Origin: Candidatus Azotimanducaceae bacterium
GTDB taxonomy: Bacteria > Pseudomonadota > Gammaproteobacteria > Pseudomonadales > Azotimanducaceae
Reading direction: 5' to 3'
Length of the DNA stretch: 64,000 bases
NCBI GenBank assembly: GCA_965206615.1
Contig: CBDBKI010000005.1
Span: forward strand, 2,387,318 to 2,451,317
Numbering within the stretch: position 1 is the stretch's first letter; each line of letters begins with the position of its first letter. The position numbers were made by a program, and so were the translations under genes. Shown one piece after another: positions 1-64,000 of the stretch. The notes under the pieces are model-generated. The model was given only the letters and a program-made list of their open reading frames with translations, was not told the DNA's origin and did not search any database.

Positions 1-1400
1 GCAAGGCGGGGATCCTGCCCAACCTCGCCGGCGCGGTGCCGATCCCGTCCTTCAGCCATCCGAGCATCCAGGAGGTCTACTTCGCCGACAACCCGTGGCT
101 GGGCGACACCGGTGGCCAGGTCGACCGGGGCCCGGCATCGGACGGCACGACCTTCATCTGGGACACGGAGAACCGCACGAATGCGTGGGCCGTCTACCTG
201 CAGGGGGAGTGGCAGATGAACGAGCTCTTCGCCCTGACCCTGGGCGTCCGCTACGCCGAAGACGAGAAGGAGGCGGAAGAGAACTTGTTCCTGTACAACG
301 AGTCCCCCAGTGCGCTCGCCACCTGCGTCAACAACGTGGGGGTGGAACTGGCCTTCGCGTGCGGCGACCTCGACGGCGACGGTGCGGTGACCCTGGCCGA
401 GTACAACACGGGCATCACCGGCGGCATTGACGCCACGGGCAACGTCGCGGACTTCGACAAGGTGCGGGTGCGGGGCGTCCCCTTCGCGCGGTCCATCTAC
501 CGGTCGCTGATCAACGACTTCGACGAGATCACCTGGCGGGTGAACCTCGACTTCACGCCTACGGAAAAGGACCTGTTCTACTTGTCGGCCACCACCGGCT
601 ACCGTGCCGGAGGGTTCAACCTCGGCTACTTCTCGTTCATTCCGGCCTATGACCCGGAGGATCTCACCGCCTACGAACTCGGCTACAAGGGCCAGCTGTT
701 CGATGGCACGGTGCAATTGAACGCCGCTGCCTATCTCTACAACTACGACGATATCCACCTGCAGTTCTCCACCTTCTCGTTCACCGGAGTGAGCACCAGC
801 GTGCAGAACGCGCCCTCGGCGGAGACCGTCGGCTTCGAACTCGAAGGCATGTGGCTCGTGTCGGACCAGATGACCATCGGCGTGAACTACAGCTACACGG
901 ATGCCCAGTACGATGCGGAACTGTTCGAGCCGACCGCGGGCACCCGCGGCGTGGTGGACGGCAGCAACGCTCTCGCGCCGTCGAGCCTCTTCACCGTCGC
1001 CGAGCGCAACCTGCTGATCGATGGTGAACCCCTCCCCCGGGTGCCGAAGCACAAGTACACGGCCTGGGCGGACTATGTGCAGAACCTGGGCAACAGGGGC
1101 ACGCTCACGTACCTGACGAGCGTGGCCTGGACGGACGAGTTCCCCGCTGGCGGGCGTCCGACGGCGGCCAGCCCTCTGAGCATCGCGCCGTCGTTCTTCC
1201 GCTGGGACGCGCGGGTGAGCTGGAGGAGCCTCACCGAACAGTGGACCGTGGCCGCCTTCGTGAACAACATCACCGACGACATCGGTGTACGTAACCAGTT
1301 CACCTACGGGGAGTCCCAGGGCCACCGCCGGGTGATCGAGCCCACCAACCCGCGCTGGTGGGGGCTGGAAGTGCACTACAAGTTCGGCGCGTTTCGGTAG
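1..1400 (+). CDS. TonB-dependent receptor, C-terminal beta-barrel part (5' end outside window)
   Basis: The frame is open from the window edge to TAG at 1398-1400. Barrel motifs (YLSATTGYRAGGFNLG, TAYELGYKG, terminal KFGAFR) match the full-length receptors at 5274 and 12833. Confidence 0.85.
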   Translation, partial: KAGILPNLAGAVPIPSFSHPSIQEVYFADNPWLGDTGGQVDRGPASDGTTFIWDTENRTNAWAVYLQGEWQMNELFALTLGVRYAEDEKEAEENLFLYNESPSALATCVNNVGVELAFACGDLDGDGAVTLAEYNTGITGGIDATGNVADFDKVRVRGVPFARSIYRSLINDFDEITWRVNLDFTPTEKDLFYLSATTGYRAGGFNLGYFSFIPAYDPEDLTAYELGYKGQLFDGTVQLNAAAYLYNYDDIHLQFSTFSFTGVSTSVQNAPSAETVGFELEGMWLVSDQMTIGVNYSYTDAQYDAELFEPTAGTRGVVDGSNALAPSSLFTVAERNLLIDGEPLPRVPKHKYTAWADYVQNLGNRGTLTYLTSVAWTDEFPAGGRPTAASPLSIAPSFFRWDARVSWRSLTEQWTVAAFVNNITDDIGVRNQFTYGESQGHRRVIEPTNPRWWGLEVHYKFGAFR

Positions 1401-1421
1401 ACGCCCTTCCGGGCCTCGACA

Positions 1422-1451
1422 CAGGGCGCCTTCGGGCGCCCTGTTTATTTT
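1422..1451 (+). terminator. Rho-independent terminator of the TBDR gene
   Basis: 9-bp stem CAGGGCGCC/GGCGCCCTG around a TTCG loop, followed by TTTATTTT. It lies 22 nt after the stop codon. Confidence 0.7.
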
Positions 1452-1510
1452 GGGGAATTATATACTTTACTCCCAAAGAAATGCTATACTTCCCCCATTG
1501 AATCAACGGC

Positions 1511-2455
1511 TTGGATGCAATGGACGACCACGTAACCGTCAGCACCTACGAACTGTTCCGCATGTACCCCGACGCCGACTCGGGACGGCTCTACTTCGAG
1601 GAGATGCGCTGGGGGCCGGGCAACCGCGACATCGCCTGTCCGTGTTGCGGAGGCACGCAGAAGATCGGCGCACGCACGGGCAAGCGGACCGGCTACTACC
1701 GCTGCGGCGACTGCAAGGAGGAGTTCACCGTGCGCACCGGGACGGTGTTCGGTCGGTCGCACGTTCCCCTCAACAAGTGGCTCTACGCCATGTACATCGT
1801 CGTGACGGCGCGCAAGGGTGTTTCCAGCCTTCAGCTTTCCAAAGAGATAGGTGTCACACAGAAAACCGCATGGTTCATGCTCGGCAGGCTGCGCGAGGCA
1901 TGCGGCGGTGATCCGGCCAAGCTGGCGGGCATCGTGGAAGCCGACGAGACGTTCGTCGGCGGCAAGGAAGGCAACAAGCACCCGCACAAGAAACTCAACA
2001 TGGGGCGCGGCACGGTCGGCAAGCAAGCCGTCCTCGGGTTGCGCGAGCGCGGCGGTAGGTCCATCGCCATGCTCATCGAAGGCACGTCCAAAGCCACGCT
2101 GCACCGCGAGATCGCCAAGCACGTCGAACCCGGTAGCGAACTCCACACCGACGAGCACTCGGGATACGACGACCTCCCCGCCTACATCCGCCGCCACGTC
2201 AAGCACGGCGCGGGCGAGTACGTCGGCGCGAACGACATCCACGTCAACAGCGTCGAGTCCATGTGGGCGGTCCTCAAGCGCGGCCTCTACGGAACGTGGC
2301 ACAAGGCGTCGGTGAAGCACCTGCACCGCTACGTCAACGAGGCGACGTTCAGGCTCAACGAGGGCAACGTCAGTATCCACACCCTTGACCGGCTGGCCTC
2401 GTTCGCCAGGATGACGGTCGGAAAACGCATCACCTACGAACAGTTGACCGCATGA
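1511..2455 (+). CDS. IS1595 family (ISXO2-like) DDE transposase
   Basis: 314 aa. It has an N-terminal zinc ribbon (CPCCGG...YRCGDC) and DDE-region motifs (EADETFVGGK, LHTDEHSGY, HVNSVESMWAVLKRG) typical of IS1595 transposases. Confidence 0.9.
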   Translation: MDAMDDHVTVSTYELFRMYPDADSGRLYFEEMRWGPGNRDIACPCCGGTQKIGARTGKRTGYYRCGDCKEEFTVRTGTVFGRSHVPLNKWLYAMYIVVTARKGVSSLQLSKEIGVTQKTAWFMLGRLREACGGDPAKLAGIVEADETFVGGKEGNKHPHKKLNMGRGTVGKQAVLGLRERGGRSIAMLIEGTSKATLHREIAKHVEPGSELHTDEHSGYDDLPAYIRRHVKHGAGEYVGANDIHVNSVESMWAVLKRGLYGTWHKASVKHLHRYVNEATFRLNEGNVSIHTLDRLASFARMTVGKRITYEQLTA

Positions 2456-2767
2456 CGAAGGAACGCAAGCCCCGGTCGCCCCACCCGCAACTCGACGCGT
2501 TCACGCGACGTGTACTCGACTACCGCCCCTCGAAGGAAGGCGGCAAGTCCAAGAATCCGAAAGGGCGCTCGCAAAAACGCCATCAAGGTGCACCGGACCC
2601 AGGCGCGGGCCAGCATCGACGTGCCGGGGTCGGCGTTCACCGTGACCGCGGAACGGCATGAGAAGGCGAGCCGGAGCCGGTGGCTCGTGGACGGCGCGGA
2701 GGTCAAGACGTGGATGCTCAGCCGCCGCGCATTGGAACCGTTGTTCTTTCCGGTGGGGGCGGGGTGA
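2452..2767 (+). CDS. IS1595-internal second ORF, apparently frame-shifted at an A5 run
   Basis: Its ATG overlaps the transposase stop (ATGA at 2452-2455). GC3-rich coding signal lies in the frame of 2452 up to about 2572, then in the frame of 2510 up to TGA at 2765-2767. The switch falls at AAAAA 2573-2577. I recognise no family. Confidence 0.3.
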
Positions 2768-3019
2768 TGGACGAACAGCGGCTGCATGGCCTTTAACGGT
2801 TTGGGGGAGTCAAATATATAATTCCCTTATTTTGCGGCCCGCGGGGTTGGCGCCACGCGGTGCTGAACTCTCTTGCCGCTCGCGGCGTCGACGCGCCGGG
2901 AGCAGGCCGTAAGGCGGGGGAATGCCCTGGCGCGGATTTGCCGTGCCCTATGCCTCTCCCGTCTCTGACCTGCCCGCTCGCCATGCGCTCCCGGTCCGTG
3001 TCTGGGGCAGCGAGCCCCC

Positions 3020-3243
3020 GCGGGGACCAGGTGCCGAACATCGACGTGTCGTTCAACGAGGTGCTGGAGCCGACCAACGACCTCGGCGTGAAAGGCATCG
3101 GCGAGGGCGGCGCGTGCGGGGCTCCGCCGGCGGTCGTCCACGCCGTGATCAGCGCCCTCGAAGGGGCGGGCATCGAGGCGGTGGACATGCCGTTGACGTC
3201 GGAGAAGATCTGGCGCCTGCTTGGCGCGCGGAGCGGGACATGA
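3020..3243 (+). pseudogene. C-terminal remnant of a xanthine dehydrogenase/CoxL-family molybdopterin-binding subunit
   Basis: Only the extreme C-terminus is recognisable (NIDVSFNEVLEPTNDLGVKGIGEGGACGAPPAVVHAVISAL...MPLTSEKIWRLL). No upstream part of the ~750-aa family is present. Confidence 0.6.
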
Positions 3244-3436
3244 GGGGCGCGTGCGACGAGGCTTCCCGGGCCGCGCTTCATGTTACCGCACTAGCCGCAA
3301 GTGCGCGTCATTTCAGGGTTTTTCGCTCGCAAGACGCCATCTGCCCCAGCAGTTCTCATTTTAGCGATTGACTCATTTTGGTTTCGGGATTCTCCGGGGT
3401 TTGTGATTCGGCGGTTGGTGTGGGCCTGCGGGGGCG

Positions 3437-4423
3437 TCAGGGTGGTTGCGCGGCGGGGCCGCCGGTGGCCAGCAGGACCATGAGGGCGTTCCAGGAGGGG
3501 AACACCTGGTATTCGGTGACGGTGCCGTCGGGTCGGGCGCTGGTGATCTCCAGCCAGTTGACGCGCAGGGCGTCGTCGCCGTCGCGGATGGGCAGGTCGG
3601 TCATCCAGCGGTAGCGGTGGATGCGGCGCTTCGCGCCGCGTCCCGCGGTGCGGCGGCGCGTGGGCGGGCGGATGCCGTCGAGGTACTCGTAGAGGGTCTT
3701 GTGGCTGGCCGGCTTGGCGGTGAGCAGGAAGTCGCCGCCGGCGTCGAGCATGGCCCGGCAGACGGGCTGGCAGGCGTACAGGTCGTCGCCGAGGTAGACC
3801 GGCCGCAGGGCGGCGCAGCGCGGGCCGTGGCGCGCCAGCCAGCGCTTGACGGCCTGCCGTTCGCAGTCCTGCTTGACGGCGCCGTCCTGGGGCCGCACGA
3901 ACTCCGGCGGCAGCGGCAGCGACTGCGCCCGGCCCGGTGCCACGACGTTGGCGGCCAGCATCTGGTGGAAGTGCTCGGTGCCGCCGTCGGCGCGCTTGCG
4001 GGTCGAGCAGTGGTCGCAGCGCAGCTTGCGCGAGCGGAAGAACTCGGTGCCGTCCAGGGCGACCAGCGTGCGGCCGTCGAGGCGGCGCATGGGCGCGAGG
4101 CCGCCGCACGCGTCGAGGTCCTCGACGAGCGCGTGGAACGCGTCGTCGAAGTGCGTCGTCGGCACGCCGTCGAGCAGCTGCCGGATGTGGTTGTCGCAGG
4201 GGATGCGGGCCAGCCCGAACAGGGTGTGCGCGTTGGACCGCGTGCGGCCCTCGGCCAGCGCGCGCTGGTGCGCCAGGAACGACGGCGACTGCATGAGGAA
4301 CACCGACAGCGCCGCCATGCCGATGTCGGCCATGGCGTAGCGCCGGTTGCGTCCGCGGCGCGGGTCCGGCATCCCGGCGAAGCCGGCCCGCAGCCGGTCG
4401 AGTTGGCGCGCGAGGTGCTTCAC
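3437..4423 (-). pseudogene. DDE transposase lacking the C-terminal catalytic segment
   Basis: Same protein as 10647-11936 but 101 residues are missing (YRGAFV...ARARWKIENETFNVLKQHGYHLEHNFGHG...LRTVT). The loss is in frame. Confidence 0.8.
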
Positions 4424-5106
4424 GGCGGCGGCCGCGTCTCCACCGCCATGATCGCGGCCAGCACCGCCAGGCGCTCCGCTGGCGGCATCGCCCGGTAGCG
4501 TCGGCCCCAGCTCGCCGCCTTGCGCTTGACCGTCTGCCGGTGCGTGAAGTCGCGCCCGGCGCAGCGCGCCCAGTGCACCCGGTCCGGCGCGAAGTTGAAC
4601 CACACCTTCTCGGTGACCACCCCCGCCCGGTTCATCACCTGCAGCGACACGCTGCGCCAGCCGCGCAGCAACCCGTCGTAGAGCGCCGACGGATACCCCG
4701 ACACCATCACCGCGCAGGGCAGCCCCGCGAGCAGCCCGAGCAGCGCCGCGTGGTCGGCGTCCTCGTAGTCGTGCCGGTAGCGGCGCGACGACTTGCGCGC
4801 GCCGCGCAGGTACGGCGGATCGCTGTACACCAGCTCCGATCCGTCGAACGCGAAGTCGGCCAGAAAGCCGTGGCAGTCTGCGTTGACCAGCTCCACCGGA
4901 TAGCCGCACTCGAACCGCGACAGCGCCCGGCCGTCCAGGTCGATCCCGATGTTGCGCAGCGCCGCCGGCTTGCGCCTCATCACCGCGCCGCCGCCCAGGT
5001 GCGTCTCGATGTACACCGCGTGCGGCGGCATCAGCGCAATCAGCGCCTGGCACAGCCCCGACGTCGCCTTCGATCCGAACCAGGGGTGTCCCATGGCCCG
5101 CACCAT
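4420..5106 (-). CDS. D12-class (Dam-like) N6-adenine DNA methyltransferase, IS cargo
   Basis: Translation is identical to 11933-12619. Motifs present: HPWFGSK, ETHLGGGAV (AdoMet motif I) and SDPPY (motif IV). Confidence 0.85.
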   Translation of the reverse strand: MVRAMGHPWFGSKATSGLCQALIALMPPHAVYIETHLGGGAVMRRKPAALRNIGIDLDGRALSRFECGYPVELVNADCHGFLADFAFDGSELVYSDPPYLRGARKSSRRYRHDYEDADHAALLGLLAGLPCAVMVSGYPSALYDGLLRGWRSVSLQVMNRAGVVTEKVWFNFAPDRVHWARCAGRDFTHRQTVKRKAASWGRRYRAMPPAERLAVLAAIMAVETRPPP

Positions 5107-5273
5107 AGGCGCGCCGCCCTATGTTGTCAAGCCTCCTTCAAAACCGCCGATCCGTCGTCCCACCGCACCGATGCGGCAAAATGAGAACTGCTGATTTTAC
5201 GCCTTGTCTCTTGACAGGGGCGCATAAAAGGTGTAAGGGCTATGTTGCTGATATTCAGCGAGCCTAGGAGAGA

Positions 5274-7637
5274 ATGATGAGTATCAGACTACTGGTTCTC
5301 GTTGCCGCTGCCATTGGCGTGCTGGCAACGAGCGAATCCAGCGCCGCCGAGGAGGCGGCGACGCGCGCGGATGCCTACGTCGAGGAAGTGATCGTCACCG
5401 CACGGAAGCGGGAGGAACGACTGCAGGACCTGCCGGGTTCTGCGGCCGTCTTGACCTCGGACTACATCGAGGACATCGGTGGTTTAGAGAACCTGCGCGA
5501 CCTGACCGACCAGATCACCGGCATGACCATCAACGAAACGCAGTCGGGGGGGCTTTCCGAACCATCAATTCGTGGCGCGGGCCAAGCGCGCAACCGCGCG
5601 TCGGTGTCGGCTACCGGGCTTTATCGCAACGGCGCCTATTTCGCGACCAACAGTCTCAGGGGCAAGAATTTCGCTCGGTTCGACACGTTCGATGTCGAGC
5701 GCATCGAAGTGCTGCGCGGGCCACAGGGAGCGCTTTACGGACGGAACGCCCTCGGGGGTGCGATCAACGTCATCTCGAAGAAACCCGAGTTCGAGGAATT
5801 CGACGTTGAGATCGGGCTGAAAGCCGGCGAACTAGACTTATTCGGCGGCGACGTCGTGGTCAACATCCCGATCTCCGAGACGTTCGCGGCCCGCTTCGGC
5901 TATGTGAACGAGAGCCGGGACGATGGCTTCTACGAGGACGTCAACGGCGATGCCGTTGACAACGTAGCCTACGAGGCGGTCCGCGTGGGGCTGCGTTGGC
6001 AACCCGCGGAGCGATGGGACGTGACCTACTTCTATGACGAAATGGAGGATGAGCCGTTTGATGCCATTTTCATCTTCAGATCGAGGGTGCCGACCCTTGG
6101 CTCCGAGTTCAACACCTTCATCGACAGCGCACACTTCTCGACGAACGACGTATTCAACCACAATCTTTTGATCGACGTGGAGCTCGAAGGCGGCACGCTT
6201 TCGTCCGTGAGCAACTACCGCGACCGCTACGTGTATGTCCGGACCGACGGCGACTACACCTCAGGGAACCCGGCGAGAAACCGTATGGGCGCCCAATCCG
6301 TCGACAACCAGATCTTCTTTCAGGAATTGCGCTACGTCGCCGACGGCACCGATCAGTTCAACTGGATGATCGGCGGCGACTTCTTCAAGCACGACAATCT
6401 CGCACGCAGCAGCAGCTGGCCCGGGGTTCTCGGGCTCCCGTTGGACGCCGCCACGTGGGGTAACGCCTCCGACCAAACGGTAAACATGGACAACACATCC
6501 TGGGCCGTATTCGGCGCCGCGGAATACACGTTTGCCGACGTGCCGGTTTCCATTGCGGGCGAGGTGCGTTATGCGGAGGATGAGCTCGGCGGGGACGTGC
6601 TGCAGCGGCGCACGCGGCTTGAACCCGAGCCGCAAACCGATTTCACCGAGCCGCCGAAGACGTTCACCAACCTGCCTTGGGGCGTCACCGTGTCTTACCG
6701 GTTCAGCGACGGGATCGGCAATCTCTTCGAGGAAGCCATGGCTTATGCCAAGGTGGCGACCTCCTACCGGCACGGTGGGCTGAACCTCGGCACGGGTACG
6801 CCGGATCTCGACGCTTACGTCGTGGTGCTGACCTATGCGGAGGAGGACTCTTTCACCTACGAGCTCGGTTGGAAGTCCACCTTCAGGGGCGGGCTCACGT
6901 TCAACGTGGCCGGCTTCTTAACGGTCTATGAAGATTTGCTGAACACCACCAACAACGGGTGCCCGGATCTGTGCACGCTGTTGGATCCGGACGACAGCAC
7001 GCCATTGGGCTTCAACCCGGACGGCACCCGCGTCGAGTTCGACGCGGACGGCAACATGGGCGAGGAGCTGCCGGGCCAGTTTTTCATCGACAACATCGGC
7101 GAGGCGGAAGCCTGGGGGCTCGAAGCGGAGTTTGCCTGGCGCAAGAACTTCGACAACGGCAGTTCCCTGTTCCTCCGCGCCGGCTGGGCGCGTCAGCTCG
7201 GCGAGGTGACGAAGATCGGCGCCGGAGCTGCGCCGGCATCCCAGTTCGTCTTGGGCCATCGCCTGCCGTACATGCGTCCGGAAGAATACAAGGGCACCGC
7301 CGTCTATCGGCTCCCGCTGCCCGGACTCGAAGGTGCGGGGAGCATCATGAGCGGAGCGACGCTTCTGGCGGCCGCCAACTTCACGACCGAGAGGGGCGGC
7401 GAGCGCAGCCTACCCCGTCCCGGAGCCTTACCCTGGTTCCTGGATTCCGTGCGGCGCGTGGACGCCCGGCTCGGACTCGAGACCGATCAATGGGCGCTCA
7501 CGCTGAGGGGCAACAATATCCGCGATGCCGATTACGAGACCTGGACGTTCCGCACGACCCCGACGGACCGAGGCCTGATCTATCGGCGTATAGACCCGCG
7601 ATATTATTCACTGGAGTTTTCCTGGCGTCTGCGTTGA
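5274..7637 (+). CDS. TonB-dependent receptor
   Basis: 787 aa with a signal peptide, a TonB box/plug (EEVIVTARKREERLQD, ...RIEVLRGPQGALYGRNALGGAINV) and a long beta-barrel. An SD-like AGGAGAGA lies upstream. Confidence 0.9.
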   Translation: MMSIRLLVLVAAAIGVLATSESSAAEEAATRADAYVEEVIVTARKREERLQDLPGSAAVLTSDYIEDIGGLENLRDLTDQITGMTINETQSGGLSEPSIRGAGQARNRASVSATGLYRNGAYFATNSLRGKNFARFDTFDVERIEVLRGPQGALYGRNALGGAINVISKKPEFEEFDVEIGLKAGELDLFGGDVVVNIPISETFAARFGYVNESRDDGFYEDVNGDAVDNVAYEAVRVGLRWQPAERWDVTYFYDEMEDEPFDAIFIFRSRVPTLGSEFNTFIDSAHFSTNDVFNHNLLIDVELEGGTLSSVSNYRDRYVYVRTDGDYTSGNPARNRMGAQSVDNQIFFQELRYVADGTDQFNWMIGGDFFKHDNLARSSSWPGVLGLPLDAATWGNASDQTVNMDNTSWAVFGAAEYTFADVPVSIAGEVRYAEDELGGDVLQRRTRLEPEPQTDFTEPPKTFTNLPWGVTVSYRFSDGIGNLFEEAMAYAKVATSYRHGGLNLGTGTPDLDAYVVVLTYAEEDSFTYELGWKSTFRGGLTFNVAGFLTVYEDLLNTTNNGCPDLCTLLDPDDSTPLGFNPDGTRVEFDADGNMGEELPGQFFIDNIGEAEAWGLEAEFAWRKNFDNGSSLFLRAGWARQLGEVTKIGAGAAPASQFVLGHRLPYMRPEEYKGTAVYRLPLPGLEGAGSIMSGATLLAAANFTTERGGERSLPRPGALPWFLDSVRRVDARLGLETDQWALTLRGNNIRDADYETWTFRTTPTDRGLIYRRIDPRYYSLEFSWRLR

Positions 7638-7739
7638 ACGTCTGATTGCACCGTTGACAAGGATGTCAACGGCGCGGGATGTGGCCTGTCAAGCGCCATC
7701 CGCTTCCTACAGAACGACCCCCGGTGATGGCCGAAGGCA

Positions 7740-8536
7740 TGAATTTCACGATCTTCGATCCCACGTTGCCGACCAACATGCTGGGATTCAACCAGGACAA
7801 CAGAACCGCATCCAAACGCAAGGCGCTGGAGCTGCGGTTCCTGTCCTTGGGTGAAGGCGACTGGCGCTGGACGGCGGGCCTGTTCGTGAAGGACAGCGAC
7901 GACTTTCGCCGGAACCGGCAGCCCTATCTGCTGCGGCTGCCGCTCACCCAGGAAACCGCGCCGGTCACGTTTGCGGCGTTCGACAGCCTCTTAAAGGAAC
8001 CCGCCAACCATCACCAGGACACGCTGGATGAGATGAGCGTGTACGGCGAGCTGGCGTACGACTTTTCCGAGCGCCTGGAGCTGACGCTCGGGGCCCGGGT
8101 GACCGACATGGAGCAGTCCATCGACAACTCCCGGGCGAAGACCAACGACACCGTGGTCTCGGCCAAGCTGGGCATCGCCTGGCGGCCGGCGGAGGACACG
8201 CTGACCTACTTCAACATCACCACCGGCTTCCGGCCCGGCGATCTCAACCTGGCGATGGACTTCAACGCCCGGGTCTTTGAGGGGTTCGGCGATCAGGTGG
8301 TTCCGGCGACGCCACTCGCAGCCAACCCCCTGATGCTCACGGGCAACCAGGGCGCCGCGCGGGCCCTGGCGCTCTTGGCCTACGACGGCGACAGCGTCGT
8401 CAACTACGAGCTCGGGCTCAAGACTCAGCTGCTGGACGGGCGGCTGAATCTGACTTCCAGCCTGTACTACCTCGACTGAGAGGACACCATCTTGCTTCTG
8501 CGGGATGCGGAGATGCCCAACTTCGCCAATCTCTAG
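7740..8536 (+). pseudogene. TonB-dependent receptor fragment (mid-barrel only) with in-frame TGA
   Basis: It has barrel motifs (FNITTGFRPGDLN, VNYELGLKTQLLDGRLNL, SLYYLD) but no plug. TGA at 8477-8479 sits where receptors have Trp (YYLD-W-ED). The frame continues to TAG at 8534-8536 and the C-terminal strands are absent. Confidence 0.75.
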
Positions 8537-8738
8537 CGGATAGGACAAACAAACGGTCTTTTCGTGTGGATGGGCGAGTATCGAAATGCGTGGTGTTCGC
8601 GAGTTGAGATGGATCCGGCGCTGCTGAACCCGCCTAAGCCAGAGTTGCTGGCCGCAAGTTGGCGGGAGATGGGCTTGAGAACGGGAATCCAGGCGACCCG
8701 GCGTGCGCAGGACGCAGGCGAGCGTCAGGCGGTCGTGA

Positions 8739-9811
8739 CTAGAAGCGCCTGTCCTGGTTAGGGATGTCGGGGTGCTGGGTGCGCCGTGGCGGTGCCCGCG
8801 GTTGTGACGGTTGGGCTTCGTCGCGTGCCCGAATGTGCTCGAGGATGGTGGCGATGACATCAGGGTCTTCGATGCAGGCAATCACTCTGAGCTTGCCGCC
8901 GCATTTGGGGCAGGTTTCGATGTCGATGGCGAAGACTCTCTTCAAGCGCTGCATCCACGTCATGGGTGCGGTTGGTTTATCGGGTGCTTGCGCCTCGGGT
9001 TGGCGCCTGGGCACGATGTGTTCACGCTGTTTGCTGTTTGGGGCGAACACACCGTGAAATCGCGTGAGGTTCAGACGCGGACGCGGCACCAGCGCGGCTA
9101 GGCGGGCAATAAAGTCGAGTGGGTCGAGGACGACATGGGTGGTGCCGTCACGAAACGGCTGTTTGAATTTGTAGACGACTTGGCCACGCGCATTGGTGGA
9201 GAGGCGCTCGTTGGCGATGGCGGGTCGGGTGATGTAACGGCAGAGCTTCTCAAGCTTGTCGCGTTGATTGGCCTCACAGACGGTGGCTGAATGGAGTGAG
9301 AAGCCAGGCTGTCTGGCCAGCAAGGTCGATGCGAAGGGTTCGGGCTGTGCCGGGATGGTACGCAGCGTTAGTGCCTTCTTGCCGGAATTGGGTCCGATGG
9401 CGATGCGGTAATGGATGGACGCGCCGATCAGTTGCTCGAACGCTTCGGGTTCGAAATCGAGGTAGTCGCTCTCAGCGTCGCGCACGAGCAACCCCTGTTG
9501 TTCGAGCAACCGGGCGACGCGTGTGCTGATGGTGTGTAACAGCCGAACGAGCTCGGCCGGGGTCGGCCGCGGCGCGCGGTGAAACTTCGGTCGTGCACGA
9601 TCGAATGAATACACGCCGTCGAGGAACAGCATATGGAAGTGGATGTTCAAGTTGAGCGCGGAGCCGAAACGCTGGATGAGTGTCACCGCCCCGGTCTTGG
9701 CGCCGGAGGCGACGGTGAATCCGGTGTTCTTGATGAGGTAAGTCGAGATCGCACGGTAGACGACGCCGAGGACCTGGCTTAATACCTGCGGCTGGGCGGC
9801 GAACAGGAAGG
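8739..9811 (-). pseudogene. IS91-family (HUH/Y2) transposase, N-terminally truncated
   Basis: Motifs present: LNLNIHFHMLFLDGVY (HUH), RPAIANERLS...GQVVYKFKQPFRDGTTHV and a C-terminal CPKCGGKLRVIACIED. Homology continues upstream of the first Met to about 9811 and then stops abruptly. Confidence 0.8.
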
Positions 9812-10333
9812 ACCGGCGAACCCTTTACGATCGAGTTCGTCTTCCATTTCCCGAGCGTGTTGCGTCAAGAAACGCCGCTAATGGGTATGCTCAACATGAT
9901 TGGTATCGAGACGACGGCGCGTGCTCTGGAGTTCTCCAATTGGGTCTACCGCGTGCGCAACGCAGTATTCGACGGTACAGCTCTGGCGTTCTTCCCGCCC
10001 AATATGCCGGGGATACAGCTGCGCAATCATTTCGGCTCGGCCGCGGCGCGTTCGACCGGCAGCCAGAATTTCGGCCGGGTTCAAGATCCCGCCGTTGACG
10101 CGATGATCGAGCACGTGATGGCGGCGCGGACGGCGGAAGACTTTTTCGCGGCGATTCATGCCTTGGATCGGATCCTCTTGTGGAATTTCTATCGGATTCC
10201 GGGCTCGGGCTCACCGGGAGACCGGCTAGTGCATTGGGACAAGTTCGGCATCCCGGATTACGACAAGCCTTTGCTCCAGCTCTGGTTCGACACCTGGTGG
10301 TGGGACGAAGTGAAAGCCGAGCGCGTCCGCTAG
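9812..10333 (+). pseudogene. C-terminal fragment of a family-5 (YejA-like) ABC substrate-binding protein
   Basis: Only the last ~170 residues are present (...GSQNFGRVQDPAVDAMIEHV...ALDRILLWNFYRIPG...HWDKFGIP). It abuts the IS91 remnant. Confidence 0.7.
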
Positions 10334-10422
10334 GCATGGCGGACCTGACCGGAAGGTAAGTTCGATACGACACTTTCCGCGGCAACGTGGCCGTGCGGAC
10401 AGGACGACGGAAGTCACACTGA

Positions 10423-10556
10423 CACGGGGCTTGGGATCTTCTAAAGCTCTTCTTCGGGGATGATGACATCAAGGCCCGGCGCGTGGCTTACATGCAAGCC
10501 GCGCGTGAGCTGCACGAGTCCCTGCCGGACGATGACGAAGTGGCGGCATTTTACGC
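10423..10556 (+). pseudogene. 3' gene fragment interrupted by IS copy 2; its last 11 codons lie at 5194-5227
   Basis: GC3-biased frame reading ...DDDIKARRVAYMQAARELHESLPDDDEVAAFYA runs into the IS end. Joining it to the right flank of copy 1 gives ...AFYALSLDRGA-TAA. I cannot assign a family. Confidence 0.45.
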
Positions 10557-10646
10557 CAGCAGTTCTCATTTTAGCGATTGACTCATTTTGGTTTCGGGAT
10601 TCTCCGGGGTTTGTGATTCGGCGGTTGGTGTGGGCCTGCGGGGGCG

Positions 10647-11936
10647 TCAGGGTGGTTGCGCGGCGGGGCCGCCGGTGGCCAGCAGGACCATGAGGGCGTT
10701 CCAGGAGGGGAACACCTGGTATTCGGTGACGGTGCGCAGGTGCTCGAACAGGCGGCGCCGGGTGCCGAGGCGTTGCCGGGCCCGCTGCCATTGGGCTTCG
10801 ACGAGTTCGCAGGCGGTGTGCAGGGTGAAGGCGAGCAGGTTGAGGACGACGAGCACGGCGGCGAGGGTGTTCTTGCCGTGGCCGAAGTTGTGTTCGAGGT
10901 GATAGCCGTGCTGCTTGAGGACGTTGAAGGTCTCGTTCTCGATCTTCCAGCGGGCGCGGGCGCAGTCGGCGAGTTCGGCGACGTTGCCGCGGTCGACGTC
11001 GAGGCTGGTGACGAAGGCGCCGCGGTAGGTGACGGTGCCGTCGGGTCGGGCGCTGGTGATCTCCAGCCAGTTGACGCGCAGGGCGTCGTCGCCGTCGCGG
11101 ATGGGCAGGTCGGTCATCCAGCGGTAGCGGTGGATGCGGCGCTTCGCGCCGCGTCCCGCGGTGCGGCGGCGCGTGGGCGGGCGGATGCCGTCGAGGTACT
11201 CGTAGAGGGTCTTGTGGCTGGCCGGCTTGGCGGTGAGCAGGAAGTCGCCGCCGGCGTCGAGCATGGCCCGGCAGACGGGCTGGCAGGCGTACAGGTCGTC
11301 GCCGAGGTAGACCGGCCGCAGGGCGGCGCAGCGCGGGCCGTGGCGCGCCAGCCAGCGCTTGACGGCCTGCCGTTCGCAGTCCTGCTTGACGGCGCCGTCC
11401 TGGGGCCGCACGAACTCCGGCGGCAGCGGCAGCGACTGCGCCCGGCCCGGTGCCACGACGTTGGCGGCCAGCATCTGGTGGAAGTGCTCGGTGCCGCCGT
11501 CGGCGCGCTTGCGGGTCGAGCAGTGGTCGCAGCGCAGCTTGCGCGAGCGGAAGAACTCGGTGCCGTCCAGGGCGACCAGCGTGCGGCCGTCGAGGCGGCG
11601 CATGGGCGCGAGGCCGCCGCACGCGTCGAGGTCCTCGACGAGCGCGTGGAACGCGTCGTCGAAGTGCGTCGTCGGCACGCCGTCGAGCAGCTGCCGGATG
11701 TGGTTGTCGCAGGGGATGCGGGCCAGCCCGAACAGGGTGTGCGCGTTGGACCGCGTGCGGCCCTCGGCCAGCGCGCGCTGGTGCGCCAGGAACGACGGCG
11801 ACTGCATGAGGAACACCGACAGCGCCGCCATGCCGATGTCGGCCATGGCGTAGCGCCGGTTGCGTCCGCGGCGCGGGTCCGGCATCCCGGCGAAGCCGGC
11901 CCGCAGCCGGTCGAGTTGGCGCGCGAGGTGCTTCAC
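10647..11936 (-). CDS. IS4-superfamily DDE transposase (ISKra4-like)
   Basis: The start is taken as the GTG that overlaps the methyltransferase stop (GTGA, 11933-11936). The N-terminus FAGMPDPRRGRNRRYAMADIGMAALSVFLMQSPSFL and the C-terminal ARWKIENETFNVLK (YREK-type motif) fit this family. The 639-aa ORF in the track is an upstream extension into the methylase gene. Confidence 0.8.
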   Translation of the reverse strand: MKHLARQLDRLRAGFAGMPDPRRGRNRRYAMADIGMAALSVFLMQSPSFLAHQRALAEGRTRSNAHTLFGLARIPCDNHIRQLLDGVPTTHFDDAFHALVEDLDACGGLAPMRRLDGRTLVALDGTEFFRSRKLRCDHCSTRKRADGGTEHFHQMLAANVVAPGRAQSLPLPPEFVRPQDGAVKQDCERQAVKRWLARHGPRCAALRPVYLGDDLYACQPVCRAMLDAGGDFLLTAKPASHKTLYEYLDGIRPPTRRRTAGRGAKRRIHRYRWMTDLPIRDGDDALRVNWLEITSARPDGTVTYRGAFVTSLDVDRGNVAELADCARARWKIENETFNVLKQHGYHLEHNFGHGKNTLAAVLVVLNLLAFTLHTACELVEAQWQRARQRLGTRRRLFEHLRTVTEYQVFPSWNALMVLLATGGPAAQPP

Positions 11937-12619
11937 GGCGGCGGCCGCGTCTCCACCGCCATGATCGCGGCCAGCACCGCCAGGCGCTCCGCTGGCGGCA
12001 TCGCCCGGTAGCGTCGGCCCCAGCTCGCCGCCTTGCGCTTGACCGTCTGCCGGTGCGTGAAGTCGCGCCCGGCGCAGCGCGCCCAGTGCACCCGGTCCGG
12101 CGCGAAGTTGAACCACACCTTCTCGGTGACCACCCCCGCCCGGTTCATCACCTGCAGCGACACGCTGCGCCAGCCGCGCAGCAACCCGTCGTAGAGCGCC
12201 GACGGATACCCCGACACCATCACCGCGCAGGGCAGCCCCGCGAGCAGCCCGAGCAGCGCCGCGTGGTCGGCGTCCTCGTAGTCGTGCCGGTAGCGGCGCG
12301 ACGACTTGCGCGCGCCGCGCAGGTACGGCGGATCGCTGTACACCAGCTCCGATCCGTCGAACGCGAAGTCGGCCAGAAAGCCGTGGCAGTCTGCGTTGAC
12401 CAGCTCCACCGGATAGCCGCACTCGAACCGCGACAGCGCCCGGCCGTCCAGGTCGATCCCGATGTTGCGCAGCGCCGCCGGCTTGCGCCTCATCACCGCG
12501 CCGCCGCCCAGGTGCGTCTCGATGTACACCGCGTGCGGCGGCATCAGCGCAATCAGCGCCTGGCACAGCCCCGACGTCGCCTTCGATCCGAACCAGGGGT
12601 GTCCCATGGCCCGCACCAT
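11933..12619 (-). CDS. D12-class (Dam-like) N6-adenine DNA methyltransferase, IS cargo
   Basis: Motifs present: HPWFGSKATS, YIETHLGGGAV and VYSDPPYL. The true start may be the second ATG at 12607 (MGHPWFGSK), because the first ATG lies inside the predicted -10 box. Confidence 0.85.
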   Translation of the reverse strand: MVRAMGHPWFGSKATSGLCQALIALMPPHAVYIETHLGGGAVMRRKPAALRNIGIDLDGRALSRFECGYPVELVNADCHGFLADFAFDGSELVYSDPPYLRGARKSSRRYRHDYEDADHAALLGLLAGLPCAVMVSGYPSALYDGLLRGWRSVSLQVMNRAGVVTEKVWFNFAPDRVHWARCAGRDFTHRQTVKRKAASWGRRYRAMPPAERLAVLAAIMAVETRPPP

Positions 12620-12643
12620 AGGCGCGCCGCCCTATGTTGTCAA
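12615..12643 (-). promoter_or_regulatory. Candidate sigma70 promoter of the IS operon (same motif at 5102-5130 in copy 1)
   Basis: On the minus strand: TTGACA (12643-12638), 17-nt spacer, TATGGT (12620-12615). The ATG at 12607 follows 7 nt later, which would imply a leaderless or near-leaderless transcript. Confidence 0.45.
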
Positions 12644-12832
12644 GCCTCCTTCAAAACCGCCGATCCGTCGTCCCACCGCACCGATGCGGCAAAATGAGAA
12701 CTGCTGCATCTGCCCCTTGAGAGTTGACAAAGCGGCGGCAACCCCGTAAACAGTCGGTCCGCCGCCTCTCGGGCGGCAATGGAGAGAACATTAAACGGCT
12801 GCTCGCAAGGGGCGGCGGAGAGGGTACCTAAC

Positions 12833-15800
12833 ATGATCGATCTTCGGATGGTCCGTGGCGCGGCTGCGCTTGGACTGACCTCCTTGATATTGGCTACGCC
12901 GATGGCGTATGCCGACGACGACGACTCGTCCGAGCAGCGCCGGATCGAGGAGATGGTCATCTACGGCGAACGCATCGAGTCGACCGTGTCCGACACCTCC
13001 ATCGCCATCACGGCGCTGGACGAGGACTTCCTCAAGGACATGGGGATGCAGGGTCCGAACGAGATGGTGAACTTCATCCCGGCCACGACCCGTACGGACT
13101 GGGACATCAAGATCCGCGGCATCGGACGGAACTTCCGCGGCCTCGGTGGCGACCCGGGCGTCGGCACCTACTACAACGGCATCTATTCGCCGGACTTCGG
13201 CATCGCCGCCACCGAGGGCGGCCTGTACGACATCCGCCGGATCGAAGTGCTGCGCGGACCCCAGGGCACCCTCTACGGGCGCAACTCCATCGGCGGCGTC
13301 GTCAACTACGTCACGAACCAGCCCAACCACGAGGGGTTCGAGGCGAACGTCCGCGCCATGCTCGGCGAGTACAACACCAACGAATGGTTCGGGCTCGTGA
13401 GCGGACCGATCACCGACAACCTCGCCTATCGGATGACCGGCGTGAAGCGTCTGCGCGGCCCGGCCGTCGACGGCCTCGCGGGTTCCGAGGATATCGAGGA
13501 TCTGAACGACCAGAACTTCGCGCTCATCCTCGAGTGGACGCCGGTCGACAGCATGACCGTCAACCTGCGCGTCAACGACCGGCGCGCCTACAGCAAGCGC
13601 AACTTCGGCAACGGTGGCCATGGCATCGCCGGGGAAGGACCCTGCATAGGACAACATCCCATCAACTCCGACAGCGCCTGCGACCCGCGCTACCGCGTGT
13701 CGCGGGACACGAACCACTACGCGACCGGCTTCCGTCCCGTGGACCAGGCGTGGGCGGACAAGTACGGGGATCTCGCCGACGACCCGCGTGGCGCGGTGGC
13801 CTGGATTCATCCAACCACGGGCGAGAGGTTCTACGGGTCGTACAACCGGCCTGGCGTTGACGACACCAGCGTGCGTTGGCCGTTCATGCCGTCGCAGAAC
13901 TACAACTCGGCCTCCGTTGCGCGTTACGACATCGGGAGCGCGGACGCGCCCGACATCGTGGGCCTGACCACGGGCGACAACCGCGAGGAATTCGACCACC
14001 AGCAGGGTTCTCTCGTGGTCGACTGGGACATCAGCGACAGGCTCTCGCTGAAATATCTCGGGTCGTACAACAGCTTTGCGTACTGGTTCAACCGGGACAA
14101 CAGCTTTTCCGACAGCCACGTCTCGGACATCGACGACACCGTCATCGAGCAGGTGGAGAGCTACTCGCACGAGCTGCGGCTCTTCTGGGAAGTGGGCGAC
14201 CGCTTCACGGCTACCTCGGGGGTCTACCAGTTCTGGGAGTCCCGCGACCAGTGGTACGGAATCCGCGAACGCGGCGGACAAGGCCGCGCGCAGAACGGGG
14301 CGATCTACGGACCTGACGGCTTCGAGGAGTGGGTACTCCGGGGAACGGAGGTCGTCGGCTGGGTCATGCCGGAGTGTATCGGTGTGGGCGTCGGCGGCTC
14401 GGCAGCCGGCGGGGATCTCACCCTGAACGATGGTGCGCACCCGGGCTACGGCAAGTATTGCGGGGACGCGGGCAAACCGTACAGCCAGAGCGTGAGGACA
14501 GGGGATACGGGTGGCCTGTACGAGCACCGTAACCTGGTCGACAACGAGAACCTGGCCTTCTATACCCAGGGCGACGTGCGCCTGACGGATACCTTCAGCG
14601 TCACCCTGGGCGCCAGGTATTCGAAGGACTGGCGTGACGCCCTGGAGGCACGGGGCGGGTACTCCGAGATCGAGGTCTACAACAAGCCGTGGCTGCCATG
14701 GGCGCTTTCCACGGCGTGCTCGCTCAACCCGGATCAGTGCCCCGAGGACCCGCTGGCGTTCTTCGCGCCCGGCGTGACCCCCCTCGCGGCCCTCAACGTC
14801 GCGTTGGGCGCGGCCACCTTCACGGGGGATCCGGACTTCCCGATCGAGCCGGTCTGCAACCTCGATGCCTTCTCGTGCGATCGCCCGCTGCGGCTGCGCG
14901 GGATTCCCATCGGCTGGGGCCACCGCACGACGGGGACCTACAAGCAGGACGGGGACCTCACCTGGCGCGTGAACTTCAACTGGGAGCCGAGCGGGGACAT
15001 CCTGGTCTACTTGGGCGCCACGTCCGGCTACCGCGCCGGCGGATTCAACCTCGGCCGCCCGGAAGGGCGCGTCACGGTCGACACGACGGGTGACGGCGTT
15101 GCCAACGCGCGCGCGCTCGGCCAGTACGGGGACGAGAACCTGGTCGCCTACGAACTGGGCTACAAGGGCACGCACCTCGACGGCACGCTGCAGTTGAACG
15201 TGGCTGTGTACTACTACGCCTACGAGAACTACCAGACGAACGTGTCGACGTGGGAGTCCGAGAGCGGGGACTTTGCGCTGCCGAGCGTCACGCTGCCGGA
15301 TGGCGGCACGCTAGCCGCGCCCGGTGGACGGGGGCCGGTCGACATCACCACCAACATCCCGGAGTCGTACAACCGCGGATTCGAGATCGACGGGACCTAC
15401 CTGGTGACCGACAGCTTCACGGTCGGTGGCAACTACAGCTACACCGAAAGCGTGTTCGACTCGCCCTACACGTTCTTCAACGAGAACGACCCCCGCTACC
15501 CGCGGGAGATTCTCGGGGGCGACCTGAACCAGGACCCGTGCACGCTGCCGGAGGAGATCAAGGTGCTCTACTGCATCGAGATCGAGGGCGCGGAGCTGAC
15601 CGGGATTCCGAAGCACAAGGCGACCGTCTGGGCCGCTTACACGTGGAACCGCCCGAACGGTTCGTGGACCTGGTACAACTCCCTCGCCTACACGGGGGAC
15701 TACGCCACCACGCCGTTCCACCGTCCGTGGGACCTCGTCCCGGACCGGGAGCGCTGGGACATGCGCGTGACCTTCCGCGAGGCCAGCGGACGCTGGTCCG

Positions 15801-15964
15801 CCTCGGCCTTCGTCGACAACGTGCTCGACAAGACCTACATCCGGCACTCCGACATGGAGAACCGGCGCACGGGCTACGGGGCGAACTGGCCGCAACGGAT
15901 CGTCTCGCTCTACCCGCGCTACTGGGGCTTCGAGTTCGAGTACAACATGGGGGCGTATCGGTAA
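12833..15964 (+). CDS. TonB-dependent receptor (large, ~1040 aa)
   Basis: It has a signal peptide (MIDLRMVRGAAALGLTSLILATPMAYA), a TonB box/plug (EEMVIYGERIE, RIEVLRGPQGTLYGRNSIGGVVNY), a barrel and a terminal NMGAYR. GGAGAGGG lies upstream of ATG 12833. The ORF in the track starts 18 codons earlier at 12779. Confidence 0.9.
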   Translation: MIDLRMVRGAAALGLTSLILATPMAYADDDDSSEQRRIEEMVIYGERIESTVSDTSIAITALDEDFLKDMGMQGPNEMVNFIPATTRTDWDIKIRGIGRNFRGLGGDPGVGTYYNGIYSPDFGIAATEGGLYDIRRIEVLRGPQGTLYGRNSIGGVVNYVTNQPNHEGFEANVRAMLGEYNTNEWFGLVSGPITDNLAYRMTGVKRLRGPAVDGLAGSEDIEDLNDQNFALILEWTPVDSMTVNLRVNDRRAYSKRNFGNGGHGIAGEGPCIGQHPINSDSACDPRYRVSRDTNHYATGFRPVDQAWADKYGDLADDPRGAVAWIHPTTGERFYGSYNRPGVDDTSVRWPFMPSQNYNSASVARYDIGSADAPDIVGLTTGDNREEFDHQQGSLVVDWDISDRLSLKYLGSYNSFAYWFNRDNSFSDSHVSDIDDTVIEQVESYSHELRLFWEVGDRFTATSGVYQFWESRDQWYGIRERGGQGRAQNGAIYGPDGFEEWVLRGTEVVGWVMPECIGVGVGGSAAGGDLTLNDGAHPGYGKYCGDAGKPYSQSVRTGDTGGLYEHRNLVDNENLAFYTQGDVRLTDTFSVTLGARYSKDWRDALEARGGYSEIEVYNKPWLPWALSTACSLNPDQCPEDPLAFFAPGVTPLAALNVALGAATFTGDPDFPIEPVCNLDAFSCDRPLRLRGIPIGWGHRTTGTYKQDGDLTWRVNFNWEPSGDILVYLGATSGYRAGGFNLGRPEGRVTVDTTGDGVANARALGQYGDENLVAYELGYKGTHLDGTLQLNVAVYYYAYENYQTNVSTWESESGDFALPSVTLPDGGTLAAPGGRGPVDITTNIPESYNRGFEIDGTYLVTDSFTVGGNYSYTESVFDSPYTFFNENDPRYPREILGGDLNQDPCTLPEEIKVLYCIEIEGAELTGIPKHKATVWAAYTWNRPNGSWTWYNSLAYTGDYATTPFHRPWDLVPDRERWDMRVTFREASGRWSASAFVDNVLDKTYIRHSDMENRRTGYGANWPQRIVSLYPRYWGFEFEYNMGAYR

Positions 15965-16004
15965 CCCCGGTCGGGTGGGGATTCCCTCGCCACCGTCATG
16001 CAAA

Positions 16005-16030
16005 GGGGCGCCTCGGCGCCCCTTTTTTTT
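16005..16030 (+). terminator. Rho-independent terminator of the TBDR gene
   Basis: GGGGCGCC..GGCGCCCC palindrome followed by T8. The T8 run is the IS1595 target duplication. Confidence 0.65.
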
Positions 16031-16168
16031 GGGAATTATATACTTTACTCCCAAAGAAATTCTATACTTCCCCCATTGAATCAACGGCTTGTATGCAATG
16101 GACGACCACGTAACCGTCGTAAGCGTTCGGTAGCCGTGTGATGCGGGAGGCTGGACACATCCGGCGGA

Positions 16169-17980
16169 TTGGTGTATACCGGCGGCATGACTGTCGGGTT
16201 CGAAATGGCGCGTTTGGAAGGGTCGTTGCCGCGGGGCGGGGCGGCGGCGGAGCCGAGCGGCGGGTCGTGCGCGGGATGCTCGGCGTTGCGGGAGGAGTTG
16301 TCGAGGCTTCGGCGGGAAGGCATTGAAGCGCGTTGGGCGGCGAACTATTGGAGGTCGATGCACGGTCGGGCGCGGGCGCGGGAACGGCTGGCGCGGGCGG
16401 AATTGGAGCGGTCGCGGTCGGCCTCGACGGCGCGGGAGTTGGAGCGGACGGCGAGCGGCTTGCGCCACGCGTGCGCGAAGCTGCGGTCGCGGGTCGAGGA
16501 ACTGGAGAACGGCAACGACCGCCTTCGGGCGCGCAACCGCCGGTTGACGAAGGAGCGCTACGGTCGGCGAAGCGAACGGCGGCGGGGGGCGCGCGGAAGC
16601 GTGCGCGGCGCGGCGTCGCGCACGGGACGGTCACGGGGTCGGCAAGCCGGCACGGCGTCGCACGGGCGCACGCCGCGCGCGGCGCTGGCGGCGGTGGAGG
16701 AGACGCTGGAGCCGTCGGAGCGGAGTTGTCCGCGCTGCGGTCGGGCGTATGTGGCGAACGGCGCGACGACGACGGAGCTGATCGAGGTGGAGGTGCGCGC
16801 GCATGTGCGCCGCGTGCGTCGGGTTCGGCGGCGCGCGGCGTGCGCGTGTGCGCCGCGGCGCGAGACGTTGGGCCCGGCGGCGCCGCGGCTGTTCCCGAAC
16901 ACGCCGTACGGGGTGAGCGTCTGGGCGCTGTTCCTGCTGGAGAAGTACGCGCACCACCGGCCGTTGCGGGCGGTGTCGCGGATGCTGTCGGCGCACGGCC
17001 TCGACATCGCGCCCGGCACCTTGGCGGACAGCCTGCCCCGGTTCGCGCCGCTGTTCGCGCCGCTGTCGGTGGCGATCGCCGAGCGGCAGGCGGCGGCGCG
17101 GGTGGCGCACGGCGACGAGACGAGTTGGACGGTGCACGCGCGCGGCGAGCGCGGCGACAGTCCGCGCTGCTGGCTGTGGGTATGCCTGACGGCGGACGCG
17201 GTGCGCCTGCGCGTCGATCCGTCGCGCGGCGCGGCGGCGGCGCGGGAGTTGTTCGCCGGCCTCGGGGCCGAGGCGCCGGTGCACTTGGTCTGCGACCGCT
17301 ACGCGGTCTACGCCAAGCTGGCGCGGGAGGAGCCGAAGCGGTTCGTGCGCGCCCTCTGCTGGGCGCACGCCCGGCGCGACTTCATCGACGCGAGCGTCGG
17401 CCGCCCGCGGCTCGAGAAGTGGTGCGCGCGCTGGCTGGAACGCATCGCGGCGCTGTACCGCCGCAACGCGGAGCGGGCGCGGCGCCGGGACCGCGCCGTG
17501 CCGATCGAGAAACAGAGCGTGGCCTTCGCGCGGGCGCAACGGCGCCTGCAGCGCGGCGCCGACGCCCTGTTCGAGCGGGCGCGGCGGGAACTCGCCACGC
17601 TGCCGGACGGCGCGCCGCAAGGCCAGCCGCTGCGTGCGCTGGAGCGCCACCGCGACGGCTTGACGGCGTTCTTGCGCGACCCGGCGGTGCCGATGGACAA
17701 CAACGCCGCCGAGCGCGCCCTACGCGGCGCGGCGATCGGCCGCAAGCTGTCGTTCGGCTCGCACAGCGAAACCGGCGCGGAACTGGCCGGCCATCTCTAC
17801 TCGGTGTTCGGCACGCTCGCGCTGGCCGGCCTGCGGCCCTATCCCTGGCTCATGGACTACCTGCGGGCGTGCGCCGCGTCGGGCGGCCGGCCGCCAGCGG
17901 ACGCCCGCGCCTGGCTGCCCTGGGGAATGGACGACAGCGGCGCGCGCCGCTGGCGCGGCCGCCCCGCGCAAGGCCCGTGA
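16169..17980 (+). CDS. IS66 family transposase (TnpC-type)
   Basis: N-terminal coiled coil, zinc finger CPRCGRAY, and DDE-region motifs HGDETSW, CWAHARRDF, PMDNNAAERALRG. The exact start is uncertain (alternative Met residues at 16187 and 16205). Confidence 0.85.
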   Translation: MVYTGGMTVGFEMARLEGSLPRGGAAAEPSGGSCAGCSALREELSRLRREGIEARWAANYWRSMHGRARARERLARAELERSRSASTARELERTASGLRHACAKLRSRVEELENGNDRLRARNRRLTKERYGRRSERRRGARGSVRGAASRTGRSRGRQAGTASHGRTPRAALAAVEETLEPSERSCPRCGRAYVANGATTTELIEVEVRAHVRRVRRVRRRAACACAPRRETLGPAAPRLFPNTPYGVSVWALFLLEKYAHHRPLRAVSRMLSAHGLDIAPGTLADSLPRFAPLFAPLSVAIAERQAAARVAHGDETSWTVHARGERGDSPRCWLWVCLTADAVRLRVDPSRGAAAARELFAGLGAEAPVHLVCDRYAVYAKLAREEPKRFVRALCWAHARRDFIDASVGRPRLEKWCARWLERIAALYRRNAERARRRDRAVPIEKQSVAFARAQRRLQRGADALFERARRELATLPDGAPQGQPLRALERHRDGLTAFLRDPAVPMDNNAAERALRGAAIGRKLSFGSHSETGAELAGHLYSVFGTLALAGLRPYPWLMDYLRACAASGGRPPADARAWLPWGMDDSGARRWRGRPAQGP

Positions 17981-18846
17981 GCGCCGGCGCGCCGTTGCGC
18001 TACTGCGGGCGCGACTTCTCCGCCGCCGAGATCGACTGGCTCCGCGCGCTGATCGCGCGACGCCCGGCGTTGCGCCGCGCGGCCCTGTCGCGCGCCCTGT
18101 GCGAACGCCTCGGCTGGCGCAAGCCCGACGGCGGCCTGAAGGACATGAGCGCCCGCGTCGCCATGCTGCGCATGCACCGCGACGGCCTGATCGCGCTGCC
18201 GCCGCCGCGCAACCGCCCGCGCGCGATGCGGCCCCCCGCGCCGTCGCCCGAAACCGAGCCGCCCTTGTTAGCGCGCCTCGCCGAGGCGCTCCCGGCGCGC
18301 GTCGAACCCGTCGCCGGCGCCATCGAGAGCCGCCGCTGGAACGCCTTCGTCGAGCGCCACCACTATCTCGGCTACGCGCCGCTGCCCGGCGCCCAGCTGC
18401 GCTACTTCGCCCGCGCCGCCGACGGCCAACCCCTCGCCCTGTTCGGCTTCGGCGCCGCCGCCTGGAAGACCGCACCCCGCGACCGCTTCGTCGGCTGGAC
18501 CGACGAACACCGGCGCTGCAACCTGCCCCTCGTGGTCAACAACGCCCGCTTCCTCATCCTGCCCTGGATACGCATCCCCAACCTCGCCTCGCACCTCCTC
18601 GCCCAAGTCCAACGCCGGCTCCCCGACGACTGGCAGCGACGCTACGCCATACGCCCCGTCCTGCTGGAAACCTTCTGCGAAACCCCGCGCTTCGACGGCG
18701 CCGCCTACCGCAGCGCGAACTGGATCCTCGTCGGCAAAACCCAGGGCCGCGGCAAGCTCGACCGCCACCACGAGTTCGCCCGCCCGGTCAAGGACATCTA
18801 CCTCAAGCCGCTTCGCCACGACTGGAAAACCGTCTTGAACCAATAG
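17977..18846 (+). CDS. DUF4338 domain protein (DruA-like), IS cargo
   Basis: Its GTG overlaps the transposase stop (GTGA at 17977-17980). The protein reads YCGRDFSAAEIDWLRALI...LKDMSARVAMLRMHRDGLIALPPP...HHYLGY...NNARFLILPWIRIPNLASHLL...YRSANWILVGKTQGRG, which I recognise as the DUF4338 pattern. The 837-aa ORF in the track is a spurious upstream extension. Confidence 0.75.
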   Translation: MSAGAPLRYCGRDFSAAEIDWLRALIARRPALRRAALSRALCERLGWRKPDGGLKDMSARVAMLRMHRDGLIALPPPRNRPRAMRPPAPSPETEPPLLARLAEALPARVEPVAGAIESRRWNAFVERHHYLGYAPLPGAQLRYFARAADGQPLALFGFGAAAWKTAPRDRFVGWTDEHRRCNLPLVVNNARFLILPWIRIPNLASHLLAQVQRRLPDDWQRRYAIRPVLLETFCETPRFDGAAYRSANWILVGKTQGRGKLDRHHEFARPVKDIYLKPLRHDWKTVLNQ

Positions 18847-18868
18847 CGTCACACGGCTACCGAACGTG

Positions 18869-19666
18869 TCACCACGAACTGTTCCGCATGTAACGCCGAC
18901 CGCTACTTCGAGGAGTTCATCGCCTGTCCGTGTTGCGGAGGCACGCAGAAGATCGCAAGCACCGGCTACTACCGCTGCGGCGACTGCAAGGAGGAGTTCA
19001 CCGTGCGCACCGGGACGGTGTTCGGTCGGTCGCACGTTCCCCTCAACAAGTGGCTCTACGCCAACGTCGTCGTGACGGCGGCGTGGCAGCTTTCGTCACA
19101 CAGGCAATGCTCGCACGAGCATGCGGCGTGATCCGGCCGCTCGGGCATCGTGGAAGCCGCGAGACGTTCGTCGGCGGGAAGGCAACAAGCACCCGCACAA
19201 GAAACTCAACATGGGGCGCGGCACGGTCGGCAAGCAAGCCGTCCTCGGGTTGCGCGAGCGCGGCGGTAGGTCCATCGCCATGCCCATCGAAGGCACGTCC
19301 AAAGCCACGCTGCACCGCGAGATCGCCAAGCACGTCGAACCCGGTAGCGAACTCCACACCGACGAGCACTCGGGATACGACGACCTCCCCGCCTACATCC
19401 GCCGCCACGTCAAGCACGGCGCGGGCGAGTACGTCGGCGCGAACGACATCCACGTCAACAGCGTCGAGTCCATGTGGGCGGTCCTCAAGCGCGGCCTCTA
19501 CGGAACGTGGCACAAGGCGTCGGTGAAGCACCTGCACCGCTACGTCAACGAGGCGACGTTCAGGCTCAACGAGGGCAACGTCAGTATCCACACCCTTGAC
19601 CGGCTGGCCTCGTTCGCCAGGATGACGGTCGGAAAACGCATCACCTACGAACAGTTGACCGCATGA
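18869..19666 (+). pseudogene. IS1595 transposase of copy B (5' 20 nt at 16099-16118), riddled with small deletions
   Basis: It aligns to 1529-2455 of copy A. More than ten gaps of 1 to ~26 nt fall between 18869 and ~19165, which destroys the frame. From ~19165 on it is nearly identical to copy A (one L-to-P change seen in the translations). Confidence 0.85.
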
Positions 19667-20087
19667 CGAAGGAACGCAAGCCCCGGTCGCCCCACCCGCA
19701 ACTCGACGCGTTCACGCGACGTGTACTCGACTACCGCCCCTCGAAGGAAGGCGGCAAGTCCAAGAATCCGAAAGGGCGCTCGCAAAAACGCCATCAAGGT
19801 GCACCGGACCCAGGCGCGGGCCAGCATCGACGTGCCGGGGTCGGCGTTCACCGTGACCGCGGAACGGCATGAGAAGGCGAGCCGGAGCCGGTGGCTCGTG
19901 GACGGCGCGGAGGTCAAGACGTGGATGCTCAGCCGCCGCGCATTGGAACCGTTGTTCTTTCCGGTGGGGGCGGGGTGATGGACGAACAGCGGCTGCATGG
20001 CCTTTAACGGTTTGGGGGAGTCAAATATATAATTCCCTTTTTTTTGCTCAATGTCGATCGGCGACAGGGGCCCCGGGGGCTCTCCTT

Positions 20088-20164
20088 GGGGGGACGAGTT
20101 TGTCCCGTCCCGCGCCCAAGGCCTGCGTGGACTCGACGCGGGCGACGACAAGCGTCGCCCCTAC
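20088..20164. repeat. REP-like double-hairpin element, copy a (slightly degenerate)
   Basis: GGGACGAGTTTGTCCCGTCCC ... GGGCGACGACAAGCGTCGCCCCTAC. Same family as 41493, 52134, 54326, 56196 and 63904. Confidence 0.7.
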
Positions 20165-20241
20165 CACGTCCCGTCTCGAATCAGCGGCCGAGCCCGGCGG
20201 GACCAGGCGTTGTCCCGCTGGAGCCGGCCGAGGCCTCCGGG

Positions 20242-21309
20242 TCAGTCGTCCGAGGCGATGCGGCCGGCGCGAGCGAGCAACGCGGCGCCGGTCGCACACT
20301 CGATGATCGCGTCGCCCACGTCGACGAACCGATCGGGGTCCGAAACGCGCTGCAGGAGTTCGGAGAGCCGCGCGGCGGTCTCGGCATCGAACTTCCGCGC
20401 CGCCTGGCGGGAGAGCAGCGCGCGCTGGCGTTGCATCTCCTGCTCGATACCTTGCTCGACGCCTTGCTCGCGGCCCAGCTCGAAACCCTCTGCACGGCCT
20501 TCGCCACGGTGCTTCTCGGCCAGTTCGGCCCATTCCCGATCAAACATGTTTGCCATGGTCTGCAGTGCTCCCGAATCCGCCAGTTGCCGCCACGCTTCGA
20601 TCGACTCGGACGGTGCGTCGTCCCGCGTCGCCCAGTACGCGATCCACTGGGTGAACGTTCTGCGTAGCTCTTCGTCCTCCGGTCCCTGCAGCCGCTGGGC
20701 CAACCATCGCGCGACGGCGCCCGCTCGCGGCGCATGGTGCTTCAGAACGATCTGCGCGGCAGCCAGGTTGTCTGAGGGCAAATCGTCGGTCGTCGTGCCG
20801 ATCTCGTCAAGCAGCGCGTAGCGGTTGCTCGGCTGGAACCGGGCCAGGGGCGCATCGACCCGGGCGATCAGGTCGCTCACGTCCAGCGGCGCCGACCAGG
20901 GTGTCGCTCCGCCGTGGACGACGAACGGCAGGACGGGTGGCAAGGGCCCGTCGGCCTTGATGTCGCCGCGCTGGAGCAGGGCTTCGTAGGCGAGGCCCGT
21001 ATAGGTGAGGATGCGCAAGGCCATGAAGCGGTCGATACCCGACTGAAATTCGAGCAGTACCAGCACATACAGCCATTCGCCAGCCCGGTCGGCGCCGTCG
21101 CGCAGGCGCAGGCGCCACAAGGTGTCGCCATGGCGTCGCTGGAAGTCCCTGCCGACGTAGCTGGCCGGCAGCTCGTCGAGGGTTGCCAGGTCGAGTTGCG
21201 CGACCAGATCGTTCGGGAGGAAGCCGCGCAGCAGGTCGGCGACCATGCGCGGGTCCCGGTAGAAGCGCTTGGCGATGGCGTCGTGCGGGGACTGGGTAGG
21301 ACGTGCCAT
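20242..21309 (-). CDS. Rpn family recombination-promoting nuclease / putative transposase (YhgA-like, PD-(D/E)XK)
   Basis: 355 aa. The N-terminus PHDAIAKRFYRDPRMVADLLRGFLP...HGDTLWRL...EWLYVLVLLEFQS and the C-terminal repeat-rich tail are typical of Rpn proteins. Confidence 0.8.
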   Translation of the reverse strand: MARPTQSPHDAIAKRFYRDPRMVADLLRGFLPNDLVAQLDLATLDELPASYVGRDFQRRHGDTLWRLRLRDGADRAGEWLYVLVLLEFQSGIDRFMALRILTYTGLAYEALLQRGDIKADGPLPPVLPFVVHGGATPWSAPLDVSDLIARVDAPLARFQPSNRYALLDEIGTTTDDLPSDNLAAAQIVLKHHAPRAGAVARWLAQRLQGPEDEELRRTFTQWIAYWATRDDAPSESIEAWRQLADSGALQTMANMFDREWAELAEKHRGEGRAEGFELGREQGVEQGIEQEMQRQRALLSRQAARKFDAETAARLSELLQRVSDPDRFVDVGDAIIECATGAALLARAGRIASDD

Positions 21310-21503
21310 ACGGCGAGCCTAAGCCGCCGTGGGATGTTGCCGCGATGGGAGACAACGGCAATCCGTGTGCGAGTTCGCAGCTGCGCGCGACCGCCGTCGT
21401 CGTCAGATCAGATGCGCCGTCTCAGCCCATCGGGCGCGTCGAACGTGCGACGGTGCGAGCGATTGTACGGTGTCCGAATGCGTCGGACCGGGGTGTTGCG
21501 CCG

Positions 21504-24410
21504 TCACCGGCGCGCGCGCGGTGTCAGCGTGACGCTGCGCCGCTTACCGTCCCGCAGGAACACGACCTCGACCGGAACCTCCACCTTCACGTTGTCGAGC
21601 GCGTAGGTGTAGTCGTAGATGTTGGTGACCACCTGTCCCGCGAACTCGACGATCACGTCTCCCCCGCGCAGCCCGGCCTCCGCCGCGGGACCCCCGGCGA
21701 CCACGTTGCCGAGCAGCAGTCCCTCCACTTCGCTTGCGTAGTCCGGGACGGTGCCCGTGTACGCGCGTACGGTGTCGCGGCTTCCTCCGCGCCGGACCGA
21801 GGGTTCCACCCGGGCGAAGGCTGGCGGTTCCCCGCGGTTGGCCACCCGCCGTGCAAGCATTGCGGCAAAGCGGGAGACATCGGCCAGCCCCTCGTAGTCG
21901 AGCCGTTCCGGCGTGTCCGAGGGCCGATGGTAGTCCTCGTGGGCGCCGCTGAAGAGGTTGGCGGTGGGAATGCCGGCGTTGTAGAAGCTCGCGCTGTCCG
22001 TGGGCAGGTAGGGGTCGGCCTGCAGACCGATGTCGAGCCCGACCGGTACGTTGGCCGCCTCGATCAGGGCCGCCCAGTCCGGGCTCGAGCCGATGCCCTG
22101 TACGTTGAGCCGGTTCTCACGGACGCGACCCACCATGTCGAGGTTGATGTAGGCGGCGATCCTCGCGGCAGGAATCGACGCGTCGGCGACGAATCGGGAG
22201 GATCCGAGCAGGCCCAGTTCCTCGCCGGTCCAGAGCGCCAGCGCGACAGGCCCCTCGTGTCCCATCGCGCGAAGCTGCCGGCCCGCTTCCAGGACCGCGG
22301 CCACGCCTGAGGCGTTGTCGTCGGCCCCGGGATGCACGGCGCCGGTCTCGTTCTCGCGTGCGAGCGAGTTGCCGCCGCGGCCGTGCCCGAGGTGATCGTA
22401 GTGGGCACCGAGTACGACCCACGAGTGGTCGTCTTCCACCTCACTGTCGCCGGGCAACGCCGCGACCACGTTCCGTGCGCGGCGCCGCTCGCGTTCCAGG
22501 GCGACCGTCAGGGCAATGCGAACGCCCGGGAGGTCGAAGCCTGTCGCGTGGGGATTGCCGTCGTCGAAGGCCGCCTGGATCTCTTCGAGTGTCCGTCCGA
22601 CGCCGGCGAAGAGGGCGTCGGCCACGTCGCCGCCGATGCTCGTGGCGAGGATGCCGGAATCCGCGGCCGCCGTGTCGAACGCCATGGGAACGGTCGTACC
22701 GGCATTGGGCGACCTCGGCCCGGTCACCACGACCAGCCCGCGTGCCCCGGCCTCGCGCGCCGTCAGGGCCTTGTAGCGCAGACCGGAGTACCGGTTGAGC
22801 GTCGCCCGCAGGTCGCCCTCGGTGTCCTCGGGCACGTAGCGCAGGACCACGACGATTTTGTCCTCTACGTCGAGGGTCGCGTAGCTGTCGTATCCGAAGT
22901 CGGCCGAGTCCGGAACCCGGATGCCATAGCCCGCGAACACTGCCGGACCTTCCACCGAGCCCGAGTCGGCGAAGCCCAGTGCCTGGATGCGATCCGAGCC
23001 TTCGAACGTGTGGGCGCCCTCCGCGTTCTCGACCGTGATCGAGGATCCGGCGTCCCGGGTGCCGGCGGTGAATTCGAATTCGTGCAGGAAGTCGTCGGCG
23101 CCGGGCAAGGGGACGGCGCCGATGCGCGCGAGTTGATCCGCGATGTACTCGGCGGCCTGCCGTTCCCCGTCCGAGCCGGTCAGGCGGCCTTCGAGCTCCG
23201 GCGATGCCAGGGCGGTGACGTGCGCCTCGAGCGCCGGTAGCGGGTCGGGAAGCGGTAGGCTGTCCACAGGGGACGTAGCGCGCGCCGGCGCCGCTTCGAG
23301 GGCGGCCAGCGCGGCGCCGTGGTTCCAGTCGGCGATGTAGACCTGTCCGCCCTTGTCGCCGTGACGGTTCGAGGTCCAGGCCAGCCGGCCGCCGTCGGGA
23401 GAGGGGACGGGCAGCCCGTCGAAGCCGTCCGTGTAAGTGATCCGCACGGGTTCCCGGGTCCCCTCGGCATTGACGATGAACAGCTCGAAGTTGTCGAAGC
23501 CGAGCCTGTTGGAGGCGAAGAAGACGTACGCCCCGGAAGGGTGGGGGTAGGGCGCCCAGCTCATCGCGCCGAAGTCCGTGATCCGGCGCGGGTCGGAGCC
23601 GTCGGGATCCATCGACCAGAGGTCCGCGAGCAGGCCGTCCTCGGTGAAACGTCGCCACACGATGCGCGATCCGCCGGCGAAGAAGAACGGGCCACCGTCG
23701 TAGCCGGGTGCGTGGGTCAGCCGCTCGACGTCGCTGCCGTCGGCGCGCATCCGGTAGATCTCGCCGAACCAGGCGGGATCGACCTCGCGCAGCTTCGTTT
23801 CGCGGGCATCGAGCGGGCGCGCCCAAGCGTCGCGCGTGGAGGTGAACACGATCCACTCCCCGTCCGGCGAATAGCTGCCCTCGGCGTCGTAGCCGTGGGC
23901 GTGGGTCAGCCGGCGCGGCGCCTCGCGCCCGTCGGCCCCGGCGTCGGCGGGCGTGACGTAGAGCTCCATCTCCGGGTCGTAGTCCCAGGCATAGCGGCGT
24001 TCCCGGCCGGAAGCACGCAGCTCCATTTCCTCGCGCTGCAGCTCGGCGGAGCGAGGATCGTGGTGGGTCGAGGCGAAGAGGATCTCCCGGCCGTCCGGGT
24101 GGATGAAGGCGCAGGTCGTCTTGCCGACGCCGGTGGAGACTTCGTCGACGTCGCCCGTGTCGAGGTCGAGCAGGTAGATCTGGTAGAACGGATTTTCGGG
24201 CCGACGCTCGCTCTGGAACACGAGCCGCCTCCCGTCGGGCGAGAAATAGCCTTCGCCGGAGCGCCGGCCTTCGTAGATCAGGCGTCGGGTGCGATCGAGG
24301 AACGTGCTCTCGTCGAACGCGACCTCGCCGCCGAAGACCCGGGGGGACGGGAACGCCGCGACCGCCACGACGACGGCAAGAGCCGCCGCCTGGCGCAGGT
24401 CGCGTGCCAC
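21504..24410 (-). CDS. Secreted multidomain peptidase: TolB-like PD40 beta-propeller + M28 aminopeptidase + C-terminal PDZ
   Basis: PD40 repeats (YFSPDGRRLVFQS, SYSPDGEWIVFTS), an M28 zinc site (GAHYDHLGHG...GADDNASGVAAVLE) and a PDZ domain (GNVVAGGPAAEAGLRGGDVIVEF). The start is taken as GTG 24410 before the signal peptide ARDLRQAAALAVVVAVAAF. The track ORF extends to 24848 into the neighbouring gene. Confidence 0.8.
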   Translation of the reverse strand: MARDLRQAAALAVVVAVAAFPSPRVFGGEVAFDESTFLDRTRRLIYEGRRSGEGYFSPDGRRLVFQSERRPENPFYQIYLLDLDTGDVDEVSTGVGKTTCAFIHPDGREILFASTHHDPRSAELQREEMELRASGRERRYAWDYDPEMELYVTPADAGADGREAPRRLTHAHGYDAEGSYSPDGEWIVFTSTRDAWARPLDARETKLREVDPAWFGEIYRMRADGSDVERLTHAPGYDGGPFFFAGGSRIVWRRFTEDGLLADLWSMDPDGSDPRRITDFGAMSWAPYPHPSGAYVFFASNRLGFDNFELFIVNAEGTREPVRITYTDGFDGLPVPSPDGGRLAWTSNRHGDKGGQVYIADWNHGAALAALEAAPARATSPVDSLPLPDPLPALEAHVTALASPELEGRLTGSDGERQAAEYIADQLARIGAVPLPGADDFLHEFEFTAGTRDAGSSITVENAEGAHTFEGSDRIQALGFADSGSVEGPAVFAGYGIRVPDSADFGYDSYATLDVEDKIVVVLRYVPEDTEGDLRATLNRYSGLRYKALTAREAGARGLVVVTGPRSPNAGTTVPMAFDTAAADSGILATSIGGDVADALFAGVGRTLEEIQAAFDDGNPHATGFDLPGVRIALTVALERERRRARNVVAALPGDSEVEDDHSWVVLGAHYDHLGHGRGGNSLARENETGAVHPGADDNASGVAAVLEAGRQLRAMGHEGPVALALWTGEELGLLGSSRFVADASIPAARIAAYINLDMVGRVRENRLNVQGIGSSPDWAALIEAANVPVGLDIGLQADPYLPTDSASFYNAGIPTANLFSGAHEDYHRPSDTPERLDYEGLADVSRFAAMLARRVANRGEPPAFARVEPSVRRGGSRDTVRAYTGTVPDYASEVEGLLLGNVVAGGPAAEAGLRGGDVIVEFAGQVVTNIYDYTYALDNVKVEVPVEVVFLRDGKRRSVTLTPRARR

Positions 24411-24457
24411 AGACCGTTCGCAACGCCCCGGGGGGCGTTCCACGCTCTGCCGAGGGA

Positions 24458-25696
24458 TCAGCTCTGGATCGCCTGGGACGCGGGCCGCCCGGTCACCCCG
24501 GCGACCATGTCGCGGGCTTCGCGCGTGGACGCCTGCGTCGGCTTCAGCCGGGCCGCGAAGTTGTAGGGCTCGGTGTCGATCTCGGAGAGCTCCACTTCGC
24601 CGTTCAGCACCGCCGCCTTCCACGCCTCCTGCTCGGGATGGCGGGCGTGGAACTCGGGCATGACCTCCCGTGCGAACAGGTCGAGGCTCGAGCAGATGTC
24701 CGCGTGCGTGTTCTTGCCGGCCTGGTTCAGCAGGATGACCTGATCGACGTTCGCCCTCTCGAGTTCGAGCAGGCGCTTGCGGATCGTATCCGGGGAGCCG
24801 ATCAGTTCGCTGCCCGAGCGCTTCTGGCCGGCGGGGGTCTGCTTCCACTCCTGGTAGCGATCCCAGAAGTTGTTGGTGCCCGGTTCGAACGGTCCTTCCT
24901 TGTTGTAGAGCTGCAGGGCGAACTGGAAAAAGGTCCAGCCGTCAGCCATCTCCCAGGCCTGCTCGTCGGTCTCGGCGCACATGAAGCCGGAGACGACGGC
25001 GATGTTGGGGTTGGTCTGGTACTCGCAGAGCTTCTCCTGGTCATGGATGAACGTGTTGTAGTACGCGTGCACCCAGGCATTGGCGGCCTCCAGGTTCACG
25101 AACTTGAAGCACAGCGAGCCCATGCCGCGATGGGCGGCGTACTTGATCGTGTCGAGCTGGGAACACGCCACCCACAGCGGTGGATGCGGCTTCTGCAGGG
25201 GCTTCGGCACCACGGCGCGGTGCGGGAACTTGAAGAACTCGCCGTCGTACTCCCAGCCGTGGTTCCAGAACATGGGCAGCGTGCAGCGTACGGCGTCTTC
25301 CCAGATGTCGCGCTTGTCGCGGAAGCGCAGGTTGAACGGGTGCAGTTCGGTCACCGACGAGCCCTCGCCGAGCCCGAGTTCCACGCGCCCGTCCGAGACG
25401 AGGTCCAGCGTGGCGATCTTCTCGGCGACGCGGGCGGGGTGGTTGGTCGTCATCTGCACGATGCCGTGGCCGAGGCGGATGTTCTTCGTGCGCTGGCTTG
25501 CCGCGGCGAGGAACACTTCGGGGGCGGAGGAGTGGGAGTATTCCTCGAGGAAATGGTGTTCCACCTCCCAGGCGTAGTCGAACCCCAGCCTGTCCGCCAG
25601 TTCGATCTGGTCGAGAGAGTTTTTCAGCAGGCGATGCTCGCTGTTCTCGTCCCAGTCGCGCGGCAACTGGTGCTCATAGAAGATCCCGAATTTCAT
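24458..25696 (-). CDS. LLM-class (luciferase-like) flavin-dependent oxidoreductase
   Basis: MKFGIFYEHQLPR...GFDYAWEVEHHFLEEYSHSSAPEVFLAA...LGHGIV is a typical LLM N-terminus. 412 aa. Confidence 0.85.
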   Translation of the reverse strand: MKFGIFYEHQLPRDWDENSEHRLLKNSLDQIELADRLGFDYAWEVEHHFLEEYSHSSAPEVFLAAASQRTKNIRLGHGIVQMTTNHPARVAEKIATLDLVSDGRVELGLGEGSSVTELHPFNLRFRDKRDIWEDAVRCTLPMFWNHGWEYDGEFFKFPHRAVVPKPLQKPHPPLWVACSQLDTIKYAAHRGMGSLCFKFVNLEAANAWVHAYYNTFIHDQEKLCEYQTNPNIAVVSGFMCAETDEQAWEMADGWTFFQFALQLYNKEGPFEPGTNNFWDRYQEWKQTPAGQKRSGSELIGSPDTIRKRLLELERANVDQVILLNQAGKNTHADICSSLDLFAREVMPEFHARHPEQEAWKAAVLNGEVELSEIDTEPYNFAARLKPTQASTREARDMVAGVTGRPASQAIQS

Positions 25697-25792
25697 GTGC
25701 TCCTCCTCCCGGTGCTGCCGGGCATGGTGGCAGCAGGCCTGGTAAATCGCAAACGCGCCGGTCGCCCGCCGGGGGCGCCGGCGGCAGGGTCG

Positions 25793-26260
<468 letters not shown>

Positions 26261-26362
26261 GTAGCCTCCGGGGTTTGAAAACGCGTCATTTTCCAGACGC
26301 GGCAGATCGAATCAAGGCGAGTGGCGGCAGTCCTCGGGAGACGCGCGGGCCCGCGGGTGGCG

Positions 26363-27268
26363 CTACGCCCAGGGATTGCGCCCCGCTTGAATCATGTAGG
26401 CCATGTCGTCGGGCGGCGGCGTCTTGCCGTCGTCGAACGGGTAGGCACTGTTTGCACCGATCAGGCGCGCGAAATCTGTCGGGTGGCGATCGAGTATTTG
26501 CTTCGAGACCGTGGCTCGAAAGTCACGAATCTGTTTCATGTACACGCGCGTAAACACCATGATCAGGTTGAGTCTCAAACCGGCAGATTCCCGGGGATAG
26601 GAGCCGTGCCAGGTGGCGCCGTGCCAGACGATCAGGGACCCGGCCGGCGCCTCGACGGGGATGGCCTTGACCGGCGCGTCCTCGCGCAGGAAGTTGGATT
26701 CGTCGGGCGACGGATAGCGGGATTTCAAATGACTCTTCGGTACGATGGCCAGAGGTCCGTTACCTTTCTTGTACTCCGTCAACGCCCAGGTCACGTTGGC
26801 GACCTGCGAATAAGGTGGCAGCGGTGGCGGTGTACCGTGCTGATCGGTATGCAGCGGGTGCGTGATGCGTGCATCCTGCTGCTTCAGCACGCACAGCAGG
26901 TCACTCAACATCACGCTGTTGCCACATAGATACTTCGCCATGGCGACAACAGTGGGGTTCATGATCGCTTCCTGAAACACCGGGTCTTCGGTGAGGATCG
27001 CCCAATGCCCGTTCAGCGGCGTGTCCTGGCTGAGCTTGCTGGATGCGACGTCATCGAGACGGATCTGTTGACCGGAACGGCGTTCATGCACTTCAAGCGT
27101 CGCGGCAAGCAGACGTTGCTGGAACGCCTCCGGGGCGACCAGGTCCGGAGGAATCACGGTATATCCGTATTCGTCCAGATGACTCGTTTGCTCGATGAGT
27201 CCGAGCGTCTCGAGTTGCTCGTGGATCTTTCGGTATTCCGGCGAGTCCTTGTATTGTTCAAGGCTCAT
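26363..27268 (-). CDS. Phytanoyl-CoA dioxygenase (PhyH) family Fe(II)/2-oxoglutarate oxygenase
   Basis: Motifs PLHTDQHG...LIVWHGATWHGSYPR. The start at ATG 27268 is preceded by GGGAGG. The track ORF begins 9 codons earlier. Confidence 0.75.
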   Translation of the reverse strand: MSLEQYKDSPEYRKIHEQLETLGLIEQTSHLDEYGYTVIPPDLVAPEAFQQRLLAATLEVHERRSGQQIRLDDVASSKLSQDTPLNGHWAILTEDPVFQEAIMNPTVVAMAKYLCGNSVMLSDLLCVLKQQDARITHPLHTDQHGTPPPLPPYSQVANVTWALTEYKKGNGPLAIVPKSHLKSRYPSPDESNFLREDAPVKAIPVEAPAGSLIVWHGATWHGSYPRESAGLRLNLIMVFTRVYMKQIRDFRATVSKQILDRHPTDFARLIGANSAYPFDDGKTPPPDDMAYMIQAGRNPWA

Positions 27269-27427
27269 GGCGTCCTCCCTTCGTCTTCTTGCCACCTGTC
27301 AGGGGTTGTCCGAGGGCCCAGGACAGATCCTGATCGAGCCGCATGGTGGCACTTGTAGGCTCCCGTGTCGAAGGGCGTGGGCAATTGCGGGGCAAGGGCC
27401 GAAGCGCCGCCGGGACCATCGCAGCGC

Positions 27428-28753
27428 TCAGCGGTGCCGCTCGGCGATCGCCGCAAGCCCCTCGTCGAGTTCCGCGCGGTCCAGCCATCGACCGCGGACC
27501 ATGACGCCCTCGATCCGGCGCGTCGCCGCGATGTCGACGAGCGGGTTGGCCGCCAGCAGGATCAGGTCCGCGGCCCGTCCCGCGGCGATGACGCCCCAGT
27601 CGGAGGTGCCGAAGAAGCTCGCCGGCGCGGACGTGCCCGTGGCCAGGGCCTCGAACGGCGTCAGACCGGCGGCCACCATGCTCTCGAGCTCCCGGTGGAT
27701 GGAGAAGCCGGGGACGTTGAAGGTTTGCGGCGAGTCCGAACCGAGCAGCACGGGCACGCCGGCGTCGTGCAGCGCCTTGATGAGCGCCTTGCGCGTGGCC
27801 AGGAACGCCGCGGCGCTCGCGGCGTCGATCCGGGGCGCCACGCGCCGCTGCCGTTCGACGTAGCGTTGCCGCAGGTCGCCCGGCAGGTACCGGAACTCCG
27901 GGCGTCGGGTCATGGCCTCCCACTCCGGGGCGTTGGCCGTGTTTTCGAGCAATGTCTCCGTGGGCACGACGGCGCCCCCCGATTGCCGGGTCCGCTCGGC
28001 GGCGGCACCGACCCGGGCGGCATCCACGAAAGGCGCGAGGCCCAACCCGAAGGAAAACGCCGCGCCCTCCGGTGGCCGCTCGTCGTCGGGGACCAGCACG
28101 TTGAAGTAGCCGTCGAGGTGATCCACCGTCGTCTGGCCCGCGGCCAGGCTCCGCCACAGGCCGACCGACGCGGTGACGTGTCCGGCGAAGGTGATGCCGG
28201 TCTCACGGGCTGCGGTCGCGAGCGCCTCGAACTCGTCGGCCGACAGGCCGGGGTGGATCTTGAGGAAGTCGTAGCCCGCTTCGTGCTGGGCGCGCACGCG
28301 CTCCGCCACCGCTGCCGGGCCGCCGGCGCTGCGGCCGCTGAACGACGGGCCCGATGTGATGAGCCGGGGCCCGAGGACGCGATGCGCCAGGAGATCGTCG
28401 CGCAGCGCGAGATGGCTGGGAACGCCGAGCATGCCGCGCGCCATCGTCACGCCGTTCGCGACCCAGAGGAAGAGCACTTCGTCGCGGTATGCCCGCTCCA
28501 CCGGGACGTGTGCGTGCATCTCGGCGAGGCCCGGGATCAGGAAGCGGTCGGTGCCGTCGATGATGCGGGCATCGGCGGAGACGGACGAGCCTCCCGCGCC
28601 GATGGACACGACCCTGCCGTCCCGCACCGTGACGTCCCGGTCCGCCTGGATGCCGGGTTCCAGCATGGAAATCACGTTGACGCGCGTGATGACGGTGTCG
28701 TCGGCGGCGCCGGCCGTCGCGAGGAGCACCGCGAACAGGAGCCGGACGGTCAT
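27428..28753 (-). CDS. Secreted amidohydrolase-family metallohydrolase
   Basis: Signal peptide MTVRLLFAVLLATAGA, metal motif IPGLAEMHAHVP, later KIHPG, GHV and LGSDSP. The start is taken at ATG 28753. Confidence 0.8.
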   Translation of the reverse strand: MTVRLLFAVLLATAGAADDTVITRVNVISMLEPGIQADRDVTVRDGRVVSIGAGGSSVSADARIIDGTDRFLIPGLAEMHAHVPVERAYRDEVLFLWVANGVTMARGMLGVPSHLALRDDLLAHRVLGPRLITSGPSFSGRSAGGPAAVAERVRAQHEAGYDFLKIHPGLSADEFEALATAARETGITFAGHVTASVGLWRSLAAGQTTVDHLDGYFNVLVPDDERPPEGAAFSFGLGLAPFVDAARVGAAAERTRQSGGAVVPTETLLENTANAPEWEAMTRRPEFRYLPGDLRQRYVERQRRVAPRIDAASAAAFLATRKALIKALHDAGVPVLLGSDSPQTFNVPGFSIHRELESMVAAGLTPFEALATGTSAPASFFGTSDWGVIAAGRAADLILLAANPLVDIAATRRIEGVMVRGRWLDRAELDEGLAAIAERHR

Positions 28754-28775
28754 CGCGCGAACTTCGTTCGCGTTG

Positions 28776-28799
28776 GGAGTTTCGCTGGCGCGAAACTCC
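28776..28799. repeat. Short palindromic repeat GGAGTTTCGC-TGGC-GCGAAACTCC
   Basis: 10-bp stem with a 4-nt loop. A near-identical hairpin with similar CGCGTTG flanks recurs at 63949-63972. Confidence 0.55.
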
Positions 28800-28888
28800 C
28801 GTGGAACCAAGTGCTGGTGCGCCGTCCAAGCGGTGTGGAGGACCCAAAGTCCGACACACTGTTAGCTTGGCAGGGCACTTGCCGGAGC

Positions 28889-29701
28889 CTACCGGTCACT
28901 GTAGCTGACGCCCATCCCCGCGCGGGCATCGTTGTTCACGCCGTACGGCGCGATGGGGTAGCGCAGGCCGTTGCCGGACAGCCGATCGAGCCCCGCGACG
29001 ACCCCCGGCAGGAAGTGCGGCGGCAGCGCCATCAGCAGTTCGTCCTCCATGACGCCGCCGTAACGGCGCTCCGCGAAGCAGGGGATGGAGAGGCTCGGCT
29101 CGCCAGTCTTGAGCGCCCGTCCCCACGAATCGGCACACGCGGACTCGCCGACGCAGCCCCACTCGAGCTTCCTGTACCCGGTCCACTGCAGGCCGTTGAT
29201 GAACAGGATCATCTGCGCCGGCGTCGCATGGATCATGGCGATGTCCGGCGGGTCCAGGCGCCCGCTCGCGAGGGGGCTCACGGCCATCGCCTCGTACTTG
29301 CCGAAGGGCACCACGTCCATGGCGTGCTGGTGCTCGGAGGAGCCCTCGACGGTCTCGTACCAGACGCCCGCCATGTTCTTGCCGGACAGCCACTCTTCGT
29401 CGCGCGGATGCAGCCCGATGACGGTGGAGCATTGGGCGCCGACCAGGTCTTCCGCCGTGATGCCCACCGTCCAGCCGTTGCGGCACGCCTGACCGACGAT
29501 CTGGTCGGTGGTGTGGATGGAGCCGGGCCGGCGGATGCGCGGTATGGCTTCCATTTCCGCGACCGTCTCGAACATCTTCATCCCGATCGGCGTCGCCCGC
29601 AGGCGCAGCAGGCGGTTGAGGTCCGCGACGAGTCCGCCCCAGTCGAGCGCGGTCAGGTCGGTGGAGATGATTTCCGGGCCGCTGGTGGATTGGTGTGCCA
29701 T
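28889..29701 (-). CDS. DUF169 domain protein
   Basis: Its overall pattern (...LRATPIGMKMFE...GQACRNGWTVG...CADSWGRALKTGEPSLSIPC...) resembles the DUF169/COG2043 family as I recall it. The start could also be TTG 29713, which overlaps the upstream stop. Confidence 0.6.
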   Translation of the reverse strand: MAHQSTSGPEIISTDLTALDWGGLVADLNRLLRLRATPIGMKMFETVAEMEAIPRIRRPGSIHTTDQIVGQACRNGWTVGITAEDLVGAQCSTVIGLHPRDEEWLSGKNMAGVWYETVEGSSEHQHAMDVVPFGKYEAMAVSPLASGRLDPPDIAMIHATPAQMILFINGLQWTGYRKLEWGCVGESACADSWGRALKTGEPSLSIPCFAERRYGGVMEDELLMALPPHFLPGVVAGLDRLSGNGLRYPIAPYGVNNDARAGMGVSYSDR

Positions 29702-29709
29702 GGCGCTGC

Positions 29710-30549
29710 TCAACTCACCTTGATCCGGTCGAAGCTGGGCGGCCGCTTCTCCATGAAAGAACGCACGCCCTCGCGGAAGTCCGGGCGGTCGAGGCTCTCG
29801 TCCATCAACCGGGTGGTCTCCTCCATGGCGGGACCGACGGGCATGTCGACGTGCTTGTAGACCTGCTGCTTCATGATCATGAGCGACATGGGCGAGGCGT
29901 TCGCTGCGAGCTGCCGGATGTACTCCTTCGCGTCGTGCACGGACTCGCCGGTCTCGCAGAGGCGGTCGCCGAGACCCATTGCCACGGCCTCTTCGCCGCC
30001 GATGCGGCGGGCGGTCCAGAGGATGTCGAGGGCCTTCGCCGGCCCGAGCAGGCGCGGCAGGATCCAGCTCATGCCGTGCTCCGCGACCAGCCCGCGCTGG
30101 GAGAAGGCGGTGGTGAACTTGGCGGTCTTCTCGACGAAACGCAGGTCCGAGAGCAGGGCGTAGCTCATGCCGAGCCCGGCGGCGGCGCCGTTCACCGCCG
30201 CGATCAACGGTTTGCGCAGGCCGATAAGGTGGTCGTAGATGTGGGCGAAGTCGGGGCCCATGTCCGGGTTGCCGGGCCGGGCGTCGAGGTGGGAGAAGTC
30301 GTCCTCCTCCTCACGCTCGCCCCCGCTGGCGGACATCGTGTCGAGCGCGTTCATGTCCATGCCGGCGCAGAAGCCGCGGCCGGCGCCCGTCAGCACCACG
30401 CCGACCACGCGTTCGTCCTGCTCGGCCCGGGCAAGCGCGTGACGTACTTCCGCGAGCATGAGGGTCGTGAACGCGTTCAGGTTGGCGGGCCGGTTCATCG
30501 TGACGACGGCAACCGGTTCGTTCACCTCGTAGGTGATGTCCTGGTACAT
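29710..30549 (-). CDS. Enoyl-CoA hydratase/isomerase (crotonase) family protein
   Basis: VAVVTMNRP...VVLTGAGRGFCAGMDM...IAAVNGAAAGLG. ATG 30549 is preceded by GGAGA. Confidence 0.85.
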   Translation of the reverse strand: MYQDITYEVNEPVAVVTMNRPANLNAFTTLMLAEVRHALARAEQDERVVGVVLTGAGRGFCAGMDMNALDTMSASGGEREEEDDFSHLDARPGNPDMGPDFAHIYDHLIGLRKPLIAAVNGAAAGLGMSYALLSDLRFVEKTAKFTTAFSQRGLVAEHGMSWILPRLLGPAKALDILWTARRIGGEEAVAMGLGDRLCETGESVHDAKEYIRQLAANASPMSLMIMKQQVYKHVDMPVGPAMEETTRLMDESLDRPDFREGVRSFMEKRPPSFDRIKVS

Positions 30550-30611
30550 GGGTGTCTCCAATTCGTGCACTGTGAATGTACTATATGCCCGCCTTTTGGG
30601 GGACCGAAGCA

Positions 30612-31757
30612 ATGGCCATGATACTCAACGAAGAGCAGAACATGCTCAAGGACACCGCGAAGGAGTTCTGCTCCGACAACGCGCCGATCGCCCAATTGCG
30701 CAAGTTGCGCGACGACGACGACCCGGACGGCTTCGACCGTCCCACCTGGACGTCGATGGCGGAACTCGGCTGGCCGGCGATCCCGTTCCCGGAAGAACAC
30801 GGTGGCCTCGCCTTCGGTTACAAGGGCCTCGGCGTCGTGACCGAGGAGACCGGCCGCACGCTGGCCGCCAGCCCGCTGTTCGCGAGCGTCTGGGTGGGCG
30901 GTACCGCCGTGAATCTCGGCGGCAGCGAAGCGATGAAGGCGTCGATCCTGCCGCAGGTCGCTGCCGGCGAGTTGCTCCTCGCGCTCGCGCTCGAAGAATC
31001 CCACCGCCACGATCCCTACGGCGTGGCGACCGCCGCGACGGCGTCCGGCGACGGCTACGTCCTCTCCGGTTCCAAGACGTTCGTGCTCGACGGCAACGTG
31101 GCCGACAAGTTGATCGTGGCCGCCCGCACCTCCGGCGCGGCGGGTGAGCGGGACGGCATCACGCTGTTCCTCGTCGACGCGGACGCGGCGGGGATCGAGA
31201 TCACCAGGACCCGCATGACGGACAGCCGCAACGCGGCGAACGTCGAACTGCGCGACGTGTCGGTGGCGGCCGACGCGGTCATCGGAGCGGTGGGGCAGGG
31301 CGCCCATGTCCTCGATCCGACCCTCGACATCGCGCGCATCGGTATCGCCTCGGAGATGCTCGGGTCCGCGCAGGAGTGTTTCGATCGCACCGTTCAGTAT
31401 CTCAAGGAGCGCGAACAGTTCGGCGTTCCGATCGGCTCCTTCCAGGCGCTGAAGCACCGCGCCGCCAACATGTTCTGCGAGATCGAACTGTCCAAGTCCG
31501 TCGTGCTCGAGGCGCTCACCGCGCTCGACGAGGAACGTGCAGCCGGCGAGATCGCGAAACTCGCGAGCCTCGCCAAGGCCAAGGTGGGCGAGACCCTCCA
31601 CACCGTGTCGCGCGAGGGCATCCAGATGCACGGCGGCATCGGCATGACCGACGAGTTCGACATCGGCTTTTTCATCAAGCGCGCCGCCGTGACGGAGCAG
31701 ACGTTCGGCGACGTGAACTTTCATCGCAACCGGTACGGGGAACTCGAGGGGTACTGA
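30612..31757 (+). CDS. Acyl-CoA dehydrogenase family protein
   Basis: MILNEEQNMLKD..., QALKHRAANM, IQMHGGIGMTDEFDIGFFIKRA. It is divergent from the crotonase gene. Confidence 0.85.
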   Translation: MAMILNEEQNMLKDTAKEFCSDNAPIAQLRKLRDDDDPDGFDRPTWTSMAELGWPAIPFPEEHGGLAFGYKGLGVVTEETGRTLAASPLFASVWVGGTAVNLGGSEAMKASILPQVAAGELLLALALEESHRHDPYGVATAATASGDGYVLSGSKTFVLDGNVADKLIVAARTSGAAGERDGITLFLVDADAAGIEITRTRMTDSRNAANVELRDVSVAADAVIGAVGQGAHVLDPTLDIARIGIASEMLGSAQECFDRTVQYLKEREQFGVPIGSFQALKHRAANMFCEIELSKSVVLEALTALDEERAAGEIAKLASLAKAKVGETLHTVSREGIQMHGGIGMTDEFDIGFFIKRAAVTEQTFGDVNFHRNRYGELEGY

Positions 31758-31862
31758 TCCGAAGCCCCGTCCGGGCGCGCCCCACGGAGCGCGCCTGTCG
31801 AATCCCGCCCGGACCGCACCCGTCAAGGGGGTGCATTGCGTGGCAGAAGGGGGGAAGACGGG

Positions 31863-34502
31863 ATGAGGCTCACACTGGACCACCTGTGGGGAGACCGCCT
31901 GCGCGGCGTGCGCAATGCGCTGTTGTTCGCGACGGCCGCCGCTCTCGCGGCCGCCTGCGGTACGGAACCCGCGCCGGAAGCGGCCGCGCCGTCCGCCACG
32001 CAAGCCCCCGACGATCCGCTTCCGGGTGCGTTGCGTAACGAAGTCGAACTCCTGAAGGCCGCCATCTCCGAGCGCCCCACGGACGCAGCCTCCATCGCCG
32101 CACGTTCCCGGGTGCTGGCGGACTGGGTGGATGCACACGCCCTGGCTGGCCGGCCCGGCGCGCCGTTTGCGGCCTCGGTGCGGCGCTACGCTACCGTGCC
32201 GCCGGTGGGCGAGGCCGCGTTGGGCCGGAGCACGCAAGTGGATGCCTGGGTGCGCGAGTACCGCTTGCGCGACGAGGAACCGGAGGCGCTCGGCAGTCTG
32301 ACCGCCCGGACCGGACCATACGAGGCCGGGACTCTCGCGACGGCCTCCCAGACCTGGACGGCCGGCAGTCGTGGTATGGCGACGGGCGGCGGCGTGTGGG
32401 TCGCGCGCCACTTCCAAACCCTCTACGGGGAGTTCCAGACCGAGGATCCCGCCGGCGAGGGCTATGTCAGCGTCGCGAGCAGCGATGCGGACGCCGTGTT
32501 CGAGGTGGACAGCATCCTGGCCTCGGGCGCCCACGGCGGCTTCCGGGCGCCGACCGAGGCACTGGTCTTCCGCGTGGCGCAGGGCGCGGTGGATCCGGGT
32601 GAGACGGTGACCGTCACCTACGGCGACACGTCTGCCGGTGGCCCCGGATTGCGCATCACCACGGTGTCGGGCGAGAGCGTGCCGCTGCCGCTGTACGTGG
32701 ACATCGACGGTTCCGGGGACTGGTTCATGCTGCCGCTGCAACCCTTCACGATCGTCGGAACGCGCGCTACGGGCGTGCACGGATTCGCGCCGAGCGTCGT
32801 GACCGCCGGCGAGCCCTTCGCGGTGTCGGTGCGCGCCGAAGACGTGTGGTTCAACCGTGCCACCGGCGACATCCCGGGATTCGAGGTGTGGCTCGACGAC
32901 GCCGTCGCCGCCACCACGGAAGCCGGTACGGACCCCATTCAGGCGGTCTCGCTCACCATTGACGAGATCGGTCCCCACTGGATCGGGCTCCGTTCCATGG
33001 ACGGCGCGATCGTCGGCGAGGCGAATCCGGTGCTGGTGGAGGAGTCGCCGGGCCACGGCATCTACTGGGGCGACACCCATGGCCACTCCGGCTATGCGGA
33101 GGGCATCGGCAGCGTGGACTACTTCATGCGCTTCGCGCGCGACGACGCCCGTCTCGACTTCGTGACCCACTCGGAACACGACACGTTTCTCGACGAGGCG
33201 GAGTGGCGCCTCATGCGGGATACGGTGGGCCAATACGACGCGCCGGGCGAGTTCGTCCCCTACCTCGGCTACGAGTGGACCGTGCCGGCCTGGATAGGCG
33301 GTGGCCACCATAACGTCCTGTTCCGCACCACCGCGGGCCGGGAACGCGTTTCGGCCCTGGAGTACCCGACGCTCTCGAGCCTCTACCAGGGCTTGCGGGA
33401 GACCCATGATCCCGCCGACGTGGTGGTGATTCCCCATGCCCACAACCCCGGGGACGCGCGTCACTCCGACCCGCTCCTCGAACCGTTGATCGAGGTCATG
33501 TCGATGCACGGCACGTTCGAGTGGTTCATGCGGAACTACCTCGGCAACGGACACCAGGTGGGCTTCGTGGCGGCGTCGGACGACCACCTGTCGCACCCCG
33601 GCTACAGCGCGCCGAGCCGCGACTCCCTGGCGCAGCGCGGCGGTCTGGGCGCGGTCATGGCCCCGGAGCGGTCGCGCGACGCGATCTTCGACGCGATGAA
33701 GCAGCGCCGGACTTACGCGACGACGGGCGATCGCATCATCCTCGACGTCAGCCTGAACGGCGCCGGCATGGGCGAGCGGACGGACTTCGCCACGGAACGT
33801 ACGCTGCGCGGGCGCGTCATCGGCACGGCGCCCATCGACACGGTCACCGTGTTCAGGAACGACGAGCCGGTCTGGTCGCGGGACCACCTCACGGCCACCG
33901 ATGCCGGCGACGCGGTCCCGAACACCCTGCACCTGTCGTTCCATTCCGACGCCACACCGTTGCACTGGGGCGATCCACCGCGCGGCTGGCGCCACTGGCA
34001 GGGCACTCTGACGCTGCGCGGTGGGCGCATCGTCGATGCGCGCCTGACGGACGCGGCCAATCCGAGCCTGCAATATGTCGAGCAGGACGGCGATGCGCTG
34101 CGCTTCCGGACCATTACGCGCGGCGACGCGAGCACGATCGTCCTGACGGTCGCCGACGTGGCCGCGGACGCCTTCCTGGCGATCGAACTCGACGAGACGC
34201 GCGAAACCGGCTCGGCGCCGCCGATCTATCGCCCGCCGACGACCATCGCCGGCGGCAGCGTGGACCTGCCGCTCGCGCAGACCGGGGCGGGGGAAGTCCG
34301 GGCGACCATGCCCATCCCGAACTACGACGACTACATCGGCCTGCGACGGGTGCGCGCGGGGGTGCGCGACGTGGCCTTCGAGTACACCGATGCGCCGCCG
34401 GACCCGCGCCAGGGCGACTACTACTACGTGCGGGTTCAACAGGCCAACGACGCCGCGGCCTGGTCGAGCCCGATCTGGGTCGGCGGGTACCCGCACCGAT
34501 GA
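31863..34502 (+). CDS. DUF3604-type (PHP-like) metallohydrolase with ~400-aa N-terminal extension; lipoprotein signal
   Basis: Lipobox LAAAC. Metal-site-like motifs: YWGDTHGHSGYAEG, HSEHD, GYEWT, GGHHNVLF, IPHAHNPGD, ASDDHLSHPGY. It is a paralogue of 38882-41428. Confidence 0.65.
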   Translation: MRLTLDHLWGDRLRGVRNALLFATAAALAAACGTEPAPEAAAPSATQAPDDPLPGALRNEVELLKAAISERPTDAASIAARSRVLADWVDAHALAGRPGAPFAASVRRYATVPPVGEAALGRSTQVDAWVREYRLRDEEPEALGSLTARTGPYEAGTLATASQTWTAGSRGMATGGGVWVARHFQTLYGEFQTEDPAGEGYVSVASSDADAVFEVDSILASGAHGGFRAPTEALVFRVAQGAVDPGETVTVTYGDTSAGGPGLRITTVSGESVPLPLYVDIDGSGDWFMLPLQPFTIVGTRATGVHGFAPSVVTAGEPFAVSVRAEDVWFNRATGDIPGFEVWLDDAVAATTEAGTDPIQAVSLTIDEIGPHWIGLRSMDGAIVGEANPVLVEESPGHGIYWGDTHGHSGYAEGIGSVDYFMRFARDDARLDFVTHSEHDTFLDEAEWRLMRDTVGQYDAPGEFVPYLGYEWTVPAWIGGGHHNVLFRTTAGRERVSALEYPTLSSLYQGLRETHDPADVVVIPHAHNPGDARHSDPLLEPLIEVMSMHGTFEWFMRNYLGNGHQVGFVAASDDHLSHPGYSAPSRDSLAQRGGLGAVMAPERSRDAIFDAMKQRRTYATTGDRIILDVSLNGAGMGERTDFATERTLRGRVIGTAPIDTVTVFRNDEPVWSRDHLTATDAGDAVPNTLHLSFHSDATPLHWGDPPRGWRHWQGTLTLRGGRIVDARLTDAANPSLQYVEQDGDALRFRTITRGDASTIVLTVADVAADAFLAIELDETRETGSAPPIYRPPTTIAGGSVDLPLAQTGAGEVRATMPIPNYDDYIGLRRVRAGVRDVAFEYTDAPPDPRQGDYYYVRVQQANDAAAWSSPIWVGGYPHR

Positions 34503-36292
34503 TCGCGCGGGAGAAGTCCGGGCTGACGGCGGCGCTCGCGCTGGCGTCGCTGCTGGCGTCGGCCCTCGCGGGTGCGGCGGAACGGGTCTACTTCGGCGAC
34601 CTGCACCTGCATACACGCTATTCGAACGACTCCTGGAGCGGCGGCGAGACGCGCACGCCGGACGACTCGTATCGCTTCGCCAAGGGGGAGCCGGTGCGGC
34701 ACGTGGGCGGCACGCAGATCCAGCTCCGGACCCCGCTTGACTTCCTGGCGGTGAGCGACCACGCGGAAATGCTCGGCGCCCTGCAGGCACTCGCCGATCC
34801 GGAGCACCCGGATGCGGGAACGGAAGTCGCCCGGCAGGCGGCGTCGTCGGATCCCCTGACCCGTCGTCTGGCCTTGCAGGACTGGGCGCGCTCCATGCGT
34901 CATATCGACCCGAACCCGGTGCTCTTCGACCGGGTCCAGGAAGCTGGCGTGTGGGGCGAGATCGTCGCAATCGCGGACCGGCACTATGTACCCGGGGCCT
35001 TCACCACCTTCGCGGCGTTCGAGTGGACCGCCTCCACGCCGGACTTCGGCAACCTGCACCGTGTGGTGGTGTTCGAAGGCACCGACGATCTGCCGCATCC
35101 CTACTCCAGGGTCGATTCGATCCGTCCCGAGGACCTGTGGTCCTACCTCGAGGCGCAACGGATGCGGGGCGTGGACGCCATTGCGATTCCGCACAACGCC
35201 AACGTCTCGAACGGGCACATGTTCGCGCTGACCGACTCCTTCGGTGAGCCGCTGACCGCCCACTACGCGGCCCGGCGCACGTGGAATGAACCGATGCTCG
35301 AGGCCACCCAGCACAAGGGCACGTCGGAGACGCATCCGGCGCTCTCGCCCAACGACGAGTTCGCGGATTTCGAGATCTACACACGGCTGCTGAGTTCCCT
35401 CGCCGGCGAGCGGTATGGCGAGCCCCGGGGCAGCTACGTGCGCGAGGCGTACCTGAACGGCATCGCGCTGCAGGCGCAGTCCGGCTTCAACCCGTTCCAG
35501 TTCGGCCTCTCGGGCGCGTCGGACTTTCACGCGGGGGTCTCCGCTATCGAGGAGGACAACATGGCCGCCGCGAGCGGTCCGTTTTCCGGCAGTACTCCGG
35601 AGAAGCGCATGGCGCGTCCGCCCGCGGGCATGGTCGTGGGGGCGTCCGGCCTCACCGCGGCATGGGCCGACGGGAACACGCGCGAGGCGCTCTTCGCGGC
35701 GTTCCGGCGTCGCGAGACGTACGGCACGACCGGCACCCGCATCACGCTGCGCTTCTTTGGCGGGTGGCAGTACGAAGCGGCGCTTCTCGAAGCGGAGGAT
35801 CGCGTGGCGCGCGCCTACGCAGGCGGCGTGCCGATGGGCGGCGTGCTCCCCAGGCAGGCGGACGGTGCGCCCGGGTTCGCCGTCTGGGCGGCCCGGGACC
35901 CCGGCAGCGGCAACCTGGATCGCATCCAGATCGTCAAGGGCTTCGTGCGCGAGGGCGTGCCGCAGGAACGCATCTTCGATGTGGCGCTCGGCGGCGAGCA
36001 CCGGCGCACCGACGACGGCGTGGCGCCGGTCGGCAACACGGTCGACCTCGAGACCGCCACCTACGAGAACACCGTCGGCGCGGCGACGCTGGCCGCGGTG
36101 TGGCAGGACCCGGAGTTCGACCCGGCCTCGCCGGCGTTTTACTACGTCCGTGTCCTGGAGATCCCGACGCCGCGGTGGACCTTGCATGACTCGGTGGCCA
36201 CGGGGATCCCGCTGCCCGAGGGCGTGCCGGCCACGTTGCAGGAACGGGCGTTCACGTCGCCCATCTGGTATCTGCCGGGAAGACCCGACTGA
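34499..36292 (+). CDS. DUF3604 domain protein (secreted)
   Basis: Its ATG overlaps the upstream stop (ATGA). It has a signal peptide, then YFGDLHLHTRYSNDSW, FLAVSDHAE, FEWTAS...GNLHRVVVF and IPHNANVSNG. Confidence 0.75.
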   Translation: MIAREKSGLTAALALASLLASALAGAAERVYFGDLHLHTRYSNDSWSGGETRTPDDSYRFAKGEPVRHVGGTQIQLRTPLDFLAVSDHAEMLGALQALADPEHPDAGTEVARQAASSDPLTRRLALQDWARSMRHIDPNPVLFDRVQEAGVWGEIVAIADRHYVPGAFTTFAAFEWTASTPDFGNLHRVVVFEGTDDLPHPYSRVDSIRPEDLWSYLEAQRMRGVDAIAIPHNANVSNGHMFALTDSFGEPLTAHYAARRTWNEPMLEATQHKGTSETHPALSPNDEFADFEIYTRLLSSLAGERYGEPRGSYVREAYLNGIALQAQSGFNPFQFGLSGASDFHAGVSAIEEDNMAAASGPFSGSTPEKRMARPPAGMVVGASGLTAAWADGNTREALFAAFRRRETYGTTGTRITLRFFGGWQYEAALLEAEDRVARAYAGGVPMGGVLPRQADGAPGFAVWAARDPGSGNLDRIQIVKGFVREGVPQERIFDVALGGEHRRTDDGVAPVGNTVDLETATYENTVGAATLAAVWQDPEFDPASPAFYYVRVLEIPTPRWTLHDSVATGIPLPEGVPATLQERAFTSPIWYLPGRPD

Positions 36293-36399
36293 CGCGCCCG
36301 AGAGGCGATGTCGCACGTCTGTCGGGGTTGCTATCCTACGCCTGTCCGAGCGCGACGAACGGTATCGTCGACCCGTTCCCGGAGGGGCTCGGCAAGCGC

Positions 36400-36921
36400 A
36401 TGAACGATACGAAAGACACACAGGCCATGAAAAGCGAGGGTCGTGCGGGCCGTCGCGACGGCGTCAGCAACGAACTGGTCGGCATCCTGACCATGGGTGT
36501 CGCCATGATTGGCGTGTCGCTGGCGAGCTGGACCACGCTGCATGCGGAAATCGGCGGTCTGCGCGAGGACATGGGCCAGTTGCGCTCGGACATGCGCGCA
36601 GACATGGACCAGATGCGCTCGGATGTGCGCGCGGACATGGACCGGCTGCGCACGGACATCGGCAAGGACATGGCCCAGCTCCGCACCGACATCCATGCGG
36701 ACATGGAGCAACTGCGTTCGGACCTGCATGGCGACATGGAGCAGCTGCGCTCGGACGTGGGTGACGATGTCCAGGAACTGCGCACGGATATCGGCGCGCT
36801 GGGTGTGAGCGTCGGCCGGCTGGACGATCGGATGCGGGCGGTCGAGACGAGGCTGGCCGTGGTCGAGACGCAGACCGGATCCGCGTCGGTAGTGCCTCCA
36901 GCGGACCTGGGAGAGGCCTGA
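36400..36921 (+). CDS. Membrane-anchored protein with seven tandem 11-residue repeats
   Basis: One TM segment (LVGILTMGVAMIGVSLASW) is followed by 7 x [x-x-x-D-M-x-Q-L-R-S/T-D] and a coiled-coil tail (LDDRMRAVETRLAVVET). I recognise no family. Confidence 0.65.
   Translation: MNDTKDTQAMKSEGRAGRRDGVSNELVGILTMGVAMIGVSLASWTTLHAEIGGLREDMGQLRSDMRADMDQMRSDVRADMDRLRTDIGKDMAQLRTDIHADMEQLRSDLHGDMEQLRSDVGDDVQELRTDIGALGVSVGRLDDRMRAVETRLAVVETQTGSASVVPPADLGEA
36559..36789 (+). repeat. 7 x 33-bp in-frame tandem repeat inside the CDS
   Basis: Units LREDMGQLRSD / MRADMDQMRSD / VRADMDRLRTD / IGKDMAQLRTD / IHADMEQLRSD / LHGDMEQLRSD / VGDDVQELRTD. Confidence 0.9.
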
Positions 36922-36958
36922 GAGGCCGCGCGCCCGGATCAGGGCGGCGTCTCTCGGG

Positions 36959-37948
36959 TCACCAGAAGCCCGCGATCCGATCGATTACCCAGAAGCTCGC
37001 GACCCCGCCCAGCCCATAGGCGGCGACCCGGTCCAGATACCTGGCCCGCTCTTCCAGGCCGCGGTAGGCGAGCCACAGGAGCGCCCCCGCAACGCTCGCG
37101 AAAGCGATCTGGCCGGCCTCGATGCCGAGATTGAACAGGAACAGCGTCAGCGGCACGTCTCCCGGTGGCAGTCCGGTGTCCGCGAGCGCTCCCGCGAAGC
37201 CGAAACCGTGGATCAGGCCGAAGGCGAACGCGACGGCCCAGGGTGGCGTGAGGCGTCCGTCCCGCAGGCGCTCCCGGCGCGCGATCTCGACGGCCAGGTA
37301 GACGATCGACAGCGCGATGAAGGCCTCGACCGGAGGTCCGGGCACGCGCACCACGTCGAGGACCGTCAGCGCGAGTGTCAGGGAATGCGCGAGGGTGAAC
37401 GCGGTGATCGTGGCGACCACCGCTCGCATGCCGCGTACCAGCAGCAGGATGCCGAACACGAAGAGCAGGTGGTCGACCCCGGAGAGAATGTGCTCCACGC
37501 CGAGCAGGAAGCGTTCGGCGATGCCGGCGCCCGGTTCGGCGAGGGCGATCTCGGCGAAGGGCTCGGAGACGACCCGGGTGGTCAGGTTGCCCGCCCGATC
37601 CTCGATGCGCACCAGGACGTCTACGAGGCCGGCGCTCGCGACGCCGAGCACGGCCGGCGGTCCGGCCGCGGGACAGGTGATCCGCCGCTCGAAGGAGACG
37701 TGGTCGATGCGCTCCACGCGCCGCATCGGCGCGGCGTCGCGGCAACCCTCGGAGAAGGACAGCTCGACGCCGGGCAGTCCCGTGGCGTCCAACCCGGTGC
37801 GCAGCGTCAGCGCGTACGCACGTTCGGCCACGGGTCCGTCCGGAGCCGCCAACTCGCGCAATTCCACGATGCCCATCTGCATGTCATGAGCGTGCGCGGG
37901 CAGGCACACCGCGGCGGCGAGAAGCGGGGCCGCCCAGCGCGCAGTCAA
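36959..37948 (-). CDS. HupE/UreJ family protein (putative Ni/Co-type metal transporter) with N-terminal periplasmic domain
   Basis: Signal peptide with HAHD, GVEHILSGVDHLLFVFGILLL and several TM segments. Its ATG overlaps the upstream stop. Confidence 0.8.
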   Translation of the reverse strand: MTARWAAPLLAAAVCLPAHAHDMQMGIVELRELAAPDGPVAERAYALTLRTGLDATGLPGVELSFSEGCRDAAPMRRVERIDHVSFERRITCPAAGPPAVLGVASAGLVDVLVRIEDRAGNLTTRVVSEPFAEIALAEPGAGIAERFLLGVEHILSGVDHLLFVFGILLLVRGMRAVVATITAFTLAHSLTLALTVLDVVRVPGPPVEAFIALSIVYLAVEIARRERLRDGRLTPPWAVAFAFGLIHGFGFAGALADTGLPPGDVPLTLFLFNLGIEAGQIAFASVAGALLWLAYRGLEERARYLDRVAAYGLGGVASFWVIDRIAGFW

Positions 37949-38871
37949 GGCCGGGTCCGCTCGTCCGCGCGATCCGTGCCGGTCGCGGCGGCGGGCGCTT
38001 CGGCAAGTTCGACGTCCTTGAAGGAGGCGATGCGTACCTCGTACGCGTTGCGTATCTCTTCCAGGCGGCGTTCCCTGTCGCGCTCGATGTGTCCCCGCTG
38101 CCAGTCGAGGTGTACCCGTTCACGCACCTCCTCGAGCGGTCTCTGGCGCGGCGTGCTGTAGGTGTGGATGCGCACGGGATGCCAGCCGTAGGCCGACCGC
38201 ACCGGCCCGAACCAGCCGTCGGCGCCCGCGTCGGCGGCCGCCTCGGCGGCCGCCATCACCGCATCCCGGAACGTGGTGCCGAAGTCGCCGACCAGCCGTT
38301 GCGGATCGGGCAGGGTGAGCAGCTTCGCGCCGTGAAACGCGTCGTCCTCGACGGACTCTCCCCGGCGCAGGCGGGCGAGGGCATCCCCTGCATCCGCCTC
38401 TGTCGCTGCGCCTCGCTTGTCCAGGCTGAAGAACCGGTGCGACAGCGTCAGTTCGGCGGGGTCGCGATAGCGGTCGAGATGGGCCTCGTAGTACGCGGTC
38501 AGTTCCGCCTCTTCCGGCAGTTCGAGCGCGGCGAGGTCCGCCCAGGCGATGCTGAGTTTCTGCCCGAGGCGCCGCCGCACCACCGGATCGCCGCGGTCGA
38601 GACCGAGGGCGACGGCCTCGCGGTACAGCACTTCCTCCTGCACGCGCGCGGCGACCAGGCGCTCCAGTTCGGCTCGGGTGGGGGGACGCCGCCACTGTGC
38701 CTGCCATTGCGTGGCCAGCCGGTTCAATGCGTGGCGGTCGATGTCGACGACGCGGTCGCGATCCGGTCCGACCGGACGCGTCGCCTCGTAGGCGAGGAAC
38801 AGCAGCGCCCCGATCAGCGCGAAGTGCAGCAGGGGCTCCCGGGCGAGCCGTTGGACGAACGCGACCCCCAC
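37945..38871 (-). CDS. Parvulin-like (PpiC-type) peptidyl-prolyl isomerase domain protein, membrane anchored
   Basis: N-terminal TM segment (LLHFALIGALLFLAY) and a C-terminal rotamase-like GPVRSAYGWHPVRI. GTG start. Confidence 0.55.
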   Translation of the reverse strand: MGVAFVQRLAREPLLHFALIGALLFLAYEATRPVGPDRDRVVDIDRHALNRLATQWQAQWRRPPTRAELERLVAARVQEEVLYREAVALGLDRGDPVVRRRLGQKLSIAWADLAALELPEEAELTAYYEAHLDRYRDPAELTLSHRFFSLDKRGAATEADAGDALARLRRGESVEDDAFHGAKLLTLPDPQRLVGDFGTTFRDAVMAAAEAAADAGADGWFGPVRSAYGWHPVRIHTYSTPRQRPLEEVRERVHLDWQRGHIERDRERRLEEIRNAYEVRIASFKDVELAEAPAAATGTDRADERTRP

Positions 38872-38881
38872 GGTGGCCGGA

Positions 38882-41428
38882 TCAGCGCTTGCCGTAGCCG
38901 CCCACCCAGATCGGACTGGACCACGCGATCGCGTCGTTCATCTGGGTCACGCGCACGTAGTAGTAGTCGCCCTGCAGGGTCCCGGTATCCTCCAGGGAGA
39001 ACTTCAGGTCCCGCGGTCCTTCGGTGACGACGCGGCGCAGCACGACCCGATCGACCCACGGACCGATGGGCAGCTCCGCCGCCGTGCGGCCGTCCTCCAT
39101 GTCGGCCAGGCGGAGTGTGACCTTGGCCGCCGGTACCAGATTGTGCTGACTGAAGATCTGCGGCGCGCCACCGGTCTCCATCGCCTCCATGAGGTCGAGG
39201 TCCAGAGTCGCAGACTCGGTGACGTCGCTGAGTTCCAGGGCGATCGAACTGGTCTCGCCCCGGGTCTGCGTGTGGAACTCGAAGGCCCCGATACCCACTG
39301 CCTCGAACTCCGTCGCGGCGAGATCCTGGAAGTCCCGCGGCGTCGCCGAGACGACCGTGGCGCCGGACACCTTGAGCGTGCCTGCCCAATGGCGCCAGCC
39401 GCGGGGGTTGTCGCGGGGATGCAGGGGCAGGGAGGAGGTCTCGAACGTGAGCTGATAGGTCCCGTCGGCCGGCGCGTCGTCGCCCAGGGTCGCCACGTCC
39501 CGTTCCCAGATCACGGCGTCGTTCCGCACGACCGTCACGGTGTCGATGGGGGCCGTCCCGACGACGCGCCCTTCGATGCGGCGCGTCTCGGCGAACGGCG
39601 CGCGGGTTCCCATCTGCGCGTCGTTCAGGCGGAAGTCGAGCACGATCCGGTCGCCGTTGGTGGCGTATGCGCTGAGGTCCTTCATGGCGTCGAATAGCGC
39701 GTCTGTCGTGCGTTCCTGCGCGATCAGCGCGCCGAGGCCGCCGGTCTGGGCGAGTCCGCCGGGCAGGGGCGCCGAGTACCCGGGCTGGCTCAGGTGGTTG
39801 TCGCTCGCCGCCGTGAAGCCGACCTCGTGGCCGTGGCTCAGGTACATGCGGCCGAACCACTCGAACGTGCCATGGTTCGACATGATCTCGATGAGGGGTT
39901 CGAGCAGCGGGTCGTTCAGCCGGTACTCGCCGTTCTGGTGGGCGTGCGGAATGACGACGACGTCCCTCGCGTCGTGGTGCGTGCGGAGCCCCTGGTAGAG
40001 GTTCGAGAGTGTCGGGAAGAACTGTGCGCGGATGGGCATGCGGTCGTCCGGCGTACGGAACAGCACGTTGTGGTGCCCGCCCTGCCTGTTATTCACCGTC
40101 CACTCGTAGCCGAGGTAGGCGATGAACTCGCCTTCCTCCGTGAAGCGCCGCACGTTGTCGGCGAGCACGTTCCACTCGTAGTCGTCGAGCCAGATGTCGT
40201 GTTCCGAGTGCATGACGTAGTCGAGGCGCGCGTCGTCCCGCGCCCAGGTCATGAAGCGATCGGGCGTACCGATCCCCTCGGCAAAGCCGGAATGGCCGTG
40301 GGTATCGCCCCAGTACACGCGGCGCTGTGGGTCGTCCTCGACGAGGATCGGATTGGCTTCGCCGACGATGGACCCGTCCTGCGAGCGGATGGTGAAGCGG
40401 TACACGCCTGGTGCGTCGAGGGAGACTTCCTCGACCAGTTGGATGGCGTCGCCGCCCGCGTCGAGACTCCTGAAGGGGTCCCCGTTCAGCAGGATCTCCC
40501 AGCCTGGAATCGCTCCGGTGCCCCGGTTGTAGTAGCGATCCTCCGCGCGCACCGACAGGTCGAACGGTTCGCGCGTGGCGACCACCGAAGGCGCGAAGCC
40601 GTGCACGCCGGCCGTCTCGGCGCCGCTGACGATGATGTGCTGGATGGGCAGCGTGAAGAAGAGCTTCGAGCCGTCGAAGTCGAGATAGAGCGGCAGCGGC
40701 ATCCGGTCCGACGAGATCGTGGACATGCGCAACCCGCGGCTGCCGCCGGAGGTGTCGCCGTAGGTGATCGTGACGGTGTCGCCCTGGGTGAGGGTGCCTG
40801 CCTCCACGCGAAACAGGAGCGTCGGGAGGGCGCCCCGGAAACCGCCGTGCATGCCGCCGAGGGGGTGCCCGTCCGCGACGAACCGCACGTCCGGGTTCGA
40901 CGAGGAGATCGAGATGTAGTGATCGGCGGCGGGGTCCTCCGTCTGCCAGCGGCCGTATCCCGCCATGAAGTGGCGCGTCACCAGGAATCCCCCACCGGGC
41001 TCGATCGGCTTCGTGGCAAGGGTGTAGGTCTGCCGCACGGTGACGAACGCGCCGGCGACGTGGGGTCCGAGGTCGGCGGTCAGCGCTCCGATCGCCGCGG
41101 GTTGTTCGTCGAGCAGGGTGAACTCGCGCACGAAGGCGTCGACGGTAGCTCCGGTGCCGTCCGCCGAGTCGGGATAGGTGAGCACGGACATCGCGACGAA
41201 GACCGCGTTGACCGGCAGCGTGCCGCCGGTCAGCGAATAGGCGTTCATCCAGTCCCAGAGCACACGGACGCGCTCCTCGCGGGTGCCGGGCCCGGTCGAC
41301 TCCGCGGCCACGGCGCTCTTCAGCGCCTCGACACGCGCGCGCAGTTCCGAGTCGAGGTAGTCGTCCTGGGCCGCGGCACAGAGCGCCAGGGCCGTACACG
41401 CGGCCGCCAGAGTGCGCCTCATCGCCAT
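38882..41428 (-). CDS. DUF3604-type metallohydrolase with N-terminal extension (paralogue of 31863-34502)
   Basis: YWGDTHGHSGFAEG, HSEHD, GYEWT, GGHHNVLF, IPHAHQNGE, ASDNHLSQPGY. The start is taken at ATG 41428 (MAMRRTLAAACTALALCAAA). The track ORF extends upstream through a REP element. Confidence 0.65.
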   Translation of the reverse strand: MAMRRTLAAACTALALCAAAQDDYLDSELRARVEALKSAVAAESTGPGTREERVRVLWDWMNAYSLTGGTLPVNAVFVAMSVLTYPDSADGTGATVDAFVREFTLLDEQPAAIGALTADLGPHVAGAFVTVRQTYTLATKPIEPGGGFLVTRHFMAGYGRWQTEDPAADHYISISSSNPDVRFVADGHPLGGMHGGFRGALPTLLFRVEAGTLTQGDTVTITYGDTSGGSRGLRMSTISSDRMPLPLYLDFDGSKLFFTLPIQHIIVSGAETAGVHGFAPSVVATREPFDLSVRAEDRYYNRGTGAIPGWEILLNGDPFRSLDAGGDAIQLVEEVSLDAPGVYRFTIRSQDGSIVGEANPILVEDDPQRRVYWGDTHGHSGFAEGIGTPDRFMTWARDDARLDYVMHSEHDIWLDDYEWNVLADNVRRFTEEGEFIAYLGYEWTVNNRQGGHHNVLFRTPDDRMPIRAQFFPTLSNLYQGLRTHHDARDVVVIPHAHQNGEYRLNDPLLEPLIEIMSNHGTFEWFGRMYLSHGHEVGFTAASDNHLSQPGYSAPLPGGLAQTGGLGALIAQERTTDALFDAMKDLSAYATNGDRIVLDFRLNDAQMGTRAPFAETRRIEGRVVGTAPIDTVTVVRNDAVIWERDVATLGDDAPADGTYQLTFETSSLPLHPRDNPRGWRHWAGTLKVSGATVVSATPRDFQDLAATEFEAVGIGAFEFHTQTRGETSSIALELSDVTESATLDLDLMEAMETGGAPQIFSQHNLVPAAKVTLRLADMEDGRTAAELPIGPWVDRVVLRRVVTEGPRDLKFSLEDTGTLQGDYYYVRVTQMNDAIAWSSPIWVGGYGKR

Positions 41429-41492
41429 CGTGAATCCCCCCACCAAGTGAATGGCGAGAGTATAGCCCCGCGTGCGCGGGGGCCGGCTTGAC

Positions 41493-41570
41493 GTAGGGGA
41501 CGGGCTTGTCCCGTCCCGCGCCCAGGGCTTGCGCAGGTTCGACACGGGCGACGACAAGCGTCGCCCCTAC
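41493..41570. repeat. REP-like double-hairpin element, copy b (best-formed copy)
   Basis: GTAGGGGACGGG-CTTGT-CCCGTCCC, 28-nt spacer, GGGCGACG-ACAAG-CGTCGCCCCTAC. Confidence 0.75.
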
Positions 41571-41589
41571 AAGTCCCGCGCCCGCGGGA

Positions 41590-42219
41590 TCAGCGATCCA
41601 CGACATCGCTCGTGGTGACGAGGGTGACGCCACGCGCACTCCACTCGCGGAGCAGGGTGTCGCGGTCGTCTTCGGCGAGCGCTCGCACGGCGTCGACCAC
41701 GACGGCGACGGCAACGCCCGGAAAGCGGCTCAGCAGCCCTTCCACGGCATAGCGGTTGCAGACGTCGAGGGCGACGCCGTAGAGCACGACCTCCGAGACC
41801 GGGAGTGCTTCGACCACGGCTGCGACGCTGGGGTTCGTGAAGACGTCGAAGTAGTGCTTGTGGAAGAGGATGTCGCCCGCGTGGCCGGCAAGGCGGGAGA
41901 GGGTGTCGGACGGGTTGTCTTCCGGTTCCACCACCAGTGGGTCGGCCAGCGTGGTCTCGGGAATGCGTGCCTGCCCCGGGGTCCCGCGCATGCAGTGGGG
42001 CGGGAACGTCGCCTGGAAGTCCGGCGCGTCGGAGAGTTCGTCGTCATCGGTATCGTGGTTGTCGGAACTCGCCACGATGCGCAAGCCGCTGGCGTGGGCG
42101 TAGTCGGTGAGTCGCGCAAGATTGCCGGCGATGGTCTCGGCGCCGGGAACGTACAGCTTGCCCGCGGGGAGCATGAAATCTACCTGGGTATCGACGTCCC
42201 AGAACACGCGTGCGCTCAT
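41590..42219 (-). CDS. pncA: Isochorismatase-family hydrolase, probable nicotinamidase
   Basis: FWDVDTQVDF, PPHCMRGTPG, LYGVALDVCNRYA (catalytic Cys context). It is translationally coupled (ATGA) to the NAPRTase gene. Confidence 0.7.
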   Translation of the reverse strand: MSARVFWDVDTQVDFMLPAGKLYVPGAETIAGNLARLTDYAHASGLRIVASSDNHDTDDDELSDAPDFQATFPPHCMRGTPGQARIPETTLADPLVVEPEDNPSDTLSRLAGHAGDILFHKHYFDVFTNPSVAAVVEALPVSEVVLYGVALDVCNRYAVEGLLSRFPGVAVAVVVDAVRALAEDDRDTLLREWSARGVTLVTTSDVVDR

Positions 42220-43286
42220 GTCACGATCGCCAGGCGAGGATTGGGTCGGTGCGCCCTGCCGACCTTGGCGCTCGGACGCCCGTCGGTCTGCACGATGTCG
42301 GCGGTGAAGTCGAACGTCCCGTCGTTGGCGACCAGGGAAGAGCCGATCCCGTAGGCGTCCACGGGGACGGCCTGCGCTTCGAAGCGGCGAATGCGCTCGG
42401 CGTGGAATCCTCCCGACACGACGATCCGGACCCGCTCGAATCCCGCATCGTCGAGGGCGTTGCGAACGTTGTGCACCAGTTGCGGGTTGACGCCGCGGGG
42501 ATCGAACTGGCCCATCTGCGGAACGACGCTCCGGTCGACCAGCGTTCCGGAGGTGTCGAGCCGCACGCCGTGGAGGCGCGCGCCGAGGGCCCGGGCGAGT
42601 GCCAGCGAGGTGCCGACGCTGTCGTTGTCGAAGTCGACCAGCACCACCAGTGGGATCGACTCCGGCAGGTGTTCGGCGAACCTGCGCGCGGCGAGTACCG
42701 TGTCGCCGCCGTAGGCCGCGATCGCGGCGTGCGGGACGGTACCGAAGCCGGACCCGCCCCAGTGTGCGGCCTGCGCGTCCGTCGCAACCCCGGCGGCGCC
42801 GGCCACATGCGCGGCGTAGCCGTCGCCGGCCTGTACCGACCAATGATCGTGGCGTCCCGCGAAGTACAGCACATCCTTGGGTGCGGCCGCCTCGACCGCC
42901 CGGCGCGTCTGCGTTGCGACGCGGCTGCGCCGGGCCAGTACGCCGAGGTAGAGCGTTTCCAGGTGTGCGAAAACGTCGTACCGCCCTGCGATGGTCAGCA
43001 CCGTTTCGAAGGGCTCGAAGGCGTCGCCGTCGTGCAGCGCCCGCACCGTGAGCGCGGACCAGTCGTCGCTGGCGAGCTTGAGCAATGCCACCGCTTCGTC
43101 GGCACCGCCCAGCCGGCCGGCGCTCTTGCAGAACACCTGCATCAGCACCGCAGGCCGGTGTCCGTCTGCCCGCAACACCTCACGGGTACGCAGGAAGTAC
43201 CTGTCCGAATACAGGCCCGCGCGGATCTCGTCCACCGGTAGCTGGAATACCGCGGGGTCCAGGCGAGGCCGTCCGCTCGAAGACAT
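42216..43286 (-). CDS. pncB: Nicotinate phosphoribosyltransferase (short, QPRTase-fold type)
   Basis: YSDRYFLRTREVL, GTVPHAAIAAYGG, GVRLDTSG and VSGGF are motifs of the type II PRTase fold. Confidence 0.7.
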   Translation of the reverse strand: MSSSGRPRLDPAVFQLPVDEIRAGLYSDRYFLRTREVLRADGHRPAVLMQVFCKSAGRLGGADEAVALLKLASDDWSALTVRALHDGDAFEPFETVLTIAGRYDVFAHLETLYLGVLARRSRVATQTRRAVEAAAPKDVLYFAGRHDHWSVQAGDGYAAHVAGAAGVATDAQAAHWGGSGFGTVPHAAIAAYGGDTVLAARRFAEHLPESIPLVVLVDFDNDSVGTSLALARALGARLHGVRLDTSGTLVDRSVVPQMGQFDPRGVNPQLVHNVRNALDDAGFERVRIVVSGGFHAERIRRFEAQAVPVDAYGIGSSLVANDGTFDFTADIVQTDGRPSAKVGRAHRPNPRLAIVT

Positions 43287-43361
43287 GGGCGGATAGTGGC
43301 AGCGGGTCTGCCTATCCGCAAACGCTGGTGCCGGCGTTCCGACGCGCGGACACCGCCGGAG

Positions 43362-44399
43362 TCACACCCGGTCCGCGCCGGCTCCGCTGGCCAGCGGAGC
43401 CCCTCGGAGCTTCGGCCCCGTCGCCTGCAGGTGACAGGCGACCCAACCGCCACCGTCCACCATCGAAGGCTGCGGCATCTCCCGCTTGCAGACATCCATG
43501 ACGTACGCGCAGCGCGTGTGAAACGGGCAGCCCGTCGGCGGATCGAGCGGACTCGGCAGCTCCGTCGCCGGCAGCTTGCGGCGCTGCGCCTTGCGTCGTT
43601 TCTGCACCGCGGCGTCCGCCACGGGTGCCGCGGCCAGCAGCATTTCCGTATAGGGATGGGCCGGTCGTTCGTGGACCCGGTCGGCCGGCCCGACTTCGAC
43701 CAGCTTGCCGAGGTACATGACGCCGACACGGTGGCTGATGTGACGCACGACCTCGAGATCGTGGGCGATGAAGAGATACGCGATGCCGAAGGACTCCTGC
43801 AGTTCCTCGAGCAGGTTGATGGCCTGGCTTTGCGTCGACACGTCCAGCGCGCTCACGGGCTCGTCGCAGACGATGAGCCGGGGCTCGAGCGCCAGGGCGC
43901 GCGCAACCGCGATACGCTGACGCTGTCCGCCGGAGAACTCCGACGGGTAGCGTTCCAGGTGATAGGCGGCGAGTCCGACCCGCTCCAGGAGTTGTGCGAC
44001 CTTCGCGTTGCGCTCCGGTCCCCGCAGACCGAAGTGAATCGTGAGCGGCTCGCCGATGATGTCCGCCACGACCATGGCCGGGTTGAGCGACGCCTGCGGG
44101 TCCTGAAAGATCACCTGCAGGTCGCGGCGGAAATCGAGCATGCGGCCGCTCAGTTCCCGGACCTCCCGTCCGTCCAGGCGGATCGAGCCGCGTGTCGCGT
44201 CGACGAGACGCAGCAGCGCGCGTCCGAGCGTCGACTTCCCGGAACCGGACTCGCCGACGATGCCGAGGGTCTCGCCCCGGGCGATCTCGAACGTCACGCC
44301 GCCGACCGCGTGCACCGTGTAGGAGGCGGCGCCGAACACGCCCCGGCGGACCCGGAACTGGACGTGCAGGTCTTCGACCTCGAGCAGCGGCGGGCTCAT
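43362..44399 (-). CDS. Dpp/Opp-type ABC transporter ATP-binding protein (DppF/OppF-like)
   Basis: Walker A GESGSGKST, signature FSGGQRQRIAVARAL and a C-terminal oligopeptide-type Cys-rich tail. The start ATG 44399 overlaps the upstream stop. Confidence 0.9.
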   Translation of the reverse strand: MSPPLLEVEDLHVQFRVRRGVFGAASYTVHAVGGVTFEIARGETLGIVGESGSGKSTLGRALLRLVDATRGSIRLDGREVRELSGRMLDFRRDLQVIFQDPQASLNPAMVVADIIGEPLTIHFGLRGPERNAKVAQLLERVGLAAYHLERYPSEFSGGQRQRIAVARALALEPRLIVCDEPVSALDVSTQSQAINLLEELQESFGIAYLFIAHDLEVVRHISHRVGVMYLGKLVEVGPADRVHERPAHPYTEMLLAAAPVADAAVQKRRKAQRRKLPATELPSPLDPPTGCPFHTRCAYVMDVCKREMPQPSMVDGGGWVACHLQATGPKLRGAPLASGAGADRV

Positions 44400-46381
44400 C
44401 CCCAGCCCTCCGCCGGGTCGATATCGTCCAGTCGGGCGCAGCGTGCCGATCGGCCGGGACCGACCTCGCGCAGGGCGATGTCCCCGGTGGCGCAGGCTGG
44501 CCGGGCGTGCGGACAACGCGGATGGAAGCGGCATCCGTCGGGCCACGCCCACGCCGGGGGAACGCGCCCCGGAATCTGCGGCAGCGCGGCGCGGCGCGGA
44601 CCGCTCTGCGGCATCGAGGCGAGCAAACCGTTGGTGTAGGGGTGCGCTGGCGCGCGCAGCAGCGGTTCCGCGGCGCCGCGCTCGACGATCTGGCCGGCGT
44701 ACATGACCAGCGCCTCGTCGCACATGTCGGCGATCACGCCGAGGTCGTGGGTGATGAGCAGGATCGCCATGCCGTGCTCCTCCTGCAGCGCCGTCAGGAG
44801 GTCGAGCACCTGGGCCTGGATGGTCACGTCGAGGGCGGTGGTCGGCTCGTCGGCGATGAGGAGCTTCGGACTGCAGGCGAGCGCCATCGCGATCATCGCC
44901 CGCTGCGCCATGCCGCCGGAGAACTGGTGCGGGTAGTCGTCGGCCCGCTGCGCGGCGCCGGGGATGCCGACGTGGTCGAGCAGTTCGACGGCGCGTGCGT
45001 CGGCCTGGCGTCGCGTCATCCCCTCGTGGACGCGCAACGCCTCGCCGATCTGGTGCTTCACGGTGAATGCGGGGTTCAGGCTGGCCGCCGGCTCCTGGAA
45101 GATCATGCCGATCTCGTCGCCGCGGATGCGGTTGAGTTCCGCCTGCGGCAGGCCGACGAGTTCGCGTCCGTCGAAGCGGATCGAGCCCGCTGTGACGCGC
45201 CCGCTCTCGCCGAGTAACCCCATCACGGCCATGGCGGTCACGGACTTGCCGCAGCCCGACTCTCCGACGAGACCGAGCGTGCGTCCCGCGTGCATCTCGA
45301 ATCCGACGCCGCTCACGACGGTCAGTTCTCCACCACGGGGTGCGGGAAACTGGACTTCCAGGTCGGAAATGCGGAGCAACGGGGCTTCGGAGCCCGCGTC
45401 TGTCGCAGCGGTAGCCAGGGGCTGGGAGACATCCACCGGCCGCCGTCCCCGCCCGTTGGTCGGCCGCGCCTCGACGCGCGACAGCGCGTCGCGCAGTCCG
45501 TCGCCGAGCAGATTGAAGGCGAGCACGGTGAACACGATCATCAGTCCCGGCGGGGCGACCATGAACGGATGCTGGTGCAGGTAGTTCTGCGCGGTCGCCA
45601 GCATCGCGCCCCAGCTCGATTCCGGCGGCTGCACGCCGAGCCCGATGTAGGAGAGCCCGGCCTCCGCCAGCAGGACGTAGGCGAACGTCAGGGTGGTCTG
45701 CACGGTGAGCGGCCCCGTCACGTTCGGCAGCACGTGCCGCAGCAGGATGCGCAGCGTGGCCGCGCCGCTCACGCGGGCCGCATCCACGTAGACGGCCTCG
45801 CGCACTTCGAGAGCGGTGCCGCGCATCAACCGGAAAAACGCCGTGGCGTTCGCGATGCCGAGGGCGATCATGGCGTTGGTGAGGCTCGGGCCGAGGATCG
45901 CAAGTATCGCGATGGCGACCAGTAGCGCGGGCAGCGCGATCACCGCCTCGACGATGCGCATCGAGATGCGGTCCCACCAGCCGCCGAAATAGCCGACCAG
46001 CAGGCCGAGCGGCGCGCCGAGCCCGAGCGCGATCCCGACGCCCAGCGCCGCGGCCTTCAGCGCGACCGCCGTGGCGGCCACGGTGCGTGCGGCGGTACTG
46101 CGTCCGAGGTGGTCGGTGCCGAGCCAGTGCTCGGCGGAAGGCCCCTCGAAGGTGCGCGTCAGATCGATGGCGAGCGGATCGTGCGGCGCGATATCGAGGC
46201 CGACCAGCGCGATCAGGACGAGCACGGCGAGGTAGCCGGCGGAGGCGACGGCCGGCCGATGCGCCCGGAAGGCGCGCAGAAAGCGCTCGCGCCCGGTGAG
46301 CGGCGCGGCCGCCTCCGCGTCGTCGGCGACGAGGTCGAGGGCGAGGGGGGGTTCGCCCGAAACGGGAGCGCGCTCGCTCAT
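44396..46381 (-). CDS. Fused ABC permease (DppC-like) / ATP-binding (DppD-like) protein
   Basis: One uninterrupted frame. The N-terminal half has TM segments and the EAA-like region ([20 protein letters not shown]). The C-terminal half has GESGCGKSV and [15 protein letters not shown]. Confidence 0.85.
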
Positions 46382-47322
46382 GCCGGCCGCATCCTGGGAT
46401 TGACGTACCCGTACGCGATGTCGACCGCGATATTCACGACGATGATCACCACCGTCCCCATCATCACCACCCCCTGCATGATCGGGATGTTCTGGGTGCG
46501 GACGGCGTCGATGGCGAGGGACCCGAAACCGTTCAGGCCGAACACCTGTTCCACGATCAACGCGCCGCCGAGCAGTCCGTTCACCTGGAAGCCGATGGTC
46601 GTGACGATCGGCACGGCGGCGTTCTTGAGTGCGTGGCGAAAGGTGACGGCGCGCTCGGACAGGCCCTTCGCGCGGGCGGTGCGGATGTAGTCCGTCCCGA
46701 GTACGTCGATGATCGCTCCGCGCGTCTGGCGTGCGAGCGCCGCGCTCGCGGAAGTGCCGAGCGCGACCGATGCCAGGACGATGCTGCGCAGCCACTCGAT
46801 CACGCTCTCGGTCGGCGGTGTGAAGCCGGTCGCCGGCAGGAGCTGCCACCACAGGGCGAAGGGGATCACGAGGAGGATGGCGACCCAGAAGTTGGGCAGT
46901 GCCTGCCCGACCGTCGCGCCGAGCACCGCCGCGCGGTCCACGAGGCCGCCGCGGTGCAGGCCCGCGTAGACGCCGGCCGGTACGCCGATGACGACCCCGA
47001 CCAGCATGCCCCCGAACGTCAGCGACAGCGTCACCGGCAGCGTGTCGAGCACGGCATCGATCACCGCCTGGCTGTTGTAGGCGGAGGTGCCGAGGTCGCC
47101 CTGCACGGCCTTGATCAGCCAGCGTCCGTACTGCACGACGAACGGGTCGTCGAGGCCGAGCTTCTCCCCGAGTTCCTCGTACTGCTGCGGCGTCGCGTCG
47201 ACGCCGAGGATGATGTCGCGGATGTCGCCGGGCACCAGGTGCAGCATCAGAAAGGTCAGGAAGGACACGATCAGCAGCAGGGGGGCGAGACCGGCGATCC
47301 GCGCCGCCAGGAGCTTCAGCAT
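46378..47322 (-). CDS. ABC transporter permease (DppB/OppB-like)
   Basis: MLKLLAARIAGL..., DYIRTARAKGLSERAVTFRHALKNA (EAA loop). 314 aa. Confidence 0.9.
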   Translation of the reverse strand: MLKLLAARIAGLAPLLLIVSFLTFLMLHLVPGDIRDIILGVDATPQQYEELGEKLGLDDPFVVQYGRWLIKAVQGDLGTSAYNSQAVIDAVLDTLPVTLSLTFGGMLVGVVIGVPAGVYAGLHRGGLVDRAAVLGATVGQALPNFWVAILLVIPFALWWQLLPATGFTPPTESVIEWLRSIVLASVALGTSASAALARQTRGAIIDVLGTDYIRTARAKGLSERAVTFRHALKNAAVPIVTTIGFQVNGLLGGALIVEQVFGLNGFGSLAIDAVRTQNIPIMQGVVMMGTVVIIVVNIAVDIAYGYVNPRMRPA

Positions 47323-48938
47323 GGGGTCGTCGCTTCTTCGCAGGCGCCGGCGGACCCCGGCTCGGCCCGGCCGGCGCCGGCAACGGGCGCCGCGCCGCTC
47401 CGGTCGGCAATCCGTATCTCGCGCAGCATGGGGTCGACATTGCGGCCCACCCGGACGCCCGCGAGCTTGTCCGCGTCGTAGATGACCAGGTCGTCGATCT
47501 GGAGATACACGACGGTCAGCGCGTCCTTCACTATCACGTTGAAGTACGCGCGGTAGTTCCGTTCGCGGAGTTCCTCGTCCAGGCTCGTGAGGGCTTCCGC
47601 GGCCAGTCGCTCGAGTCGCGGGTCCTCGTAGGCGAAGGGGTTGAAGGCGGCCCCGACGGACCAGATCGCCGGATGGCGGCTGTCGGGATCGAAGTTCGGA
47701 TAGCCGATCGCGTTCACCGGGTACTCGCGGGAGCGGGCGATCGCGGCGATGCTGGCCCCGTCGATGACCTTGATGCGCATGTCGATGCCGACGCGCTGCA
47801 GGTAGGCCTGCAGCGCCTCGTACGCTGCCGTACTGCCGGGTGATACGGGTATGGCGAAGGTGAACGTCTCGACGCCCGCTTCGTCCAGCAGGGCACGGGC
47901 GCGCTCGGGATCGTAGGAGAAGAACCCTTCGAGTTCCGGATTGTGTCCGAGGTTGCCGGCGGCCATGGGCTGCGAGGTGGGCCGTGCGTATCCGAAGAAC
48001 ACGGTGTCGGCGATGGCCTGGCGGTCCACGGCAAAACCGAGGGCCTGCCGGACCCTCGGGTCGCCCAGCTCCGGGACCAGTTCGCCGGCGCGGTCGAGGA
48101 TCGTGATCCCGAACCAGCGGTTCGAGGCGGAAGTGACGGCGAATCCCGCCTCCCGCGCCGGTGCGGCCTCCGCCGGCGTGACGAGGGCCATGTCGATCTG
48201 GCCGGAGATCATGGCGTTCAGGCGTGCGCGGATGTTGATGAGCAGATGGATGTCGAGCGGCGGCGCGTCGTCGAAGCCGGGCAGGAAGTAGTCCGGATTT
48301 GGCACGAAGCGCTGCACTTCGCCGTGCGTCGAGCGGTCGCGGTCGTAGATCCAGGGACCCGTGCCCACGGGGTTGAGGTCGAGGTCCGGGTTGTCGAACG
48401 CCGCGGGACTCACCATCAGCCCGGGCGAGTGGCTCAGGTTGTAGAGCAGCGTGGGGTCGGGATAGTGCAGGCGCACCCGCAACGTGTAGTCGTCCACGAC
48501 CTCTGCCGCGTCAATGGACGCGACGGTGTTGATCCGCGGCCCCTCGAGCCGGAACAGGCGGTCGATGTTGGCCTTGGCCGCATGGGCGTCGAACGGCTCG
48601 CCATCGATGAAACGGACGCCCCGGTGCAGCAAGAAGTCGATGGTCCGGTCGTCCCGCCATGTCCAGGAGGCCGCGAGACCGGGATGGGGCTTGAGCAGGT
48701 CCGCGATGTTGGTATGCGTCAGGCCGTCGTACACCAGCGTGAGGTAGGTGTAGTACTGCGGCCCGGTATCCGCCAGGTGCGGGTCGAAAGTCACCAGCGA
48801 GGTGCCGGTCCCGAAGCGGACGGTCTGCGTCGCGGTGTCCGCGAGCGGTCCGGACCCGGGCGTCGCATCGTCGCCCGGCGCGCAGCCCGGCATCGACAGG
48901 GCCGCGAGGAGCCAGACGGAAACCCGGCGGGAGAGCAC
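47316..48938 (-). CDS. Family-5 ABC substrate-binding lipoprotein, paralogue 1
   Basis: Lipobox LSMPGC, then RFGTGTSLVTFDPHLADTGPQYYTYLTLVYDGLT. GTG start 9 nt after the sulfatase stop. Confidence 0.8.
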   Translation of the reverse strand: MLSRRVSVWLLAALSMPGCAPGDDATPGSGPLADTATQTVRFGTGTSLVTFDPHLADTGPQYYTYLTLVYDGLTHTNIADLLKPHPGLAASWTWRDDRTIDFLLHRGVRFIDGEPFDAHAAKANIDRLFRLEGPRINTVASIDAAEVVDDYTLRVRLHYPDPTLLYNLSHSPGLMVSPAAFDNPDLDLNPVGTGPWIYDRDRSTHGEVQRFVPNPDYFLPGFDDAPPLDIHLLINIRARLNAMISGQIDMALVTPAEAAPAREAGFAVTSASNRWFGITILDRAGELVPELGDPRVRQALGFAVDRQAIADTVFFGYARPTSQPMAAGNLGHNPELEGFFSYDPERARALLDEAGVETFTFAIPVSPGSTAAYEALQAYLQRVGIDMRIKVIDGASIAAIARSREYPVNAIGYPNFDPDSRHPAIWSVGAAFNPFAYEDPRLERLAAEALTSLDEELRERNYRAYFNVIVKDALTVVYLQIDDLVIYDADKLAGVRVGRNVDPMLREIRIADRSGAAPVAGAGRAEPGSAGACEEATTPC

Positions 48939-48946
48939 GCCGCCCG

Positions 48947-50503
48947 CTACCAGATCAACTGCACGGTCTCGCCGTGGACCTCGGCGATCGTCGACAGCAG
49001 GGCCGGGCGGATCGGTGGGTCTGTCGGCAGGGTGGCGCCCCACTCGGCGTGCCGCGCAGCGAGCTCTTCCACCACGTCGGGATGCTGGTCGGCGAGGTTG
49101 ACGGTCTCTCCCGGGTCCGCGTCGAGGTCGTACAGCATCGTCAGGTGCCCGAGGGGCGCGTCGGTCGACCAGCCGCCGGCGGGTGCGTCGAGACGCCCCG
49201 TTGCGTTCAGGTCCCCGGCGGTCAGGCCGGTCCGCGTGTAGCGGATGAGCTTCCAGCGCGCGTCGCGAATGGCGATGTTGGGGCCGGCGCGCCAGTAGAG
49301 GTGTTCGTGGGGCCGGCCGTCGCGTTCGCCCCGGAGATAGGGCGACAGGTCCATGCTGTCCTCCGTGGTGACCGGGCTGCCGGCGGCGCCGGTGAAGGTC
49401 GCGAGCAGGTCGAGCGCGGTCACCGGTTCCTCGTAGACCTGCCCGGCCGGCAGTCCCGCGGGCCAGCTCAGGATGAAGGGAACGCGTATGCCGCCCTCGT
49501 GGTAGTAGCGCTTGAACCCCGCGTGCGGGGCGTTGGAACAGCCGCCGTCGACGTAGCTCGCGCAGCCGTTGTCCGAGAGGAAGGCGATCAGCGTGTTCTC
49601 GTACTGGCCGGTGTCGCGCAGCGCGGCGACCACGCGGGCCACGCTTTCGTCGAGGGAGCCCACCATGGCCGCGTACACCCGCGTCTTGGGATCCTCGATG
49701 TGGCGATAGGGCTCGAGATACCGGTCCGTCGCCTGGAACGGCGCATGCGGCGTCGCGTGACTGAGAAACAGGAAGAACGGGTCGTCGCGGTGGCGTTCGA
49801 TGAAGGCGACCGCCTCGTCGGTGAACGCGTCCGTCAGGTACTGCTCCACCTCGACCCGCTCGAAACCGCGGTACAGGGCAAAGTCGTCGGAGCGCTCCGT
49901 CAAGGGGGCGCCGACGGTCTCGGTGCCGGGCGTGCGCGAGTCGATGAAGATGTTGCTCCCGGCCGGGTAGCCGAAGTACTCGTCGAAACCGCGGCTCATC
50001 GGGTGGTGTTCGCGCCGGTAGCCGAGATGCCACTTGCCGACGATGCCCGTGGCATAGCCGAGGGACTTCAGCGCCTCGGCCACGGTGGTTTCCGCCGTGC
50101 TCATGCCGTACTCCTGGTCGTCCCCCCCGGTGGGGTTGAACTCCCAGCCATGACGCGCCTGGTAGCGGCCGGTGAGGATCCCGGCCCGCGACGGACTGCA
50201 CGTGGGATGGGTGACGTATCCGTCGGTCGCGCGCACGCCCGTGGCGGCGAGGGCGTCGATGTTCGGGGTGGAGATGACCTCGCCGCCATAAACGCCGACG
50301 TCGCCGATGCCGAGGTCGTCGGCGAAGATCAGCACGATGTTGGGGGCACCCTCCGCCGCCGCGGCGGCCGCAGGTCCGGAGGCGGCCGGTTCGGCGGCGT
50401 CATTGGTCGCGGTCGGTGGTTCGGAGCAGCCGGCAAGGAAGAGCGCCGCCGTCCCCAACAGGCAACGCCAAGACCTGCGCGAACTGGTGTGGAGCGCGTT
50501 CAT
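48947..50503 (-). CDS. Cys-type (formylglycine) sulfatase lipoprotein, paralogue 1
   Basis: Lipobox FLAGC, NIVLIFADDLG, CSPSRAGILTGRY, GKWHLG. Confidence 0.9.
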   Translation of the reverse strand: MNALHTSSRRSWRCLLGTAALFLAGCSEPPTATNDAAEPAASGPAAAAAAEGAPNIVLIFADDLGIGDVGVYGGEVISTPNIDALAATGVRATDGYVTHPTCSPSRAGILTGRYQARHGWEFNPTGGDDQEYGMSTAETTVAEALKSLGYATGIVGKWHLGYRREHHPMSRGFDEYFGYPAGSNIFIDSRTPGTETVGAPLTERSDDFALYRGFERVEVEQYLTDAFTDEAVAFIERHRDDPFFLFLSHATPHAPFQATDRYLEPYRHIEDPKTRVYAAMVGSLDESVARVVAALRDTGQYENTLIAFLSDNGCASYVDGGCSNAPHAGFKRYYHEGGIRVPFILSWPAGLPAGQVYEEPVTALDLLATFTGAAGSPVTTEDSMDLSPYLRGERDGRPHEHLYWRAGPNIAIRDARWKLIRYTRTGLTAGDLNATGRLDAPAGGWSTDAPLGHLTMLYDLDADPGETVNLADQHPDVVEELAARHAEWGATLPTDPPIRPALLSTIAEVHGETVQLIW

Positions 50504-52251
50504 GGCGGGGGCCCTGGGGATTCGAGGTCGTTCGAGTCTAGCAGTCCGGCGGACTCAAGTCTGCGCAGGGACGCGTCCGCGGCGGCCGGTCCGACGCCGG
50601 TGGAGCGGGCTAACGCCCTGGCGGCGGGTTTGACCCGTATCTCGCGCAGCAGGGGGTCGATGTAACGGCCGATCCGGACGCCAGTGAGCTTGTCCGCGTC
50701 ATAGATCACCAGGTCGTCGATCTGGAGGTACACCAGCGTGAGCACGTCCTTCACGACGACGTTGAAGTACTCGCGGTAGTTCCGCGCGCGCAGGTCCTCG
50801 TCCAGGCTGCGGATGGCTTCCGCGGCCAGCCGCTCGAGCCGCGGGTCCTCGTAGCCGAACGGGTTGAAGCCGGCGGTGACCGACCAGATGGCCGGATGGC
50901 GGCTGTCCGGATCGAAGTTCGGATAGCCGATGGTGTTCACGGGGTAGTCGCGGCTGCGGGCGAGCGCGGCGACGCTCCCGGGCTCGATGACCCTGATGCG
51001 CATGTCGATGCCGACGCGCCGGAGGTAGGCCTGCACGGTCTCGTACTGGGGGATGCTGCCGGCCGTCACGGGCACCGTGAACGTGAACGTGTCGATGCCC
51101 GCTTCGTCGAGCAGGGCCCGGGCACGGGCGGGATCGTAGGAGAAGAACGCCTCGAGTTCCGGGTCGTGCCCCAGGTTGCCGGGTGCCATCGGCTGCGAAG
51201 TGGGCCGCGCGTACCCGAAGTACACGGCGTCGGCGATGGCCTGGCGGTCCACGGCGAAGCCGAGGGCCTGCCGGACCCTTGCGTCGCCCATCTCGGGCAC
51301 CAGGTCGCCCGCGCGGTCCAGGATCGTCATCCCGAACCAGCGGTTTGCCCGGGAAGTGACGGCGAATCCTTGGTCCCGCGCCGGTTCGGCCTCCGTCGGT
51401 CCGACGATCGCCAGATCGATCTGGCCGGAGATCAGCGCGTTCAGGCGTGCGCGGTTGTTGACGAGCTCGTGGACGGCGATGGCCGGCGCGTCGGAGAAGG
51501 CGGGATCCCAGTAATCCGGGTTCGGTACGAAGTGCAGGACCTCGCCGAGGGTCGAACGGGCACGGTCATACAGCCAGGGGCCCGTACCCACCGGGTTGAG
51601 GTCGAGATCCGGGTTGTCGAACGCGGCGGGGCTCACCATCAGGCCCGGCGACAGGCCGAGGTTGTACAGCAGCGTCGGGTCCGGATAGTGCAGGTGCAGC
51701 CGGAGCGTGTACTCGTCCAGGACTTCCGCGGCGTACATGGACGCGACGGTGTTGATCCGAGGTCCCTTGAGCTCCATCAGGCGATCGATGTTCGCCTTGG
51801 CGGCGTGGGCGTCGAACCGCTCGCCGTCGATGAAGCGGACGCCCCGGCGCAACGTGAGGTCGATGGTGTTGTCGTTGGGCCACGTCCAGGACGTCGCGAG
51901 GCCCGGATCCGGCTCGAAGGGGCTCTCGATGTCGAGGCCCGTCAGGCCGTCGTACACGAGCGTGAGGTAGGTGGAGAACTGCGGCCCCGTGTCGGCCAGG
52001 TGCGGGTCGAAGGTCACCATCGAATTCGAGGTCCCGAAACGCAGGGTCTGCGCGGTCGTCACGACGGGAAGTCCCGACCTGGCCACCTGGTCGTCGTCCG
52101 AGCAGGCGGGGAGCCACAGGCATGCGAGCAGGAGTAGGGGACGGGCTTGTCCCGTCCCGTGCCGAACTACCCACGATACCCGGCGGCGGGCGACGACGAG
52201 CGTCGCCCCCACAGGTCTGTTCCGTGCAGCACAGGAAGTGGCGTTCGGCAC
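50500..52251 (-). CDS. Family-5 ABC substrate-binding lipoprotein, paralogue 2 (start uncertain)
   Basis: Lipobox WLPAC, then RFGTSNSMVTFDPHLADTGPQFSTYLTLVYDGLT. The only in-frame ATG/GTG codons upstream of the lipobox lie inside or beyond the REP element at 52134-52212. Confidence 0.75.
   Translation of the reverse strand: MPNATSCAARNRPVGATLVVARRRVSWVVRHGTGQARPLLLLACLWLPACSDDDQVARSGLPVVTTAQTLRFGTSNSMVTFDPHLADTGPQFSTYLTLVYDGLTGLDIESPFEPDPGLATSWTWPNDNTIDLTLRRGVRFIDGERFDAHAAKANIDRLMELKGPRINTVASMYAAEVLDEYTLRLHLHYPDPTLLYNLGLSPGLMVSPAAFDNPDLDLNPVGTGPWLYDRARSTLGEVLHFVPNPDYWDPAFSDAPAIAVHELVNNRARLNALISGQIDLAIVGPTEAEPARDQGFAVTSRANRWFGMTILDRAGDLVPEMGDARVRQALGFAVDRQAIADAVYFGYARPTSQPMAPGNLGHDPELEAFFSYDPARARALLDEAGIDTFTFTVPVTAGSIPQYETVQAYLRRVGIDMRIRVIEPGSVAALARSRDYPVNTIGYPNFDPDSRHPAIWSVTAGFNPFGYEDPRLERLAAEAIRSLDEDLRARNYREYFNVVVKDVLTLVYLQIDDLVIYDADKLTGVRIGRYIDPLLREIRVKPAARALARSTGVGPAAADASLRRLESAGLLDSNDLESPGPPP
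52134..52212. repeat. REP-like double-hairpin element, copy c
   Basis: GTAGGGGACGGGCTTGTCCCGTCCC ... GGGCGACGACGAGCGTCGCCCCCAC. Confidence 0.7.
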
Positions 52252-52266
52252 CGATCGTCGTATCTG

Positions 52267-53823
52267 CTAGTAGATCAACTGCACGACCTCGCCGTCGACC
52301 TCGGCGAGGGTCGACCCCAAGGCGGGCAGGATTGCCGGGTCCGTGGGCAGGGTGTCGACCCACGCCGCGTGCTGCGCCGAGAGCCGTTCGACCACGTCGG
52401 GATGTCGGCTGGCCAGGTTGACGGTCTCTTCCGGGTTCGCGTCGAGGTCGTAGAGCATCGTCACGTGCCCGAGCGGCGCGTCGGCCGACCAGCCGTCGGC
52501 CGGCGGCGTGAGGCGCCCGGCCTCGCCGAGGTCTTCGGCCGTCAAGTCCGTCCGCCGGTAGCGGATGAGCTTCCAGCGCTCGTCACGGATGGCCGCGGTC
52601 GGGCCGGCGCGCCAGTACAGGTGGTCGCGGGGCCGCCCGTCGCGTTCTCCCCGGAGATACGGCAACAGGTCGACGCTGTCCTCCGTGGTCACGGCGTTTC
52701 CGGCGGCGCCCGTGAACGTCGCCAGCAGGTCGAGCGAGATCACCGGCTCCCCGTAGACCTGGCCGGCCGGGAGCCCGGCCGGCCAGCTCAGGATGAACGG
52801 AATCCGCACTCCACCCTCGTGGTGGTACCGCTTGAAGCCTGCGTGCGGGGCGTTGGAGCAGGCCTGGCCGATGTAAGCCGCGCAGCCGTTGTCCGACAGG
52901 AAGGCGATCAGGGTATTGTCGTACTGGCCGATCTCCCGGAGCGTGGCCACGACACGGGCGACGCTCTCGTCGAGGGACCCCACCATCGCCGCGTAGACGC
53001 GCGTGGCCGGATCCTCGATATGCCGATACGGCTCGAGATAGCGCTCCGTCGCCTGCAGCGGCGTGTGCGGGGTGGTGTGGCTGAGGTAGAGGAAGAACGG
53101 CTCCTCGCGGTGGCGGTCGATAAAGGCGACCGCCTCGTCGGTGAACGCGTCGGTCAGGTATTCCTCCACCTCGACGGTTTCGAAGCCGCGCGACACCCCG
53201 TAGCGCTCCGGCCGCTCCGTCAACGGTCGACCGACGGTCTCCGTGCCCGGCGTGCGCGAGTCGATGAAGATGCTGCCCCCGGCCAGGACGCCGAAGTACT
53301 CGTCGAAACCGCGGCTCATCGGGTGGTGCTCGCGCTCGTGGCCGAGGTGCCACTTGCCCACCATGCCGGTGGCGTAGCCGAGCGCCTTGAGTTCGTTGGC
53401 GAAGGTGCTCTCGTCCGTGCTCAGGCCGGCGGTGAGGTCGCGTCCGTCCGGGTTGAACTCCCAGCCGTGGCGCGCCTGGTAGCGCCCGGTCAGCAAGCCG
53501 GCGCGGGACGGGCTGCACACGGGGTGCGAAACGTATCCTTCGGTCGCCCGCACCCCCGCGGCCGCCAGAGCGTCGATGTTCGGCGTCGAGAACACTTCTC
53601 CGCCGTAGACGCCGACGTCGCCGATGCCGAGATCGTCGGCGACGATCAGCACGATGTTGGGCGCGCGTTCGGCGGAAGCGGGCGCCGCGGAGCCATCCGC
53701 CGGCTTGGCGGAGGTTGGGGCCGGATCGCCACAACCGGCGAGCAACAGCGCCGGCAGCGCCGCGACAGCCATGCGGCGCGCGAAACGGCGGGCCGATACG
53801 ATGGGTGTGCGAGGTGGCTGCAT
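52267..53823 (-). CDS. Cys-type sulfatase lipoprotein, paralogue 2
   Basis: MQPPRTPIVSARRFARRMAVAALPALLLAGC, CSPSRAGLLTGRY. Confidence 0.9.
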   Translation of the reverse strand: MQPPRTPIVSARRFARRMAVAALPALLLAGCGDPAPTSAKPADGSAAPASAERAPNIVLIVADDLGIGDVGVYGGEVFSTPNIDALAAAGVRATEGYVSHPVCSPSRAGLLTGRYQARHGWEFNPDGRDLTAGLSTDESTFANELKALGYATGMVGKWHLGHEREHHPMSRGFDEYFGVLAGGSIFIDSRTPGTETVGRPLTERPERYGVSRGFETVEVEEYLTDAFTDEAVAFIDRHREEPFFLYLSHTTPHTPLQATERYLEPYRHIEDPATRVYAAMVGSLDESVARVVATLREIGQYDNTLIAFLSDNGCAAYIGQACSNAPHAGFKRYHHEGGVRIPFILSWPAGLPAGQVYGEPVISLDLLATFTGAAGNAVTTEDSVDLLPYLRGERDGRPRDHLYWRAGPTAAIRDERWKLIRYRRTDLTAEDLGEAGRLTPPADGWSADAPLGHVTMLYDLDANPEETVNLASRHPDVVERLSAQHAAWVDTLPTDPAILPALGSTLAEVDGEVVQLIY

Positions 53824-53897
53824 GGCTCGATGATCCCACGGAATCGACGGCGGTCCAGCGTATCATGCGGGCCGTTTGCCAACAGCGGGAGCGCGCT

Positions 53898-54329
53898 ATG
53901 TCCGAGATCCACGACCACGCCGACGAGCACAGCGACGACATCGTGGCGGCCCCGGGCCCGGAGCGCGAGGCCCTCGCGGCGCTCATCGGTTACATGGATG
54001 CCTGGAACCGGCGCGACATCGACGGCATGAACGCCGCCTTCCACTTCCCGCACGTACGCGTCGCGAGCGGGCGCATCCACCTGCTGGAGTCGCCGCTGTC
54101 GCGTGCCCCGGACTTCTTCGAGAAGTTCATCGCGGCGACGGGCTGGGACTACAGCCTGTGGGACTACCGGCGCGCCGTGCAGAGCACCGACGACAAGGTG
54201 CACTTCGCGGTGCAGTTCACGCGCTATCGCGCCGACGGCAGCGTGATCGGCGTCTATCCCTCGATGTGGATCGTCGCGGAGATCGACGGTCGTTGGGGGG
54301 TACAGGCGCGCTCGAGTTTCGCTCCGTAG
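53898..54329 (+). CDS. Small NTF2/SnoaL-like fold protein
   Basis: 143 aa: MSEIHDHADEH...LIGYMDAWNRRDIDGMNAAFHFPHVRV...IVAEIDGRWGVQARSSF. The fold call is by pattern only. It is divergent from sulfatase 2. Confidence 0.55.
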   Translation: MSEIHDHADEHSDDIVAAPGPEREALAALIGYMDAWNRRDIDGMNAAFHFPHVRVASGRIHLLESPLSRAPDFFEKFIAATGWDYSLWDYRRAVQSTDDKVHFAVQFTRYRADGSVIGVYPSMWIVAEIDGRWGVQARSSFAP

Positions 54330-54403
54330 GGGACGGGCTTGTCCCGTCCCGCGCCGGGTTCGTGCACGGTCGCGAGACGGGCGACCGCAAGGGTCGCCCC
54401 TAC
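54326..54403. repeat. REP-like double-hairpin element, copy d
   Basis: GTAGGGGACGGGCTTGTCCCGTCCC ... GGGCGACCGCAAGGGTCGCCCCTAC. It overlaps the stop codon of the NTF2-like gene. Confidence 0.7.
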
Positions 54404-54451
54404 GGGTCTGTTCCGTGCGGCAGGGGCGTTCGGCACCGATCGGGGTACCTG

Positions 54452-56008
54452 CTAGAAGATCAGCTGCACCGTCTCGCCGTCGACCTCGACGAGCGTCGAC
54501 CGCACGGCGGGCAGGATCGGCGGCTCGGTGGGCAGCGTGCCGACCCATTCGGCGTGGCGCGCGGTGAGCCGTTCGACCACGTCGGGGTGTTCGCTCGCCA
54601 GGTTGACGGTCTCGCCCGGGTCCGCGTCCAGGTCGTACAGCATCGTGAGGTGCCCGAGCGGCGCGTCGGTCGGCCAGCCGTCGGCCGGCGGGGTGAGGCG
54701 CCCGGTCTCGTCGAGGTCCTCCGACGTGAAGTCCGTGTGCCGGTAGCGGACGAGTTTCCAGCGCTCGTCGCGGATCGCCGCGTTGGGGCCCGAGCGCCAG
54801 TACAGATGGTCGTGGGGCCGGCCGTCGCGCTCGCCGCGGAGATAGGGCAGCAGGTCGACGCTGTCCTCCGTGGTCACGGCGCCGCCGGCGACGCCCGTGA
54901 ACGTCGCCAGCAGGTCGAGCGAGATCAGCGGCTCTCCGTAGACCTGGCCGGCGGGCAGTCCGTCGGGCCAGCTCAGGATGAAGGGGATCCGCACGCCGCC
55001 CTCGTGGTGGTAGCGCTTGAAGCCCGCGTGCGGGGCGTTGGAGCAGGCCTGGCCGATGTAGCCCGCGCAGCCGTTGTCCGACAGGAAGGCGATCAGGGTG
55101 TTGTCGTACTGGCCGATCTCCCGGAGCTTGGCGACGACGCGGGCAACGCTCTCGTCGAGGGAACCCACCATGGCCGCGTAGATGCGGGTCGCGGGGTCCT
55201 CGATGTGCCGGTAGGGCTCGAGGTAGCGCGCCGTCGCCTGCAGGGGCGTGTGCGGCGTCGTGTGGCTGAGGTAGAGGAAGAACGGCTCGTCGCGGTGCCG
55301 GTCGATAAAGGCGACCGCCTCGTCGGTGAAGGCGTCGGTCAGGTATTCCTCCACCTCGACCATTTCGAAGCCGCGATACACCCCGGAGCGTTCGGGCCGT
55401 TCCGTCAACGGGGGGCCGACGCTCTCCGTGCCCGGCGTGCGCGAGTCGATGAAGATGCTGCCCCCGGCCAGGACGCCGAAGTACTCGTCGAAACCGCGGC
55501 TCATCGGGTGGTGCTCCCGCTCATAGCCGAGGTGCCACTTGCCGACCATGCCGGTCGCGTAGCCGAGCGCCTTGAGTTCGTCGGCGAAGGTGCTCTCATC
55601 CGTGCTCAACCCCGCGGTGAGGTCCCGTCCGGCCGGGTTGAACTCCCAGCCGTGGCGCGCCTGGTAGCGCCCGGTCAGCATGCCGGCGCGGGACGGGCTG
55701 CACACGGGGTGCGAAACGTATCCCTCGCTCGCCCGCACCCCCGCTGCCGCGAGAGCGTCGATGTTCGGCGTCGAGATCACTTCTCCGCCGTAGACGCCCA
55801 CGTCCCCGATGCCGAGGTCGTCGGCGAAGATCAGTACGATGTTGGGCGCGCGCTCGGCGGGAGCGGGCGCCGCGGAGCCATCCGCCGGCTCGGCGGGGGT
55901 TGGGGCCGGTTCGTCACACCCGGCGAGCAGCAGCACCGGCAGCGCTGCGGCAGCAATGCGCCGCGCGAAACGGCGTGCCGATACGATCGGTGTGCGAGGT
56001 GGCTGCAT
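54452..56008 (-). CDS. Cys-type sulfatase lipoprotein, paralogue 3
   Basis: MQPPRTPIVSARRFARRIAAAALPVLLLAGC, CSPSRAGMLTGRY. Long stretches are identical to paralogue 2. Confidence 0.9.
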   Translation of the reverse strand: MQPPRTPIVSARRFARRIAAAALPVLLLAGCDEPAPTPAEPADGSAAPAPAERAPNIVLIFADDLGIGDVGVYGGEVISTPNIDALAAAGVRASEGYVSHPVCSPSRAGMLTGRYQARHGWEFNPAGRDLTAGLSTDESTFADELKALGYATGMVGKWHLGYEREHHPMSRGFDEYFGVLAGGSIFIDSRTPGTESVGPPLTERPERSGVYRGFEMVEVEEYLTDAFTDEAVAFIDRHRDEPFFLYLSHTTPHTPLQATARYLEPYRHIEDPATRIYAAMVGSLDESVARVVAKLREIGQYDNTLIAFLSDNGCAGYIGQACSNAPHAGFKRYHHEGGVRIPFILSWPDGLPAGQVYGEPLISLDLLATFTGVAGGAVTTEDSVDLLPYLRGERDGRPHDHLYWRSGPNAAIRDERWKLVRYRHTDFTSEDLDETGRLTPPADGWPTDAPLGHLTMLYDLDADPGETVNLASEHPDVVERLTARHAEWVGTLPTEPPILPAVRSTLVEVDGETVQLIF

Positions 56009-56081
56009 GGCTGGACGGTCCACGGAATCAATGTCCGTCCAGCGTAACATGCGGGCCGTTTGCCGAAACCGGGAACGCGCC

Positions 56082-56168
56082 ATGTCCGAGATCCACGATC
56101 ACGCCGACGAGCACAGCGACGACATCGTGGCGGCTCCGGGGCCGGAGCGCGAAGCCCTCGGGGCACTC
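56082..56168 (+). pseudogene. 5' remnant (about 29 codons) of a second NTF2-like gene copy
   Basis: MSEIHDHADEHSDDIVAAPGPEREALGAL matches 53898-53984. Homology then ends in a half REP element. Confidence 0.75.
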
Positions 56169-56195
56169 AACGTCCCGTCTCGAAATGCGTGCACG

Positions 56196-56233
56196 GTGCC
56201 GAGACGGGCGACCACGAGGGTCGCGCCTACGGG
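56196..56233. repeat. REP-like element, copy e (second hairpin half only)
   Basis: CGTGCACGGTGCCGAGACGGGCGACCACGAGGGTCGCGCCTAC parallels the right half of copy d. Confidence 0.55.
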
Positions 56234-57834
56234 GTCTCCGCGGGCAGCCGCAGCCGCACGTCCCACAGCATGTAACGGTCCACCCGCACGCCGGTCAGCT
56301 TGTCCGGGTCGTACACCACGATGTCGTCGACATGCACCAGGGGGAGTGACAGCACCTGCTTGACGACGATGTTGAAGTACTCCCGGTAGTGACGCGCGCG
56401 CAGTTCCTGGTCGAGGCTGCGCCGCGCCTCGCGGCCGAGCTGCTCGAGCCGCGGCTCCTCGTAATGGAACGGATTGAACCCGGCCGTCGCCGACCAGATC
56501 GCCTGGTGGCGGCTGTCGGGGTCGAAGTTGGGATAGCCGATGGTGTTCACCGGATACTCCCGCGTCCGCGCCATGGCCTCGATCGTGCCGGGCTCGATGA
56601 CCTTGATGCGCATATCGATCCCCACGTTGCGCAGGTAGGCCTGGAGAGCCTCGTACAGGGCGGTGTTGTGCGGTAGCACGGGGACCGTGAAAGAGAAGCC
56701 GTCGACGCCGGCTTCGGCGAGCAGGGCGCGTGCCCGGTCCGGGTCATGGGAGAAGAAGCCCTCGAGGGACGGGTCGTGGCCCAGCCCCGGCAGCATGGGC
56801 TGGAACGCCGGACGGGCGTAGCCGAGGAACACGGTGTCGGCGATGGCCTGGCGGTCCACGGCAAAGCCGATGGCCTGGCGTACGCGGGCGTCACCGAGTT
56901 CGGGCACCAGTTCGCCGGCCCGGTCCAGGATCGTCAGGCCGAGCCAGCCGTTCGAGTGCGCGGAGATCCCGAAGCCCCTGGCCAGCGCCGGCGCCGCTTC
57001 GGCCGGCCTCACCTCGGCGAGATCGATCTGTCCGGAGATCAGGGCGTTGAGCCGCGCCCGGTTGTTGACCAGCGGGCGGATGGCGATGGGCGGGGCGTCC
57101 TGGAAGGCCGAATCGTGGTAGTCCGGGTTGGGCACGAAGCGGTGCACCTCGCCGATGGCGGAGTTCGCGCGGTCGTACCGCCAGGGCCCGGTCCCGACGG
57201 GGTCGAGGTCGAGGTCGGGGTTGTCGAATGCCGCGGGACTCACCATCAGCCCCGGCGACATGCCCAGGTTGTAGAGCAGCGTCGGGTCCGGGTAGTGCAG
57301 GTGCAGGCGCAGCGTGAAGTCGTCCAGCGCCTCGGCTGAGTACATCGATGCGACCGTGTTGATGCGCGGCCCCTCGAGGCGCATGAGCCGTTCGATGTTG
57401 GCCTTCGCCGCATGGGCGTCGAACCGCTCTCCGTCGATGAACCGGACGTCGCGGCGCAGTTGCAACTCCACCGTGGTCGGGTCGGGCCAGCTCCAGGACG
57501 CGGCCAGGCCCGGGTAAGGCTTGGAGAAGTCGGCGGTGTTGAGCCGCGTCAGGCCGTCATAGACGAGGACGAGGTAGGTTTCGAAGGGCGCCCCGGTGTC
57601 CGCGAGGTGCGGGTCGAAGGTGACGAGGGGCGTGCCCGTTCCGAAACGAACGGTCCGATCCGCGGGCACGGCGTCGCCGGGGCGCCCCGTCTCGTGCCCC
57701 GCCCTTGAGCATGCGGACAACGAGAACACGGCGACGGCGCACAGGGCCGCCGAGAGTACCGCCCGGCCCGGCCGGCAAGCCCGGCGTCGTGCCACGGGCG
57801 TTGGCCCGGCGCAGGCCGTCCGACTCCTGCTCAA
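56227..57834 (-). CDS. Family-5 ABC substrate-binding lipoprotein, paralogue 3
   Basis: Lipobox SLSAC, then RFGTGTPLVTFDPHLADTGAPFETYLVLVYDGLT. The TTG start overlaps the upstream stop (TTGA). Confidence 0.8.
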   Translation of the reverse strand: MSRSRTACAGPTPVARRRACRPGRAVLSAALCAVAVFSLSACSRAGHETGRPGDAVPADRTVRFGTGTPLVTFDPHLADTGAPFETYLVLVYDGLTRLNTADFSKPYPGLAASWSWPDPTTVELQLRRDVRFIDGERFDAHAAKANIERLMRLEGPRINTVASMYSAEALDDFTLRLHLHYPDPTLLYNLGMSPGLMVSPAAFDNPDLDLDPVGTGPWRYDRANSAIGEVHRFVPNPDYHDSAFQDAPPIAIRPLVNNRARLNALISGQIDLAEVRPAEAAPALARGFGISAHSNGWLGLTILDRAGELVPELGDARVRQAIGFAVDRQAIADTVFLGYARPAFQPMLPGLGHDPSLEGFFSHDPDRARALLAEAGVDGFSFTVPVLPHNTALYEALQAYLRNVGIDMRIKVIEPGTIEAMARTREYPVNTIGYPNFDPDSRHQAIWSATAGFNPFHYEEPRLEQLGREARRSLDQELRARHYREYFNIVVKQVLSLPLVHVDDIVVYDPDKLTGVRVDRYMLWDVRLRLPAETP

Positions 57835-58235
57835 GTTTCGAAGAACGCCAGCGTGCGCACCTCGATGCGCTCACGCTCCGACGCGTCCGCGGGACCGGTC
57901 GGGTCGTCGAAGGCCGAATGCGCCGTGAAGCGCGCGCGGCCGTCCCGCATCGAGTCGTAGCACTTGAGCAGCATGGCCTCGTCCGTGCGCATTTCCAGCA
58001 CGTAGAACCAGCGGTGGTCCGGGTTGTACAGCAGCGAGTAGATCTCGCCTTCCCGGTCCAGGGACAGGGTGTCGACCGCGGCACGGGCGTCGGCTACCGC
58101 CATCGTGTGCGTCTCGCCGGCCGGCGAGTGCTCGGGGTGCCTTTGCCGGCCTCTCTCGCTCAGGAAGTAGCCAGGCTTTCGGGCGGGCCTCTCGATGTAG
58201 TGGAAGGCGGCTTCGAGCCGGTGTGCGGCGTCCAT
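57831..58235 (-). CDS. CmcJ/NvfI-family oxidoreductase-like protein, about half normal length (possibly an internally deleted pseudogene)
   Basis: The C-terminus NPDHRWFYVLEMRTDEAMLLKCYDSMRDGRARFTAHSAFDDPTGPADASERERIEVR matches my recollection of the family. The central ~120 residues seem absent. Confidence 0.45.
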   Translation of the reverse strand: MDAAHRLEAAFHYIERPARKPGYFLSERGRQRHPEHSPAGETHTMAVADARAAVDTLSLDREGEIYSLLYNPDHRWFYVLEMRTDEAMLLKCYDSMRDGRARFTAHSAFDDPTGPADASERERIEVRTLAFFET

Positions 58236-58293
58236 CGGTCTCCCGTAATTCCCAGGTGGCGGCAGGTGATCGATTATGCCGGCAAAGCGGGGC

Positions 58294-58878
58294 TCACACG
58301 ATCAGCCTGGTGGCGTAGGCGATGGTGCCGGCGGTCAGCGCGTGGCGCCGCTGGAAGTTCTGCCGGGCTTCCTCCGGCGGGCGCCGCGAGCTCTGCCAGG
58401 AGTTCAGTCCGTCGTACCACGTGAGCAGCAGCATCCGGCCGCGTTCGTCGGAACAGTCGCGCTGGCAGAAGAGGCCCTGGGGCTCCGCACGGTATGCGTC
58501 GACGGTCTCGAAGCTGGTCCAGGCGGTCTGCGACAGTGCCGCGATCTCCTCGACATCCCGATGCGCGACGTCGAAGAAGCGGAAGACGTACAGCCCCTCC
58601 CGCGTCAGCGGGGTGCGGTCGGTGGGCCGCACGGTGGGTACCAGCGTCAGGGACTCCACCCGCTCTACGGCATCGAGCCCCGCGACGGTCTCGATCGAGT
58701 CGGCGACCGCCGCATCGTCGCCAGCCGTCACCGCGATCACCTCGTTCGAGCCGACGCCGAAGAGGCCATGAAACGCACCCCAGATCCGCTCGGCCGGCAG
58801 TGCCGCGACGAGTGCCTCGTGCACCGGTCCCCAGTCCCGCTGGCGGCCGCCGATGCGAAGAAAAGCGAAAGTGTCCAT
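58294..58878 (-). CDS. Hypothetical protein (possibly NIPSNAP-like dimeric alpha/beta barrel)
   Basis: Good GC3 bias; 194 aa. The fold guess rests on the GLYVFRFFDV...EEIAALSQTAW pattern only. Confidence 0.5.
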   Translation of the reverse strand: MDTFAFLRIGGRQRDWGPVHEALVAALPAERIWGAFHGLFGVGSNEVIAVTAGDDAAVADSIETVAGLDAVERVESLTLVPTVRPTDRTPLTREGLYVFRFFDVAHRDVEEIAALSQTAWTSFETVDAYRAEPQGLFCQRDCSDERGRMLLLTWYDGLNSWQSSRRPPEEARQNFQRRHALTAGTIAYATRLIV

Positions 58879-59020
58879 GCGTTCGTGAGCCTATGTCGTC
58901 CTTGTGCCGCAACGTTAACCGAACGTGGGGCACCGCGAAAAGGAGGACGAAGGGGGGCGTGCCGGGCCGGTCCCGCAGTGCCTGCGTGATAAGCTCCGTC
59001 CCTTTTTTGGGGAGCGATCC

Positions 59021-60571
59021 ATGAATGGCGCCGAGAGCCTGCTGCGCACGCTGGTCGCCCACGGCGTGGACGTGTGCTTCGCAAATCCGGGCACGTCGGA
59101 GATGCACCTCGTACAGGCGATCGACGCGGTCGACGAGACGCGCGGCGTGCTGTGCCTGTTCGAGGGCGTCTGCACCGGCGCCGCGGACGGCTACGCGCGC
59201 ATGCAGCGGCGGCCGGCGACCACGCTCCTGCACCTCGGCGCCGGGTTGGCGAACGGGGTGGCGAACCTGCACAACTGCCGCCGGGCGGACTCGCCGCTCA
59301 TCAACATCATCGGCGACCACGCCATTCATCACGTGCCCTACGACGCGCCGCTCACGTCGGACATCGAGGCCGTCGCGAAGCCGGTCTCGGCGTGGATCCG
59401 CACGGCGCGCACGTCCGAGGGGCTGGCCCTGGACGCCGTCGACGCGGTGCGCGCCTCGCTGGCGCCCAATCCCATGCCGCGTGGCGGGATCGCGACACTC
59501 ATCGTGCCGGTCGACGCCGCGTGGGGCGAGGGTCGTCCAAGGGCCAGGGATCCGGGTTTCGATGCATCGATGGCGAAGCCCGTCGTGGCCGACGACGTCG
59601 TCGAGGCGGTCGCGCCGCGGATCGACGCCGACACCCTGCTCATGATCGACGGCAACGCCCTGACCGAAGCCGGCGTGCGCGCGGCCGGCCGCATCGCCGC
59701 CGCGACGGGCTGTCGCCTCTACACACCGACGTTTCCGGCGCGTGTCGAGGCGGGACCGGACCTGCCGCTCGTGGAACGGTTGCCGTACTTCCCCGAGCAC
59801 GTCATGCAGGTGCTGGCGTCCGTCAAGAAGCTCGTGCTCGCGGGAGCGCAGTCGCCGGTCAGTTTTTTCGCCTATCAGAACCTGCCCAGCGACCTCGTCC
59901 CGGAGCATTGCGAGACGATCCGGCTCGCCCATCGACACGAGGACGTGATGGCCGCGCTCACGGGCGTTGCCGACGCGCTCGACGCGCCCGCGGGAACAGG
60001 CCCGGGCGGACAGCGCCCCGACAAACCGCAGGGCGATCTGTCGGCCGGCAGCATCGCGCAGCTGCTTGCCGTCCACGCGCCGGAGAACAGCATCATGTCC
60101 ACGGACTCGGGCGGCGGCGGCGCGGCGTTCCCGTTGCTGCAGCGCTGCCTGCGGCACAGCTGGCTCAACCTGACCGGCGGTTCCATCGGCGACGGCGGTC
60201 CGATCTCGGTGGGCGCAGCGATCGCCTGCCCGGACCGTCAGGTATTCGCGTTGCTCGGCGACGGCGGGGCGATGTACACGAACCAGTACCTGTGGACCGC
60301 TGCCCGCGAGGGCCTGAACATCGTGACCGTCATCTTTTCGAACCGTCAGTACAACATCCTCGAAGTGGAGTACCGGCGGCTCGGCATCAACGAGATCGGG
60401 CGTGACGCGGCCAGCCTCTTCGACCTCGGCAACCCGGACCTGGACTGGGTGGCCCTCGCGGCGGCGCAGGGCGTCCCCGGGGCGCGCGCGACGACCTGCG
60501 AGGAGTTCGATACCGCGCTCGGGAGAGCGTTGGCAAGCGATGGGCCGTACCTGATCGAAGCGGTGGTATAG
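59021..60571 (+). CDS. Thiamine-pyrophosphate enzyme of the acetolactate synthase large-subunit family
   Basis: MNGAESLLRTLVAHGVDVCFANPGTSEMHLV... and the TPP motif LLGDGGAMYTNQYLWTAAREGLNIVTVIFSNRQYNIL. ATG 59021 is preceded by GGGGAG. Confidence 0.85.
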   Translation: MNGAESLLRTLVAHGVDVCFANPGTSEMHLVQAIDAVDETRGVLCLFEGVCTGAADGYARMQRRPATTLLHLGAGLANGVANLHNCRRADSPLINIIGDHAIHHVPYDAPLTSDIEAVAKPVSAWIRTARTSEGLALDAVDAVRASLAPNPMPRGGIATLIVPVDAAWGEGRPRARDPGFDASMAKPVVADDVVEAVAPRIDADTLLMIDGNALTEAGVRAAGRIAAATGCRLYTPTFPARVEAGPDLPLVERLPYFPEHVMQVLASVKKLVLAGAQSPVSFFAYQNLPSDLVPEHCETIRLAHRHEDVMAALTGVADALDAPAGTGPGGQRPDKPQGDLSAGSIAQLLAVHAPENSIMSTDSGGGGAAFPLLQRCLRHSWLNLTGGSIGDGGPISVGAAIACPDRQVFALLGDGGAMYTNQYLWTAAREGLNIVTVIFSNRQYNILEVEYRRLGINEIGRDAASLFDLGNPDLDWVALAAAQGVPGARATTCEEFDTALGRALASDGPYLIEAVV

Positions 60572-60597
60572 CGGCCGCCGGTCCGAGGGATCTCGCC

Positions 60598-61926
60598 ATG
60601 ACTTCATCCTCCGCGCCCCGTCCCTCCGGCGCGATCGAAATGCCGTCGCCGGCGGCCGGCGCTGCGACGCGCGGCAATCACCCCTACTACGTCCTGGCCC
60701 TTCTCTTCCTGGCGTACACGTTCAGCTTCGTCGACCGCCAGATCCTGTCGATCCTGTTCGAGCCCATCAAGCTGGAGATGGGCCTGTCGGACACGCAGCT
60801 CGGCTTCCTCGGGGGACTCGCCTTTGCGCTCTTCTATGCGACGCTCGGCTTGCCCATCGCGATGTTCGCCGACCGCAGCGTACGCACCCGGATCATCACC
60901 GCGTCGCTGGTGGTGTTCTCGCTCATGACGGCGCTCTGCGGTCTGGCGCAGAACTTCTGGCAGCTCGCGCTTGCCCGGGTCGGGGTGGGCGTGGGCGAGG
61001 CGGGCGTCAACCCGTCAAGCCACTCGATCATCGCGGACATCTTCCCGCCCGAGCGCCGCTCGACGGCCATGGGCGTGATCGCCGTGGGCGCCAATGCGGG
61101 AATGCTCCTCGGCATGGCCGCCGGCGGCATCCTGAGCGTCCTGTACGGCTGGCGGGTCGCCATCATGGCGGTGGGCCTGCCGGGCCTGCTGCTGGCGCTG
61201 ATCTTCTGGCTGACGGTGCGCGAGCCGGTGCGCGGCGCCTCGGAGCAGCGTTCGGCGCAGGAGAAAGCCCCGCCGATCGGCGAAACGCTGACCTACATGT
61301 GGCGCAACAAGGCGATGCGCCACCTGGTGATCGGCTCCATGCTCAAGGGCACCGCGGGGTACGGTCTGGTGTCCTGGATGCCGTCGTTCTTCATGCGCAC
61401 CCACGAACTGACGGCCGCCCAGGTCGGGCTGCTGCTGGCGATAGGCATGGGAGTCCTGGGCGGTCTCGGTGCGTTCCTTGGCGGCTACCTCAACGACCGG
61501 CTGTCGAAACGCCGCGCGGGCGCGGGCCTGGCCGCCATCGCCGTCATTACCGCCGGCGTGTTTCCGTTCTCCGTGGCGGCCTATCTGGTGGACGACTTCC
61601 GGATCGCGGTAGCCCTGTTCGTCATCCCACTGTTCGGCGGCAACATGTTTCTCGCGCCCGGGCTCGCCCTGATCCAGAGCCTGGCGCGGCTACGCATGCG
61701 CGCGGTCGCCTCCGCCGTGAAGATGCTGACGCTCAACCTGATCGGCCTCGGGCTCGGCCCTCAGGTGGTGGGCATCCTGAGTGACGTGTTGCGCCCGACC
61801 CTCGGGACCGACTCGCTGCGGGTCGCCATGGTGGTTGTGGGCTCGCTCGCCGTGTGGGGTGCGGTGCACTTCTACCTGTCGAGCAGGCACATGCGGGAAG
61901 GGCTCGCCCAGGCCCGGCAGGGATGA
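60598..61926 (+). CDS. MFS transporter
   Basis: 442 aa with about 12 TM segments. FVDRQILSILFEPIK and the LPIAMFADR loop are typical of Spinster-like MFS proteins. Confidence 0.85.
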   Translation: MTSSSAPRPSGAIEMPSPAAGAATRGNHPYYVLALLFLAYTFSFVDRQILSILFEPIKLEMGLSDTQLGFLGGLAFALFYATLGLPIAMFADRSVRTRIITASLVVFSLMTALCGLAQNFWQLALARVGVGVGEAGVNPSSHSIIADIFPPERRSTAMGVIAVGANAGMLLGMAAGGILSVLYGWRVAIMAVGLPGLLLALIFWLTVREPVRGASEQRSAQEKAPPIGETLTYMWRNKAMRHLVIGSMLKGTAGYGLVSWMPSFFMRTHELTAAQVGLLLAIGMGVLGGLGAFLGGYLNDRLSKRRAGAGLAAIAVITAGVFPFSVAAYLVDDFRIAVALFVIPLFGGNMFLAPGLALIQSLARLRMRAVASAVKMLTLNLIGLGLGPQVVGILSDVLRPTLGTDSLRVAMVVVGSLAVWGAVHFYLSSRHMREGLAQARQG

Positions 61927-61975
61927 GGGGAATCCGCTGCATCGCGCCTGAACGGTCGCCGGGAGGAAGACGTTA

Positions 61976-63169
61976 GTGGTCAGACTGTCGGACCTGCCGG
62001 ACTACGAGCGGGCACACCTGCTCGAGAAGAACCTCGTACCCCTCGGTCGCACCCCGTGGGTGGCCCCCGGGACGCCGCTGGCGCAGCGCAAGGTCGCTCT
62101 GGTGACCACCGCGGGATTGCACCGCCGTACGGACACCGCTTTCGATCTGACGGACGCGACCTACCGCGTTCTCCCGGGCGACTTGACGGGCGCGGACCTC
62201 GTCATGTCGCACAGCTCCGTCAACTTCGACCGCTCCGGCTTCCAGGAGGACGCGAACCTGGTCTTCCCCATCGACCGGTTCCGTGAGCTGGCGGAAGAGG
62301 GCGTGGTAAGAAGCCTCGCCTCGAACCATTACAGCTTCATGGGAGCGGGACTATTGCCCGAGGCCTATGCAGCGCCGGCCCGGGGTTTGGCGAAGGTGCT
62401 GCACCGGGACGGGGTCGACACCGCGTTCCTGACACCGGTCTGACCCAACTGCACCCGCGCCGTGAGCGCGGTGGCCCACTACCTGGAGGACGAGGGCATC
62501 GCCACGACCGGCATCAGCCTGGTGCGCGAGAACACCGAGGCCCTGCGGCCGCCGCGATTCCTGTGGGTCACGTTTCCGCTCGGCCGGCCGCTCGGCATGC
62601 CGGGCGACGCCGCGTTTCAGCGGCGTGTCGTGCTCGCGGCGCTGGCGCTGCTCGATGCGCCGCACGGGCCGGTACTGGCGGACTATCCGGAGGATGTCCC
62701 GGATGCAGCCACGAGCGAAGCAGCCGCCTGCCCGGTGAGTTTCCCGGCGCGGGTAGAGCAGGACGGAAGCTGGGCTGCGTCGCTGCGCGCGGAGGTCGAT
62801 CTGCTGCAGCCGTGGTACGCGCTGTCGCTCGAGCGCCGCGGGCGCACGACGGTGGGGCTCGCCGGCGCGCCGGTCGAACGGCTTGCCGAGCGGTTCGGTG
62901 GGTTGCTCGACGGAGGCGGCGTGCCGGAGGGCTTCGATGCACTGCAGGACACCAAGCGCGCCCTGGAAGACCTGAAGGCGTTTCACCAGGAGGCGGTGAC
63001 CGCACAGCCCGGGGACATGCCGTGGCGGGAGGTGCGTCGCGTGCTCTGGCGGGAGACCGTGCTCGGCGAAGGCATGATCGTGTTGCGGGACCGCTTCGAG
63101 GCTTCCGGGAATCAGATGCTACGGGCCTTTACGCGCGTGCTCGTGCCGCGCGGGGCGCTTGAGGACTGA
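61976..63169 (+). CDS. GrdB/PrdB-family (reductase selenoprotein B-like) protein; candidate selenoprotein with Sec at TGA 62441-62443
   Basis: The two track ORFs (61976-62443 and 62462-63169) share one frame, and the 18 nt between them have no stop. Read-through gives ...AFLTPV-U-PNC-TRAVSAVAHYLEDEGIATTG..., which parallels the U-x-x-C-T-R...E..GI segment of GrdB as I recall it. GTG start after GGGAGGAAG. Confidence 0.6.
62452..62474 (+). promoter_or_regulatory. Candidate bacterial SECIS hairpin
   Basis: Six contiguous G:C pairs (62455-62460 with 62466-62471) close the loop CGUGA (62461-62465). A:U and C:G pairs extend the stem across a bulge. The hairpin starts 11 nt after the first base of UGA. 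Confidence 0.45.
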
Positions 63170-63277
63170 AGCCTGGTCCGGTCGGAACGCGGGCGCTGCG
63201 CACCGAAGTCTGGCAGTATGCGACGCCGCCCGGCTACGGGATGACACACCAGAAACGGATCACTGACAGGAGAAACC

Positions 63278-63889
63278 ATGCTGAAGCTGCACTTCGCGCC
63301 CGGTTCCCGCGCCGGCCGGATCGTCTGGCTGCTCGAAGAACTCGGGTTGCCCTACGAGATGAACAAGATGGCCTTTCATCCGAAGGACCTGAAGTCCGAC
63401 GAACACCGGGCGCGCCATCCGCTCGGCAGGGTGCCCGTGCTGGACGACGGCGACGTTCGGATCTTCGAATCCGGCGCCATCGTGGAGTACGTGCTGGAAC
63501 GCCACAGGAACGGCGGCCTGAAGCCGGCGGTGGACGCCCCGGAGTTTCCGATGTACCTGCAGTGGTTCCACTACTGCGAGGGCATGGTGATGCCGCCCGT
63601 GAACACGATCATCGTGCAGACCGTGCTGCTGCCGCCGGAACGCCGTGACGAGACCGCGCTCGGGCAGGCGCAGCGCCTGTTGACGCGATCGCTCGCACCG
63701 GTCGATCAGAACCTCGAGGGCAGGGACTACCTGATCGGGGACTTCTCGGCGGCGGACATCATGCTCGGCCACGCCTGCTTCATGAGCAACCGCCTCGGCT
63801 GCGTGACCGACGAGATGGCGAACCTGAAGGCGTACGTGGAACGCATCACGGCGCGTCCCGCGTTCCAGACGGCGATCACGATGCAATAG
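63278..63889 (+). CDS. Glutathione S-transferase family protein
   Basis: MLKLHFAPGSRAGRIVWLLEELGLPYE..., GRVPVLDDGDVRIFESGAIVEY. 203 aa. Confidence 0.85.
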   Translation: MLKLHFAPGSRAGRIVWLLEELGLPYEMNKMAFHPKDLKSDEHRARHPLGRVPVLDDGDVRIFESGAIVEYVLERHRNGGLKPAVDAPEFPMYLQWFHYCEGMVMPPVNTIIVQTVLLPPERRDETALGQAQRLLTRSLAPVDQNLEGRDYLIGDFSAADIMLGHACFMSNRLGCVTDEMANLKAYVERITARPAFQTAITMQ

Positions 63890-63903
63890 CGTGGCGCGGC
63901 GAC

Positions 63904-63972
63904 GTAGGGACGGGCTTGTCCCGTCCCGGCGCGACCTGCGGTCGCGTTGCAGTTTCGCTGGCGCGAAACTGC
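63904..63972. repeat. REP-like first hairpin (copy f) followed by the AGTTTCGC-TGGC-GCGAAACT palindrome
   Basis: GTAGGGACGGGCTTGTCCCGTCCC (63904-63927), GCGACC-TGC-GGTCGC, then GCAGTTTCGCTGGCGCGAAACTGC (63949-63972). Confidence 0.6.
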
Positions 63973-64000
63973 GCGTTGACGACGAGGTTCCGCGACTTCC

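Follow-up and report, generated by a model that had tools for sequence, protein, structure and literature searches.

A Reading Frame Interrupted by UGA

In the 64-kb window (the whole stretch of DNA analyzed), ORFs 61976-62443 and 62462-63169 occupy the same frame and are interrupted solely by the TGA at 62441-62443, raising the question of whether they represent two genes, one broken gene, or a single gene in which UGA specifies selenocysteine (Sec). The upstream ORF starts with GTG, comprises 155 codons, and closes with this TGA; 18 stop-free nucleotides then lead to the downstream ORF of 235 codons. Translation through the TGA yields ...LTPV-U-PNC-TRA.... From the same arrangement, the first-pass annotation had proposed one selenoprotein. 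Its reading of the letters (a shared frame, a gap of TGA plus 18 stop-free nucleotides, and TPV-U-PNC-TRA) was accurate, and the proposal itself was supported, with tests of the homologous column, orthologues, selection, and the hairpin all in agreement. We consider it very probable that the ORF pair is a single gene whose UGA at 62441-62443 encodes Sec, with the following features.

61962..61966, + strand: Shine-Dalgarno-like GGAGG, read from the sequence, 9 nt upstream of the GTG start
61976..63169, + strand: predicted complete selenoprotein gene by same-frame read-through; 397 codons, GTG start, Sec as codon 156, terminal TGA at 63167-63169
62441..62443, + strand: UGA codon 156, predicted Sec; aligns with Sec151 of genuine PrdB and with Cys of homologues
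62450..62452, + strand: codon for Cys159, the resolving Cys of U-x-x-C; invariant in two homologue alignments (A1 and A5) and equivalent to the C of U-G-T-C in genuine PrdB

Sec and Cys Share One Column among Relatives

The UGA is in exact register with Sec151 of the annotated Peptoclostridium PrdB, and U-x-x-C is present in both proteins, as LTPV-U-PNC in the window protein and FTAG-U-GTC in P. acidaminophilum PrdB. As anticipated for this family, the column therefore holds either U or C, being Sec151 in PrdB and an invariant Cys, set in PV-C-PNC-[T/S]R, in all of about 100 full-length proteobacterial homologues. Orthologues carrying TGA or a Cys codon at this position had also been sought; among 80 species-level genomes, codon 156 was TGA in 52 and TGC or TGT in 28, while TAA or TAG occurred in none. 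TGA was retained in all 57 distinct Sec-type sequences, which came from independent assemblies and several orders, a constancy well outside what chance would give. Elsewhere in the window, TGA is an ordinary stop, ending 25 of 42 genes, the 61976-63169 gene included, and is the commonest true stop; hence, recoding at 62441-62443 is local.

The gene otherwise appears intact. Its start codon position is common to relatives, which use ATG, GTG, or TTG, and no disruption other than the TGA at 62441-62443 was found. Full-length Cys homologues of 415 to 430 aa cover 99 to 100% of the 397-residue read-through protein. Within the window's clade, where the TGA is kept, dN/dS was 0.12 to 0.25 on either half of the gene at dS of about 1 (up to 1.1). 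The suspicion that gene callers would mishandle such a gene proved well founded, close relatives in the protein database searched being present only as 155-aa and ~236-aa fragments. The gene is thus mis-split in every relative of that collection, and the true 397-residue selenoprotein is missing there. An in-frame-TGA scan of the 64-kb window with a hairpin filter recovered the 61976-63169 gene and no other credible selenoprotein candidate.

A Conserved Hairpin Downstream of the UGA

The codons following the UGA can form a hairpin, entered in the feature list as follows.

62455..62471, + strand: predicted SECIS element; RNAalifold consensus of 57 Sec-type sequences, beginning 11 nt after the UGA

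Its conserved helix of 5 to 6 bp pairs 62455-62460 with 62466-62471 (CCGCGC/GCGCGG) around an apical loop of the NGUNN type (CGUGA, 62461-62465). Folding the single sequence (62435-62500) gave a minimum-energy structure in which 62452-62455 and 62457-62460 pair with 62466-62473. Against a background of 68% GC, the stability of this fold was not above that of shuffled sequences (z = +0.74; 157 of 200 shuffles folded at least as well). The hairpin is therefore not thermodynamically exceptional, and its significance rests on comparative tests.

Across the 57 distinct Sec-type sequences, 89.2% of pair cells were paired and covariation was 0.169 versus 0.091 after shuffling, a value reached in none of 500 shuffles. 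Compensatory changes in the helix included CG to UA, GC to AU/UA, and GC to CG/UA, and the G and U of the loop were invariant. In the Cys-type control (27 sequences), only 47.5% of pair cells were paired and covariation showed no excess. Third-position entropy at codons +5 to +8 was 0.13 to 0.55 bits in Sec-type versus 0.83 to 1.93 bits in Cys-type sequences, synonymous variation being suppressed at the hairpin in TGA-type genes only. Searches of Rfam, with the window at the gathering threshold and with 62380-62560 at a relaxed E-value, matched no SECIS family. The SECIS-like hairpin placed by the first-pass annotation 11 nt after the UGA is thus upheld in kind and spacing, with covariation in its support; its extent is not, the conserved core spanning 62455-62471 rather than 62452-62474.

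The closest point of reference is the SECIS of Escherichia coli fdhF, in which the apical-loop G-U is essential. The two hairpins agree in lying within coding sequence directly 3' of the UGA, in a spacer of 11 nt, and in the G-U of their apical loops. The window stem, with 5 to 6 conserved base pairs, is much shorter than that of fdhF, its NGUNN loop has 5 nt, and it lacks a conserved bulged U. On this anatomy and the comparative signal, we infer that the hairpin at 62455-62471 acts as a bacterial SECIS. Taken together, the TGA, its alignment with Cys, and the conserved CGCGC-NGUNN-GCGCG hairpin are a simple rule for repairing split annotations.

Alternative Readings of the UGA

Scans for tRNAs and sel genes found no selA, selB, selD, or tRNA-Sec within the 64-kb window. 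In three other genomes, tRNA-Sec(UCA) and sel genes adjoin Sec-type family members: selA, selB, and tRNA-Sec lie 5 to 8 kb from the family gene at locus L080, tRNA-Sec and selB 1.3 kb away at L089, and a Sec-type selD 5 kb away at L029. When the Sec-type SelD of L029 was used as a query, none of the 120 best matches was on a contig of the window's clade.

We considered three other readings of the interrupted frame. A two-gene layout, with the TGA closing a frame for a protein of 155 residues and GTG 62462 opening one for another of 235, is what all gene callers annotate in the relatives, and GTG 62462 is kept within the window's own clade. The G-U that is invariant in the hairpin loop, however, comes from this very GTG, and in 6 of the 57 Sec-type sequences the codon is GTC or GTT, which is not a start. 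The 18 nt before it hold no purine-rich ribosome-binding site (Shine-Dalgarno), and the six supposedly intergenic codons encode the conserved PNCTRA motif, in which changes are only synonymous or conservative. A two-gene arrangement would also part the catalytic residue from its resolving Cys, and the Cys-type homologues are single polypeptides. With the start lost in 6 of 57 sequences, the Shine-Dalgarno lacking, and PNCTRA conserved, the orthologues do not look like pairs of genes with their own start signals, and we regard this arrangement as highly unlikely. A dead gene, or a sequencing error, in which a Cys codon became TGA is effectively refuted by the comparative data. Only one base change separates TGC or TGT from TGA, and the searches of the window and with SelD returned no Sec machinery, but recurrent error or decay is at odds with TGA in 57 distinct sequences from independent assemblies in several orders, with the lack of further disruptions, with purifying values of dN/dS (0.12 to 0.25) in each half of the gene at a dS near 1, and with a hairpin co-conserved in TGA-type genes only.

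Readthrough without Sec, whether by near-cognate insertion of Trp or Cys or through a reassigned code, would be compatible with a window in which the Sec machinery was not located, and Sec insertion is itself a prediction from sequence. Set against this are the use of TGA as a true stop in 25 of 42 window genes and at the end of this very gene, the identity of the column with Sec in the experimentally studied PrdB, the conserved SECIS-like element, and the presence, in other genomes, of sel genes and tRNA-Sec(UCA) next to family members; we give such readthrough very little credence. A single gene with UGA read as Sec is the interpretation carried forward below.

A Two-Domain Relative of PrdB

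The placement of the protein in a GrdB/PrdB-like family, also part of the original proposal, was confirmed. PF07355 (GRDB) scored 34 bits over residues 33-153, above its gathering cut-off of 22; the match ends three residues short of the Sec codon, having reached position 345 of the 347 in the model. The best NCBIfam match was TIGR04483 (PrdB; E = 8.6e-33), covering residues 21-225 and crossing the TGA. Identity to annotated prdB genes was 31 to 37% over the homologous region. Neither the equivalog cut-off of TIGR04483 (113.7 bits versus 300) nor the cut-off of TIGR01918 "various_sel_PB" (41.2 bits versus 65.45) was reached; by sequence, the protein is a divergent branch relative to the TIGR01918 subfamily. 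It is divided as follows.

62036..62650, + strand: PrdB/GrdB-homology catalytic domain, residues 21-225 (TIGR04483 PrdB, E = 8.6e-33; PF07355 GRDB)
62663..63166, + strand: C-terminal domain specific to the subfamily, residues ~230-397; lacking in genuine PrdB (237 aa), kept in all long homologues
62729..62731, + strand: codon for Cys252, in the A-C-P-V motif that opens the C-terminal domain; invariant in alignments A1 and A5

In the alignment to P. acidaminophilum PrdB, homology stops at about residue 225, after which the window protein has an extra domain of ~170 residues. This domain matched no Pfam or NCBIfam model. C252, W266, R288, T291, G294, P345, and G346 are invariant in it among long homologues, and it is mostly alpha-helical in the AlphaFold model of a Cys-type homologue (P0002, 57% identical, pLDDT 87.9). 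Neither a sequence-profile search of the PDB nor Foldseek with the P0002 model returned a solved relative; hence, no fold-based function was obtained.

The likeness to PrdB of Clostridium sticklandii, C. difficile, and Peptoclostridium acidaminophilum lies in the homologous residues ~21-225, the shared Sec column (U151/U156), and U-x-x-C, and a UGA with a downstream SECIS is expected there too. PrdB, however, is a single domain of ~26 kDa (237 aa), whereas the window protein has 397 residues and the added C-terminal domain. Genuine PrdB also requires the pyruvoyl protein PrdA, encoded adjacently, and serves anaerobic Stickland fermentation; the genes for PrdB and the proprotein PrdA share one cluster (PMC11229817), and in Peptoclostridium a prdA-like ORF immediately precedes prdB. 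The window protein has no PrdA nearby, and its neighbors are of an aerobic type.

GrdB, GrdF, and GrdH (PF07355, TIGR01917/01918) are ~435 aa long, and their C-terminal half (model positions ~225-424), with the Sec region, is where the N-terminal domain of the window protein aligns. By analogy, the window protein may share their chemistry, the reductive cleavage of a C-alpha-heteroatom bond. It lacks the N-terminal half of GrdB, and the GrdB motif is described as UxxCxxC, as opposed to UPNC-TRA in the window protein and UPNC-TC in Burkholderiales.

The Gene Neighborhood

Three genes flank the selenoprotein gene on the same strand.

58925..60571, + strand: TPP-dependent enzyme, acetolactate-synthase-like (Pfam TPP_enzyme_N and TPP_enzyme_C; NCBIfam NF005760, 673 bits)
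60598..61926, + strand: MFS transporter (Pfam MFS_1, E = 5e-53), 49 nt upstream of the selenoprotein gene
63278..63889, + strand: glutathione S-transferase (GST; Pfam GST_N and GST_C), 108 nt downstream of the selenoprotein gene

The NF005760 match to the TPP enzyme begins at residue 33, and its true start is probably near 59021; synteny of this gene with the selenoprotein gene is limited to the window's clade. The MFS transporter, also syntenic in that clade, is a putative operon partner of the selenoprotein gene. GST homologues of 72 to 92% identity occur beside the family gene in nine loci, of which four (L018, L057, L065, and L084) do not belong to the window's clade, and weaker matches (25 to 30%) occur in five further loci.

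Across loci, the most conserved neighbor is a TauD-family gene, found about 30 nt downstream of the family gene in 46 of 80, and sulfatases and GSTs are the other recurrent neighbors. In the window's clade, GST takes the place of the directly adjacent TauD gene; relatives in this clade have a TauD-family gene on the other strand at a distance of about 1.8 kb, past where the window ends. A tblastn search of the window and 90 related loci (1.21 Mb) with the Peptoclostridium PrdA-like ORF found no PrdA homologue (best E = 1.2). GrdA, GrdC, GrdD, and GrdE were absent from the annotated flanking genes and the annotated recurrent neighbor clusters.

These observations bear on whether the protein is a bona fide D-proline reductase subunit, working with PrdA in Stickland-type proline reduction. 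PrdB is its best NCBIfam match, metagenome surveys label it as such, JGI annotations name homologues "D-proline reductase (dithiol) PrdB", and it has both the Sec column and the U-x-x-C motif in common with PrdB. The score, though, falls far under the equivalog cut-off, the protein has an extra domain and 397 aa where PrdB has 237, and the window and 90 loci yielded no PrdA homologue, whereas Peptoclostridium has a prdA-like ORF directly before prdB. Neighboring genes, moreover, encode O2-dependent dioxygenases, GSTs, and sulfatases, and the lineages concerned are aerobic and marine. Such an assignment seems to us extremely improbable. Because no pyruvoyl PrdA is encoded nearby, the protein is probably not a classical D-proline reductase.

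A Probable Selenoenzyme Family of the Oxic Ocean

Marine "PrdB" proteins with UxxC were a top-ranking selenoprotein family in ocean surveys published in 2005 (PMC1088965) and 2008 (PMC2398784), with 42 Sec forms in the Sargasso Sea (Zhang, Fomenko & Gladyshev 2005, PMC1088965) and 235 Sec versus 110 Cys forms in GOS (Zhang & Gladyshev 2008, PMC2398784). The present gene resembles them in pfam07355, U-x-x-C, occurrence in marine bacteria, and an excess of Sec over Cys forms (235:110 in GOS; 52:28 genomes here), and almost certainly belongs to the same family, the match being by description and not by sequence. The selenoprotein nature of the ORF pair is accordingly not new in kind, the family having been catalogued in 2005 and 2008, and the finding is less novel than first proposed. 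Both surveys filed the marine family as proline reductase by homology and did not analyze its architecture, partners, or SECIS. Our literature searches found no described function and no TauD link for the PrdB-like subfamily.

In the mechanism we envisage, UGA 62441-62443 would be recoded as Sec during translation of the 397-residue protein, with the hairpin at 62455-62471 recruiting SelB-GTP-Sec-tRNA(Sec) to the ribosome, as its anatomy and comparative signal suggest. If PrdB and GrdB are a guide, the most likely course is attack of the selenolate on an electrophilic carbon of a small substrate, with cleavage of a carbon-heteroatom bond. The adduct would next be resolved by Cys159, giving a selenenyl-sulfide that some thiol system might reduce again; since glutathione transferases adjoin, glutathione is a candidate reductant. 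The Sec156/Cys159 chemistry as a whole is drawn from these analogies.

The recurrence of the TauD-family Fe(II)/2-oxoglutarate dioxygenase, GSTs, and sulfatases suggests oxygen-dependent catabolism in marine heterotrophs, and the gene neighborhood points to an organic sulfate, sulfonate, or amine compound as the substrate of that catabolism. The absence of PrdA nearby, the extra conserved domain, the TauD neighbor, the GSTs, and the sulfatases argue that the name proline reductase is wrong for the marine family. As a tentative proposal, which we hold to be possible but rather doubtful, marine "PrdB" could be a PrdA-independent two-domain selenoenzyme that acts with the TauD dioxygenase, GSTs, and sulfatases in the O2-dependent degradation of some organic sulfate, sulfonate, or quaternary amine abundant in the sea, and not a proline reductase.

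Published surveys place "PrdB" among the surface ocean's most abundant selenoprotein families, and its label of proline reductase derives solely from homology. The present analysis turns the role of a selenium-dependent enzyme in aerobic marine bacteria into a testable question. If the proposal is true, the family would represent a new aerobic, selenium-dependent chemistry for cleaving carbon-heteroatom bonds and would account for the retention of Sec by bacteria of the oxic ocean.

Gene Structure and Conservation of the In-Frame UGA

From sequence alone, the first-pass annotation had proposed that two adjacent ORFs form one selenoprotein gene of the GrdB/PrdB family. On the window sequence the two ORFs do share one frame, parted only by a TGA and 18 stop-free nt.

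61976-62443, + strand: ORF1, GTG start, 155 codons, terminating at TGA 62441-62443
62462-63169, + strand: ORF2, 235 codons, same frame as ORF1
62456-62460 / 62466-62470, + strand: SECIS-like hairpin helix (RNAalifold), extendable by pair 62455:62471; loop 62461-62465

Read-through of the UGA (codon 156) gives a 397-residue protein containing LTPV-U-PNC-TRA, and GGAGG lies 9 nt upstream of its GTG start. TGA also terminates the selenoprotein gene itself and is the stop of 25 of the 42 genes called in the window; any recoding is therefore local, with the genetic code unchanged.

Profile searches were made with Cys in place of the in-frame stop. Pfam GRDB (PF07355) matched residues 33-153 above threshold; this match reached model position 345 of 347 and ended three residues short of the TGA. 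The top NCBIfam model, D-proline reductase PrdB (TIGR04483; E = 8.6e-33), extended across the TGA (residues 21-225), its score of 113.7 bits falling far under the equivalog cut-off of 300. Models for GrdF, GrdH, and GrdB matched more weakly than PrdB, and genuine prdB genes on annotated plasmids were 31-37% identical (tblastn). Codon 156 aligned exactly on Sec151 of Peptoclostridium acidaminophilum PrdB (LTPV-U-PNC-TR versus FTAG-U-GTC-HR), homology to which stopped near residue 225. All of approximately 100 full-length homologues (415-430 aa; 50-57% identity; 99-100% coverage) carried PV-C-PNC-[T/S]R, with Cys in the TGA column, bearing out both the family placement and the proposed Sec/Cys position.

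The closest relatives in the protein collection (70-94% identity) were present only as C-terminal fragments of ~236 aa, and on their contigs a 155-codon ORF was likewise followed, after TGA and 18 nt, by one of 236-240 codons. Scanning one genome per GTDB species gave 80 loci (L-numbers below label individual loci, beyond these 80 as well), the nearest in Ca. Azotimanducaceae and other Pseudomonadales MAGs (Gammaproteobacteria). As anticipated, codon 156 was either TGA (Sec-type, 52 loci) or TGC/TGT (Cys-type, 28 loci) and never TAA or TAG. The Sec-type form was spread over Pseudomonadales (Azotimanducaceae, K189A clade), Burkholderiales, some Alphaproteobacteria, and one bin each of Myxococcota and Limisphaerales. 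Halieaceae and Luminiphilus, SAR86, Limnohabitans, and many Alphaproteobacteria had the Cys-type form. Between the window gene and clade members, at dS up to 0.8-1.1, dN/dS was 0.12-0.18 for the N-terminal half and 0.13-0.25 for the C-terminal half. Both halves are thus translated and constrained, which rules out a pseudogene.

Several variants were recorded. Tandem Sec-type paralogues ~1.2 kb apart, each with its own TGA and hairpin, occurred in Alphaproteobacteria and Rhodospirillaceae MAGs (L074, 4959 and 6192; L083, 4585 and 5818). Burkholderiales-type genes (L073, L076, L078-L082, L086-L090, L045) encode U-P-N-C-T-C, with an additional Cys two residues past the resolving Cys, and have a longer SECIS stem of 6 bp (GUGCGC-CGUGG-GCGCAC); in L080 and L089, U-P-[L/V]-C replaces U-P-N-C.

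A Covarying, UGA-Specific Hairpin

The hairpin noted in the first-pass annotation was present 11 nt past the UGA, yet in this 68% GC DNA it was no more stable than shuffled sequence (z = +0.74), and it was therefore judged by comparison. RNAalifold predicted one helix on a gap-free alignment of 57 distinct Sec-type sequences, in which 89.2% of cells of the 6-pair helix were paired. Covariation was 0.169 versus 0.091 in shuffles (reached in 0 of 500) and far lower in slid registers. Compensatory changes affected three pairs (C-G 39, U-A 8, U-G 2; G-C 54, A-U 2, U-A 1; G-C 16, C-G 11, U-A 3). The corresponding columns of 27 Cys-type control genes were 47.5% paired, which did not exceed shuffles. 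At codons +5 to +8, third-codon-position entropy was 0.13-0.55 bits in Sec-type versus 0.83-1.93 in Cys-type genes; beyond codons +1 to +9 it was equal (1.35 and 1.36, respectively). The loop was invariably N-G-U-N-N, and this loop G and the 11-nt spacer would fit the requirement described for E. coli fdhF and used by bacterial SECIS predictors. No Rfam family matched the hairpin region.

These data bear on whether the pair could be two separate genes, the second starting at GTG 62462. That codon is formed by G-U-G of the hairpin loop, and 6 of the 57 Sec-type sequences have GTC or GTT there. No purine-rich ribosome-binding site lies within the preceding 18 nt, which encode the conserved PNCTRA motif and change only synonymously or conservatively, and a split would part Sec/Cys156 from Cys159. 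As first proposed, the feature is very probably one selenoprotein gene, with SelB-dependent Sec insertion at 62441-62443. Direct observations behind this reading are the single frame, column identity with PrdB Sec151, the kept UGA, the covarying UGA-specific hairpin, and sel genes adjoining family members elsewhere.

Sec Machinery

Searches with E. coli SelA, SelB, and SelD and ARAGORN covered the window and related loci. The 64-kb window held no tRNA gene, selA, selB, or selD, and a search with the SelD of L029 gave no match on contigs of the window's clade among the 120 best matches. Sec machinery is present in genomes with Sec-type members other than the window's: selA, selB, and tRNA-Sec(UCA) lie 5-8 kb from the gene in L080 (Burkholderiales chromosome), tRNA-Sec and the end of selB lie 1.3 kb away in L089, and selD lies 5 kb away in L029 (Pseudomonadales).

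In two Burkholderiales MAGs (L080, 14387-17202; L089, 8227-8820), the selC-selB-selA cluster is thus physically linked to the Sec-type family gene at 1.3-8 kb; the Sec trait and the PrdB-like selenoprotein may travel together. The L029 selD (13863-14996) has TGA in frame where the catalytic residue is encoded (SRTCG-U-AGK), making it a selenoprotein gene as well. Most of the 120 closest database relatives of its product are ~320 aa, a length that would fit a cut at the same UGA.

Gene Neighbourhood

De novo ORF clustering in the 80 loci identified a TauD/TfdA-family Fe(II)/2-oxoglutarate dioxygenase as the most conserved neighbour (46 loci, ~30 nt downstream; 49 of 51 copies on the strand of the family gene). 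Sulfatases (22-27 loci) and three GST types (12-16 loci each) also recurred, as did an alpha/beta hydrolase, FMO-like monooxygenase, VTT/DedA membrane protein, and glutathione-dependent GFA protein. In the window, genes for a TPP enzyme (acetolactate-synthase-like), an MFS transporter, the selenoprotein, and a GST follow one another on one strand, separated by short gaps. In syntenic relatives, GST-like and TauD-family genes, on the opposite strand, come next, past the point where the window ends. The oxygen-dependent neighbours support the earlier remark on an aerobic neighbourhood.

Other features were observed nearby. The TPP-enzyme ORF (58925-60571, + strand) matches its family from residue 33 and its relatives are 516 aa, so the true start is probably near 59021 rather than GTG 58925. 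Just upstream, 47538-57834 (minus strand) is a tandemly diverged array resembling an island for uptake and hydrolysis of sulfate esters, adjoining the putative selenoprotein operon.

48947-50503, 52267-53823, 54452-56083, - strand: three sulfatase paralogues, 82-89% DNA identity
50500-52251, 56227-57834, - strand: two SBP_bac_5 solute-binding proteins inside the sulfatase array

ORF 57831-58235 (- strand, 134 aa) matches only positions 190-263 of the 263-position CmcJ/NvfI-family oxidoreductase model, its C-terminal quarter, and its syntenic counterpart in L004 (4991-5809) spans the full length at 272 aa. Truncation, a frameshift, or a miscalled start may account for the short window copy. In L008, a close relative, an inserted PhyH-family dioxygenase gene (10751-11704) comes directly after the selenoprotein gene, with a molybdopterin oxidoreductase (16106-18385) close by; molybdopterin oxidoreductases (cluster 18) also recur as neighbours in 6 loci.

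Elsewhere in the window, IS elements with duplicated copies (1511-5193, 10556-12706, 16169-17980, 18918-20044) are interspersed with TonB-dependent receptor genes (36-1400, 5274-7637, 12779-15964). Segments 3515-5193 and 11028-12706 are 100% identical over 1679 nt, the longer copy holding a DDE_Tnp_1 transposase; 1888-2833 and 19109-20044 (98.4%) encode an IS1595-family transposase, of which the second copy is truncated, and 16169-17980 an IS66-family transposase. The arrangement may reflect a composite mobile region or a duplication in the assembly.

A Probable Member of a Marine PrdB-Like Family

Proline reductase activity is improbable for the window protein. Genuine PrdB (~26 kDa) is tightly complexed with pyruvoyl PrdA, whose gene shares its cluster, and its U151C variant is inactive (PMC11229817). 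The ORF immediately upstream of prdB in Peptoclostridium is PrdA-like and has the HALT-C-VGPS cleavage motif; the PLSDB gene table for plasmid EAL2_808p of P. acidaminophilum (L093, 4590-5934) leaves out this ORF (HALTCVGPS) before the annotated prdB. Unlike prdB, which clusters with prdA, the window gene had no PrdA gene nearby: a PrdA-like probe found nothing in the window and 90 related loci (1.21 Mb; best E = 1.2). The window protein also differs from genuine PrdB by some 170 additional C-terminal residues that form a conserved, largely helical domain, in which Cys252 and other residues are invariant. This domain matched no Pfam or NCBIfam family, and a confident AlphaFold model of a 57%-identical Cys homologue had no PDB neighbour.

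"Proline reductase PrdB" with UxxC ranked third in abundance among the selenoprotein families of the Sargasso Sea (42 Sec genes, 1 Cys; PMC1088965). PrdB (pfam07355) was among the most abundant in GOS (235 Sec, 110 Cys; PMC2398784) and accounted for 6.4% of the selenoprotein genes of a subsequent marine survey (PMC9402790). Neither these papers nor a 2026 review (PMC13188914) go past the name given by homology to consider function, architecture, or partners, and targeted literature searches returned no functional study of the marine PrdB-like family. On the match in domain, motif, habitat, and Sec:Cys ratio (52:28 here), the window gene is best seen as a probable new member of this known marine family.

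Tentatively, in a PrdB-like cycle, the U156 selenolate would attack a substrate carbon, a carbon-heteroatom bond of the substrate would break, and Cys159 would then form an Se-S bond. A thiol system, possibly glutathione via the adjoining GSTs, would regenerate the enzyme, and the substrate may be linked to TauD-type hydroxylation and sulfate-ester or sulfonate metabolism. The selenoprotein is of a known kind, and the abundant marine selenoenzyme family to which it probably belongs is apparently misnamed.
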